Of a stretch of DNA of 32,000 nt, positions 1-32,000 are shown piece by piece. Origin of the DNA: Sulfolobus acidocaldarius DSM 639 (GTDB lineage Archaea > Thermoproteota > Thermoprotei_A > Sulfolobales > Sulfolobaceae). A program made the position numbers and the translations under genes. Each line of letters opens with the position of its first letter. Position 1 is the first letter of the stretch. Below the pieces are notes generated by a model, which did no database searches, was not told where the DNA came from, and saw nothing but the letters and a program-made list of their open reading frames with translations. Location: positions 2,040,001 through 2,072,000 of the forward strand of contig NC_007181.1 of the NCBI RefSeq assembly GCF_000012285.1, in the 5' to 3' direction.

Positions 1-366
1 CTTTATACTGGGTTGGTTGAACCCAGTGTAAGCATCACTAATAGTATACTTATTTGCTATGTCATCGAACATTCTCCATTGCCTAGAAGATATTGGACCT
101 CCTCCAGGTATTGAAACCCTTATCATGTAGATCCAGTCTTTGACCTGACTGACCCTAGCCTTCTCCCTGTGGAACTCCACATAAATGCCAAAGCTTTTGG
201 CTATTAGGGACACTTCGTTCTCTAGATCCTCTCTTGTCAAATTTTTAAGAGAGTTCTTAACGTTTACGGTATCTTCTTTTAGACCTCTAGTTTTAGCTTT
301 TATCTTCTCTTCTTCAGTGTAGTTCCCTGGATCTGTTTTAAATTGGGGTTCGATAGGAACGTCAGT
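1..366 (-). CDS. Assimilatory sulfite reductase (siroheme nitrite/sulfite reductase family), N-terminal part. The gene runs off the left edge of the window and its start codon is unresolved.
   Basis: My own translation of the minus strand from 366 to 1 is open throughout: TDVPIEPQFKTDPGNYTEEEKIKAKTRGLKEDTVNVKNSLKNLTREDLENEVSLIAKSFGIYVEFHREKARVSQVKDWIYMIRVSIPGGGPISSRQWRMFDDIANKYTISDAYTGFNQPSIK. The blocks 'GIY' and 'MIRVxIPGGxxxxxQ' are typical of the N-terminal half-domain of sulfite/nitrite reductases. The ORF lies directly downstream of cysH. It is absent from the ORF track because the first ATG/GTG/TTG in frame is the TTG at 240..238. Confidence 0.7.
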
Positions 367-1095
367 TCACCTCTCCCTGAAATGTAAACCACATTCCTTA
401 TCTCCTGACTGTTCCCACCACCACCTTCCTGCTCTGGGATGCTCCCATGACTTGACAGCCCTGGTACAGGGTTCACAACCTATGCTCTTATAGCCCATGT
501 CATAAAGCTTGTTATAGGGCAAATTATTCCTCTTAATGTAATCCCACACTTGCTCCCATGTCCAGTCAGCTAAAGGATTGATTTTTATTATACCACCGTT
601 CACCTGATCTACTTCTATCTTCTTGATTTTAGTTCTGGTCACATTCTGCTCCCTCCTAAGCCCAGTTATCCAAGCATCTAAACCCTTCAAAGCCCTCTGT
701 AAAGGCTTGACCTTTCTTATCTCACAGCAGAGCTTCCTAAACTCCACACTCTTGTAAAATAAGTTAACGCCATATCTATTCACCATATCTTCAACTTCTT
801 CTTTATCAGGAAAATATATCCTGATTTCGGTCTTTGGGTACTTAGTTCTTAATTCGTCAATGAGATTATACGTCTCTTGGTTCAGTCTCCCCGTATCTAT
901 AACGAAAATTATGGGCTTGTCTACAACTTGATTCATCATGTCCAGAATTACAATATCCTCTGCCTGTAAGCTACAGGCTAAGGCAATCCTCGGGTAAAAC
1001 TTCTGAACACCCCATCTCAATACCTCTAAAGGCTCCCTATTCTCGAAGTGGTTATTTAGTTCCTCAATCTCCTTCTGGCTAAGCATAACTGCCAA
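367..1095 (-). CDS. cysH: Adenylyl-sulfate (APS)/PAPS reductase, thioredoxin-dependent, of the Fe-S-cluster (APS) type
   Basis: The C-terminal 'KECGLH' matches the catalytic ECG[LI]H motif. 'LCCEIRKVKPL' (Cys-Cys) plus 'GCEPC' (CxxC) are the cysteines that ligate a 4Fe-4S cluster in APS-type enzymes. The track start is TTG at 1095; an ATG lies three codons downstream at 1086. Confidence 0.9.
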   Translation of the reverse strand: MAVMLSQKEIEELNNHFENREPLEVLRWGVQKFYPRIALACSLQAEDIVILDMMNQVVDKPIIFVIDTGRLNQETYNLIDELRTKYPKTEIRIYFPDKEEVEDMVNRYGVNLFYKSVEFRKLCCEIRKVKPLQRALKGLDAWITGLRREQNVTRTKIKKIEVDQVNGGIIKINPLADWTWEQVWDYIKRNNLPYNKLYDMGYKSIGCEPCTRAVKSWEHPRAGRWWWEQSGDKECGLHFRER

Positions 1096-1201
1096 CGACC
1101 ACTGATAAAATAGTGTAGTTTAAATTTTAGTATTTCGATATATGCAACTTTTGCACAAATAACTAGAAATATAAATATATATGTAGTGTAGTTTTAGTGT
1201 A
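1096..1201. promoter_or_regulatory. Divergent cysH / sat control region with two TATA-like boxes, a central palindrome and a repeated 11-mer
   Basis: AT-rich TATA-like boxes lie at about 1120-1128 (roughly 29 nt upstream of the cysH TTG on the minus strand) and about 1167-1176 (roughly 29 nt upstream of the sat ATG). TGCAActtTTGCA sits at 1143..1155. TAGTGTAGTTT occurs at both 1111..1121 and 1184..1194. Confidence 0.5.
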
Positions 1202-2437
1202 ATGATAGGGCACGGAAAGATTGAAATTAGTGAGAGAATTACAAAAATTAATGATTTTAAGGAATTAAAATTAGTTGAAGTGAAGCGACAGTTAGCCCAT
1301 GAAATTATAAGCATCAGTTACGGCTTTTTATCGCCATTGAGAGGTTTCATGAATTATGAGGAAGTAGACAATGTGGTAGAGGAGATGAGGTTACCAAATG
1401 GTGTTCTTTGGCCTATACCAATAGTTCTAGACCTAAACGAGAGCGAAGCGGAGGAAGTAAAGGAGGGTGATGTAATTGGATTCACGTATATGGGTAAACC
1501 TTTAGCTGTAATGAGGGTTGAGGAGAAATTCAGTTACGATAAGGGAAAGATGGCTGAGAAAGTCTACAAAACCAGAGATGTAAAGCACCCGGGGGTAAAA
1601 AGAACCCTCTCATACAAGGAGAAATTCGTTTCAGGTGAAGTTTACCTTGTTAACGTGCCTAAGTTTACCTCAGTTTATTCAGATTTTTGGTTGACACCTA
1701 GACAACACAGAGAGTTATTCGAAAGGATGGGATGGAAAAAAGTAGTTGCGTTTCAGACCAGAAATGTACCTCACACTGGACATGAGTACTTAATGAAGTT
1801 CGCTTGGTTTGCAGCAAATGATGGATTGAGAGTTGATGAGCCTAGAACTGGAATATTGGTGAATGTGGTGATAGGCGAGAAGAGGATAGGTGACTACATT
1901 GACGAGGCAATACTATTAACACATAAAGCACTTGTTGATGCGGGTTACATCAGCAAAAGAGTTCATAAGCTCTCGTTCACGTTATGGGATATGAGATATG
2001 CTGGACCCAGGGAGGCTCTACTTCACGCAATTATTAGGACTAACCTGGGCTGTACACATCACGTATTTGGAAGGGACCATGCAGGGGTAGGGAATTATTA
2101 TTCACCTTATGAGGCTCATGAAATATTCAGTAAAATAAATGAGGATGATCTTCTTATCAAACCTGTTTTCATAAGGGAGAATTACTACTGTCCAAAGTGT
2201 GGAACAATAGAAAATGATATCTTATGTGATCATGATTCAGACAAGCAGGAGTTTAGCGGAAGCCTAATAAGGAGCATAATACTAGACGAGGTCAGACCCA
2301 CTAAAATGGTTATGAGACCTGAAGTTTATGATGTACTCATGGAGTCAGCTAAAAAATATGGATTCGGAACACCGTTCGTTACTGAGGAATACCTGAATAG
2401 GAGAGAGAGTATATTTGAATTAGGTGATCTACAATGA
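1202..2437 (+). CDS. sat: Sulfate adenylyltransferase (ATP sulfurylase)
   Basis: 'QTRNVPHTGHEYL' matches QxRNPxHxxH and 'FGRDHAGVG' matches GRDHAG. A C-terminal 'CPKCG...CDH' cluster looks like a Zn site. Confidence 0.9.
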   Translation: MIGHGKIEISERITKINDFKELKLVEVKRQLAHEIISISYGFLSPLRGFMNYEEVDNVVEEMRLPNGVLWPIPIVLDLNESEAEEVKEGDVIGFTYMGKPLAVMRVEEKFSYDKGKMAEKVYKTRDVKHPGVKRTLSYKEKFVSGEVYLVNVPKFTSVYSDFWLTPRQHRELFERMGWKKVVAFQTRNVPHTGHEYLMKFAWFAANDGLRVDEPRTGILVNVVIGEKRIGDYIDEAILLTHKALVDAGYISKRVHKLSFTLWDMRYAGPREALLHAIIRTNLGCTHHVFGRDHAGVGNYYSPYEAHEIFSKINEDDLLIKPVFIRENYYCPKCGTIENDILCDHDSDKQEFSGSLIRSIILDEVRPTKMVMRPEVYDVLMESAKKYGFGTPFVTEEYLNRRESIFELGDLQ

Positions 2438-2739
2438 AGGTGTACATTTGGCTGAGTGAAGAGGTTGCCAAAAAGTTAGAGGATCTTGGTCTAAGATACG
2501 GTAAAGAGGTTCTTGGAGGTATGAAGAGGTTAGAGATCGAGGTAGAGGAGGAAATAGTGAAGAGAATTGTTGAAGTGTTTCCAAATGCTAAAGTGGATAG
2601 GAGCACAACCAATTCCATAGAACTTCTTCCTAAGCACTTTAAAGAGAAGGTCATACAACTACTTCTGAACAGGGGAACCGATCCAAAGGATGCCTTAATA
2701 GAGGCACTGAACATATACGCTAAACAAAAACAATCTTAA
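2434..2739 (+). CDS. Hypothetical small protein (101 aa), translationally coupled to sat
   Basis: Its ATG overlaps the sat stop (ATGA at 2434..2437). The charged residue composition looks coding. I recognise no motif. Confidence 0.5.
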   Translation: MKVYIWLSEEVAKKLEDLGLRYGKEVLGGMKRLEIEVEEEIVKRIVEVFPNAKVDRSTTNSIELLPKHFKEKVIQLLLNRGTDPKDALIEALNIYAKQKQS

Positions 2740-2987
2740 GCAATCTAGTTTTTGAGAATCGTCATGGCTTTTAAAAATTGATAATATTGAGGCTAAGTTA
2801 GTAAATATTATTTTTATTTACAGCAAGTAATTTCAAAAATATTTCAAAGACTCGCCTTTGTTAGAAGAAAAATTATTAGGTTTAAAAATATTTTAATAAC
2901 ATAGGATCCACAATTAGACTATTTTTATCATCTAACTTCTTAAAACTCTATAAATAGTTTATTAACTTGTTAGGAGTATAAGATTGT

Positions 2988-3923
2988 ATGAAGGCAGCTG
3001 TTCTTACAGCATATAACTCGCCTTTTGAAATCAGAAAAGATGTAGAGCCGAATGGATCAGGAGTTGTAGTTGATGTAGCGGCTACAGGTATTTGTGGACG
3101 AGATTTAGTGGTATGGAAGGGAGGGTTCAGAAATCTGAAATTACCACTGATATTAGGTCACGAGATAGTAGGTTATTATAAGGGAAAACCGGTAGCTGTC
3201 TATCCTAACTTATCCTGTGGAAATTGTGAATATTGTAAAGCTGGAAAAGAAAACTTGTGTGAAAACGCAAAAATAATAGGGGAAGGAGAGATTACGGGTG
3301 GTTATGGAGAAAAAGTAATTGCACCAGAAAAGAACTTAATACCTTTGCCAACTGAAGAGATGGAGAAGTATGCTGCTGCATTGGACCCTGTAGCTACTGC
3401 CATACATTCAGCTAAGCTAGCGAATCTAAACAAGGACAGTAAAGTATTAGTAACAGGAGCAGGAGGAGGAGTGGGAGTTCACTTAGTTCAGTATCTGAAG
3501 CACATAGGTATAAAGGAGGTTTACGGATTAACTTCCAAGGTTGACAAACTTAAAGAACTTGGAGCAACTCCAATAACACAGATAAAGAACGAGAAGTTTG
3601 ATGCGGTATTTGAACTTGTGGGCTCAAAGACTATAAATGACTCTCTTAGATCCCTAAAGAAAGAGGGAACTTTAGTGTTAATTGGGAATGTCGAGGGAGA
3701 GCCAATAACATTACTGCGACCAGCCTTAACAGTTATGAGACAGCAGAAAATAGTAGGATCAGCAGCATATACTAAGGAAGAATATGAAGAGGCAATAAGG
3801 ATAATTGGTGAGAACAAGATTAAAATAATATATGAGAGTTATGAACTGGAAAGGATCAACGAAGCTTATAGAAAGCTAGCCAATAGGGAGATATTTGGAA
3901 GGGCAGTGTTGAAACTAAGATAA
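2988..3923 (+). CDS. Zinc-containing medium-chain dehydrogenase/reductase (MDR), resembling enoyl/acryloyl-CoA reductases
   Basis: 'GICGRDLVVWKG' and 'GHEIVG' carry catalytic Zn ligands. 'CGNCEYCKAGKENLC' is a structural Zn loop. 'VLVTGAGGGVGVH' is a nucleotide-binding fold of the reductase/QOR style. Confidence 0.8.
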   Translation: MKAAVLTAYNSPFEIRKDVEPNGSGVVVDVAATGICGRDLVVWKGGFRNLKLPLILGHEIVGYYKGKPVAVYPNLSCGNCEYCKAGKENLCENAKIIGEGEITGGYGEKVIAPEKNLIPLPTEEMEKYAAALDPVATAIHSAKLANLNKDSKVLVTGAGGGVGVHLVQYLKHIGIKEVYGLTSKVDKLKELGATPITQIKNEKFDAVFELVGSKTINDSLRSLKKEGTLVLIGNVEGEPITLLRPALTVMRQQKIVGSAAYTKEEYEEAIRIIGENKIKIIYESYELERINEAYRKLANREIFGRAVLKLR

Positions 3924-4131
3924 TACTTAACTACCTCCTTCTCGTTGTCATGAAAATGATGTATTTTTTCATTCAATGAAAATTCTGATAATTTTTCCAA
4001 CATCTCTATGGCTTGTTTTTATTTAGCACTAAATTACTTGAATATTGGTTTTTTCATGCATTTGACTAATTATTTAGTACTCTAAGTTATTATACAAAGT
4101 TATTATAGTTAGAGTAAATATTATATTATAT

Positions 4132-5256
4132 ATGGCATCTCTAAGCAGTGTAATAGGAAAAACAATGTTCATAAGCCAAGGTGAGCTAGCTGACACAGTT
4201 GCAATACCAGCAGCCATAATTTATGAAACAAAACAGCTAAATGAACCTATTTTAGTAGTCACAAGCACAGGTAAAAGTGGAATTAGTTTAGGCTACTTTC
4301 AAGATGTTGACACTGAAGTGAACTTAGATGAGGCGAGGAGAAGGGGAGTAGATGTAATAAGGAGATTAGGTGTAGGAGGTGGTACAATATATGCCTCTAA
4401 GGGATCCAGCATGGCAATGTTCATGACATTCCCAAAGGACTTCTTCACCAATATGGAGAAAGCCTTCTGCCAAATAGGATCAGCAGCCGTTCATGCGTAT
4501 TTCAAGTTAGGTGTGAAGGGTGCTTGGTACGATCATATCGGCGATGTTAGGGTAGGATCCCCAAGAGCCTATAGGAAAATTACAGGATTTGGATTTACCA
4601 CAATAGAGGATATACTGGTACTTAACATGGTGATAGGTGTAGGCAAAATAGACGTACAGGAGATGATAAATGTGATTAAAGTCCCTCCAGAAAAGTTCTC
4701 GGATAAAACCTCAAAGAACGTCCAAGATTACTTAACATCTGTAGAGGAAGATACGGGAAGAAAGCCCTCCGACGAGGAAGTGTATGAAGCCTTTAAAACC
4801 AGTTTAGAGGAGACCTTAAGGATAAAGTTAGAACCCCATGAGTTCTCGGATCAGGCTAAAGCAATATTTAACAAGTATAAGGAGATGGCTAAATCAGACC
4901 AAAACCTATTCCTTAGATCCAGTGGAAAGAGATTCTCTAATATCCCTCAAGGGTATGCCGTAGGCTTCTCCAGATATAAGGCTAGGAAGTTGATAGTTAC
5001 GCATTTGCTGACAGATGGTAAAGAGATTAAAGACATCATGATAAGTGGAGATTTTTACTGCTCTCCATCGGAGTACTTATTCGAACTTGAACAAAAACTT
5101 AAGGGAGTCCCCTTAGACGATAAGGAAAAGATTTCAAATATTGTGAATAGTATGTTCGCCAGGAAGAATTTCGAGATGCCAATGGTCAAAGGAGAAGACA
5201 TAGTGGAGTCGATCACTAGAGCCATAGATAATGCTAAACAACAACTACACAGATGA
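4132..5256 (+). CDS. Lipoate-protein ligase A (LplA)-like protein, divergent
   Basis: The architecture is collinear with LplA. 'VDVIRRLGVGGGTIYASKGS' aligns with the LplA block 'RRxSGGGAVFHDxGN'. 'YRKITGFGF' aligns with 'RKVSGSA', which holds the adenylate-binding Lys. The C-terminal 'ISGDFYCSP...LEQKLKGVPLD' resembles the LplA C-terminal domain. Confidence 0.55.
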   Translation: MASLSSVIGKTMFISQGELADTVAIPAAIIYETKQLNEPILVVTSTGKSGISLGYFQDVDTEVNLDEARRRGVDVIRRLGVGGGTIYASKGSSMAMFMTFPKDFFTNMEKAFCQIGSAAVHAYFKLGVKGAWYDHIGDVRVGSPRAYRKITGFGFTTIEDILVLNMVIGVGKIDVQEMINVIKVPPEKFSDKTSKNVQDYLTSVEEDTGRKPSDEEVYEAFKTSLEETLRIKLEPHEFSDQAKAIFNKYKEMAKSDQNLFLRSSGKRFSNIPQGYAVGFSRYKARKLIVTHLLTDGKEIKDIMISGDFYCSPSEYLFELEQKLKGVPLDDKEKISNIVNSMFARKNFEMPMVKGEDIVESITRAIDNAKQQLHR

Positions 5257-5283
5257 AAAGGAAAGTTTGATTTTTAGCTTTAG

Positions 5284-6771
5284 CTAAAGACTATCCACAA
5301 AGATTATTTTTCTTATTTTTTTATAGAAGGCTACCTTATCATTAACAAAGTTCATGATCTCCTCTTCACTAACCTTTCCCTTATATTCTTCCTTTAGTAA
5401 GACCTTAGCAAAGACCTTGTGACCGACCTCCGGGTCCCATTCACCATCAACATAGGCTCTCTTTACAGCCGGATGTTCCTCAAGGAGTAGCTCCAGATCT
5501 CTTGGAAATATTGGATAAGCTTTGTATTTCAGGAACCTTTTCTTTAAACCTCTAAAGTATAGGAGACCGTTCTGGTCCATCATAAAGATATCCCCTGTAT
5601 AAAGCCAACCGTCCTTGATAGCCTTAGAACTCTCTTGAATATCTAGGATACCGTGACTACCATAACCCTTCATATTCCAAGGAGATTTGACTATCAACTC
5701 GCCATCCTGACCTATGGGCACATCCTTTGTACCTGTCTCCTTATCAACAATTCTTATCTTAACTCCAGGAAGAGGAATTCCTACACTACCATATACCTTG
5801 AGGTTTGCAGGTTGGTATGTAACAATTAGTCCCTCTGTAAGACCATAAGTTTGTACTAATGGGAGGTTTAACTCCTCAAAGTAAGCCTTTTGTAGGTCTG
5901 GAGGTACAGGGGCTGCTCCGGTTATACATAACTTAAGCGAAAACTTTTCCTTCTTGAGATTTGGTAATATTTCCTTAAACACCATAGGAGGGGCAGGCCA
6001 CGTAGTAACCTTATATTCTCGAATTAGATCTAGAGCCCTATTTGGATCATATCTCCTCATTAAAACAATTTTTCCCCTCTCCATAATAGTTTCTAACAGA
6101 GCGTCAAGCCCAAATATGTGGGAGATGGGGAGAGATATTAGAATTGTGTTCTCCTCTCCTATTTCACCAGCTCTGACCAAGGAACTGACATAGTTTGAGG
6201 AAATTAGTCCGTAATGGGTATGATAAACTTCATATGTTCTCCCTATAATTCCTGCATAATGCATAGACACCGCTATATCTTCCTTGGGGTTAATCTCTAC
6301 CTCGTCAACATTAGGGGAAGAATCTAAATCATTTAGGCTATTAAATGAAAAGACATTGTAACGTGACATCACCTCTTTCTCTCTCTTGTATATTTCCTCC
6401 TCAGTAACTATCATCTTTGGGTCAGTCAACGAAAGTTGGTATTCAAGGTCCTTGCCTGATGACAATGGATCAATTAAGGCTACCCTTACTCCTAACATGG
6501 AGGAGCCAAAAAACACTGGAATAACCTGTGGAGCATTAGACATAATAAGTGAAATAGCGTCTCCCTTTTTCAGTCCATGTTCCTTTAGGTAACTTGCGAA
6601 GCGTTTAGCGAAGGAGTATAAACTCGAGTAACTGAATTCTTTCCCCTCAAAGACCAAGAGTGTTAAATCACCTTTTTCCTTCACAGACTTATTCAACACC
6701 TCATGAATTGGAATCTCAGGGATGTTAAGATCACTCAGGTTTTCAGGGTAAAACTTTGACCATATATCCAT
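5284..6771 (-). CDS. Acyl-CoA synthetase-like (ANL superfamily) paralog with a degenerate P-loop and truncated C-terminus
   Basis: 'QTYGLTEG' (GYGxTE) and 'WLYTGD' (YxTGD) are present. The P-loop position reads 'HYAGIIGRTYEV' (6226..6261) instead of 'YTSGTTGxPKGV'. The protein ends '...KIIFVDSL', before the usual 'PKTxSGK' catalytic-Lys motif. Confidence 0.8.
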   Translation of the reverse strand: MDIWSKFYPENLSDLNIPEIPIHEVLNKSVKEKGDLTLLVFEGKEFSYSSLYSFAKRFASYLKEHGLKKGDAISLIMSNAPQVIPVFFGSSMLGVRVALIDPLSSGKDLEYQLSLTDPKMIVTEEEIYKREKEVMSRYNVFSFNSLNDLDSSPNVDEVEINPKEDIAVSMHYAGIIGRTYEVYHTHYGLISSNYVSSLVRAGEIGEENTILISLPISHIFGLDALLETIMERGKIVLMRRYDPNRALDLIREYKVTTWPAPPMVFKEILPNLKKEKFSLKLCITGAAPVPPDLQKAYFEELNLPLVQTYGLTEGLIVTYQPANLKVYGSVGIPLPGVKIRIVDKETGTKDVPIGQDGELIVKSPWNMKGYGSHGILDIQESSKAIKDGWLYTGDIFMMDQNGLLYFRGLKKRFLKYKAYPIFPRDLELLLEEHPAVKRAYVDGEWDPEVGHKVFAKVLLKEEYKGKVSEEEIMNFVNDKVAFYKKIRKIIFVDSL

Positions 6772-6824
6772 AATATTATTTTTTATAAAAAATTAAAAAG
6801 TCTTTATGCGGAGTATTGAAAAAA

Positions 6825-8798
6825 TTATTTCCCCTTGTACTTCGGTTGTCTTCTTTCCACAAACGCCCTCATTCCCTCTTTAAAGTCCTCAGTAGCTGAC
6901 AATATTAGAAGGTCTTGAGAGGCAGACTGTAATTGCTGAAGATAGCTGTTCCTTATGGAATTTACAGCTCTCTTTATTGCCATACTTGATAATGGCGCAA
7001 TCTTCTTAGCCTTTTCAACTATCTCCACAGTTGCAATCTCCAATTGGTCATGGGGTACTACAATGTCGACTAAACCTAACTCTTTAGCCTGTTTAGCACT
7101 CATCCAATCTCCGGTTAATGCATATCTAGCGATCTTCCTACTTATAAAACCTACACCCATGGAGGAAGCTAAAGGTGGCAACGCACCGATTAAACCCTCT
7201 GGTATAGCAAACATAGCATCGTCACTTGCCACTATTATATCGAATAATATGTTAAGCTCCATTCCGCCTCCAAATGCCAAACCGTTAACTGCTGAAATTA
7301 CAGGTTTAGGGTAGTTCAGAAGTAGATTTATCAACGGAGAAGAGAACTTCTCGTTCCATTCCATAGCGCCTGCCACACTCCCCCAGTAATTCATCATCTC
7401 GATATCGTCTCCTGCGCAGAACGCCCTTCCCTCTCCTGTGATTACCACAGCCCTTATCTCAGAGTCGTCCTTAGCCTTCTTAAAGGCTTCAGTTAAACCA
7501 CTCCACATGGCTTCATTCAATGCGTTAAGCTTATCAGCTCTTGACATGGTTATTTTAGCGTAATCATGTAATTTCTCGTACTTAACAGGACCAAAGTTAG
7601 CCTTCTCATAGTTCCACTTAAAAAACCCCTCCCCACTCTTCACACCCAACTTTCCCTTACTGACCATCTCGGTTAAAAGGGGATCAGGCTTATAGTACTC
7701 GTTCTTTGTCACCTCATACCTCTCCTCTAAGAACTTCAACACATTATCAATCCCGTATTTGTCTGCAAAGGTCAGTGGACCCTGTGGCCAATTCATACCT
7801 TTGACCATACCCTTTTCAATGTCCTGAGCTGAAGAGACATCGTTCCTGAGTATCCAAGCTGCCTCATTAACAGCAGGCGCAATAATCCTCAAAGGGTTAA
7901 CATAATACATGTTGTCTGTGGGGACTACTCTTGCTCTTTCGTAAGTCTTACTTGTGTAAGTGTAGAAACCTTTACCGCTCTTTATCCCTAATCTGCCTTC
8001 TTCAACTAACTTCTTCAATACCTTGAAGTGTGGAGGTTCTCCTTCACCCCTTTTTATAGCCTCTAACCCTGCGTTATATGCTACGTCTATACCTGTAAAG
8101 TCCATGAGCTCCAAAAACCCCATGGGCATACCTAATCTAAACCTGCTCATTGCGTCAATATCCTCCTTTGAATATCCCTCGTCATAGAGTAATACTGCCT
8201 CGGGGAAAGTTCGACCATTTATTCTGTTAATTAAGAATCCAGGCACGTCTTTCTTAACGACTACATAGTCTTTGTTGATCTTCTTAGCAAGGTCAATAGT
8301 GGTCTTCAAGGTCTCTTCTGCAGTCTTATTCCCCATAATTATCTCCACAAGGGGCATTAATACGGGTGGATTCATAAAGTGTAAACCTATGAACTTTTCT
8401 TGCCTTCCAGTAACTTCTGCTAGATAACTTATTGGAATTGTTGATGTATTAGTTGCGAATATGGCATCTTTCTTTACAACTCTGTCCAATTCTGAAAAAA
8501 TCTTTCTTTTAACATCTGATCTTTCTATGGCTGCTTCAATGATAAAGTCTACATCTGAAAAATCCCCAAAGCTAACAGTTGTTTTAATTCTTGATAACAC
8601 TGTGTTTGGGTTCTCCTTAATTTGTCTTTTTTCCCTTAACTTCTCCAATGACCATCTTATTTTTTCCAATGCGTTCCTCAAGATATCTTCATTGACGTCT
8701 GTTAAAACCACGTTAAAGCCTGCTATAGCTACAACTTCAGCTATCCCATGACCCATAGTTCCTGCTCCGACTACACCTACTCTTGAGATTTGTGACAT
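6825..8798 (-). CDS. Bifunctional 3-hydroxyacyl-CoA dehydrogenase (N-terminal) / enoyl-CoA hydratase (C-terminal)
   Basis: The N-terminal Rossmann motif is 'VGVVGAGTMGHGIAE'. The C-terminal crotonase motifs are 'ITGEGRAFCAGDDI', 'GGGMELNILFD' and 'FAIPEGLIG'. I prefer the ATG at 8798 (MSQISRVGVVGAG) over the track start at 8846, which adds a hydrophobic extension. Confidence 0.85.
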   Translation of the reverse strand: MSQISRVGVVGAGTMGHGIAEVVAIAGFNVVLTDVNEDILRNALEKIRWSLEKLREKRQIKENPNTVLSRIKTTVSFGDFSDVDFIIEAAIERSDVKRKIFSELDRVVKKDAIFATNTSTIPISYLAEVTGRQEKFIGLHFMNPPVLMPLVEIIMGNKTAEETLKTTIDLAKKINKDYVVVKKDVPGFLINRINGRTFPEAVLLYDEGYSKEDIDAMSRFRLGMPMGFLELMDFTGIDVAYNAGLEAIKRGEGEPPHFKVLKKLVEEGRLGIKSGKGFYTYTSKTYERARVVPTDNMYYVNPLRIIAPAVNEAAWILRNDVSSAQDIEKGMVKGMNWPQGPLTFADKYGIDNVLKFLEERYEVTKNEYYKPDPLLTEMVSKGKLGVKSGEGFFKWNYEKANFGPVKYEKLHDYAKITMSRADKLNALNEAMWSGLTEAFKKAKDDSEIRAVVITGEGRAFCAGDDIEMMNYWGSVAGAMEWNEKFSSPLINLLLNYPKPVISAVNGLAFGGGMELNILFDIIVASDDAMFAIPEGLIGALPPLASSMGVGFISRKIARYALTGDWMSAKQAKELGLVDIVVPHDQLEIATVEIVEKAKKIAPLSSMAIKRAVNSIRNSYLQQLQSASQDLLILSATEDFKEGMRAFVERRQPKYKGK

Positions 8799-8877
8799 TA
8801 TTATTAAATAAATAAATAAGATATTAAAGTTTAGTTTGAACCACAAAACTAATTAAGTTAAGCAGAAAATATTAATT

Positions 8878-10065
8878 ATGTCCAATGTTGCTATAGTAGG
8901 TACAGGACATACAAAATTTGGAGTAAGAACGGACGTCAACCTTCAAGAGCTTACTTGGGAAGCAGTTAAGCAAGCTCTTGAGGAAGCTAACTTAGAACAA
9001 AAGGACATAGAGATGTTTGTAGTGGGTAACGCAGGTGGATGGAGTTCTGAGCCCCTCTCAGCAATAGCAATAGGAGAATACTGCAATTTAGCCCCAAAGG
9101 GAACCATGAGGGTTGAAGCTGCATGTGCTACAGGGAGTGCTGCCATAAGAATAGCTTATCAGGCAATTAAGTCTGGTGAGGCTAAAGTAGCCTTAGTAAT
9201 TGGTGTGGAGCAAATGAATCAGTCACCTCATCCTGTAGCGGTAGAGATGATGGGAAGGGCAGGGAACTACTTCTGGGAATTCGAAAACTTCGGCTTAACA
9301 TTCCCAGGTTACTATGCACTATATGCAACCCGTAGAATGGCTAAGTATGGAATGAAAGAAGAGGATTTAGGTAGTGTTGCTGTGAAGAACCACTATTATG
9401 GAAGTTATAACCCCTATGCCACATTCCAAAAGCAGATAAAGATGGAGGACTATTTGAAATCAAGAGTTGTCGCATATCCATTAAAATTATATGATGCATG
9501 CCCAATTACTGATGGTGCAGCTGCACTTATTTTAGCCTCTGAGGAAGTAGCAAGAAAGATAACAGACTCACCAGTATGGATAGTATCACAAGGGTTTGCC
9601 TCAGGTACTATAAATTTGTCTAAAAGAGAGGAGTTTCTGACTATAGATGCTTCACGAGTTGCCACAGAGGAAGCTTATAAGAGGGCTAAAATTGATTTCA
9701 GTGATGCATGGAGGTATTTTGATGTTGCAGATGTACATGACTGTTTCACAATAGCTGAGATAATGGCATATGAGGACTTAGGGTTTGCAAAGAGGGGAGA
9801 AGGACACTTGATGGCTAGGAATGGTGAGACATATATTGGTGGAAAAATACCAGTAAACGTTGATGGTGGTTTAAAGGCTAAAGGACACCCAATAGGGGCA
9901 ACAGGAGTAAGCATGGCAGTGTCAATAACAAGACAACTACTATACAGGGCACACAAGGGGACACAGGCAGACATAAGGAACGGGATGGGAATAACACACA
10001 ACGTAGGAGGAACAGGACACTACGCATACATAACAATATACTCAACCAGAAAACCAAATGCGTGA
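8878..10065 (+). CDS. Thiolase (acetyl-CoA C-acetyltransferase / 3-ketoacyl-CoA thiolase, archaeal SCP-x-like type)
   Basis: 'VEAACATGSAAIR' holds the active-site Cys. 'KGHPIGATG' and 'HNVGGTG' are the C-terminal thiolase motifs. Confidence 0.85.
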   Translation: MSNVAIVGTGHTKFGVRTDVNLQELTWEAVKQALEEANLEQKDIEMFVVGNAGGWSSEPLSAIAIGEYCNLAPKGTMRVEAACATGSAAIRIAYQAIKSGEAKVALVIGVEQMNQSPHPVAVEMMGRAGNYFWEFENFGLTFPGYYALYATRRMAKYGMKEEDLGSVAVKNHYYGSYNPYATFQKQIKMEDYLKSRVVAYPLKLYDACPITDGAAALILASEEVARKITDSPVWIVSQGFASGTINLSKREEFLTIDASRVATEEAYKRAKIDFSDAWRYFDVADVHDCFTIAEIMAYEDLGFAKRGEGHLMARNGETYIGGKIPVNVDGGLKAKGHPIGATGVSMAVSITRQLLYRAHKGTQADIRNGMGITHNVGGTGHYAYITIYSTRKPNA

Positions 10066-10613
10066 TTAGGATGGGAACCTTAGAGATTAAGGAAAAGCAA
10101 TTCAATGAAATAGATAAGAGAGTCTTAGAGCAGATTGATCAACTTATTAAAATATATGGAATGCCAATAATGAGAGAACCAAAAACAAATAACCCATTGT
10201 GGGTTGATGTTAGGGATTTAACACAACGTTACGTTATTCCAATTGGGAAAATATACAAGTTTTTTGAGTACTTGAACCAAGGGAAGTTAATAGGGACAAA
10301 GTGCCCAAAATGCGGTACCATATATTTTCCCCCACAAGATGATTGTACAAGTTGTAGATTATCTGGACTAACAACCGTAGAATTATCTGGAGAGGGAGAA
10401 TTGTTAACATACACAATTATAACAGTTAAACCTCTAAGTTTTATGCATTATCAAGATTACATAGTGGGTATAGCTAGACTAAAGGAAGGGATTAATGTCT
10501 TAGCATGGGTGAATGAGGATCCTAAGAATATCCAGGTTGGAATGAAAGTTAAGCTGTCAGTGGTAAAGAGGGAACCTGAGGGTTATATTACATATGAGTT
10601 AAGGAAAGCTTAG
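10062..10613 (+). CDS. DUF35-family protein (Zn-ribbon plus OB-fold), thiolase partner
   Basis: 'CPKCGTIYFPPQDDCTSC' is a rubredoxin-like Zn ribbon and is followed by an OB-fold-like segment. The GTG start overlaps the thiolase stop (GTGA at 10062..10065). An alternative ATG lies at 10071. Confidence 0.8.
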   Translation: MIRMGTLEIKEKQFNEIDKRVLEQIDQLIKIYGMPIMREPKTNNPLWVDVRDLTQRYVIPIGKIYKFFEYLNQGKLIGTKCPKCGTIYFPPQDDCTSCRLSGLTTVELSGEGELLTYTIITVKPLSFMHYQDYIVGIARLKEGINVLAWVNEDPKNIQVGMKVKLSVVKREPEGYITYELRKA

Positions 10614-10680
10614 GTTTAAGGAGCTATGAATAATAAAAAAACTAAATTATCACTTTTTATCTATCTAAAAAGGAATAATA

Positions 10681-12348
10681 TTAAGAAGAAGTAAATAAGT
10701 TTTTATATTTGTCCCTCAGTAATTTCTTATCAAACTTTCCTGTACTTGTTTTAGGTATCTCATCAACAAAGACAATATCATCTGGTAACTGCCACTTGGC
10801 AAACTTCTTGGACAAGTGATCAAGCAATGACTTCTTTACCTCGTCCTTAGGCAAATTCTCGTAATCCGACTTGAGCACTACAATAGCCAATGGTCTCTCA
10901 CCCCACTTAGGGTGAGGAACACCAACAACACTAGCCTCCCTAACATAAGGATGAGCCATCAAAAAGTTCTCCAAATCAATACTACTAATCCACTCACCAC
11001 CACTCTTAATCACATCCTTCAACCTATCAACAAGCCTAATATAACCCAGAGGATCAACAACACCAACATCACCACTCCTCCACCAACCATCAGGGGTAAA
11101 GGACTGTGATGTCCTGGGGTCGTTGTAATACTCTCTAGTTATCCACGGTCCTCTTATCCAAATCTCACCAACACTCTTACCATCCCATGGCAACTCCTGA
11201 TTAGTAATTGGGTCAACAACCTTAACTTCAACACCGAAAACAATCAATCCCTGCTTCATTTTAAGGAACTTATCCTCAGCAGGTAAATTATCTATCTCTG
11301 ACTTGGAGAAACCCACAGATACCACTGGACTAGTCTCAGTTGCACCATACCCCTGATAAACTTCCACACCATATTTAGCCAGTTCTGATACTAGTTTAGA
11401 TGGTGGTTCCTGACCTCCCATAGAGATCTTTAAGCCCTTAAGGTCTGGTTTAGGATCCATCTTTTCCAATCTTTTAAGAAGCTCAATTATTATAGTGGGC
11501 ACTGCTGCAGTTCTAGTGACCTTGTAATTTAAGATGTAGTCTGTTAGACTCTCAGGTGTAGGTCTTCCAGGATATATCTGTCTACATCCCTGCATTGCAG
11601 CAGCAAATGGAGTTCCCCATCCATTGGCGTGAAACATTGGAACAACTTGAAGTAATGTGTCTGTGGGTCTCATATCATGGGCAACGGTCATTGCGTGAAG
11701 CACCACTGACCTGTGAGAGTAGAAAACTCCCTTGGGTAGACCTGTTGTCCCTGAGGTAAAAGCAGCATAAGCAGCGCTCTTTTCATTCACTTCTTCAAAT
11801 CTTCTATTTGGAGAGTGGGATTTTACCAATTCCTCATATCCGTAAACTTTTGATGCTAGACTCATACCCTTTAGGGGCTCTATCTCCTCAAGTGACTTAT
11901 CACTCATTACCACAATGAAATCAAATTTATACTCCTTGGATAGGATCTGTGCAAGTAATAACAGTGAGTCGTCTATAAACAGACCTTTAGCCTTGGTGTG
12001 TTTTACAATATAAACTAAATCAGATGGGTGAAGCCTGAAATTAAGCTCTAACAGGACTCCTCCTATTGAAGGAACTGAAAAATATGACTCGAAAAACCTA
12101 TGGTCGTTCCAGTCTATTATACCCACAACATCACTGGGCTTAACATCAAGTTCCTTTTCCAGAGCATTAGCCATACTACGCACTCTATCTAATACCTTTC
12201 CGTAGTTTAGAATATGCAGTTCTCCACCCTGAAGTCTTCTATCGGAAATGATCTCAGTCGTAGGGTGAACCTTTCCTGCGTATTCCAAAACCTTATGAAC
12301 ACTTAATTGCCAATCATCGTTTGTAGTGGATTTAGCTCCATCAATCAT
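10681..12348 (-). CDS. Medium/long-chain fatty-acid--CoA ligase (AMP-forming acyl-CoA synthetase)
   Basis: Motifs present: '[16 protein letters not shown]' P-loop, '[10 protein letters not shown]', 'GYGATET', 'WWRSGD', '[14 protein letters not shown]' and '[10 protein letters not shown]'. I chose the ATG at 12348; the track start is a TTG at 12369. Confidence 0.85.
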
Positions 12349-12411
12349 AATATATACTACATTTAGCAATTTTATATATTTAACTTGAAATACAACTTAT
12401 AACTTTCGACA

Positions 12412-12427
12412 TTAATAACGTTATTAA
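12412..12427. promoter_or_regulatory. Perfect 16-bp palindrome TTAATAACGTTATTAA in a divergent promoter region; candidate operator
   Basis: Read directly from the sequence: TTAATAAC is the reverse complement of GTTATTAA. It lies between the acyl-CoA synthetase start (minus strand) and the R2lox-like gene start (plus strand). Its function is inferred only. Confidence 0.35.
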
Positions 12428-12557
12428 CTGTTTAATTTCCACTTATCCATTAGATATGTTGAGTTGATTTCGTTTAAGAAAAATAAATAACTTAAATAAA
12501 AGGCAAATTTATTAATAGGAAGTATTACTTATTATATTAATCAAGGGTGAAATAGAT

Positions 12558-13550
12558 ATGATTAATTCAGAGTATGGAAATACTACCAAGGAAGGAAAAA
12601 TACTTCACAATAAGTTTAAATCAACTGTAGAGGGACTTGACTGGAACACATTTCCCATGAGACTATTTGAAATTGGAGAGAAATTCAGGTGGACTGCATA
12701 TGAGCTAGATTTTTCTAAGGATAGAGAGGACTGGAAAAAGTTAAAGCCATCTGACAGAACCCAAAACAAAATTATATCTTCTTATTTCCTAGCAGGAGAG
12801 GAGTGTGTAGCTAGGGATATATTACCCTTAGCCAACGCAATGGAGGAGTTGGGGTTAATTGAGGAAGCCCTGTATCTTACACAGTTTGCTAGAGACGAAG
12901 CTAATCATACTGTAGCATTTAGAAAGTGGTTTGAGAGTGTAGGTGAGACAGAAGGAATATATGACTTCACCTACAAAAATGAGCCGTATAGGAGATTGTT
13001 CTACGAAATAATACCAACAGATATGAGAAGGTTATATAATGATCCTTCACCTGAAAACATAGTAAGGGCAGTAGTTTCCTATAACTTTGTTGCAGAAGGA
13101 ATATTAGCAGAAACAGGATATTACGGTTATGTGAAGGGTTATGAGAAAATCTTACCTGCTTTACCTGGACTATATAAGATGGTTAAGTTAATCACCAGGG
13201 ATGAAGCTAGACATATTTCGTTTGGTGCATATGTGGCTGCACTAATGATATCAATGCATGGTGACAGTGTGTTAAATGAGTTCAATAGGTATTTCGGGCA
13301 GTTAACCCAAGAGATAGGATTTCCTTTAATCGAAGCTAATAGAAAGATCCAGTTATCATATGACTGGAAAGAAGAAGACAAAGGACCTCTCTACAAATAC
13401 TTCGTGGAAAGCGAAGAAGGTTTTCAAGACGTGATGAGTTTTGCCACTAGGATGTTCCAGCAGAGATATGCTGTAATAGAGAGAGCAGTGAAAATGAGAC
13501 CTGAACAAGTAAGGAGACTACATTTAAGAGATATAGGTATAGAAGAATAA
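12558..13550 (+). CDS. R2-like ligand-binding oxidase (R2lox)-type ferritin-like di-metal carboxylate protein, paralog A
   Basis: The ligand set is 'AGEEC' (E81), 'RDEANH' (E114/H117), 'VAEGILAETGY' (E180) and 'RDEARH' (E216/H219). Phe121 occupies the position of the RNR radical Tyr. V84 (E+3) and Y175 (E-5) are present. GGTGA lies at 12546..12550, 7 nt before the ATG. Confidence 0.75.
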   Translation: MINSEYGNTTKEGKILHNKFKSTVEGLDWNTFPMRLFEIGEKFRWTAYELDFSKDREDWKKLKPSDRTQNKIISSYFLAGEECVARDILPLANAMEELGLIEEALYLTQFARDEANHTVAFRKWFESVGETEGIYDFTYKNEPYRRLFYEIIPTDMRRLYNDPSPENIVRAVVSYNFVAEGILAETGYYGYVKGYEKILPALPGLYKMVKLITRDEARHISFGAYVAALMISMHGDSVLNEFNRYFGQLTQEIGFPLIEANRKIQLSYDWKEEDKGPLYKYFVESEEGFQDVMSFATRMFQQRYAVIERAVKMRPEQVRRLHLRDIGIEE

Positions 13551-13559
13551 CCGGATTTT

Positions 13560-13607
13560 GAGATAAAAAACATAGGTTTAACTTTTTTATTCATGATTTT
13601 TTATCTC
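13560..13607. terminator. Inverted repeat between convergent genes; candidate bidirectional terminator
   Basis: GAGATAAAAAA (13560..13570) and TTTTTTATCTC (13597..13607) form an 11-bp perfect inverted repeat with a 26-nt spacer that contains T-runs. It lies between the R2lox-A stop (13550) and the hydrolase stop (13621). Confidence 0.35.
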
Positions 13608-13620
13608 TAAGTATCTACTC

Positions 13621-14565
13621 TTATCCTAGGAAGGACGTCACTAAGTTAATAAATTGAGTAGGATACTGGTATATCAGTCCATGACCCGCATCAGGGCTAA
13701 AGATATATAACTGCGCATTTGGTATGTTCTCAGCTAAATACTGACTATTCTGAGGAGGCAGTAAAAGATCACTGTCACCTCCGATAACAAGTGTTGGTGC
13801 TGTGATGTTTTGCAGTTGCCCTACTGAGTTAAACGTAGCTAAAGCATTAGTCTGCTTTAAAACACTTGTATAACTTATCGGGTATTTCTCCAGTGTAAAT
13901 AAGACATACTTTGCTACGTCTGGGTGAGCCTGTAACCAATCACTTGGCACTAAATAAGGAATTATAGTCTCGACCGTAACAGTTGGATCAGAAGCTGTAA
14001 ATCCAGTTATAATAGATTGAGGGGAGACTTTCGGAGGATACAGGTAAATATTAGGTGCAGTACATAGCAATACTAGTTTATTTACATAGCTCGGGTAGTC
14101 AATGGCTATCTGTTGGGCTACAAAACCACCCATTGACCAGCCTAGAACATTCAGGTTAGAGTAACCTAGATAGTTTAGTAGACCTATGGTATCACTGGCA
14201 TATAACGGAATTGTATAAGTTAATGCATCATGAAGAGGATCTTGACCTACTGTACCACTCCTTCCTGTACCCCTATTATCGAAAATTATGACCTCATACT
14301 GCGACGCTAAACCATTTATAATTATAGGTCCCCAACTCTCTAAGTTTCCCAAATATCCCATTATCATTATAAGTGGTTCTCCACTCCCATATATCTCATA
14401 GTAAATATGTATATTGTTTACTGGAGCCCAGCCGAACTCCTTGGGAACCAAGTTAGAGTAATTTATTTGAGGCGGTGTCTGTGATATACTTAACGGGATT
14501 CTCGTAGCTAATGCGCCTGCTATAGCCCCAGCACCTAAAATCTTAATAGCGTCTCTCCTGTTCAT
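13621..14565 (-). CDS. Exported alpha/beta-fold hydrolase (esterase/lipase-like) with a twin-arginine signal peptide
   Basis: The N-terminus 'MNRRDAIKILGAGAIAGALA' is a Tat-type signal. 'GWSMGG' is the nucleophile elbow (GxSxG). 'GGDSDLL' and 'DAGHGL' are candidates for the Asp and His of the catalytic triad. Confidence 0.8.
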   Translation of the reverse strand: MNRRDAIKILGAGAIAGALATRIPLSISQTPPQINYSNLVPKEFGWAPVNNIHIYYEIYGSGEPLIMIMGYLGNLESWGPIIINGLASQYEVIIFDNRGTGRSGTVGQDPLHDALTYTIPLYASDTIGLLNYLGYSNLNVLGWSMGGFVAQQIAIDYPSYVNKLVLLCTAPNIYLYPPKVSPQSIITGFTASDPTVTVETIIPYLVPSDWLQAHPDVAKYVLFTLEKYPISYTSVLKQTNALATFNSVGQLQNITAPTLVIGGDSDLLLPPQNSQYLAENIPNAQLYIFSPDAGHGLIYQYPTQFINLVTSFLG

Positions 14566-14662
14566 GGCTGATTAAAGATATATCTAAACTAGTTTTTAAA
14601 GTTTTGTCATAAAGTTTCAGAATTTAGTAAAATAATTTCATTTGACTTAAAAATTCAGGGTA

Positions 14663-16171
14663 TTACCTACGCCTTACCAGGAGTAAGACAACTATAACAA
14701 TGATAATAACGACCACTATAACGACGATAATGAATGGGCTAATTGAAGGACTGCTTGTTGTTTGAGGTTGTGAGAGACCACTTGATAAAGGCTCAGTACT
14801 ACTAACTGATGTGGAAGAGCTCTCTCCTACCTGTGATAATGAAGTTGAAACTTGACTGCTAGTGGTAGCTTGATTTGAGGACGTTGTCTGGGACACTGAA
14901 GTTGTACTTATAGACGTTGATGTATTGCTAGTACTTGTGGGGGTACTTTGAGAAGTTGTACTAGTAGGTATCACACCGTATTTAATTTCATACACGTTAA
15001 TAATTAACGAAGAGCCTTCTGTATATGCAGAATACGCCTGGTTTCCTATAATAATTAGCGGGTTGTTCAATGTTATGTTGAATATATATCCTGTCTTGGT
15101 ATTCACCAGGTATAACTTATTTCCGTTTGCTATTGAGATGTTTTGTGATACCATAAATGCCTGAACGTCATTGGAAATAAGGGGGAGCTGAGATACCGTT
15201 TTAATATTTTCATCATGAATAGAGACTAAATCTAGCGTCCCATTACCTTTACCAATTATATACAAGGATGAATTAATGACTCCCAGGGGAGTTGAGGATA
15301 ATGGAAATTGGATCGAACCTATTTCCATTAATGGTTTCGGTGAGGATAAATTAAGATCATATACATTTATCCCAGTGTTTTTCAGGTCAACGTACACTAA
15401 GTTATTTACACTGGCGATCCAATCTATCTCTTGGGGTAACGTAAAGTTGGCGATGACACTGAGAGATACTGGGTCTGATGGGTTAGTAGCTAAATAGGCA
15501 ATAAGTTGGTTTGAACCCTGATATGAGTTGCCTAGAATAATTACCTTGTAGTTATGGTTGATTGCTATTCCATATGCAGCTGTTGGCATTCCCGTTAAAG
15601 GGGTTAAAGTGGTATAGGGAGGATAGTAAAACCACCACTGATTGGGCTCATAAGAGATTAGGACCATGGAGAGATTAAATCCTTCATTGGGATAATTAAG
15701 TATAACATTTTCAGTATATGCGTCGCTAACCATTATGAATTGACCCGGTCTGTTGTACAACGACGAGTTCACGAAAGTCCCAGACTGTATATTGTTATAG
15801 TACTTGATCCCGTAATACATTCCGAGATAGTGACCGTCTGTAAATGAAGATACGCTAACTGTTGGCATCACCGGTGATGAAAGTGTGTAATTCAAAATTA
15901 GCTTCTCAGTATTCTCTGATGAAAGGTAAATATAGCTTATGTTGATATCATATGGAGAACTGCCCTTAATAGATACTGCAGGAATAACAAGACCATTGTT
16001 GAAATAAGTTATACCATAACTACTTGTAGAGTTCAAGGGAAATTGAAATGTGTATAATAGTTGAGGATAGTATCCCACTGCAGAATTGAAAACTGTATAC
16101 GGATAAATTGAGATTGCTAATAATGATATTGAAATTACCAACACTAACACTGATGATAATCTTTCTTTCAC
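14663..16171 (-). CDS. Surface protein with an N-terminal signal/anchor, a globular domain, a Ser/Thr-rich stalk and a C-terminal transmembrane anchor
   Basis: The N-terminal hydrophobic segment is 'VLVLVISISLLAISIY'. A Ser/Thr-rich stretch of about 80 aa ('TSTTSQSTPTSTSNTSTSISTTS...') follows the globular part. The protein ends in 'FIIVVIVVVIIIVIVVLLLVRRR'. There are many N-x-S/T sequons. The segment 'NNLVYVDLKNTGINVYDLNLSSPKP' resembles an LVIVD-type beta-propeller repeat (weak). Confidence 0.6.
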   Translation of the reverse strand: MKERLSSVLVLVISISLLAISIYPYTVFNSAVGYYPQLLYTFQFPLNSTSSYGITYFNNGLVIPAVSIKGSSPYDINISYIYLSSENTEKLILNYTLSSPVMPTVSVSSFTDGHYLGMYYGIKYYNNIQSGTFVNSSLYNRPGQFIMVSDAYTENVILNYPNEGFNLSMVLISYEPNQWWFYYPPYTTLTPLTGMPTAAYGIAINHNYKVIILGNSYQGSNQLIAYLATNPSDPVSLSVIANFTLPQEIDWIASVNNLVYVDLKNTGINVYDLNLSSPKPLMEIGSIQFPLSSTPLGVINSSLYIIGKGNGTLDLVSIHDENIKTVSQLPLISNDVQAFMVSQNISIANGNKLYLVNTKTGYIFNITLNNPLIIIGNQAYSAYTEGSSLIINVYEIKYGVIPTSTTSQSTPTSTSNTSTSISTTSVSQTTSSNQATTSSQVSTSLSQVGESSSTSVSSTEPLSSGLSQPQTTSSPSISPFIIVVIVVVIIIVIVVLLLVRRR

Positions 16172-16354
16172 ATTTATATCATACTAAAAAATAAGTTTAA
16201 AAATGTTGGTGAAAATATATTGCGCTATTTTATTACCTTTATAAATTTTACACCAGAATGAAGTTTTTTAACTAGTTTCATAAAAAGCTCGAGACAGGAA
16301 AAACAGTAAGAAGAAAAACACTCTCACTTAAAAAGTAAAAACACGTTCCTTTAG

Positions 16355-18994
16355 CTATGGGAAGTAACTGTATGGTATATACAGTGACAGATATGGTACG
16401 TGTAATGATAGTCCAAGGGCATTAAGAGTCGAGTTGATTAATGTAAGCCTCGAGTTATAGACCGTTGTACTAGATAGATATACGTCAGACCCTGATATTG
16501 TTTGAGTAGAACCCGAGATCGTTGTACCTTGAGAATGCAACTGTGAATTACTTACGCCTATGGTATCACCATTTATGTTACTGTTCATCAAGTAGATCTG
16601 ACTACTGCTTATATTCTGCTGGGAGTTAGATATAGTTGATCCTGTGGCGTTTAATACAGAGCCAGATACGAACTGATTCGAGTTAGATATAGTTGAACTG
16701 ACTATATTTATTGTAGAACCTTGAGCGTTAATCGTAGACCCACTAATGGAGGAGCTTGTTAGGTATACATTCGAATTGGTTATGTATTGTTGTGAATTAG
16801 TTATTTGTGAATTGTAAGCCTGTAAAGTGGAGCCTGAGAGGTATATCTTGGAGCCTGATATTATTGTAACCACATTTAACAGTTTCGAGTTGGATATGTA
16901 AGCGTTAGTGTTTGTTAAGGTCTGCTTTGAGTTTGATACAGTGGTGGATCCTGAAATGTATAACGTGGAGCCCTGAATGTTCTGTGTAGTACTAGTTATT
17001 GTTGAACCTGTGGCGTTTAACGTGCTATCGCTTATGCTAACAGTAGACGAACTTATTGTCGAGCTAGACAAGGATATGAATGAGCCTCCACTTACGGTCT
17101 GAGTTACACCTGAAATGGTTGAGCCTGTAACATATAGTTTTGTACTGCTAAAGACAACATTTCCGCCATTTATCTGAGAGTTACTGAGGTAAATTGTCGA
17201 GCCCTGAATGTTCTGATTACTATTGGTTATTGTTGAACCTGAGGCAGACAGAGTAGACCCTACCATGTTTACGTTCGAAGAGCTTATTTGGGTATTAGTT
17301 AATGACACCATTGAGTTACGTATATTTTGTGTTACTCCCGTAATTGATGAACCACTCAGATAAAGATTAGTCCCTGTAATATTAGCTACTCCACTTCCAC
17401 TACTAGATAATTGCGAATTGGTCAAATAGACTGTTGACGATTGAATATTTTGGTTACAGTTTATTATGGAAGACCCTTGAGCGTTTAGTACAGAGTTGGA
17501 GAGGTAAATGTTTGTAGATGATATTGTGGAATCCACAACACTACTCTGAGAGTTTATGATTTGCATTAATGAGTTCACTATATTTGAGTTGATTATGCCT
17601 ATGTTTGAGTTTGACGTATACAGGTTTGAGTTAGATGACTTCAGAACTACTTGGGAGAATTTTGAATTACTTACATATGCTGTTGAGCCTATGAGGGACT
17701 GAGTTGAACTTAGAATAGTCACGTTATTGGCATTTATAACAGTGCTCTGGGCTGTTATAGTTGAACCAGATATAACAGTATTCTTTAGGTTAACTCCTGA
17801 ACTGTATATATTTTGAACGGAATTTTGTATAACAGTATTCACAGCACTTAAATTGGAGTTCTCAAGAGTTATCTGAGAGTTGTATATTTTCGAGTTAACT
17901 AGATCATTCACAGAATTAGTTATAGTAAAAGTGGAACCGTATAGGTCAGCAACAGCATTCTGAAGGTTAGAGTATATCACCTGAGCTGTGGACGAACTTA
18001 TATTCTGCACAACATTCATCAATGTTGAGTGATCAAGTTTTATGAAAGATTTAGACGCACCGACAAATGTATTAATGATGTTAGTCTTTTCCAAGTTTAG
18101 GGTAGAGGAATCATTGGCATACTGTTTTACGTTTTGTACAGTGGTACCTACTGAAGTTAGGGTGGTGTTTGACAAGTAGAGTGAGTCTCCATCTAGTAAC
18201 CCTCCGTTCGTTAATACTGACGAAGATATAATGCTGATGGAACTATTGTAGAAGTCCACATTATTTAGATAGTTTACAGTATTCCGCAACAGGAAATTAG
18301 ACATATAGAAATTATCATTTGTTAAGTTAAACGTGTCCTTAATATTTGGAACGTTAACTAGGTAAATATCACTAGACGTGATCTGTATGGAGTCATTGAA
18401 GTTAATTGTATTGGTCAAGTATAATTTTGAAGAGTAAACTTTCTGGTCTGACGAGTTTATTGAGGAACCGAACAGTTTTAACTGGCTATTATAAACCGTA
18501 AAAGCATCTCCTATTAATGATGTATTTTGTAGTGTTAAGTTGGATCTTTGGATGTTTTGTATTGAATTCCTTATTGAACTATAATACAAGAACAGACTAT
18601 CGTTGTTCAAGTTAAACTGTGAATTAGCAAAAACTGAATAGTTTGCAATGACTTTAGTGTTATTGAAAACACCCCTAGTAATTGATATTAATGAACCTAC
18701 TTGGACTGCAGTAGAGTTACTAATCCCAAAGCCATCTGCGAATATACTAGAGTTGTAGATGTAAATTTTCACATTTATAAAACTGCTATTGTATGTGTAG
18801 AGTATTGAATTATAAACATATAGTATAGCATTAGTTAACGTTGAGTTGTATAGCCTTTGGACTGAGTTCTTTATGTAGAGTATGGTAATTGGTGTGTTTT
18901 TGGGAGTTTGAGCAGTGGTCATTGTTCCGGCAGATACTAGAGTAATTAGTAATATAAGTCCTATAATTAAACCTAATTTATTTATTTTGTTCAT
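16355..18994 (-). CDS. Large secreted Ser/Asn/Thr-rich repeat protein, beta-solenoid-like, almost free of charged residues
   Basis: An 879-codon open frame carries the signal peptide 'MNKINKLGLIIGLILLITLVSAGT'. The C-terminal two-thirds is built from modules of about 19/38 aa such as 'GSTITNSNQNIQGSTIYLSNSQINGGNVVFSSTKLYVT'. There are dozens of N-x-S/T sequons and no C-terminal TM segment. Confidence 0.6.
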   Translation of the reverse strand: MNKINKLGLIIGLILLITLVSAGTMTTAQTPKNTPITILYIKNSVQRLYNSTLTNAILYVYNSILYTYNSSFINVKIYIYNSSIFADGFGISNSTAVQVGSLISITRGVFNNTKVIANYSVFANSQFNLNNDSLFLYYSSIRNSIQNIQRSNLTLQNTSLIGDAFTVYNSQLKLFGSSINSSDQKVYSSKLYLTNTINFNDSIQITSSDIYLVNVPNIKDTFNLTNDNFYMSNFLLRNTVNYLNNVDFYNSSISIISSSVLTNGGLLDGDSLYLSNTTLTSVGTTVQNVKQYANDSSTLNLEKTNIINTFVGASKSFIKLDHSTLMNVVQNISSSTAQVIYSNLQNAVADLYGSTFTITNSVNDLVNSKIYNSQITLENSNLSAVNTVIQNSVQNIYSSGVNLKNTVISGSTITAQSTVINANNVTILSSTQSLIGSTAYVSNSKFSQVVLKSSNSNLYTSNSNIGIINSNIVNSLMQIINSQSSVVDSTISSTNIYLSNSVLNAQGSSIINCNQNIQSSTVYLTNSQLSSSGSGVANITGTNLYLSGSSITGVTQNIRNSMVSLTNTQISSSNVNMVGSTLSASGSTITNSNQNIQGSTIYLSNSQINGGNVVFSSTKLYVTGSTISGVTQTVSGGSFISLSSSTISSSTVSISDSTLNATGSTITSTTQNIQGSTLYISGSTTVSNSKQTLTNTNAYISNSKLLNVVTIISGSKIYLSGSTLQAYNSQITNSQQYITNSNVYLTSSSISGSTINAQGSTINIVSSTISNSNQFVSGSVLNATGSTISNSQQNISSSQIYLMNSNINGDTIGVSNSQLHSQGTTISGSTQTISGSDVYLSSTTVYNSRLTLINSTLNALGLSLHVPYLSLYIPYSYFP
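16417..17557 (-). repeat. Intragenic degenerate tandem repeats (coding) within the 879-aa ORF; boundaries approximate
   Basis: The exact 17-mer gagccctgaatgttctg occurs at 16968 and 17199. The exact 16-mer gttattgttgaacctg occurs at 16995 and 17226. Both pairs are 231 bp (77 codons) apart. cctgtggcgtttaa occurs at 16641 and 17007, 366 bp (122 codons) apart. Confidence 0.7.
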
Positions 18995-19229
18995 TTCTGA
19001 TTTTAGGTCTTATTTTTAACTTATAAATTTTACTACTGTTCCTAATTCTTTTATTTTTTATTAGAAATATACTTTTACTTTATTCTATTAGTTAAGAAGG
19101 GACAAAATCCGTTACTTAAATATTTTAAACATATTATACATTGTACATTCACTAACTGAATAAATTTTTTCAATTCTCAGAAGGTTATGTACACCTTATA
19201 GAGACTGTTAAACTTATCTTGTGCACCCT

Positions 19230-19847
19230 TTAAACTTGAATTCTTGCATTTATTTTCCTTGCAACGTCTGCGAATATAAGAGCAGTATTAGTATATTTTC
19301 CTAGTTCTGACAGGGAGCCCTTCTTAATTTTTATTATACCACCTAACAGCGCCAATGATGCGTCCAGTTTTCCCTCAATTATTTTAACCCAATCTTGATA
19401 TCTAGCCTCGAGTATGACATCTGCACTTACATTTAGTATATCTACATAGAATTCGGTTGCGACACATTTTCCCTTATCTAGAATCAATTTTACAGCTCCA
19501 GAGCTCGAATTATTAATATATCCGTTCTTAATATCTTCTGGTAATTTCCTTCCTGTAATATTTTCCAATGCCTCCATAACAATTTTCCTATCTTCAGGTG
19601 GTACTGTTGGTGACAGTAACTCAGTTGCCTGCCTAATCAAGTCTTCATTTAGAACACCTAGAGAAATAGCTACACCCTTTACTACAGCAGCCCTTACATT
19701 CTCTGGCGCTTCTACTCCGACAAACAGAATTGAGTTCCATTTAATGTTCCTTGCTCCCTCTAAAAATTGCTTATTTTCATTTAATGACCTACAAAACTCT
19801 TGAGCCCATTCCTTGCTGGGAAACAAAAGTTTATTCTCCTCTCCCAT
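19230..19847 (-). CDS. SCP2 (sterol-carrier-protein-2)-like lipid-binding domain protein, paralog A
   Basis: The C-terminal 'YQDWVKIIEGKLDASLALLGGIIKIKKGSLSELGKY' matches the SCP2 signature (W..i..Gkl....A.m.Gklki.G.....l). It is homologous along its length to the ORF at 23298..23792, apart from an insertion of about 40 aa. Confidence 0.65.
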   Translation of the reverse strand: MGEENKLLFPSKEWAQEFCRSLNENKQFLEGARNIKWNSILFVGVEAPENVRAAVVKGVAISLGVLNEDLIRQATELLSPTVPPEDRKIVMEALENITGRKLPEDIKNGYINNSSSGAVKLILDKGKCVATEFYVDILNVSADVILEARYQDWVKIIEGKLDASLALLGGIIKIKKGSLSELGKYTNTALIFADVARKINARIQV

Positions 19848-19996
19848 ATTATATCAGTGTGATTTCAATAAATAAATATATATAAAAATCTTTTCTAAAA
19901 ACATTAAAATTATGCCTTATAATTCATTTGTCTTTGTAGATATAACGATACCAAAAGGCTTATATTTGATCAGTAATGAAGAATTAAAAGATAAAA

Positions 19997-21196
19997 ATGG
20001 TTTTACCATTTAACACATTGGAAGTGTACAATGTAAAGGTCTCAGAGAATCATGAACTCTTCAGAAAGGCAGTGAGAGAGTTCATGGAAAGAGATGTAGC
20101 GCCAATTGTGGAAAAAGGTGAAAAGGAAGGAAAAGTTCCTGAGAACGTCTTAGAGAAAGCTAAGGAATTAGGATTGTTTGGAATAAGCGTTCCTCAGGAA
20201 TACGGAGGACAAAGTGGAGACATGTTAATGAGCACAATAGCCGTAGAGGAAATGTCGAGGGTCTGGCCTTCCTTTACGGCGAGAGTAACAGTAGGGAACC
20301 TGTTCATGACTCCAATACTACTATTTGGTAGTGAGGAGCAGAGGAAGAAATATGTTACACCTGTTGCGAGGGGAGATAAGGTAGCTGCATTTGCAAATAC
20401 TGAACCACAAGCAGGAAGTGATGTTGCAGGAATACAGTCCACAGCAAAGAAAGTAGATGGTGGATATGTTTTAAACGCAAGGAAGATATTCATCACCAAT
20501 GGTGGTATTGCTGATTACTATGTTGTCACTGCAAGGACTTCACCACCTGAACCAAATGCGAGGTGGAAGGGAATATCAATGTTCATAGTAGAGAGAGAAT
20601 GGAAAGGAGTAAAAGTACTAAACAGAATTGAGACCCTAGGTTTAAGGGCATCTAATACTGCTGAGCTAGCATTTGAGGAAGTTTATGTTCCCCAAGAAAA
20701 CTTAGTAGGAGAGGAAGGCTCTGCATTTAAGTACGCAATGACGACCTTTGATGTTTCGAGAGTTGGTGTTGCTGGACAAGCCTTAGGTGTTGCCCAAGCT
20801 GCATTGGAGAAGATGACAAACTACTCAGTGCAGAGAAGTGCTTTCGGCTCTCCACTTTTAGGATTCCAGATGGTTCAAGAGAAAATAGCAGAAACATTAA
20901 CAGAAGTAAACGCAGCAAGACTATTAACATACTGGGCTGCGTCTCTCATAGACCAACGCAAAGTAGACGAGGGAATAGTTGCCGCATCTATGGCTAAGTA
21001 TTTTGCAACTGAGGTTGCAGAGAGGGCTGCCATAAGGGCTATAACTGTACACGGTGGATATGGTGTAGCAACTTCGACTGGTGTCGAGAGACTACTTAGA
21101 GACGTTGAGGTCATGAAGATTTATGAAGGGGCAAACGATATACAGAAATTAGTCGTATTAAAGGAGACAGCTAGAAGACTTCTAAAAGTGCTTTAA
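19997..21196 (+). CDS. Acyl-CoA dehydrogenase (FAD-dependent)
   Basis: The 399-aa size is typical for ACADs. 'AFANTEPQAGSD' and 'FITNGG' are present, and the C-terminal 'IYEGANDIQ' holds the catalytic Glu (YEGTxEIQ-type). Confidence 0.9.
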   Translation: MVLPFNTLEVYNVKVSENHELFRKAVREFMERDVAPIVEKGEKEGKVPENVLEKAKELGLFGISVPQEYGGQSGDMLMSTIAVEEMSRVWPSFTARVTVGNLFMTPILLFGSEEQRKKYVTPVARGDKVAAFANTEPQAGSDVAGIQSTAKKVDGGYVLNARKIFITNGGIADYYVVTARTSPPEPNARWKGISMFIVEREWKGVKVLNRIETLGLRASNTAELAFEEVYVPQENLVGEEGSAFKYAMTTFDVSRVGVAGQALGVAQAALEKMTNYSVQRSAFGSPLLGFQMVQEKIAETLTEVNAARLLTYWAASLIDQRKVDEGIVAASMAKYFATEVAERAAIRAITVHGGYGVATSTGVERLLRDVEVMKIYEGANDIQKLVVLKETARRLLKVL

Positions 21197-21220
21197 ACGC
21201 TTTATATACCAATTCCTCAG

Positions 21221-21226
21221 TTTTTT
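21221..21226 (+). terminator. Oligo-T tract downstream of the acyl-CoA dehydrogenase; candidate archaeal terminator
   Basis: A T6 run starts about 25 nt after the stop at 21196, within a pyrimidine-rich stretch (cagttttttattcctatcttcttttt). Confidence 0.3.
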
Positions 21227-21331
21227 ATTCCTATCTTCTTTTTAATTTATTGACGAAAAAAGCAACTTTTTAAAGGAGTTAAAGTTATTAGCCATTTTAC
21301 CATCCTTAAATCGAAAAGAGGTAGAATAAGT

Positions 21332-23251
21332 GTGAAAGTAGTTGTAATAGGTTCTGGAGAGATGGGACATGGAATAGCTGAAGTAATGGCGATATATAAA
21401 AACGAAGTTACCCTAGTGGATATAAAAGACGAGATACTGGACAAGGCAATCTCTAAGATTAGGGAGAGTTTAGATAGGTTAAAGAAGAGGGGCTCAATTG
21501 AAGAGGAGCCCGAGGATATACTAAAGAGGATAACAAAGTCAATAAACCTTGAAGAAGCAGTTAAAGACGCTGATCTTGTAATAGAGGCAGTTCCTGAAAT
21601 AGTCGACCTAAAACAGAACATTTTCAAGCGACTAGATCAATTCACAAAGCCAGATGCTATTCTCGCTACTAATACGTCAAATATTAGGATTAGTGAGATC
21701 TCTAAATTTGTGAATAAGAAGGATAGAGTAGTTGGAATGCACTTCTTCAACCCACCGGTACTTATGCAGTTGGTTGAAATAATAAAAGGACCAGATACCA
21801 GTCCTGAAGTGGTTCAGAAGCTCTACGAAATAACTAAACAGATCGGTAAAACACCTGTAATCGTGAATAAAGATACTCCAGGATTTATAGTGAATAGGAT
21901 CAATGCAGCTGAAAGCTTATTCATCTGCCTAGTTTTACAAAAGGGTATTAATTATGAGGAAGTGGACGCTTACTTCAGATCTCTAGGTCTACCCATGGGA
22001 CCTTATGAGCTAATGGATTATGTTGGATTAGACATTGTAGCCCATAGCCTAGAATATTTTGCAAAAGAAATATCTCCTGAATATGGGAAATGTACAAAGA
22101 TTAAAGAGATGGTAAATAACGGACTGTTGGGAAGGAAAAGTGGAAGAGGATTTTACGATTGGACTAAGGGGAGACCCCAGATTAATGCTAAGCAAAATCC
22201 AATAATTGATGTGAATGACTTGCTAGCAATAGACATAAATGAAGCCTCAAAATTACTCGAGGATAATGTCGCTACACCAAATGACATTGAAACGGCAGTA
22301 AAGTTAGGTATGAACAGACCCTTCGGTCCAATAACTGTAGCTAAAAGTGCAGATTTAAATGATGTGAAGAGCAGACTTGAAAGAATATCAAGTGAATACG
22401 GAATTACAATTTTCCAACCAACGGACTCCATAAAGACAGGTAAACTCAAGGAACTACTTGAGGGCGAGAAAAAGGAGGAGAAGAAGGAATTTGAAACACT
22501 CAACGTGAGCAAGGAAGGAAAGGTTGCTATTGTTAAGCTGAATAGACCTAAGTTGAACTTGATAAATTACACCCTGCTGGACGAACTGGATAGATTACTG
22601 ACAGAACTCTGGAATGACAGATCAATTAATGTGATCTTGATCACTGGAGAAGGACAAAACTTCTCAGGCGGTGCAGAGCTCTCTGCCCCTATCACAGATC
22701 AAGTACAATTCCTTGAGTTAGTGAGGAAAGGAGAGAGGACTTTCAAGAGGTTAACTGAGATTCCTAAGATCGTCATTGCATTTGTTAAAGGCTATGCTCT
22801 AGGGGGAGGCTTTGAGTTATCTTCCTACTGTGATCTACGAATAGCAACTGAGAATGCTGTGTTTGGTTTCCCTGAGACTGGTTTGGGTTTAGTACCAGCA
22901 TGGGGAGGTACTCAGCGACTGCCTAAATTAATTGGAATTTCCAGGGCTATGTATCTAATACTTACTGCCCAAAGAATATCCGCAAAAGAAGCACTAGAGT
23001 ATGGTTTGGTTAATAAGATAGTTAAGGACGAAAATGAAGCATTAGAGTTTGCAAAGGACCTGTCTGAGAGAATAGCACCTATTTCTGCCATGTTGGCTAA
23101 AAGGTTAATTAACAGGGGTAGTGAGGTACCAATTGATGTAGGTCTAGAGATGGAATCCATAGCGGGAGGATTACTATTTACAACTGAGGATTTAAAGGAG
23201 GGAATTGTAGCCTTCTTCTCAAAGAGAAAACCAGAGTTTAAAGGAAAATAG
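21332..23251 (+). CDS. Bifunctional 3-hydroxyacyl-CoA dehydrogenase (N-terminal) / enoyl-CoA hydratase (C-terminal), paralog B
   Basis: The GTG start is preceded by GAGGT. Motifs are the 'VVVIGSGEMGHGIAE' Rossmann fold, 'ITGEGQNFSGGAEL', 'GGGFELSSYCD' and 'FGFPETGLGLVPAWGGTQRL' (crotonase). Confidence 0.85.
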   Translation: MKVVVIGSGEMGHGIAEVMAIYKNEVTLVDIKDEILDKAISKIRESLDRLKKRGSIEEEPEDILKRITKSINLEEAVKDADLVIEAVPEIVDLKQNIFKRLDQFTKPDAILATNTSNIRISEISKFVNKKDRVVGMHFFNPPVLMQLVEIIKGPDTSPEVVQKLYEITKQIGKTPVIVNKDTPGFIVNRINAAESLFICLVLQKGINYEEVDAYFRSLGLPMGPYELMDYVGLDIVAHSLEYFAKEISPEYGKCTKIKEMVNNGLLGRKSGRGFYDWTKGRPQINAKQNPIIDVNDLLAIDINEASKLLEDNVATPNDIETAVKLGMNRPFGPITVAKSADLNDVKSRLERISSEYGITIFQPTDSIKTGKLKELLEGEKKEEKKEFETLNVSKEGKVAIVKLNRPKLNLINYTLLDELDRLLTELWNDRSINVILITGEGQNFSGGAELSAPITDQVQFLELVRKGERTFKRLTEIPKIVIAFVKGYALGGGFELSSYCDLRIATENAVFGFPETGLGLVPAWGGTQRLPKLIGISRAMYLILTAQRISAKEALEYGLVNKIVKDENEALEFAKDLSERIAPISAMLAKRLINRGSEVPIDVGLEMESIAGGLLFTTEDLKEGIVAFFSKRKPEFKGK

Positions 23252-23297
23252 AACTTTTTTGATAATTTTTTAGATAAAAAATAAGAAAATAAAAACC

Positions 23298-23792
23298 TTA
23301 AGCTAATATCTTGGACTTTATTTTCCTGCTCATGTTCGACATTATAACTGCAGCATTGGTGTATCTAGCCAACTCTGTTAAACTACCTTTCTTAATCTTT
23401 ATTGAACCTCCCAATAACGCGACAGTAACGTCTAATTTACCTTGGATGATCTTTAACCAAGTATCGTAAGGAGCCTCTAATATCAGTGAACCCACAACCT
23501 TTGACATGTCCGTATGAAACTCCGTGCCTAAACATCTACCCTCTTTAATGTTTAGTTTTATTGCACCAGCAGTTGAGTTAAAGTCTACCGAATCAGCTTT
23601 AGCTTCTCCCTTCTTGTACATCTCTATTAGTGTCGCTCTTACTTTTTCAGGAACATTTGTCGATACTAGAACCACAGAGTCCCATGGTGCAGTCTTAGAG
23701 GCTTCATAGTACTCTTTACTTCCGTTAAGTAGTTTACACCACTCATCTGCCCATTCCTTACTTGGAAATAGATACTCTTGTGTTTGAGACAT
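23298..23792 (-). CDS. SCP2-like lipid-binding domain protein, paralog B
   Basis: 'YDTWLKIIQGKLDVTVALLGGSIKIKKGSLTELARY' matches the SCP2 signature. The N-terminus 'LFPSKEWADEWCKLLN' parallels paralog A ('LFPSKEWAQEFCRSLN'). I prefer the ATG at 23792 (MSQTQEY) over the track start at 23840. Confidence 0.65.
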   Translation of the reverse strand: MSQTQEYLFPSKEWADEWCKLLNGSKEYYEASKTAPWDSVVLVSTNVPEKVRATLIEMYKKGEAKADSVDFNSTAGAIKLNIKEGRCLGTEFHTDMSKVVGSLILEAPYDTWLKIIQGKLDVTVALLGGSIKIKKGSLTELARYTNAAVIMSNMSRKIKSKILA

Positions 23793-23981
23793 GTTCAAGA
23801 TATATAAATACATATTCTTATAAAAAATTTGTCCTAACATTAATTAATCAATACAAGAAAATTAGGTGGACTGGAGTAAAGACAGAAATAAAGGAAATAT
23901 TCCTTAATTTTTATTGACTAATAAATATTAAACGATTTTTCAAAAAAATTTTTATATCAGGATTTTAAAGATATATCGTTA

Positions 23982-23990
23982 GAGGAGGTG
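23982..23990 (+). promoter_or_regulatory. Strong Shine-Dalgarno sequence (GAGGAGGTG) for the R2lox-B gene
   Basis: GAGGAGGTG ends 8 nt upstream of the TTG start at 23999. TATA-like tracts lie further upstream (about 23949-23977). Confidence 0.5.
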
Positions 23991-23998
23991 CGTTTTTA

Positions 23999-25036
23999 TT
24001 GGATAAACCAGTAGAAATAACCCCAGACGGTAAGGTAGTTAGGAAAAGCTACTCTTCAGTAAAGAAGGGAATAGATTGGAACTCTTACCCCATGAGATTA
24101 TGGGCAAAATCTAATGAACTATTCTGGTCTCCGTTACAATTTAAGGAACTAATACAACAGGACAAGCAAGATTGGGAGACAATGAGTGAATCAGAAAGGG
24201 AGATATCTGAATACATTGCAACAGCGTTTTCCGCAGGAGAGGAGGCAGTATCTAGATATTTAGCGGAGCTAGTAATAGCTTTAGATGAGTTAGGATACAC
24301 TGAAGAAGTATTATTCCTTAATCAATTCCAGCAGGAGGAAACCAGACATACAGATGCTTTTAGGAGGTGGATGGACTCCATAGGTATGGATAAGGACACT
24401 GAGAAATGGACCACAGAAATTAATCCATCTTACTATGAGCTTTTCTACGTTGCATTACCCTCAGCCGCTTATGGAGTTAAGGCAAATCCATCTCCAGAGA
24501 GTATATTAAGATTTACTGCTACATATATGTTCTCGATAGAGGGTATAGCTGCAGAAACTGGATTTTACTTCTGGAGAACTATGTGGGAAAGGGGTAGACA
24601 TCTAAAAGGTATTTACGAGATTGTGAAAAGAGTAGCCGCTGATGAGTCTAGACATTTAGCGTTTGGGACTTACCTTACAACTATGCTAATAGGTGAAGAC
24701 CAATCCCTATACGATAAATTCTTAGAGTACTTCAATTATGCAGGTGGTTTAGCTGTAAGGCTGATTGGAACAATAGTGGAGCAACAGGTAAACAAATGGG
24801 AACCATACAAGGAGAAATGGGGAAGATATTTCGAATGGGTATATAAGGAGAACGGTCTAGGTTCACTGGTAGATTACGCTGCAAAAATGGTCCAGCACAG
24901 GCTATTCTACGTAAATAGGCTAAGGAACGCTAATAGAGAGAAGCTAAGATACATGCCATTAAACGAAGCTGCTCCAGTGATAGAGAACTTCGATACTGTA
25001 GAGAAATACCTTACTCCTCAGTATGATCCCGAATAG
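23999..25036 (+). CDS. R2-like ligand-binding oxidase (R2lox)-type di-metal carboxylate protein, paralog B
   Basis: TTG start. The ligand set is 'AGEEA' (E81), 'QEETRH' (E114/H117), 'SIEGIAAETGF' (E181) and 'ADESRH' (E216/H219). Phe121 sits at the radical-Tyr position. V84 and Y176 (E-5) are present. By eye it is only distantly related to paralog A. Confidence 0.75.
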   Translation: MDKPVEITPDGKVVRKSYSSVKKGIDWNSYPMRLWAKSNELFWSPLQFKELIQQDKQDWETMSESEREISEYIATAFSAGEEAVSRYLAELVIALDELGYTEEVLFLNQFQQEETRHTDAFRRWMDSIGMDKDTEKWTTEINPSYYELFYVALPSAAYGVKANPSPESILRFTATYMFSIEGIAAETGFYFWRTMWERGRHLKGIYEIVKRVAADESRHLAFGTYLTTMLIGEDQSLYDKFLEYFNYAGGLAVRLIGTIVEQQVNKWEPYKEKWGRYFEWVYKENGLGSLVDYAAKMVQHRLFYVNRLRNANREKLRYMPLNEAAPVIENFDTVEKYLTPQYDPE

Positions 25037-25116
25037 AAAAATTCATTTTTATAATAGAATTTTTTCTCTTAAACCTTAAGTAATATTTATTACCATAACA
25101 AATTATACTTAATTTC

Positions 25117-25809
25117 ATGCTAAAAAGAATCTTCAAAATGAGTACTGAAGATTCTCCTATAAGTGAAGTAAATCCATTAAAATTGCTTCCACCAATTACA
25201 GAGGAGAAATATAATGACTATGATGGAATAGGGCTCTTGAGTATTAAGAGGTTCTCATTACTTTACACCATTTCATTTTTTGTAATCATAGCAGGATTAT
25301 TAGGAACATTGACATCAATTCCAGCCTTTCCCACACCCTTATTTTTCATAATACCTGTGGTCTCATTAATCTTCGTTATAATTACGGCTATAGGATTTCT
25401 CCTAGGTACAGCGTCAATAAACGTCCTGAGTATAGGATTGACAATCTTAGGCAAGATAAAGAAGGATTATAATAGCAGATTAGTGGAGTTTTCGATCTTA
25501 ACTCCATTAGTAACAGGTATAGGTCTATTAGTCTTCTTAATACTGGGCTTGTTAGGATTAAACCCAGTCCCAGTGTTAGAACTAAATATTGTAATGGCTA
25601 TAATAGGAATTGCTATAGCTGTATTCTTCATAGGAATGATAGCAGCGGCAATAAAGATGTGGAAGCTGGGGAAAAGGTACGAGAGCTGGGGTTTGAGAAT
25701 AGGTGGAATTTTCCTTTTCCTTCTCCCTCCTTTAGGTGGAATATTAACATACATTTTTTCAAGTAGAGCAGCTAAGAAGGTAAAAAGAACCGATTGCTTC
25801 CTTGCTTAG
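25117..25809 (+). CDS. Polytopic integral membrane protein, function unknown
   Basis: There are five to six hydrophobic segments, for example 'ISFFVIIAGLLGTLTSI', 'LFFIIPVVSLIFVIITAIGFLLG', 'LVTGIGLLVFLILGLLGL', 'IVMAIIGIAIAVFFIGMIAAAI' and 'IGGIFLFLLPPLGGILTYIF'. A TATA-like box lies about 30 nt upstream of 25117. An alternative ATG lies at 25138. Confidence 0.6.
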   Translation: MLKRIFKMSTEDSPISEVNPLKLLPPITEEKYNDYDGIGLLSIKRFSLLYTISFFVIIAGLLGTLTSIPAFPTPLFFIIPVVSLIFVIITAIGFLLGTASINVLSIGLTILGKIKKDYNSRLVEFSILTPLVTGIGLLVFLILGLLGLNPVPVLELNIVMAIIGIAIAVFFIGMIAAAIKMWKLGKRYESWGLRIGGIFLFLLPPLGGILTYIFSSRAAKKVKRTDCFLA

Positions 25810-25813
25810 GTGA
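25808..25813 (+). promoter_or_regulatory. Shine-Dalgarno sequence (AGGTGA) for the CoxG-like gene; indicates an operon-internal start
   Basis: AGGTGA lies 6 nt upstream of the ATG at 25820 and overlaps the stop of the membrane-protein gene. Confidence 0.5.
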
Positions 25814-25819
25814 TAGAAG

Positions 25820-26245
25820 ATGTCGTTAAATAGGATATGTGGAAGGTTCTCTGTACTGGATCTGGTTAAAACATTGCAGTTCATTGGAGATCAGAACAAC
25901 TTCGTGGGCTGTATACCAAATATAGTTAGTGCGAATGAGAACACATTTAAAGCGAAAGTAAAGGCATTGGGGCTACCATTAACCGTGAAGGGAGAACTTT
26001 ATAAGTACGAAATATCCCCAGAGACGTTAATACTCACAGTTGGACTACGAGTCAAAACTACAGGTGCAGTTATAGATATAATTACAAGGAGTAAGGTTAA
26101 AGAAGATGGCAGTCAAGTCATATGGGATACTCAATATAATATCGCGGGACCCCTTAAAATACTTTTAAAGCCTTTGTTAGAGAGTGTGACAGAGCAGACA
26201 GTGGTGGACACTATAGAGTGTATTAAGCTGAGAACTACTTCTTAA
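25820..26245 (+). CDS. CoxG-like / SRPBCC-superfamily hydrophobic-ligand-binding protein, paralog A
   Basis: The size (141 aa) and N-terminal pattern 'GRFSVLDLVKTLQFIGDQNNFVGCIPNI' resemble the CoxG family ('f.v..p.e.v..fl.d...la.ciPg'). It is homologous to 29481..29891. Confidence 0.55.
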   Translation: MSLNRICGRFSVLDLVKTLQFIGDQNNFVGCIPNIVSANENTFKAKVKALGLPLTVKGELYKYEISPETLILTVGLRVKTTGAVIDIITRSKVKEDGSQVIWDTQYNIAGPLKILLKPLLESVTEQTVVDTIECIKLRTTS

Positions 26246-26294
26246 GTTAGTCTTTTGAGAAAAATATATATGTTTGTTTTTTAAATATAAGTTA

Positions 26295-27353
26295 ATGAAA
26301 GCCGCAATATTTAAGGGAGCAAACGCACCGCTTCAATTAACGGATATCCCTAAACCGTCCCCAGGTGAAGGAGAGATCCTAATTAGAGTAGCATCTACAG
26401 GTGTTTGCCATTCCGATATACACCACATGAAAGGTGAGCTACTTGGATTTATGCCACCCGAGGGGTTTATTCTTGGACATGAAATTTCAGGATGGGTAGA
26501 AGATTTTGGACCGAATGTAACAAACCCCTATGGACTACAAAAAGGAGACCCTGTAATAGTATCATGGATTGTACCATGTGGAAAGTGTAGATATTGTGCG
26601 TCTGGTAAGGAAAACTATTGTAACAACGTAATGATGAAGATGCCGGGTTTGATCGGAATAAATGGGGGTCATGCTGAATACACTTCAGTCCCTGAAATAG
26701 CTGTAATACCGGCAAGAGAAATAAAAGATGTGATTGCCTCTTCACCTGTTTCATGTGCATATGGTACAGCTTACGGAGCACTTAAGACTGCTGGTGCTTC
26801 TGCAGGTCAAAGTGTAGTTGTAATAGGTACAGGTGGTGTAGGTTCCGCTGCGATTCAGTTAGCCAGTGTAATGGGGCTATATCCAATAATTGCAGTGGAT
26901 GTTGTAGACAGTAAATTAGCGAAAGTAAAAGAATTGGGAGCGACTCATACTGTTAATCCTAACAAGGAAGACCCTGTTGGCAAGATAACTGAGATATTAC
27001 CAGAAGGAGCGGATATAGTTTATGAGACTAAACCCAATCCAGATTTGCAAATAGCCTTTAACGTCGTGAACAAGTCGGGAACAATGGTTGTTACCGGACT
27101 AGGGAATGCCACATCAAGTACAATTAACTTAATGACTAACCTCTTTGTGGGAAGGGGACTTAAAGTTGTGGGAAGTTTAGGTTATAGACCCAGGATTGAC
27201 TTACCAGAGTTGGTAAGGATGGTAGCATCGGGTAAGCTCGACGTTAAAAAACTTGTGACTCACGTGTATAGACCAGATGAGATAAACACTGCATACGAAA
27301 ATCTTGAGAAAGGACTGCATTTAAGAGCAATAATTGACTGGACTAAGCTGTAG
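26295..27353 (+). CDS. Zinc-dependent alcohol dehydrogenase (MDR family)
   Basis: 'GVCHSDIHHMKGE' and 'GHEISGWV' carry catalytic Zn ligands. 'CGKCRYCASGKENYC' is a structural Zn loop and 'VIGTGGVGSAAIQLA' is GxGxxG. I prefer the ATG at 26295 (MKAAIFKG), which has a TATA-like box about 28 nt upstream. Confidence 0.85.
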   Translation: MKAAIFKGANAPLQLTDIPKPSPGEGEILIRVASTGVCHSDIHHMKGELLGFMPPEGFILGHEISGWVEDFGPNVTNPYGLQKGDPVIVSWIVPCGKCRYCASGKENYCNNVMMKMPGLIGINGGHAEYTSVPEIAVIPAREIKDVIASSPVSCAYGTAYGALKTAGASAGQSVVVIGTGGVGSAAIQLASVMGLYPIIAVDVVDSKLAKVKELGATHTVNPNKEDPVGKITEILPEGADIVYETKPNPDLQIAFNVVNKSGTMVVTGLGNATSSTINLMTNLFVGRGLKVVGSLGYRPRIDLPELVRMVASGKLDVKKLVTHVYRPDEINTAYENLEKGLHLRAIIDWTKL

Positions 27354-27370
27354 GTAAGGGGTTTAATTCC

Positions 27371-27376
27371 TTTTTT
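27371..27376 (+). terminator. Oligo-T tract after the ADH; candidate archaeal terminator
   Basis: A T6 run sits within ccttttttcccttttcttctccctc, starting 18 nt after the stop at 27353. Confidence 0.3.
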
Positions 27377-27449
27377 CCCTTTTCTTCTCCCTCTAGTATT
27401 CTCATGTAAATTATGAAGATCCATATTTTTTAACACTATGAAAGACCTT

Positions 27450-27512
27450 AACTATTAATGCTAAAACTTGAACTATTAATGCTAAAACTTGAACTATTAA
27501 TGCTAAAACTTG
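27450..27512. repeat. Perfect tandem repeat, 3 x 21 bp (AACTATTAATGCTAAAACTTG)
   Basis: Read directly from the sequence: the units occupy 27450..27470, 27471..27491 and 27492..27512 and are identical. The repeat lies in the 389-bp intergenic region between the ADH and the acyl-CoA synthetase. Confidence 0.95.
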
Positions 27513-27742
27513 TGTTCATGTATAAGCACAATATCTAACATTTAAACTATCATTGAAAAATTTAAAGATGACACCTTTCCCCTTATATTTTTTTCAGAAA
27601 GGAATTATTAAATGTTTAGCTTAATTGTAGTGAATAAAATTGAGGGACTACACTAATTAAGTTGTTAAATAATTGATAACTTTGAAATTATTTTTGTGTT
27701 ATTAGATCATAAAGTTTTTTAACTACATAAAATATCATAATA

Positions 27743-29371
27743 ATGATGAGTTCCGGGTACTATAAATATCAGTTAACTATAGATAAATTTCTAGATAGTG
27801 GGGAGACGGTCTTTCCAACAAGAGAAATAGTTTACACAGATAAGAGAAGATATACATTTAAAAAATTTGCAGAGTCAGCTAAAATCTTAGCAAATGCCCT
27901 AAAGAAAATCGGTGTCAAAAAAGGTGATATAGTAGGTGTTATTGACTGGGATACAGATGTGTACATGCACCTATACTATGCTGTACCAATGATAGGAGCT
28001 GTACTGCACACAGTGAATCTACGATACCCTCCAGAACTAATTATAAAGACAATGCTACACGCTGAAGACAAATGGGTGATTATAAGGGACGATCTAATAG
28101 GACTAGTCGAGGATATTAAGAACTTTAACCCCAACATAAGGTTCATCATATATAATGACGACAAGGAGAAAATAAAAGTAGATGACAAGACCATAGATTT
28201 CTGGGACTTATTACAGGGAGAACCTAAGTATGATCCAGATGAAGAAGGACTAAAAGAAGATATGATGGCAACATTAATGTACACTTCAGGAACCACAGGT
28301 AATCCAAAGGGAGTGTGGTTCACCCATAGAGACCTAGTGCTTCATGCAATGGCTATGGGTACCATATCAAGGGCACCTCCAGTTGAGTTGACAACCAGAG
28401 ATGTTGTGATGAGCCTTGTACCAATGTTCCACGTGCATTCGTGGGGATTCCCATATGTTGCCTTAGCAAGTGGTCTTAAGTATGTGCTACCTGGCGTTTA
28501 CAACCCAGCAACCCAGTTGAAGTTGATAGCCAATGAGGGAGTAACTTTCTCGGCAATGGTTCCAACAATATTGTTCATGATACTAGCTCAACCAGATATT
28601 GACGATTATAAACCGTATCTAAAGAACTGGAAAGTTGCTATAGGCGGAGAAGCGCTTCCTGAGGGTTTAGCAAGGAAGGCTAGAGAATACGGTATCAAGT
28701 TGTATTCAGGTTACGGTTTGACTGAGACTTGTCCAGTTTTAACTGTGGCATACCATAATTCCATTGTGGAAAGTTTCGATGAAGAGAAGAAATTCGAAAT
28801 ACAGCTGAGTGCAGGAGTTCCAATACCAGGAGTAAAGCTAAGGATAGTGGATGAAGAGGGTAAAGATGTCCCTAGAGGAAAGATAGGAGAAATAGTAGTT
28901 AGAGCTCCATGGACAACAAGAGAATACTACAAAGACCCTGAAAAAACAGCCCAATTATGGAGAGGTGGTTGGTTACATACAGGCGATCTGGGATACATCG
29001 ACGAATATGGTTACTTACATTTAGTGGACAGGGAGAAAGATGCAATAAAGAGCGGTGGTGAGTTCATACCATCACTCCTATTGGAGACAGTCATATCCCT
29101 ACACCCAAGTGTGGCTGAGGTTGCAGTTGTAGGTATTAGACATGAAAAGTGGGGCGAAAGACCTGTTGCATTCATAGTACCTAACGGTCAATTTGATGAG
29201 GTAGAAATGAGGAAGTTCCTGATGAAAAAGGTGGAGGAAGGTAAGATACAGAAGTGGTGGATACCAGACAGGTTCTTCGTTGTGGAAGACATACCAAAGA
29301 CCTCAACTATGAAGGCTGATAAGAAATTGCTGAGAGAAATGGCGAGTAAAGAGCTCCAAAAACAAAAATAG
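27743..29371 (+). CDS. Medium/long-chain fatty-acid--CoA ligase (AMP-forming), paralog B
   Basis: Motifs present: 'MYTSGTTGNPKGVWFTH' P-loop, 'VPMFHVHSWG', 'GYGLTET', 'WLHTGD', 'IKSGGEFIPSLLLE' and 'PKTSTMKADK'. Confidence 0.9.
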   Translation: MMSSGYYKYQLTIDKFLDSGETVFPTREIVYTDKRRYTFKKFAESAKILANALKKIGVKKGDIVGVIDWDTDVYMHLYYAVPMIGAVLHTVNLRYPPELIIKTMLHAEDKWVIIRDDLIGLVEDIKNFNPNIRFIIYNDDKEKIKVDDKTIDFWDLLQGEPKYDPDEEGLKEDMMATLMYTSGTTGNPKGVWFTHRDLVLHAMAMGTISRAPPVELTTRDVVMSLVPMFHVHSWGFPYVALASGLKYVLPGVYNPATQLKLIANEGVTFSAMVPTILFMILAQPDIDDYKPYLKNWKVAIGGEALPEGLARKAREYGIKLYSGYGLTETCPVLTVAYHNSIVESFDEEKKFEIQLSAGVPIPGVKLRIVDEEGKDVPRGKIGEIVVRAPWTTREYYKDPEKTAQLWRGGWLHTGDLGYIDEYGYLHLVDREKDAIKSGGEFIPSLLLETVISLHPSVAEVAVVGIRHEKWGERPVAFIVPNGQFDEVEMRKFLMKKVEEGKIQKWWIPDRFFVVEDIPKTSTMKADKKLLREMASKELQKQK

Positions 29372-29480
29372 AGGAATTCACTATGTCTCAATTTTCTCCT
29401 AAACTAGACTTAGAATGTAGGTGTATTAATTTAGGAAAAACATATATATTAAGATTAGTAGAAAAATAAGGTGAGAATAT

Positions 29481-29891
29481 ATGCCTCAAAAGTTAAGTGG
29501 GAAATTTAAAGTGAAAGATCCAGCAAAGGCAGTTCAGTTCGCATCCAACTATTCAAACTTCATATCCTGCATACCTACTGCCAGGGACATAAAGGACAAG
29601 AAATTCAAACTAGATGCTACTGTAGGTGCAATGAAGGTCACTGTTGATGGTGAATTAATCGACTATAAGATAACAGAGAACGGATATGTGGCTACAGTAC
29701 AAATAAGAGGTCCTGGTGTCACAACAACCACAACCACCAAGAGTACATTAAATGGAGATGAAGTTACGTGGGAGGCTGAGTATAAGAATGAGGGCTCTAT
29801 GGTAGCGATGTTAGGAAACCTCCTCGATACTTCAGTTCAAACCATGATGAACCAGACTGCAGAGTGTATTAAAAACAAACTTAATAGTTAA
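29481..29891 (+). CDS. CoxG-like / SRPBCC-superfamily hydrophobic-ligand-binding protein, paralog B
   Basis: 'GKFKVKDPAKAVQFASNYSNFISCIPT' parallels 25820..26245. AGGTGA lies at 29469..29474, 6 nt upstream of the ATG. Confidence 0.55.
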   Translation: MPQKLSGKFKVKDPAKAVQFASNYSNFISCIPTARDIKDKKFKLDATVGAMKVTVDGELIDYKITENGYVATVQIRGPGVTTTTTTKSTLNGDEVTWEAEYKNEGSMVAMLGNLLDTSVQTMMNQTAECIKNKLNS

Positions 29892-30136
29892 AGTATTTAT
29901 TTATTTGTTTTTTAAATCAATTATTATTTTTATTGTTTCTAAAAACTCTAAATTGCCTCTTTAGTATTTAATTTATTTCCTAGTTTTTGTAAACCATTAT
30001 TAGAACAAGACTGATTTCATATGAAAAATTTTCAGTTATAAGTGTATAAAACTAAATGAACATAATTCAAAACAAAACCTGACCATGAGGTTAATTCAAA
30101 TAAAGGTTTATAAATTCAAAAAGAATATGTAATTTC

Positions 30137-30580
30137 ATGGTAAAAATAGGGGAAAAGGCACCTATATTTGAAGCTGTTACTGATAGTGGAGAGAGGATTT
30201 CATTAGCGGACTTTATTGGAAAATATAATATTGTACTCTACTTCTATCCAAAGGACGATACTCCTGGATGCACAACAGAGGCTTGTGCTTTCAGAGATAA
30301 CTGGGACTCGTTAAAAGGATTTGACGCAATGGTTATAGGTGTTAGTTCCGACGATACTAACTCACACAAGAAATTTAAACAAAAGTACAACTTACCGTTT
30401 ATCTTGGTAAGTGACCCCGACAAAAAGATAAGAGAAATGTATAACGCAAAGGGCTTTATCCTACCAGCCAGGATAACGTTTGTAATTGATAAAAAAGGAG
30501 TAATTAGACATATTTACAATTCACAGATGAATCCAGGTAACCATGTAAACGAAGCTCTAAAAGCACTTAAACAGATTAAG

Positions 30581-30604
<24 letters not shown>
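30137..30604 (+). CDS. bcp: Peroxiredoxin, Bcp/PrxQ type
   Basis: '[16 protein letters not shown]' contains the PxxxTxxC peroxidatic motif and a second Cys five residues later. The 155-aa size fits. Confidence 0.9.
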
Positions 30605-31134
<530 letters not shown>

Positions 31135-31147
<13 letters not shown>

Positions 31148-32000
31148 AACTTATCCCATCCCTCCGGCTTATCTCCTTTTATAGATATTGCCTTAAATGG
31201 ACAGACGGGTACACATGCTCCACAGCCTATACAGTTATAAACGTCTATTTCAGCCTTCTTATCCTTCCTGGGGATAATAGCAGGGCATGTGAAGTAATCA
31301 TAACATATGGTACAACCAGTACACTTAGCCATATCAACTACAGCTTTAGGTAATTTATTATCATCAATCACATCTGTAACTAATAGGGCACAAGCTCTCT
31401 TGGCTATTATCACCGCAGGCTCTTTGTTCTTCTTTACCCACTCGATAGCCTCGGTCAAGCTCTTAACGGAAGAGTTCATCTCAAAAGGATCAAAGTACTT
31501 CACAAACCTTACACCGAGTCCTTTGGCAACTTCTCCTATATCTATCTCCTTTGAAGGACTTGGCTGTTGTCCAGTCATTGCGGTGGATCTGTTATCTAGA
31601 ACTAGGAGAACAAGAGGGGTCTTGTTATATACAGCATTAGCTAAGCCACTCATACCACTGTGGAAGAACGTGGAATCACCTATAATAGCAACAGGTATAT
31701 TTCCGGTAGCTCTATAGACACCATTCGCAATACCTACACTTGAGCCCATATCTGTCGAGGAATCTTGCTCTTCAAATGGGGGTAAAAGTCCCAGAGTGTA
31801 ACATCCAATGTCTCCTGATATGAACGCATTACTCATCGAGGTCATCGACAAAGCTTTCTTGAGATCTACAAATGAGCTTCTGTGAGGACAGCCTGGACAT
31901 AGTGCTGGAGGTCTCTGAGGAATATCTGAAGGTGACTCTAGAAAACTTAAATCTAAATTCAGATCAAAAAACCTGCTGAACGCACTATAAACTTTGTCCA
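31135..32000 (-). CDS. iorA: Indolepyruvate:ferredoxin oxidoreductase, alpha subunit; C-terminal part, continues beyond the right window edge
   Basis: My own translation shows the frame stays open from 31851 up to position 32000 (...[42 protein letters not shown]...). This gives the 'CPGCPH' and 'GDIGCYT' TPP-domain motifs. The C-terminus carries two ferredoxin motifs, '[14 protein letters not shown]' and '[12 protein letters not shown]'. Confidence 0.8.

Follow-up and report, generated by a model that had tools for sequence, protein, structure and literature searches.

Saci_2212 of Sulfolobus acidocaldarius is an R2-like ligand-binding oxidase of a lipid gene module, with a clade-specific insertion after the tunnel-gating loop

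Is the gene at 12558-13550 of this locus the small subunit of a class I ribonucleotide reductase (RNR), as it has been called, or an R2lox (R2-like ligand-binding oxidase), and what would such a protein do among genes of lipid metabolism? The window, i.e. the whole stretch of 32,000 nucleotides analysed here, corresponds to positions 2,040,001-2,072,000 of the single-contig S. acidocaldarius genome (2,225,959 bp). Adding 2,040,000 to the window coordinates gives exactly the RefSeq coordinates of Saci_2212, 2052558-2053550 on the plus strand, where the product is named R2-like ligand-binding oxidase. The gene table in the supplement of PMC8578740 gives the same name to Saci_2220 at 2063999-2065036 (+), the second R2lox gene of the window.

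12545-12550, plus strand: Shine-Dalgarno-like GGGTGA, 7 nt 5' of the Saci_2212 ATG, read from the sequence and putative in function
12558-13550, plus strand: R2lox paralog A, Saci_2212 (SACI_RS10695), 330 aa, R2-like ligand-binding oxidase
23999-25036, plus strand: R2lox paralog B, Saci_2220, 345 aa, NF006200 476.1 bits, with the same ligand, Val, Tyr and Phe set

The genome contains four matches to Pfam PF00268, and S. acidocaldarius has been reported to encode four R2lox homologues (PMC9314684). The R2-like protein at 2.024 Mb is 100% identical to PDB 6QRZ (SaR2loxI, Saci_2188; 314/314 residues), and that at 0.915 Mb is 100% identical to PDB 7QBK (SaR2loxII, Saci_1112; 308/308 residues). Saci_2212 and its assignment to R2lox were thus recorded before, in annotation and among the four published homologues, and study of these four has so far been confined to SaR2loxI and SaR2loxII.

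A first-pass annotation of the window, made from the sequence alone, had read 12558-13550 as an R2lox-type protein with all six carboxylate/His ligands, ligand spacings of 33 and 66 residues, Phe at E114+7, and Val and Tyr at the positions of the R2lox cross-link. Direct indexing of the translation found every named residue: E81, V84, E114, H117, F121, Y175, E180, E216, and H219. The six metal ligands are E81, E114-x-x-H117, E180, and E216-x-x-H219, and their spacings are 33, 66, and 36 residues, the first two as claimed.

12798-12809, plus strand: codons E81 to V84, first metal ligand and putative cross-link valine, in the column of V78 of SaR2loxII
12897-12920, plus strand: codons E114-x-x-H117 to F121, ligands and the Phe that replaces the radical tyrosine
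13080-13097, plus strand: codons Y175 to E180, putative cross-link tyrosine, in the column of Y170 of SaR2loxII, and ligand
13203-13214, plus strand: codons E216-x-x-H219, ligands, with E216 in the column of SaR2loxII E210

In a multiple alignment, Val84, Tyr175, and Glu216 share columns with Val78, Tyr170, and Glu210 of SaR2loxII, the first two of which are the cross-link pair and the last a metal ligand (PMC9314684). The offsets, Val at the first Glu +3 and Tyr at the third ligand -5, equal the geometry of GkR2loxI (E69/V72 and Y162/E167; PMC10867098), in agreement with the claimed Val/Tyr pair. The claimed Phe, F121, stands opposite Tyr122 (mature numbering), the radical site of E. coli K-12 NrdB, in a profile-sequence comparison, and replacement of the radical tyrosine by Phe is a stated hallmark of R2lox (PMC5134839). 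All nine positions are invariant among 30 family members, and Saci_2212 is under purifying selection (dN/dS of 0.024 at dS 0.43 against the sister species), which together indicate that the nine-residue pattern did not arise by chance. Furthermore, G80, A184, and Y188 correspond to G68, A171, and Y175 of GkR2loxI, which are mutagenesis sites according to PDB titles; G80 and A184 are invariant and Y188 is nearly so in the 30-member family alignment. SaR2loxII, which has the same residues, was crystallised without the cross-link, nearly metal-free and ligand-free (PMC9314684), so that the residues alone do not guarantee the chemistry.

Family scores, PDB matches, fold ranking, and phylogeny, in addition to these residues, support the R2lox-type reading. 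On the NCBIfam equivalog for R2-like ligand-binding oxidases (NF006200, cut-off 194), Saci_2212 scores 463.5 bits and paralog B 476.1 bits. Sequence matches of Saci_2212 in the PDB are SaR2loxI (1e-65), SaR2loxII (4e-54), GkR2loxI (1e-46), and MtR2lox (7e-46), and the best true R2 in this search is human R2 (M2) at 1e-5. An AlphaFold2 model built from a 30-sequence alignment has a mean pLDDT of 95.4 and a pTM of 0.92, and the predicted structure is closest to solved R2lox structures, which occupy ranks 1-34 of a Foldseek search against the PDB (target-normalised TM 0.88-0.93, E-values of 1e-11 to 1e-16). The first true R2 in this ranking, Chlamydia NrdB (E 4e-6, TM 0.57), lies ten orders of magnitude behind R2lox in E-value. 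GkR2loxI (PDB 4HR0) and MtR2lox (PDB 3EE4) share with Saci_2212 the ligand set, the Val at E+3 and the Tyr at E-5, and match it in fold with a TM of 0.91, although these bacterial proteins are only ~30% identical to it and have a shorter G-H loop.

In a maximum likelihood tree of 55 sequences rooted on a distant ferritin-like group, paralogs A and B fall within the R2lox family, where the clade of SaR2loxI and SaR2loxII is their sister group (99% SH-aLRT). This tree was built without bona fide class I R2 sequences, and the separation from R2 comes from the score and fold comparisons. The Sulfolobaceae R2lox sequences fall into the I+II clade (96% SH-aLRT) and a second one (99%), which unites A and B with two metagenomic relatives and in which paralog B sits on a long stem. 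R2lox genes are present in 13 of 47 Sulfolobaceae genomes, belonging to 4 of 14 genera, and among these 47 genomes four copies are found only in the genus of S. acidocaldarius. Above-cut-off R2lox matches in an order-wide sample of 81 genomes are confined to Sulfolobaceae. One Sulfolobaceae R2lox gene (G112:C1:2151836-2152604) is broken into two adjacent frames of 191 and 141 aa, and is probably a pseudogene.

We conclude that Saci_2212 is a genuine R2-like ligand-binding oxidase. The rival reading takes it as a true class I RNR small subunit, either NrdB/NrdF or the Phe-containing class Ic R2c. Saci_2212 does pass PF00268 with 58.7 bits, and its arCOG category is Nucleotide transport and metabolism. 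In class Ic R2c proteins, Phe likewise occupies the tyrosine site and the metal centre is Mn/Fe, and these proteins work with a class I alpha subunit; to our knowledge, they have neither a ligand tunnel nor a Val-Tyr cross-link. Despite the common R2 scaffold and the Phe at the tyrosine position, the fold of class Ic R2c (Chlamydia trachomatis NrdB, PDB 1SYY/4M1I) matches that of Saci_2212 with a TM of just 0.57 (E 4e-6) against 0.9 for R2lox. RNR beta equivalogs score Saci_2212 at no more than 41 bits against cut-offs of at least 237 (the best model gives 41.4 bits, cut-off 237, and is not passed), and Phe stands in place of Tyr122. By model scores, PDB matches, and Foldseek, then, the two open reading frames do not group with bona fide RNR small subunits.

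The genome also argues against this reading. The first-pass annotation held that a cognate RNR large subunit adjacent to such genes would speak against R2lox; the only RNR catalytic subunit, the single PF02867 match in the genome, lies at 1.154 Mb, ~0.9 Mb from Saci_2212, and its best model is NrdJ_Z of the AdoCbl-dependent class II (766 bits). No class I alpha subunit was found in this PF02867 search of the genome. Saccharolobus solfataricus also has a class II catalytic subunit, its NrdB-like protein does not bind NrdJ, and its dNTPs are not depleted by hydroxyurea (PMC5134839). On the combined evidence of model scores, Phe121, fold TM, and a class II-only genome, the reading of Saci_2212 as a class I RNR small subunit is refuted, and we leave it practically no chance.

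This bears on a recent publication and on older annotations, in which saci_2212 is called an RNR beta subunit. In a study of nutrient excess, saci_2212 was among the most induced genes (log2FC 4.0 and 2.8), together with saci_2208, 2209, 2211, and 2219, and the induction of saci_2188 and saci_2212 was taken as a demand for RNR beta and DNA repair (PMC11486757, 2024; Table 3 and Discussion). Since both genes encode R2lox proteins and the only RNR is of class II, the RNR/DNA-repair interpretation is mistaken, and the induction belongs with that of the co-rising lipid genes.

Co-expression places Saci_2212 in the same company. Independent component analysis of 95 RNA-seq profiles assigned Saci_2208 and Saci_2211-2226 to a "fatty-acid-related" iModulon, separate from the FadR iModulon, in which Saci_2212 has a weight of 0.116 and Saci_2220 the highest weight, 0.204 (PMC8578740). 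According to published data, SaR2loxII (Saci_1112) belongs to the FadR regulon and is derepressed in a fadR deletion, and all 13 of the 13 genes differentially expressed in this deletion lie within Saci_1103-1126. Control of Saci_2212 by FadR was considered and rejected, because the genes affected by the deletion are all Saci_1103-1126 and Saci_2212 is in another iModulon.

The neighbours of Saci_2212 are consistent with a lipid module.

10681-12369, minus strand: acyl-CoA synthetase, Saci_2211, divergent from Saci_2212, NF004837 512.8 bits against a cut-off of 476
12412-12427, no strand: perfect 16-bp palindrome TTAATAACGTTATTAA in the shared Saci_2211/2212 promoter region, candidate operator
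13621-14565, minus strand: alpha/beta hydrolase, Saci_2213, convergent, PF00561 96.9 bits, in the same published co-expression module
23298-23840 (RefSeq 23298-23792), minus strand: SCP2-like small protein, Saci_2219, divergent from paralog B, 37% identical to Saci_2216

The divergent long-chain acyl-CoA synthetase that had been noticed beside Saci_2212 is confirmed by its NF004837 score. The window contains three acyl-CoA synthetase genes and a fourth divergent gene of the AMP-binding family (5284-6771), HCDH/ECH fusions, a thiolase with a DUF35 partner, an acyl-CoA dehydrogenase, an esterase-type alpha/beta hydrolase, two SRPBCC/CoxG proteins, two paralogous SCP2-like proteins, and a Zn-alcohol dehydrogenase. 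The open reading frame at 5284-6771 stops inside the profile of the C-terminal domain (2-69 of 76 positions), and its orthologs are kept at 73-97% identity in Sulfolobus sp. A20 (genome G045) and in the sister species (G035). In the middle of the module, at 14663-18994, are two large open reading frames of 502 and 879 aa (Saci_2214 and Saci_2215), which belong to the same published iModulon and match no Pfam family at E 1e-5.

Paralog B was claimed to show the same residue pattern as paralog A, and the ligands, Val, Tyr, and Phe are all present at 23999-25036 (E81, V84, E114, H117, F121, Y176, E181, E216, and H219). Its start is a TTG behind the Shine-Dalgarno-like sequence GAGGAGGTG. With a dN/dS of 0.002 against the sister species for paralog B, in addition to the value given above for paralog A, both paralogs are clearly maintained by purifying selection. 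The SCP2-like gene divergent from paralog B has a counterpart elsewhere: in genome G097, the order SCP2-like gene, R2lox, and alcohol dehydrogenase gene is kept around the paralog B ortholog, and in other genomes SCP2-like homologs encoded next to R2lox score above the Pfam SCP2 cut-off. Saci_2216 gives a weak SCP2 match. An A-clade ortholog on a metagenome-assembled contig is also followed by SCP2 and Zn-alcohol dehydrogenase genes. An SCP2-type carrier adjoining R2lox, as found for paralog B and for this A-clade ortholog, is also a feature of the haloarchaeal R2lox clusters, which contain ferredoxin, sterol-carrier, and sterol-binding proteins. In contrast to these clusters, paralog A has no adjacent SCP2 or ferredoxin gene, its neighbours being the acyl-CoA synthetase and the alpha/beta hydrolase. 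When an SCP2 partner was sought next to paralog A, the open reading frame downstream of its Sulfolobus sp. A20 ortholog was found to be dissimilar to the SCP2-like proteins, and the open reading frame adjoining SaR2loxI likewise has no similarity to them. G097 contains a second, very divergent R2lox-like gene (G097:C8 4896-5924), 33% identical to paralog B, whose neighbours are homologous to the 879-aa secreted protein, to DUF973, and to CoxG; the families around R2lox are the same, but their order differs.

How far do paralogs A and B differ from the two R2lox proteins already studied in this organism? SaR2loxI and SaR2loxII share with Saci_2212 the family, the fold, the six ligands, the Phe, the Val/Tyr pair, and an acidic C-terminal tail, but they are only 37-40% identical to it and form a sister clade. 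One difference lies in and directly behind the loop that connects helices G and H, which is flexible and gates the ligand tunnel (PMC9314684).

13362-13424, plus strand: 21-residue insertion confined to the A/B clade, aa 269-289 of Saci_2212, immediately behind the G-H loop published as the tunnel gate

The gating-loop prolines are P257/P262/P267 in SaR2loxI and P257/P263/P268 in SaR2loxII (PMC9314684), and they are found at these numbers in both translations. In Saci_2212 they align to A260, K263, and Y268, so that the three prolines are lost, and the loop is followed by the insertion, which SaR2loxI and SaR2loxII do not have. Among 135 full-length relatives, the insertion at aa 269-289 and its Trp/Gly/Gly pattern are confined to the A/B clade, within which W270, G276, and G288 are invariant. 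In the AlphaFold2 model, the insertion is ordered, includes a short helix at 277-284, and has a pLDDT of ~97. From its alignment to the published loop prolines, the insertion would sit at the tunnel mouth, and this ordered element of the A/B clade is likely to alter how substrates enter or partners dock when compared with SaR2loxI and SaR2loxII.

These results bear on the possibility that Saci_2212 is simply a redundant recent duplicate with a role not distinct from those of SaR2loxI and SaR2loxII. One genome does hold four paralogs with common active-site residues, and SaR2loxII, like Saci_2212, is set among fatty-acid genes, being flanked by an acyl-CoA synthetase and an acyl-CoA dehydrogenase. 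However, identities are just 32-40% between A and B and between either of them and I or II. The two proteins also make up a clade apart, with good support and a loop insertion of its own, and both are under strong purifying selection. Moreover, the regulons differ: Saci_1112 belongs to that of FadR, whereas Saci_2212 and Saci_2220 are in the "fatty-acid-related" module. Redundancy is thus very unlikely, and a distinct role of paralogs A and B is the preferred reading. The acidic C-terminal tail carries a motif (basic-acidic-hydrophobic-Gly-hydrophobic-x-Glu; aa 315-330 in Saci_2212) common to the four paralogs and their orthologs, and in SaR2loxII the tail covers a positive surface patch. That the tail is conserved suggests, by analogy to the R1-binding tail of R2, that it may bind a partner.

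The Mn/Fe cofactor, the cross-link, and bound hydroxy fatty acids have been demonstrated in GkR2loxI and MtR2lox and are extended to Saci_2212 by homology. By analogy to these homologs, Saci_2212 would assemble a Mn/Fe cofactor with O2, an ether cross-link between Val84 and Tyr175 would form during this O2-dependent assembly, and the hydrophobic tunnel would hold a long aliphatic ligand with its head group on the metals. Once assembled, the enzyme may oxidise a lipid-type substrate by two electrons. Judging from the genomic context, Saci_2212 may serve a FadR-independent fatty-acid/lipid catabolic module, Saci_2208-2226, in which a long-chain substrate is probably oxidised and its products would be passed to the alcohol dehydrogenase, acyl-CoA synthetases, and beta-oxidation enzymes encoded nearby. 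Which substrate or partner is accepted would depend on the remodelled gate. For Saci_2212 itself, our evidence consists of the fold, the six ligands, the Phe, the Val/Tyr pair, a genome that lacks a class I partner, purifying selection, and expression together with lipid genes. We consider it highly probable that Saci_2212 is an R2lox with a clade-specific insertion that serves the FadR-independent lipid module, with the Mn/Fe cofactor, the Val84-Tyr175 link, and the long-chain ligand expected from its homologs.

What R2lox proteins do with their ligands is one point on which this proposal could be challenged. R2lox homologs co-purify with C16/C18 hydroxy fatty acids, which the Hogbom group considers probably not to be substrates, and neither MtR2lox nor SeR2lox showed ADO activity (PMC9314684). 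The claim of alkane-hydroxylase activity for GkR2loxI comes from crude lysates with small effects (PMC10867098). Saci_2212 could instead be a protein of R2lox fold that binds, carries, or senses a lipid without turnover, its Mn/Fe site being used only for the one-off self cross-linking. Such a role would agree with the finding that redox cycling of GkR2loxI with bound hydroxy fatty acids gave no product, these ligands being thought to be trapped (PMC9314684), and the other lipid-binding proteins of the window (two SCP2-like and two SRPBCC/CoxG proteins) fit lipid handling or trafficking. Against it, the six ligands, the Val, the Tyr, and second-sphere residues are strictly conserved across a deep family, dN/dS values of 0.002-0.024 fit a catalytic site better than a passive carrier, and the E202A/H205A variant of GkR2loxI lost some alkane-consuming activity, albeit in weak data (PMC10867098). 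We therefore regard a carrier or sensor without turnover as unlikely and favour an oxidase that acts on a lipid-type substrate.

A more specific version of the oxidase reading can be put forward as a tentative speculation, with a limited chance of being right. The A/B clade might represent a functionally distinct R2lox subtype whose insertion docks a lipid-delivering partner, such as the SCP2-like Saci_2216/2219 or the divergent acyl-CoA synthetase, and the clade might provide the oxidative entry step of the FadR-independent module for catabolism of long-chain lipids or hydrocarbons. If true, this would open the long-standing search for the physiological R2lox substrate to a direct genetic test in an archaeon amenable to genetics.

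R2lox is a well-studied family of Mn/Fe metalloproteins, and Saci_2212 adds no new kind of protein to it. What is added here is a clade-specific insertion at the gate, data on selection and synteny, a link to published co-expression, and a correction of the RNR reading. Since paralogs A and B are conserved, expressed, co-regulated with a second fatty-acid module, and remodelled at the tunnel gate, they are reasonable targets for purification from the native host and for knock-outs.

Both the sister species (97-98% identity) and Sulfolobus sp. A20 (77%) keep the divergent pair of acyl-CoA synthetase and R2lox paralog A. The pair is not found beside the 57% identical ortholog in genome G102, whose neighbours are an MFS transporter, an IS605-type transposase, and methylcitrate-type genes. 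The synteny of paralog A is thus thin, comprising one very close and one moderately close species.

The palindrome at 12412-12427 between the two divergent genes may be a local operator. It occurs as a single copy in the window, where no relative with up to three mismatches was found and 0.37 are expected by chance. In the sister species, it reads TCAATAACATTATTGA, with symmetric changes at positions 2 (T>C) and 15 (A>G) and a G>A change at the centre. The palindrome was not seen in Sulfolobus sp. A20, the other promoters of the module have no similar site, and their intergenic regions have no comparable dyad. A single operator for the whole module is therefore not supported, as the palindrome has no relative in the window and there is no comparable dyad elsewhere.

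In the sister species, the blocks of paralogs A and B lie ~67 kb apart as against 11 kb in S. acidocaldarius. A 112-residue alpha/beta hydrolase fragment adjoins the Saci_2214 ortholog there, and a full copy of the hydrolase gene adjoins paralog A. This suggests an insertion or rearrangement with a breakpoint in or next to the hydrolase gene, corresponding to 13621-14663 of the window.

Follow-up and report, generated by a model that had tools for sequence, protein, structure and literature searches.

A second acyl-CoA island of Sulfolobus acidocaldarius carrying paired SCP2-like, R2lox, and CoxG-like genes

In the 32,000-nucleotide window analyzed here (S. acidocaldarius saci_2202 to ~saci_2228), two SCP2-like, two CoxG/SRPBCC-like, and two R2lox-like genes lie among genes of acyl-CoA metabolism; the feature is real and built from known families. 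All six genes (6/6: SCP2_A, SCP2_B, CoxG_a, CoxG_b, R2lox_a, and R2lox_b) are present at the coordinates given for each below, and their originally predicted families were confirmed by profile, PDB-match, and model evidence. On balance, the region is probably a second lipid/acyl-CoA catabolic island holding a rearranged, partly duplicated archaeal module of an SCP2-like protein, R2lox, and a Zn-dependent alcohol dehydrogenase (Zn-ADH). Direct observations cover the folds, the family assignments, the paralogy, the conservation of gene adjacency, and the gene fusions. For the long-mysterious R2lox, the genome comparison points to a likely protein partner and to a pathway that can be tested.

The SCP2 fold of both SCP2-like genes was confirmed. 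SCP2_A (~saci_2216; 19230..19847, minus strand; 205 amino acids [aa]) is a stand-alone SCP2-fold protein that shares 36% identity (E 2e-47) with SCP2_B (saci_2219 in PMC11486757, annotated "sterol carrier protein"; 23298..23792, minus strand; 164 aa), relative to which it carries a 41-aa insert. The Pfam SCP2 model matches 30/40 family members; it gave a subthreshold match for SCP2_A and none for SCP2_B in a Pfam scan. By sequence, the Thermus SCP2 structures were retrieved with both proteins (1wfr/2cx7 at E 2e-12 for SCP2_A; 1wfr at E 2e-10 for SCP2_B), and the start codon of SCP2_B is backed by orthologues. When the AF2 model of SCP2_B (pLDDT 79) was searched with Foldseek, the top match was 2cx7 (E 5e-11, TM 0.84-0.86), and the remaining matches were all SCP2 folds, including UbiJ-SCP2 and the SCP2 domain of MFE-2 (1ikt). 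The folds and families predicted for these open reading frames, and for the CoxG-like ones, are upheld. The suggestion that carrier proteins stand outside textbook beta-oxidation overlooks the peroxisomal proteins SCPx and MFE-2.

The members of all three pairs are divergent, with 30 to 36% identity within pairs. This divergence agrees with the proposal of old, maintained duplications, but the SCP2 pair does not fit it. In a neighbor-joining tree, SCP2_A branches as the sister of the SCP2_B clade of Sulfolobaceae (bootstrap 100), the exact protein occurs in S. acidocaldarius genomes only, and no orthologue was found in the genomes of other species with two scan patterns that SCP2_A itself fits. 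Because of this grouping and the lack of an orthologue in other species, SCP2_A looks like a duplicate that arose inside Sulfolobaceae and not like an ancient maintained line.

The most conserved neighbor of the SCP2-like family is the orthogroup of the window's Zn-ADH (MDR; 26295..27353, plus strand; Pfam ADH_N and ADH_zinc_N), which retains its catalytic and structural Zn ligands and whose nearest PDB entries are all true ADHs (1rjw, 1llu, 1h2b, 2eer, and 1jvb). Among the 28 loci with a called SCP2 open reading frame, the immediate neighbor is an alcohol or aldehyde dehydrogenase (Zn-type, Fe-type, or ALDH) in 21. Outside this count, a Zn-ADH is one gene off in L007, and another lies directly downstream in L014, where the SCP2 frame is uncalled. 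Dehydrogenases occupy 23/56 SCP2-adjacent positions versus 5/303 other open reading frames (odds ratio, 41; Fisher p 2e-16; the loci are phylogenetically non-independent), and the adjacency involves two unrelated ADH folds in ~10 lineage/arrangement groups. SCP2-R2lox adjacency is likewise repeated in several lineages: the order SCP2>R2lox>ZnADH>ACAD>ACS(>esterase) is found in one Sulfolobaceae metagenome-assembled genome and two metagenome contigs, and SCP2>ZnADH<R2lox in L008 and L045-48. SCP2 and R2lox are also joined in a single full-length protein, P0074, encoded on two contigs; the R2lox part of P0074 scores 406 bits on NF006202 (cutoff, 315). A third, partial fusion is found in L084. 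From the R2lox side, an adjacent SCP2 gene was present in only 6/31 metagenome loci, many of them on short contigs. Fusions of WS/DGAT with SCP2 also exist and connect the SCP2-like family with the chemistry of fatty alcohols and acyl-CoA. The conserved unit is an SCP2-like carrier with an alcohol dehydrogenase and R2lox, often with an acyl-CoA dehydrogenase (ACAD) and an acyl-CoA synthetase (ACS).

Both R2lox genes were confirmed as such from their sequences, with an intact Mn/Fe site: all six metal ligands (6/6) and the Val/Tyr cross-link residues are retained in each. R2lox_a (~saci_2220; 23999..25036, plus strand; TTG start) and R2lox_b (saci_2212, annotated "ribonucleotide reductase small chain"; 12558..13550, plus strand) score 477 and 464 bits, respectively, on the R2-like ligand-binding oxidase equivalog NF006200 of NCBIfam (cutoff, 194) and share 32% identity (E 1e-57). 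R2lox_b has 71% orthologues in L055/L056, followed downstream by SCP2 and MDR genes. No obvious gene for a reductase or ferredoxin serving R2lox was seen within the window. In haloarchaea, growth on hexadecane induces R2lox genes, which are clustered with a sterol carrier protein gene, and C16/C18 hydroxy fatty acids copurify with R2lox proteins, although the bound fatty acids were not turned over in the experiments of Diamanti et al. (PMC9314684). Alkane monooxygenase activity has been reported for GkR2loxI, a claim based on crude recombinant enzyme (PMC10867098).

From these associations we infer all ligands and all catalytic steps of a proposed pathway. The SCP2-like protein would hold a long-chain aliphatic compound of low solubility, for example an alkane, an aldehyde, a fatty alcohol, or a hydroxy-fatty acid, and pass it to soluble enzymes; R2lox would catalyze an oxidation that depends on O2, in all likelihood hydroxylation; and Zn-ADH would oxidize the alcohol so formed. 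The acid would be activated by ACS (27743..29371, plus strand; Pfam AMP-binding and AMP-binding_C) and broken down by the sole ACAD of the window (19997..21196, plus strand; all three Pfam ACAD domains), by 3-hydroxyacyl-CoA dehydrogenase/enoyl-CoA hydratase (HCDH/ECH) fusions (copy 1 at 21332..23251, plus strand; Pfam 3HCDH_N, 3HCDH, and ECH_1), and by a thiolase/DUF35 pair from the other half. Pfam searches upheld the predicted interleaving of these enzymes with the paired genes, and the predicted divergent pairings were found with spacers of 149 bp (SCP2_A/ACAD) and 206 bp (SCP2_B/R2lox_a). No aldehyde dehydrogenase is encoded within the window. A perfect tandem repeat of 3 x 21 bp in the ADH-ACS intergenic region (27450..27512; TRF score 126; 0 expected by chance), present in three copies in 6/6 strains, may be a regulatory array.

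The CoxG/SRPBCC fold was also confirmed for both CoxG-like genes. CoxG_a (25820..26245, plus strand; 141 aa) and CoxG_b (29481..29891, plus strand; 136 aa) exceed the Pfam COXG gathering score of 22.2 bits (40.7 and 69.7 bits, respectively), share 30% identity (E 2e-22), and are each preceded by the predicted GGTGA motif, 7 to 8 nt upstream of the start codon. Top Foldseek matches of the CoxG_b AF2 model (pLDDT 92.5) were APE2225 (Pfam COXG) and Mycobacterium smegmatis CoxG. Sequence inspection found no hydrophobic anchor in either protein. A polytopic membrane protein (25117..25809, plus strand; weak DUF973 match; ~5-6 transmembrane segments by hydropathy) is encoded 10 bp upstream of CoxG_a, an adjacency kept in L007/L054 and L090.

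That all three families are general fatty-acid/acyl carriers between the membrane and the beta-oxidation enzymes, with the CoxG-like proteins resembling the thermoacidophile DUF3211 carrier STK_08120, seems unlikely. The helix-grip fold of SRPBCC proteins does contain a ligand cavity, and DUF3211 reportedly carries fatty acids (Miyakawa 2013, as cited in PMC7718255, ref 55). Homologues of CoxG_b with 57 to 58% identity lie directly upstream of ACAD in TetR-type beta-oxidation clusters, and a 48% homologue adjoins a TetR gene in a neighborhood that also includes ACS, MDR, and SDR genes. However, the nearest CoxG_b orthologues (79% and 69%) have a CoxLSM-like Mo-hydroxylase or a flavoprotein in their vicinity rather than acyl-CoA genes. 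The STK_08120-like family PF11485 matched neither window protein even at E 10, and precomputed PF11485 matches recorded on P0164 and P0166 were not reproduced on rescanning. The S. acidocaldarius CoxG paralogues Saci_1119 and Saci_2031 are membrane anchors of FAD-dependent G3PDH (PMC11962113), and M. smegmatis CoxG is a quinone-binding, membrane-bound partner of Mo-CODH (PMC12202499). Because these closest characterized relatives anchor enzymes or shuttle quinone, a role in linking enzymes to the quinone pool or the membrane is more likely for the CoxG-like proteins than carriage of acyl substrates. Most likely, they would provide a membrane tether for a soluble redox enzyme, or its access to caldariellaquinone, and not act as SCP2-type substrate carriers; CoxG_a would do so via the membrane protein encoded upstream. 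Linkage to lipid and acyl-CoA genes in other genomes, anticipated for both families, is conserved for SCP2 and only in part for CoxG.

The original prediction read the pairs as two parallel substrate-specific lipid lines, both equipped with a separate set of SCP2, CoxG/SRPBCC, and R2lox and maintained since old duplications; this we consider distinctly unlikely. Besides the three divergent pairs, the window holds two HCDH/ECH fusions (36% identical) and three ACS genes; elsewhere, orthologues of R2lox_a and of R2lox_b each adjoin their own SCP2 and MDR genes, and R2lox paralogues may differ in substrate specificity according to Diamanti et al. (PMC9314684). Yet both SCP2 and both CoxG genes fall in the same 19-30 kb half as the sole ACAD, while the sole thiolase (8878-10065, plus strand) and DUF35/ChsH2-OB (10062-10613, plus strand) pair is in the opposite half, so the halves are complementary, not parallel. 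That beta-oxidation half (5284..12369; gene names saci_2208, 2209, and 2211 are from PMC11486757) also encodes, by Pfam, ACS proteins (5284-6771 and 10681-12369, both minus strand) and HCDH/ECH copy 2 (6825-8846, minus strand). The within-family origin suggested for SCP2_A, the pairing of CoxG_a with a membrane protein, and the varying neighbors of CoxG_b also argue against parallel lines. Between the halves (13621..18994) stand an alpha/beta hydrolase gene (13621-14565, minus strand; Pfam Abhydrolase_1) and genes for two Asn/Ser/Thr-rich proteins (502 and 879 aa, minus strand), secreted or anchored, with a signal peptide, C-terminal transmembrane anchor, and repeats visible in the sequences; in L054, their homologues lie next to an R2lox paralogue and ahead of the membrane-protein/CoxG_a pair.

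It is very improbable that the genes cluster as a side effect of rearrangement in a region rich in paralogues, with no functional link and with SCP2- and CoxG-like proteins serving unrelated processes such as quinone/isoprenoid lipid handling (as UbiJ-SCP2): the module is visibly rearranged relative to L007/L049, UbiJ-SCP2 is among the structural matches, and at five SCP2 loci neither an ADH nor a beta-oxidation gene is a neighbor, but ADH adjacency recurs with two nonhomologous folds over many lineages, fusions join SCP2 to R2lox and to WS/DGAT, and saci_2208, 2209, 2211, 2212, and 2219 are upregulated together, which shows coregulation with beta-oxidation genes (PMC11486757). In the RNA-seq table of that study, saci_2219 is listed with R2lox_b and not with its divergent neighbor R2lox_a.

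A comparison with the fatty-acid cluster of S. acidocaldarius had been suggested; the window is from S. acidocaldarius itself, but at a locus separate from the FadR-controlled saci_1103-1126 cluster. In S. islandicus, an SCP gene adjoins a FadR-like TetR gene (PMC9976892). R2lox_a is neither of the two crystallized S. acidocaldarius homologues (PDB 6qrz/7qbk), the best match reaching only E 1e-54. Relatives carry SCP2>R2lox>ADH>ACAD>ACS on one strand, as in L007, whose operon includes an 83% orthologue of the window's ACAD; a 77% orthologue of its ACS at 27743..29371 is the last gene of the L007/L049 operon. In contrast, the divergent SCP2_B/R2lox_a arrangement is S. acidocaldarius specific, and the module is broken up there: SCP2_B lies in inverted orientation, R2lox_a and ADH are separated by the genes for CoxG_a and the membrane protein, and ACAD lies beside SCP2_A.

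Three families of putative hydrophobic-ligand-binding proteins are each doubled in the window: two SCP2-like proteins (SCP2_A, 19230-19847, and SCP2_B, saci_2219, 23298-23792, both on the reverse strand), two R2lox proteins (R2lox_a, 23999-25036, and R2lox_b, saci_2212, 12558-13550), and two CoxG-like proteins (CoxG_a, 25820-26245, and CoxG_b, 29481-29891). This observation was confirmed as a whole, with both the gene pairs and the folds correctly recognized, and the divergent spacers and GGTGA motifs are as first described. The conclusion drawn from it in the original prediction, that the doubling marks two parallel substrate-specific lipid lines, is not supported. Instead, the functional unit is SCP2 with an alcohol dehydrogenase (ADH) and R2lox, plus an acyl-CoA dehydrogenase (ACAD) and an acyl-CoA synthetase (ACS).

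Published gene names fix the locus. The window (GC content, ∼38%) begins at Saci_2202 (PAPS reductase) and Saci_2203 (ATP sulfurylase) (Wang 2019 supplement), and saci_2208, saci_2209, and saci_2211 encode an HCDH, a thiolase, and an ACS, respectively (PMC11486757); the window thus spans saci_2202 to about saci_2228. The same source annotates saci_2212 as "ribonucleotide reductase small chain" and saci_2219 as "sterol carrier protein." Gene order is identical around the exact 205-aa SCP2-like protein wherever it was found in NCBI genomes. The window is a second acyl-CoA island, apart from the FadR-regulated saci_1103-1126 cluster of the same organism. The two loci share enzyme families (ACS, ACAD, HCDH/ECH, thiolase/DUF35, and esterase), and saci_1103-1126 likewise includes a CoxG paralogue. 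Identity with that cluster is ruled out by the gene numbers (2202 to 222x) and by domain annotation of the window genes, which found no TetR gene in the window. Deletion of fadR affects 13 genes, all of them within saci_1103-1126 and none from the window; by location and deletion response, the window genes fall outside the FadR(Sa) regulon.

The sulfate-assimilation genes (367-2437) are followed by a DUF6955 gene (2434-2739) that overlaps the end of the ATP sulfurylase gene within the sulfate-assimilation operon and bears no relation to the SCP2/R2lox/CoxG finding. Genes then begin at 2988 (MDR), 4132 (LplA), 5284 (ACS, reverse strand), 6825 (HCDH/ECH fusion, copy 2, reverse), 8878 (thiolase), 10062 (DUF35), 10681 (ACS, reverse), 12558 (R2lox_b), and 13621 (alpha/beta hydrolase, reverse), followed by two reverse-strand genes for surface-type proteins (14663 and 16355). 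Beyond these lie SCP2_A (19230, reverse), the ACAD (19997), HCDH/ECH copy 1 (21332), SCP2_B (23298, reverse), R2lox_a (23999), a membrane protein (25117), CoxG_a (25820), a Zn-ADH (26295), an ACS (27743), CoxG_b (29481), a peroxiredoxin (30137), and, on the reverse strand from 30581, subunits of a 2-oxoacid:ferredoxin oxidoreductase.

Each pair consists of true paralogues, with identities of 36% for SCP2 (E 2e-47), 32% for R2lox (E 1e-57), and 30% for CoxG (E 2e-22). The SCP2 assignment was at first the weakest of the three calls, because Pfam PF02036 was subthreshold for SCP2_A (17.6 bits against a gathering cutoff of 21.3) and gave no match for SCP2_B. Judged by sequence matches to solved SCP2 structures and by AF2/Foldseek comparison, the assignment is now secure. 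Matches of SCP2_A/SCP2_B to the Thermus structures 1wfr/2cx7 reached E values of 2e-12 / 2e-10, and 30 of the 40 relatives aligned and sampled match PF02036 (best E 2e-13). An exhaustive profile search placed the proteins in an SCP2-like family of 324 cluster representatives, mostly of 130 to 150 aa. The AF2 model of SCP2_B (pLDDT 79) fits the SCP2 fold (a five-stranded sheet plus helices) and retrieved 2cx7 in Foldseek at E 5e-11 with a TM score of 0.84 to 0.86. The top matches were all SCP2 folds; those that followed were yeast, archaeal, human, and insect SCP2, UbiJ-SCP2, and the SCP2-like domain of alkylsulfatase. Lipid or other hydrophobic-ligand binding by the two proteins is putative.

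The R2lox identity of both genes was borne out by an NCBIfam equivalog and by retention of the metal-ligand and cross-link residues. Scores on NF006200, the R2lox equivalog, were 477 and 464 bits (cutoff, 194). Both proteins keep the six metal ligands (E, ExxH, E, ExxH) in the motifs GEExV, ExxH (residue 114), Yx4EG, and ExxH (residue 216). Both also keep the residues of the ether cross-link, a Val 3 residues past the first Glu and a Tyr 5 residues before the third Glu. A heterodinuclear Mn/Fe cofactor and a bound long-chain ligand are putative features of each. Neither is one of the crystallized proteins SaR2loxI (6qrz) and SaR2loxII (7qbk), to which the matches reach E values of only 1e-54 to 1e-65. 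Since saci_2188 is also annotated as R2 and the window pair is distinct from SaR2loxI and SaR2loxII, the R2lox paralogues of S. acidocaldarius number at least four.

The carriers are not shared out between the halves of the window: the two SCP2 and the two CoxG genes are all found at 19 to 30 kb, together with the only ACAD of the window, and the only thiolase/DUF35 pair lies at 8.9 to 10.6 kb. With the ACAD and thiolase/DUF35 in opposite halves, a complete beta-oxidation cycle needs both. Conserved linkage does exist in other genomes, but it is a different linkage from the one proposed, joining SCP2 to ADH and R2lox.

A species-level genome scan using a 5-sequence SCP2 alignment retrieved 38 loci, mostly from Thermoproteota, with some from Thermoplasmata, Marsarchaeota, and Myxococcota. 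The commonest neighbor of SCP2 in these loci is an alcohol dehydrogenase, ahead of R2lox or CoxG; ACAD is the second most frequent neighbor within 5 kb. An orthologue of the window Zn-ADH (56 to 74% identity) lies directly downstream of SCP2 in Pyrobaculum, Thermoproteus, and locus L008, and one gene further downstream in a Sulfolobaceae MAG (L007). More distant Zn-MDRs take the same downstream position in four further loci (L018, L019, L022, and L026). In Pyrodictiaceae, Desulfurococcales, Acidilobaceae, Thermodiscus, and others, an Fe-ADH (PF00465, PF25137) adjoins SCP2, and in a Thermoplasmata MAG, an aldehyde dehydrogenase (ALDH) does so. Taken together, ADH or ALDH genes occupy 23/56 SCP2-flanking positions versus 5/303 other ORFs (odds ratio, 41; Fisher p 2e-16, for loci that are not independent). 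Despite this nonindependence, the recurrence of two unrelated ADH folds in ∼10 arrangement/lineage groups argues for an adjacency that reflects function rather than inheritance. The Zn-ADH orthogroup retains every catalytic and structural zinc ligand, and the closest solved structures to the window Zn-ADH are genuine alcohol dehydrogenases. These gene contexts suggest that stand-alone SCP2 proteins are partners of alcohol dehydrogenases across Thermoproteota.

The tie between SCP2 and R2lox is seen in the nearest relatives of SCP2_B (71 to 73% identity), which lie in a single codirectional string, SCP2>R2lox_a (72%)>Zn-ADH (74%)>ACAD (83%)>ACS (77%), to which loci L049 and L050 append an esterase. 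In a second lineage (L008 and L045-48), the arrangement SCP2>Zn-ADH<R2lox precedes an MBL-fold gene and an Fe-ADH. When metagenomes were scanned from the R2lox side, SCP2 was adjacent in 6/31 loci, among them 71% R2lox_b orthologues followed by SCP2 and MDR. The two domains also occur as a single full-length protein of 452 aa (P0074), encoded on two independent contigs (L086/L087, 203-1561), in which an N-terminal SCP2 domain is joined by a linker of ∼30 aa to a complete R2lox domain (406 bits on NF006202; cutoff, 315). A third, partial fusion is present in L084 (1370-2186). Downstream of P0074 are an MBL-fold (Lactamase_B) gene and a methyltransferase gene, and the MBL-fold gene of L045-48 likewise follows R2lox. 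Wax-ester synthase/DGAT, an enzyme that uses fatty alcohols and acyl-CoA, carries a C-terminal SCP2-like domain in three further proteins (P0068, P0081, and P0093).

The CoxG/SRPBCC assignment was upheld by PF06240 (40.7 and 69.7 bits; gathering score, 22.2). The CoxG_b model (pLDDT 92.5) has a beta-sheet and a helix at residues 108 to 135, a helix-grip fold with a long C-terminal helix, and best matches 2ns9 and 8uds (APE2225 and Mycobacterium smegmatis CoxG). Membership in DUF3211 was dropped: neither window CoxG matched PF11485 (DUF3211/STK_08120-like fatty-acid carriers) at E values up to 10, and the precomputed matches, which concerned only the homologues P0164 and P0166, were not reproduced on rescanning. 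Hydropathy revealed no hydrophobic segment in CoxG_a or CoxG_b that would attach the proteins themselves to the membrane. The constant partner of CoxG_a is a polytopic membrane protein encoded directly upstream (10-bp gap in the window); this pair is also adjacent in L007 and L054, and its genes overlap in L090. The neighbors of CoxG_b vary among homologues. For a 79% orthologue, the neighbor is a Pyr_redox_2 flavoprotein, with a CoxLSM-like Mo-hydroxylase and AhpC 3 to 6 kb away, and a 69% orthologue is likewise beside Pyr_redox_2. Homologues of 57 to 58% identity are directly upstream of ACAD in TetR-type beta-oxidation clusters, and one of 48% has a TetR gene next to it and ACS, MDR, and SDR genes nearby.

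Two roles were weighed for the CoxG pair, acyl carriage and membrane or quinone coupling. Homologues of CoxG_b next to ACAD fit either. Precedent bears on the choice: Saci_1119 and Saci_2031 anchor a soluble FAD-dependent G3PDH to the membrane (PMC11962113), and M. smegmatis CoxG, which is membrane bound and binds menaquinone, is a partner of Mo-CODH (PMC12202499). In view of these precedents and of the CoxG gene contexts, membrane or quinone coupling is rated above acyl carriage as the putative role of CoxG_a and CoxG_b. An AhpC/Bcp-type peroxiredoxin gene (30137-30604) follows CoxG_b, and AhpC-family genes occur within ∼7 kb of a CoxG_b orthologue (L051) and within 4 kb of CoxG_a (L054). Peroxiredoxin could matter to an O2-activating R2lox system, or its presence could be coincidence.

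In an NJ tree, SCP2_A branches as sister to the Sulfolobaceae SCP2_B clade (bootstrap 100). The genome scan found no SCP2_A orthologue in other species, though SCP2_A itself matches both scan patterns. In the simplest history, an ancestral SCP2>R2lox>ADH>ACAD>ACS operon would have been broken up in S. acidocaldarius. SCP2 would have duplicated, with an inverted copy staying beside R2lox_a and the other copy beside ACAD, and the membrane-protein/CoxG_a pair would have been inserted between R2lox_a and ADH. In three other S. acidocaldarius strains (L002, L003, and L006), the ORFs called for ACS genes and for the thiolase are split or differ in length in regions equivalent to window positions 27743-29371 and 8878-12369 (for example, 568 or 599 aa rather than 542; thiolase fragments of 50 to 147 aa). 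This suggests that, in some isolates, parts of the island have undergone frameshifts or pseudogenization, or else that the assemblies contain errors.

Two further features were noted. A perfect tandem repeat of three 21-bp units (AACTATTAATGCTAAAACTTG, 27450-27512) lies in the 389-bp intergenic region between ADH and ACS, with the ACS start ∼230 bp further downstream. The repeat is present in exactly three copies in all six S. acidocaldarius strains compared and nowhere else in the window, and it may be a regulator-binding array. The two surface-type proteins (14663-16171 and 16355-18994, reverse strand) have N-terminal signal or anchor segments and repeats rich in Asn, Ser, and Thr. At the end of the 502-aa protein, a Ser/Thr stalk is combined with a transmembrane anchor, an architecture that recalls SlaB, and the 879-aa protein is made of degenerate repeats. 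Their homologues in a Sulfolobaceae MAG (31% and 45 to 49% identity) flank another R2lox paralogue and immediately precede the membrane-protein/CoxG_a pair. The surface-type proteins may belong to the SCP2/R2lox system and could, for instance, capture hydrophobic substrates at the surface.

In chemostat RNA-seq, saci_2208, saci_2209, saci_2211, saci_2212 (R2lox_b), and saci_2219 (SCP2_B) rise together under nutrient excess, with saci_2188 and saci_2232-2235 changing in the same direction (PMC11486757). Both saci_2212 and saci_2188 are among the most upregulated genes of this 2024 study, whose authors read them as RNR beta subunits signaling a demand for DNA repair (PMC11486757). That reading was probably driven by misannotation, and the R2lox assignment corrects the working annotation of genes taken for RNR beta subunits in a transcriptome study.

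The adjacency of SCP2 and R2lox, the fusion protein, and the conserved Zn-ADH/ACAD/ACS context together nominate a specific R2lox partner and a pathway. Tentatively, and with more doubt than confidence, we propose that the SCP2-like protein is the delivery partner of R2lox. With Zn-ADH, ACAD, and ACS, it would form an undescribed archaeal O2-dependent long-chain oxidation pathway leading into beta-oxidation, in which the CoxG proteins would wire dehydrogenases to caldariellaquinone. Candidate substrates are alkanes, fatty alcohols, and even alkyl/isoprenoid chains freed from ether lipids. The families are known and the genes already annotated; what is gained is a concrete partner and pathway for R2lox that can be put to the test in a tractable archaeon. 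Gene deletion and expression work is routine in S. acidocaldarius, and if the proposal is true, R2lox would for the first time have a physiological role, in an archaeon amenable to genetics. The R2lox substrate and partner have been a long-standing question since the family was defined, and Diamanti et al. noted that finding a partner may be a route to the substrate (PMC9314684).

Compared with known systems, the SCP2 pair shares with Thermus thermophilus TT1886 (1wfr, 2cx7) the alpha/beta SCP2 fold and a conserved C-terminal helix motif; SCP2_A differs from Thermus and eukaryotic SCP2 by a 41-aa insert. Eukaryotic SCP2 domains in SCPx and MFE-2 are also tied to beta-oxidation enzymes, and 1ikt is among the Foldseek matches. 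In contrast to those domains, the window proteins stand alone, with no thiolase or MFE-2 attached; their recurrent partners are alcohol dehydrogenases and R2lox instead of thiolase.

The window CoxG proteins share the Pfam COXG family and SRPBCC fold with M. smegmatis CoxG and with Saci_1119 and Saci_2031. The latter two also come from the same organism, and both sets stand in operon-like positions after another gene. In contrast to these systems, the window has no G3PDH or Mo-CODH gene adjacent to CoxG, nor any CoxSML-type Mo-hydroxylase or quinone-reducing flavoenzyme gene adjacent to either CoxG gene. The window proteins have no domain beyond SRPBCC, and CoxG_a has its conserved membrane-protein neighbor in place of a predicted anchor. 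They add two members to a set of CoxG-like proteins in S. acidocaldarius in which two others are known membrane anchors.

The metal ligands and Val/Tyr cross-link residues of the R2lox pair are common to MtR2lox, GkR2loxI, SaR2loxI, and SaR2loxII. The last two share the host organism with the window pair, yet the window proteins are two further paralogues. Alkane-monooxygenase activity is reported for GkR2loxI (PMC10867098). A possible parallel, described in PMC9314684, is a haloarchaeal R2lox that is induced by hexadecane and clusters with a sterol carrier protein and possibly also a START/SRPBCC-type "sterol-binding" protein. The same paper reports a link of that system to long-chain hydrocarbon use. 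Set against the haloarchaeal system as described there, the window lacks ferredoxin and the module includes Zn-ADH, ACAD, and ACS.

Follow-up and report, generated by a model that had tools for sequence, protein, structure and literature searches.

Several described systems resemble parts of the locus analyzed here. [quoted passage not shown] Haloarchaeal R2lox genes occur in clusters with sterol-carrier genes, and four R2lox paralogs of Sulfolobus acidocaldarius have already been recorded (PMC9314684). In the same archaeon, CoxG homologs tether G3PDHs, which are soluble enzymes, to the membrane (PMC11962113). CoxG of M. smegmatis extracts quinone from the membrane. Finally, the gene block around one of the paralogs, termed here R2lox-B, corresponds to a published iModulon, that is, a co-expressed gene set (PMC8578740). 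The literature already covers the genes themselves, the existence of R2lox paralogs, the co-regulated block and the link between R2lox and lipid carriers. The suggestion of the preliminary description that an R2lox-linked lipid module would have no described function is outdated in view of the published paralogs and sterol-carrier clustering (PMC9314684), the Geobacillus cluster (PMC10867098) and the iModulon (PMC8578740). The structural literature on R2lox explicitly asks for a partner protein.

Gene layout and island context

The window, by which we mean the whole analyzed stretch of 32,000 nucleotides, covers positions 2,040,001–2,072,000 of S. acidocaldarius DSM 639 (NC_007181.1). The three closely spaced ORFs on one strand, which had been proposed to form an operon, are all present at the positions given and correspond to the annotated Saci_2220, Saci_2221 and Saci_2223 (Table 1). 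They are surrounded by a beta-oxidation island, as had been claimed and as the domain content of the neighbors confirms. Other details of the proposed layout were reproduced as well: a strong Shine-Dalgarno (SD) motif before R2lox-B, a gap of 80 nt between R2lox-B and the membrane gene (if measured to ATG 25117; 101 nt to the RefSeq ATG) and a CoxG gene with its own AGGTGA motif starting just after the membrane-gene stop, the gap being 10 nt. The AT-rich intergenic region upstream of R2lox-B, with its TTTATA element and GAGGAGGTG, is a putative promoter.

Table 1. Features of the R2lox-B region; positions are counted from the first nucleotide of the window
Feature	Position	Strand	Remarks
Saci_2219, SCP2-like lipid-carrier protein	23298..23792	-	164 aa (RefSeq start); mechanical ORF reaches 23840
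Divergent intergenic region Saci_2219/Saci_2220	23793..23998	.	206 nt, AT-rich
TATA-like TTTATA in Saci_2219/Saci_2220 intergenic region	23951-23956		
SD motif of R2lox-B, GAGGAGGTG	23982-23990		8 nt 5' of TTG start
Saci_2220, R2lox-B	23999..25036	+	345 aa; TTG start; accession AAY81506
R2lox/membrane-gene spacer	25037..25116	.	80 nt, AT-rich
Saci_2221, polytopic membrane protein	25117..25809	+	230 aa from ATG 25117; RefSeq start 25138
AGGTGA SD motif of CoxG gene	25808-25813	+	overlaps TAG stop of membrane gene
Saci_2223, CoxG-family SRPBCC protein	25820..26245	+	141 aa
Saci_2224, Zn-dependent MDR alcohol dehydrogenase	26295..27353	+	mechanical ORF begins at TTG 26274
Saci_2225, acyl-CoA synthetase, and Saci_2226, second CoxG-family protein	27743..29891	+	common co-regulated block

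Neither an aldehyde dehydrogenase nor a CODH/XOF or G3PDH gene was found in the window. We also considered whether the window might represent the FadR cluster Saci_1103-1126, and a 205-aa ORF the FadR gene itself. The former was ruled out by a mismatch in gene order, and the ORF turned out to code for an SCP2-like protein instead.

Identity of the encoded proteins

The assignment of Saci_2220 to R2lox is robust. It matches the NCBIfam R2lox equivalog NF006200 over the full length with 476.7 bits (cutoff 194), whereas the RNR beta models yield just 53.5 and 30.1 bits (cutoffs 237 and 309). The best PDB matches, 6qrz and 7qbk, are ~50% identical; Saci_2220 is thus one of the four R2lox paralogs in the genome and differs from the two whose structures have been solved. 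An alignment at the metal ligands had been named as a check on the R2lox identity, and all six are present: E81, E114, H117, E181, E216 and H219 align to MtR2lox E68/E101/H104/E167/E202/H205. The Val/Tyr pair of the ether cross-link is also kept (V84/Y176). Judged by these retained residues, Saci_2220 is a catalytically intact R2-like ligand-binding oxidase with a predicted Mn/Fe cofactor.

For Saci_2221, about five hydrophobic transmembrane (TM) helices are predicted, in agreement with the polytopic protein of 5-6 TM segments described initially. Its score against DUF973 (PF06157) is below the cutoff (23.6 versus 26.4 bits), while that of its homolog P0019 is above it (30.1 bits). In an exhaustive search of 1.84 billion representative proteins, the family comprised only one other cluster at 50% identity and was confined to three lineages, across which its alignment contains 52 invariant columns. 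The structure model, built from a two-sequence alignment, is of low confidence (pLDDT 62). Metagenome scans with the alignments of the membrane family and of the CoxG family gave no matches. Word-index homology searches returned very few matches and missed even the known R2lox paralogs; therefore, our statements on distribution rest on the exhaustive search and on the locus scan. Taken together, Saci_2221 is fast-evolving and lineage-restricted and could be regarded as a borderline relative of DUF973.

The SRPBCC/CoxG-like identity proposed for Saci_2223 is corroborated by a match to Pfam COXG (PF06240; 40.7 bits, cutoff 22.2) and by the AF2 model (pLDDT 87.2), which displays a helix-grip fold with the beta-alpha-alpha-beta6-alpha topology. 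The best Foldseek matches of this model are the COXG structures 2ns9 and 8uds, even though sequence identity to characterized CoxGs is low (17-21%). The 141-residue polypeptide consists of a soluble SRPBCC domain only and is predicted to be cytoplasmic: it has no TM or other hydrophobic segment, no signal peptide and no C-terminal membrane-anchoring helix of the M. smegmatis type.

Gene order in relatives

For R2lox-B and the membrane–CoxG pair, evidence on synteny comes from only two related lineages, and all the genomes concerned are Sulfolobaceae. In three of the loci (L005, L006 and L007) the order is SCP2-like→R2lox-B→MDR (Zn-ADH)→ACAD→ACS with nothing in between. The Zn-ADH, orthologous to Saci_2224, directly abuts R2lox-B in both related lineages, and the membrane–CoxG pair is found ~9 kb away from R2lox-B, behind a secreted repeat protein. 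This gene order speaks against the originally proposed three-gene operon or module of R2lox, membrane protein and SRPBCC protein. Conservation of the three genes as neighbors had been suggested as a test, and they turned out not to be conserved as such: the trio occurs in S. acidocaldarius only and is absent from the set of 71 R2lox loci, in none of which is a CoxG or membrane-protein homolog present within 5 kb of R2lox (0/71).

The pair itself is stable. In all three lineages that possess the membrane family (S. acidocaldarius, the L003/L004 type and the L007/L078 type), the CoxG gene lies directly 3' of the membrane gene, and in L003, L004, L007 and L078 the order is unk879→membrane→CoxG. 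The junction varies from a gap of 10-11 nt to an overlap of 8-13 nt, with a GGTGA-type SD motif every time (GGTGA/GGTGG in L003, L007 and L078). Such an arrangement suggests that the two genes are translationally coupled. Together they form a lineage-restricted membrane–CoxG cassette that can be separated from R2lox-B. Nevertheless, since an R2lox-like gene is located on the same strand 3 kb upstream of the pair in relatives, some association of the pair with the R2lox family persists. This R2lox-like gene is degenerate, having lost the metal ligands, and the secreted protein intervenes.

Which genes, then, accompany R2lox-B? Saci_2219, 37% identical to Saci_2216 (an SCP2 domain protein by NCBI naming), is transcribed divergently from R2lox-B in S. 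acidocaldarius, but its orthologs (68-73% identity) in L005, L006 and L007 immediately precede R2lox-B and have the same orientation. According to the SCP2-like HMM, 8 of the 71 loci have such a gene next to R2lox and on its strand. These represent Sulfolobaceae, another Thermoproteota MAG, Bacillota, Marinimicrobia, Ignavibacteriae and Longimicrobiales, and in one locus (L072) the SCP2-like and R2lox proteins are fused. Of the 10 matches to this HMM, eight lie no more than 1.2 kb from R2lox, a zone that makes up 14% of the flanking DNA (binomial P ~6e-6). SCP2 is also the top Pfam family among 120 ORFs neighboring R2lox, although the Sulfolobaceae SCP2-like proteins themselves score under the Pfam SCP2 threshold.

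Saci_2224 contains ADH_N and ADH_zinc_N domains together with the zinc motifs CHSD, GHE and CxxCxxCx7C. Its orthologs (74-75% identity) are located directly 3' of R2lox-B in L005 and L007. Thirty of the 71 loci have an MDR gene no more than 1.5 kb from R2lox, a count dominated by Pseudonocardia and therefore not phylogenetically independent. In L008, an SCP2-like gene and after it an MDR gene come next to the R2lox-A ortholog on its downstream side. On the strength of sequence and gene order, the SCP2-like carrier Saci_2219 and the Zn-ADH Saci_2224 are recurrent evolutionary partners of R2lox-B. Thus, the general idea of the preliminary description, an R2lox tied to hydrophobic-ligand carriers in a fatty-acid island, stands, but the partner is Saci_2219, which lies outside the proposed three-gene unit and on the other strand.

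Transcription units and co-regulation

The operon column of the published gene table, for which the main text of the paper gives no method, places Saci_2220 in Op1348, Saci_2221 and Saci_2223 in Op1349, and the ADH in Op1350. The genes of all three operons belong to the 'fatty-acid-related' iModulon (weights 0.204, 0.1875, 0.1878 and 0.161), as does Saci_2219 (0.196). Because this iModulon covers the entire island, co-regulation cannot discriminate between the functional readings of the locus. The 80-nt spacer contains two T-runs (25046-25050 and 25060-25065) and two TATA-like elements (25048-25053 and 25084-25090). From these elements, the spacer is likely a terminator/promoter boundary between two transcription units; transcript read-through from R2lox-B into the membrane gene is possible.

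Searches for further regulatory signals were mostly negative. Local alignment of the regions upstream of the membrane gene and of the ADH gene did not reveal a conserved promoter between S. acidocaldarius and its relatives (P 0.18-0.8 against shuffles); the only significant promoter-region alignment was that of L003 with L007. No shared dyad motif was found in the 16 upstream regions of the iModulon. FadR-like motifs occur in the window only at 1518, 17344 and 30886, and none of them is in a promoter. A scan for sigma-70 promoters and hairpin terminators, which are bacterial signals and uninformative for an archaeon, gave counts at or below shuffle expectation.

Possible explanations

On balance, we read the locus as three adjacent, separable transcription units within a co-regulated fatty-acid island, lipid oxidation by R2lox, the SCP2-like protein and ADH being distinct from a separate membrane–CoxG cassette. 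We consider this reading probable, if only by a modest degree. The SCP2-like protein would deliver a long-chain aliphatic substrate to the ligand channel of R2lox, which would hydroxylate or oxidize it with O2. ADH would oxidize the alcohol produced by R2lox, and the acyl-CoA synthetase together with the beta-oxidation enzymes of the island would then process the ADH product. The cassette is situated between R2lox-B and its ADH in S. acidocaldarius and behind the secreted repeat protein in relatives. Its anchor-less CoxG/SRPBCC domain might dock on the polytopic Saci_2221 and, once docked, shuttle a hydrophobic molecule, either a lipid or caldariellaquinone, between soluble enzymes and the membrane. 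Alternatively, it might bring a soluble enzyme to the membrane. For each of these roles there is a precedent among other CoxG proteins.

If the three genes instead made up a single operon and a single physical module, R2lox-B would be brought to the membrane by CoxG and the membrane protein, which would feed it with a membrane-derived lipid substrate. The shared strand, the close spacing and the near-identical iModulon weights of the three genes are consistent with this, as are the presence of an R2lox-like gene upstream of the pair in relatives and the prediction of a membrane or protein partner in the R2lox literature. Moreover, the enzyme recruited by S. acidocaldarius CoxG homologs is the product of the gene immediately upstream in the same cluster. 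However, R2lox-B orthologs in relatives do without the pair, no CoxG or membrane homolog was detected within 5 kb in any of the 71 loci, and the upstream R2lox-like gene of relatives has lost its metal ligands, with the secreted protein lying between it and the pair. The separate operons of the published table and the T-runs in the spacer also argue against it, so we regard a single module as unlikely. Roughly the same small chance can be given to the pair acting as a quinone shuttle, in which extraction of caldariellaquinone/caldariellaquinol by CoxG at the membrane protein would couple a soluble redox enzyme of the island (the FAD acyl-CoA dehydrogenase, or R2lox needing reducing equivalents) to the respiratory chain. 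The Foldseek match to M. smegmatis CoxG (8uds), a menaquinone-extracting SRPBCC domain, points in this direction; in addition, the CoxG homologs of S. acidocaldarius serve quinone-reducing flavoenzymes, and an ACAD gene is within the shared iModulon. Yet Saci_2223 is only 17-21% identical to characterized CoxGs, and its ligand is not inferable from sequence; neither a CODH/XOF nor a G3PDH partner is encoded nearby, and quinone reduction by G3PDH in S. acidocaldarius did not require CoxG.

The pair may also be tied to the cell-envelope proteins Saci_2215 (secreted repeat) and Saci_2214 (surface glycoprotein), its adjacency to R2lox-B being a by-product of rearrangement. The conserved unk879→membrane→CoxG order fits this view, both envelope proteins carry signal peptides and belong to the shared iModulon, and the island is clearly rearranged between lineages. 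Against this stand the predicted cytoplasmic location of CoxG, which has no signal peptide, the position of the pair in S. acidocaldarius (6 kb from Saci_2215, on the opposite strand) and a co-regulation that spans the whole island; we find such a link quite improbable. More doubtful still is the idea that Saci_2221 and Saci_2223 constitute a 'split CoxG', in which the polytopic protein would replace the anchor helix and gate the extraction of caldariellaquinol or lipid. Placed behind R2lox-B to serve it, the pair would provide the physiological substrate or the missing electron donor. This we deem very unlikely.

The preferred reading of three separable units shifts attention from the membrane and SRPBCC neighbors to the SCP2-like carrier (eight adjacent loci and one fusion) and the Zn-alcohol dehydrogenase. 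It also offers an idea testable in a genetically tractable archaeon, namely that the carrier delivers, R2lox hydroxylates and ADH oxidizes the product. The membrane–CoxG pair, by analogy, may be a variant of the CoxG membrane-recruitment/ligand-shuttle systems recently shown in S. acidocaldarius. Neither the partnership with the SCP2-like protein and ADH nor the membrane–CoxG variant is a large surprise.

Comparison with known systems

Saci_2220 shares the ferritin-like R2 fold family with the known R2lox proteins (MtR2lox 3EE4, GkR2loxI 4HR0, SaR2loxI 6QRZ and SaR2loxII 7QBK), and like them it has the six Mn/Fe ligands and the Val/Tyr cross-link residues. It is nevertheless distinct from SaR2loxI and SaR2loxII, with only ~50% identity to each of these solved paralogs.

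At the level of gene clusters, G. kaustophilus gk2769-gk2782, which includes GkR2loxI (a proposed alkane monooxygenase), likewise combines R2lox with ADH, acyl-CoA synthetase, beta-oxidation enzymes and a small membrane protein. However, the G. kaustophilus membrane protein P21 is described as a beta-barrel with an N-terminal helix, whereas Saci_2221 is helical and DUF973-like; furthermore, that cluster has neither an SCP2 nor a CoxG carrier, and the S. acidocaldarius island has both. The link to small lipid carriers is common to the haloarchaeal R2lox clusters and S. acidocaldarius (SCP2-like Saci_2219 and Saci_2216; SRPBCC Saci_2223 and Saci_2226). In contrast to the published description of the haloarchaeal clusters, no ferredoxin adjoins R2lox-B; the 71-locus set contains no haloarchaeal loci. 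Within S. acidocaldarius, the FadR-regulated cluster Saci_1103-1126 (PMC6449355) is a paralogous island of similar order: ACAD, HCDH/ECH, a hypothetical protein, R2lox (Saci_1112), MDR (Saci_1115), esterases and ACS. It lies elsewhere in the genome, 1.1 Mb from the R2lox-B island, and belongs to a different iModulon; the window, by contrast, lacks a FadR gene and has no reported ChIP peak for FadR.

Saci_2223 has the Pfam family and the helix-grip fold in common with M. smegmatis CoxG (8UDS) and with the G3PDH partners Saci_1119 and Saci_2031. The latter two provide a precedent from the same organism, as they are membrane-associated and recruit soluble enzymes. Unlike M. smegmatis CoxG, Saci_2223 does not itself contain a membrane helix, and the gene directly upstream of it codes for a polytopic membrane protein rather than for a client oxidoreductase as in the known CoxG systems.

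Identity and sequence context of the three genes

The window covers positions 2,040,001-2,072,000 of NC_007181.1 (S. acidocaldarius DSM 639). Its proteins are identical to the S. acidocaldarius entries, and published gene-table coordinates equal window coordinates plus 2,040,000. The preliminary description had joined three adjacent genes, R2lox-B (Saci_2220), a membrane protein (Saci_2221) and a CoxG protein (Saci_2223), into one operon and functional module. Its sequence details were all borne out on re-inspection of the ORFs, Shine-Dalgarno sequences (SDs) and gaps. The R2lox SD, GAGGAGGTG, occupies positions 23982-23990, 8 nt 5' of a TTG start; 80 nt separate R2lox-B from the membrane gene; and the membrane-gene/CoxG junction is tight, with a 10-nt gap and an AGGTGA SD overlapping the membrane-gene stop codon.

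Judging by profile matches, Saci_2220 is a bona fide R2lox, as had been proposed. It scores 476.7 bits against the NCBIfam equivalog NF006200 (cutoff 194), and RNR beta models stay far under their own cutoffs. All six metal ligands (E81, E114, H117, E181, E216 and H219) are kept and align with those of characterised R2lox proteins; the cross-link pair V84/Y176 is kept as well. The view that such a system has no described function is outdated: for example, the four R2lox paralogues of S. acidocaldarius are already on record (PMC9314684). Solved structures are absent for two of them, Saci_2220 and Saci_2212, both encoded in the window and each ~50% identical to 6QRZ and 7QBK. A 2024 RNA-seq study lists saci_2212 and saci_2188 among the genes most upregulated under nutrient excess (log2FC 4.0 and 2.8) and interprets both as RNR beta subunits, a sign that DNA repair is needed. 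Since both are R2lox proteins, this reading probably rests on misannotation. Separately, one related locus (L008) carries, upstream of its R2lox-A orthologue and on the opposite strand, a short stretch 61% identical to R2lox-B residues 263-316, possibly a gene remnant or else a diverged paralogue next to it, close to the end of the contig.

Coordinates of the features discussed. Saci genes are in window positions; L-numbers denote homologous loci (L003-L008 and L078, related Sulfolobaceae; L002, S. acidocaldarius strain CP013695.1; L072, Longimicrobiales MAG DATKCF010000031.1).
Feature	Locus	Position	Strand	Remark
R2lox-B	Saci_2220	23999..25036	+	ORF
Membrane protein	Saci_2221	25117..25809	+	ORF; RefSeq start 25138
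CoxG	Saci_2223	25820..26245	+	ORF
Second R2lox paralogue	Saci_2212	12558..13550	+	
Envelope protein	Saci_2214	14663..16171	-	signal peptide, Ser/Thr-rich stalk, C-terminal TM anchor
Secreted repeat protein	Saci_2215	16355..18994	-	signal peptide, then dozens of Asn/Ser/Thr-rich repeats
SCP2-like paralogue	Saci_2216	19230..19847	-	
SCP2-like partner	Saci_2219	23298..23792	-	divergent from R2lox-B
Second CoxG-family gene	Saci_2226	29481..29891	+	
R2lox-B-like stretch	L008	283..444	-	
SCP2-like/R2lox fusion	L072	9428..10843	+	
Extra R2lox-like gene	L007	4401..5411	-	33% identical to R2lox-B
Extra R2lox-like gene	L078	5502..6512	+	33% identical to R2lox-B
Cys-/Trp-rich protein	L003	3216..3644	+	
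Cys-/Trp-rich protein	L078	10551..10982	+	
Nramp-family gene	L005	93..1151	-	
Nramp-family gene	L006	923..2095	-	
Nramp-family gene	L007	8052..9227	-	
Nramp-family gene	L078	1686..2861	+	
Uncalled ACAD site	L002	~4881..6080		

Gene order and transcription

A conserved module of R2lox, membrane protein and SRPBCC protein was not recovered, as R2lox-B and the membrane-CoxG pair are separated in both related lineages. The R2lox-B orthologues of the two relatives (70-72% identity) lie ~9 kb from the pair, which is directly preceded by a homologue of Saci_2215, not by R2lox-B. In these relatives R2lox-B belongs to a same-strand series of SCP2-like carrier, R2lox-B, Zn-dependent alcohol dehydrogenase (Zn-ADH), acyl-CoA dehydrogenase (ACAD) and acyl-CoA synthetase (ACS), no gene intervening between R2lox and ADH. 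As a caveat to the non-conservation of the trio, the strand that encodes the pair also carries, 3 kb upstream, a further R2lox-like gene. Its product has degenerate metal ligands (E→K, H→Q and E→D; GKEAL and EEFKQ motifs), Phe and Leu in place of the cross-link Tyr and Val, and no Pfam match, and may be a derivative that binds lipid without catalysis; the S. acidocaldarius window has no such gene.

Upstream of their SCP2-like/R2lox-B unit, the relatives carry a divergent gene for an Nramp-family (Mn/Fe) transporter, a suggestive neighbour for an Mn/Fe enzyme; none is found at the corresponding position in S. acidocaldarius. At the site of the ACAD gene Saci_2217 in other genomes, no gene is called in strain CP013695.1, which could reflect a pseudogene or an annotation gap.

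The proposed single three-gene operon likewise does not match a published operon assignment. In a 95-experiment RNA-seq compendium (PMC8578740), Saci_2208 and Saci_2211-2226 fall into one 'fatty-acid-related' iModulon (a co-expressed gene set), where R2lox-B carries the largest weight (0.204), while those of the membrane gene (0.1875) and CoxG (0.1878) nearly coincide. The compendium's gene table, for whose operon column the main text gives no method, lists three separate operons: Saci_2220, Saci_2221 with Saci_2223, and Saci_2224 (PMC8578740). Two T-runs and TATA-like elements in the 80-nt spacer 3' of R2lox-B are consistent with a transcription-unit boundary. For the paralogous FadR cluster (Saci_1103-1126), at least 17 transcription units are reported for 23 genes.

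The region 19997..27353 parallels Saci_1108-1115 of that cluster in gene order: ACAD, HCDH/ECH, a small hypothetical or SCP2-like protein, R2lox and an MDR-family dehydrogenase. The MDR protein of the FadR-cluster island, Saci_1115, is an NADPH enoyl-CoA reductase, and the existence of a second such reductase has been predicted. The ADH of the window, Saci_2224, has complete zinc motifs and so could, but need not, be this second reductase. Saci_2214 and Saci_2215, neither of which has a Pfam match, are co-regulated with the fatty-acid genes.

R2lox neighbourhoods across species

Scanning one genome per GTDB species yielded 71 R2lox loci. Neither BLASTX nor family HMMs detected a homologue of CoxG or of the membrane family up to 5 kb from R2lox in any of them, and SRPBCC is not among the 25 families (each with at least two members) listed for 120 R2lox-neighbouring ORFs. 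An SCP2-like ORF, on the other hand, directly adjoins R2lox on the same strand in eight of the 71 loci, spread over several phyla; eight of ten SCP2-like HMM matches fall within 1.2 kb of R2lox, a zone amounting to 14% of the flank DNA (P ~6e-6). In the Longimicrobiales MAG, one ORF fuses an N-terminal SCP2-like domain to an R2lox with intact ligands, which, as Rosetta-stone evidence, points to a functional link between these carriers and R2lox. MDR dehydrogenases occur within 1.5 kb of R2lox in 30/71 loci, mostly in Pseudonocardia; beyond that genus the pattern extends to both Sulfolobaceae paralogues and Laceyella.

Saci_2216 and Saci_2219 are 37% identical, the former having a ~40-aa insertion. 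Because both fall under the Pfam SCP2 threshold, they make up a divergent Sulfolobaceae SCP2-like subfamily. Upregulation of saci_2219 under nutrient excess has been reported by RNA-seq.

The membrane-CoxG pair

Saci_2221 has about five hydrophobic helices and is a borderline DUF973 relative by score (23.6 bits, cutoff 26.4; one homologue reaches 30.1). Among 1.84 billion representatives searched exhaustively with HMMER, only one other related cluster came up, and the family is confined to three Sulfolobaceae lineages, MAG and metagenome contigs included, with mutual identity of 30-64%. Directly 3' of the membrane gene, all three lineages encode a CoxG_B orthologue (52-70% identity), at junctions that vary between a gap of 11 nt and an overlap of 13 nt, each with a GGTGA-type SD. 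Saci_2223 matches the COXG-family SRPBCC profile; its confidently predicted model adopts a helix-grip fold (pLDDT 87), closest to A. pernix APE2225 and M. smegmatis CoxG, and no membrane segment was found in it.

In both related lineages, CoxG is followed by a conserved Cys-/Trp-rich protein of 142-143 aa that has no Pfam match and no counterpart within the S. acidocaldarius window. The window itself encodes a second anchor-less CoxG-family protein, Saci_2226, 31% identical to Saci_2223, whose gene starts 110 nt 3' of the ACS gene Saci_2225; by analogy with G3PDH-CoxG operons, it could recruit this synthetase to the membrane.

Two proposed functional units and their precedents

The best-supported reading is that of two functional units, one comprising the SCP2-like carrier, R2lox-B and Zn-ADH and the other the membrane-CoxG pair. 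The earlier interpretation was right in tying R2lox to hydrophobic-ligand carriers; the carrier is SCP2-like, not CoxG, and the three-gene module is not conserved. R2lox-B as a client enzyme of the pair, in S. acidocaldarius only, is a candidate arrangement. The novelty is modest: what may be new is the quantified R2lox/SCP2-like partnership, including the fusion, and possibly a 'split' CoxG variant in which Saci_2223 would have Saci_2221 as its dedicated membrane partner.

In the first of the two units, an SCP2-like carrier would deliver a long-chain aliphatic compound, R2lox-B would hydroxylate it and Zn-ADH would oxidise the hydroxylated product, which would pass through acyl-CoA activation into beta-oxidation. 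This proposal fits a Geobacillus R2lox cluster, for which alkane hydroxylase activity is claimed on weak evidence (PMC10867098), haloarchaeal R2lox clusters containing sterol-carrier genes (PMC9314684), and the induction of a haloarchaeal R2lox by hexadecane.

CoxG proteins are now known as membrane-associated carriers. Two from S. acidocaldarius, Saci_1119 and Saci_2031, bring soluble G3PDHs to the membrane (PMC11962113). In the second unit, polytopic Saci_2221 may be the membrane dock of Saci_2223, since the latter lacks an anchor and its gene invariably follows one for a polytopic membrane protein; the ligand could be a lipid or caldariellaquinone. In this respect Saci_2223 differs from M. 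smegmatis CoxG, which has its own C-terminal helix as a tether and supplies Mo-CODH with extracted menaquinone.
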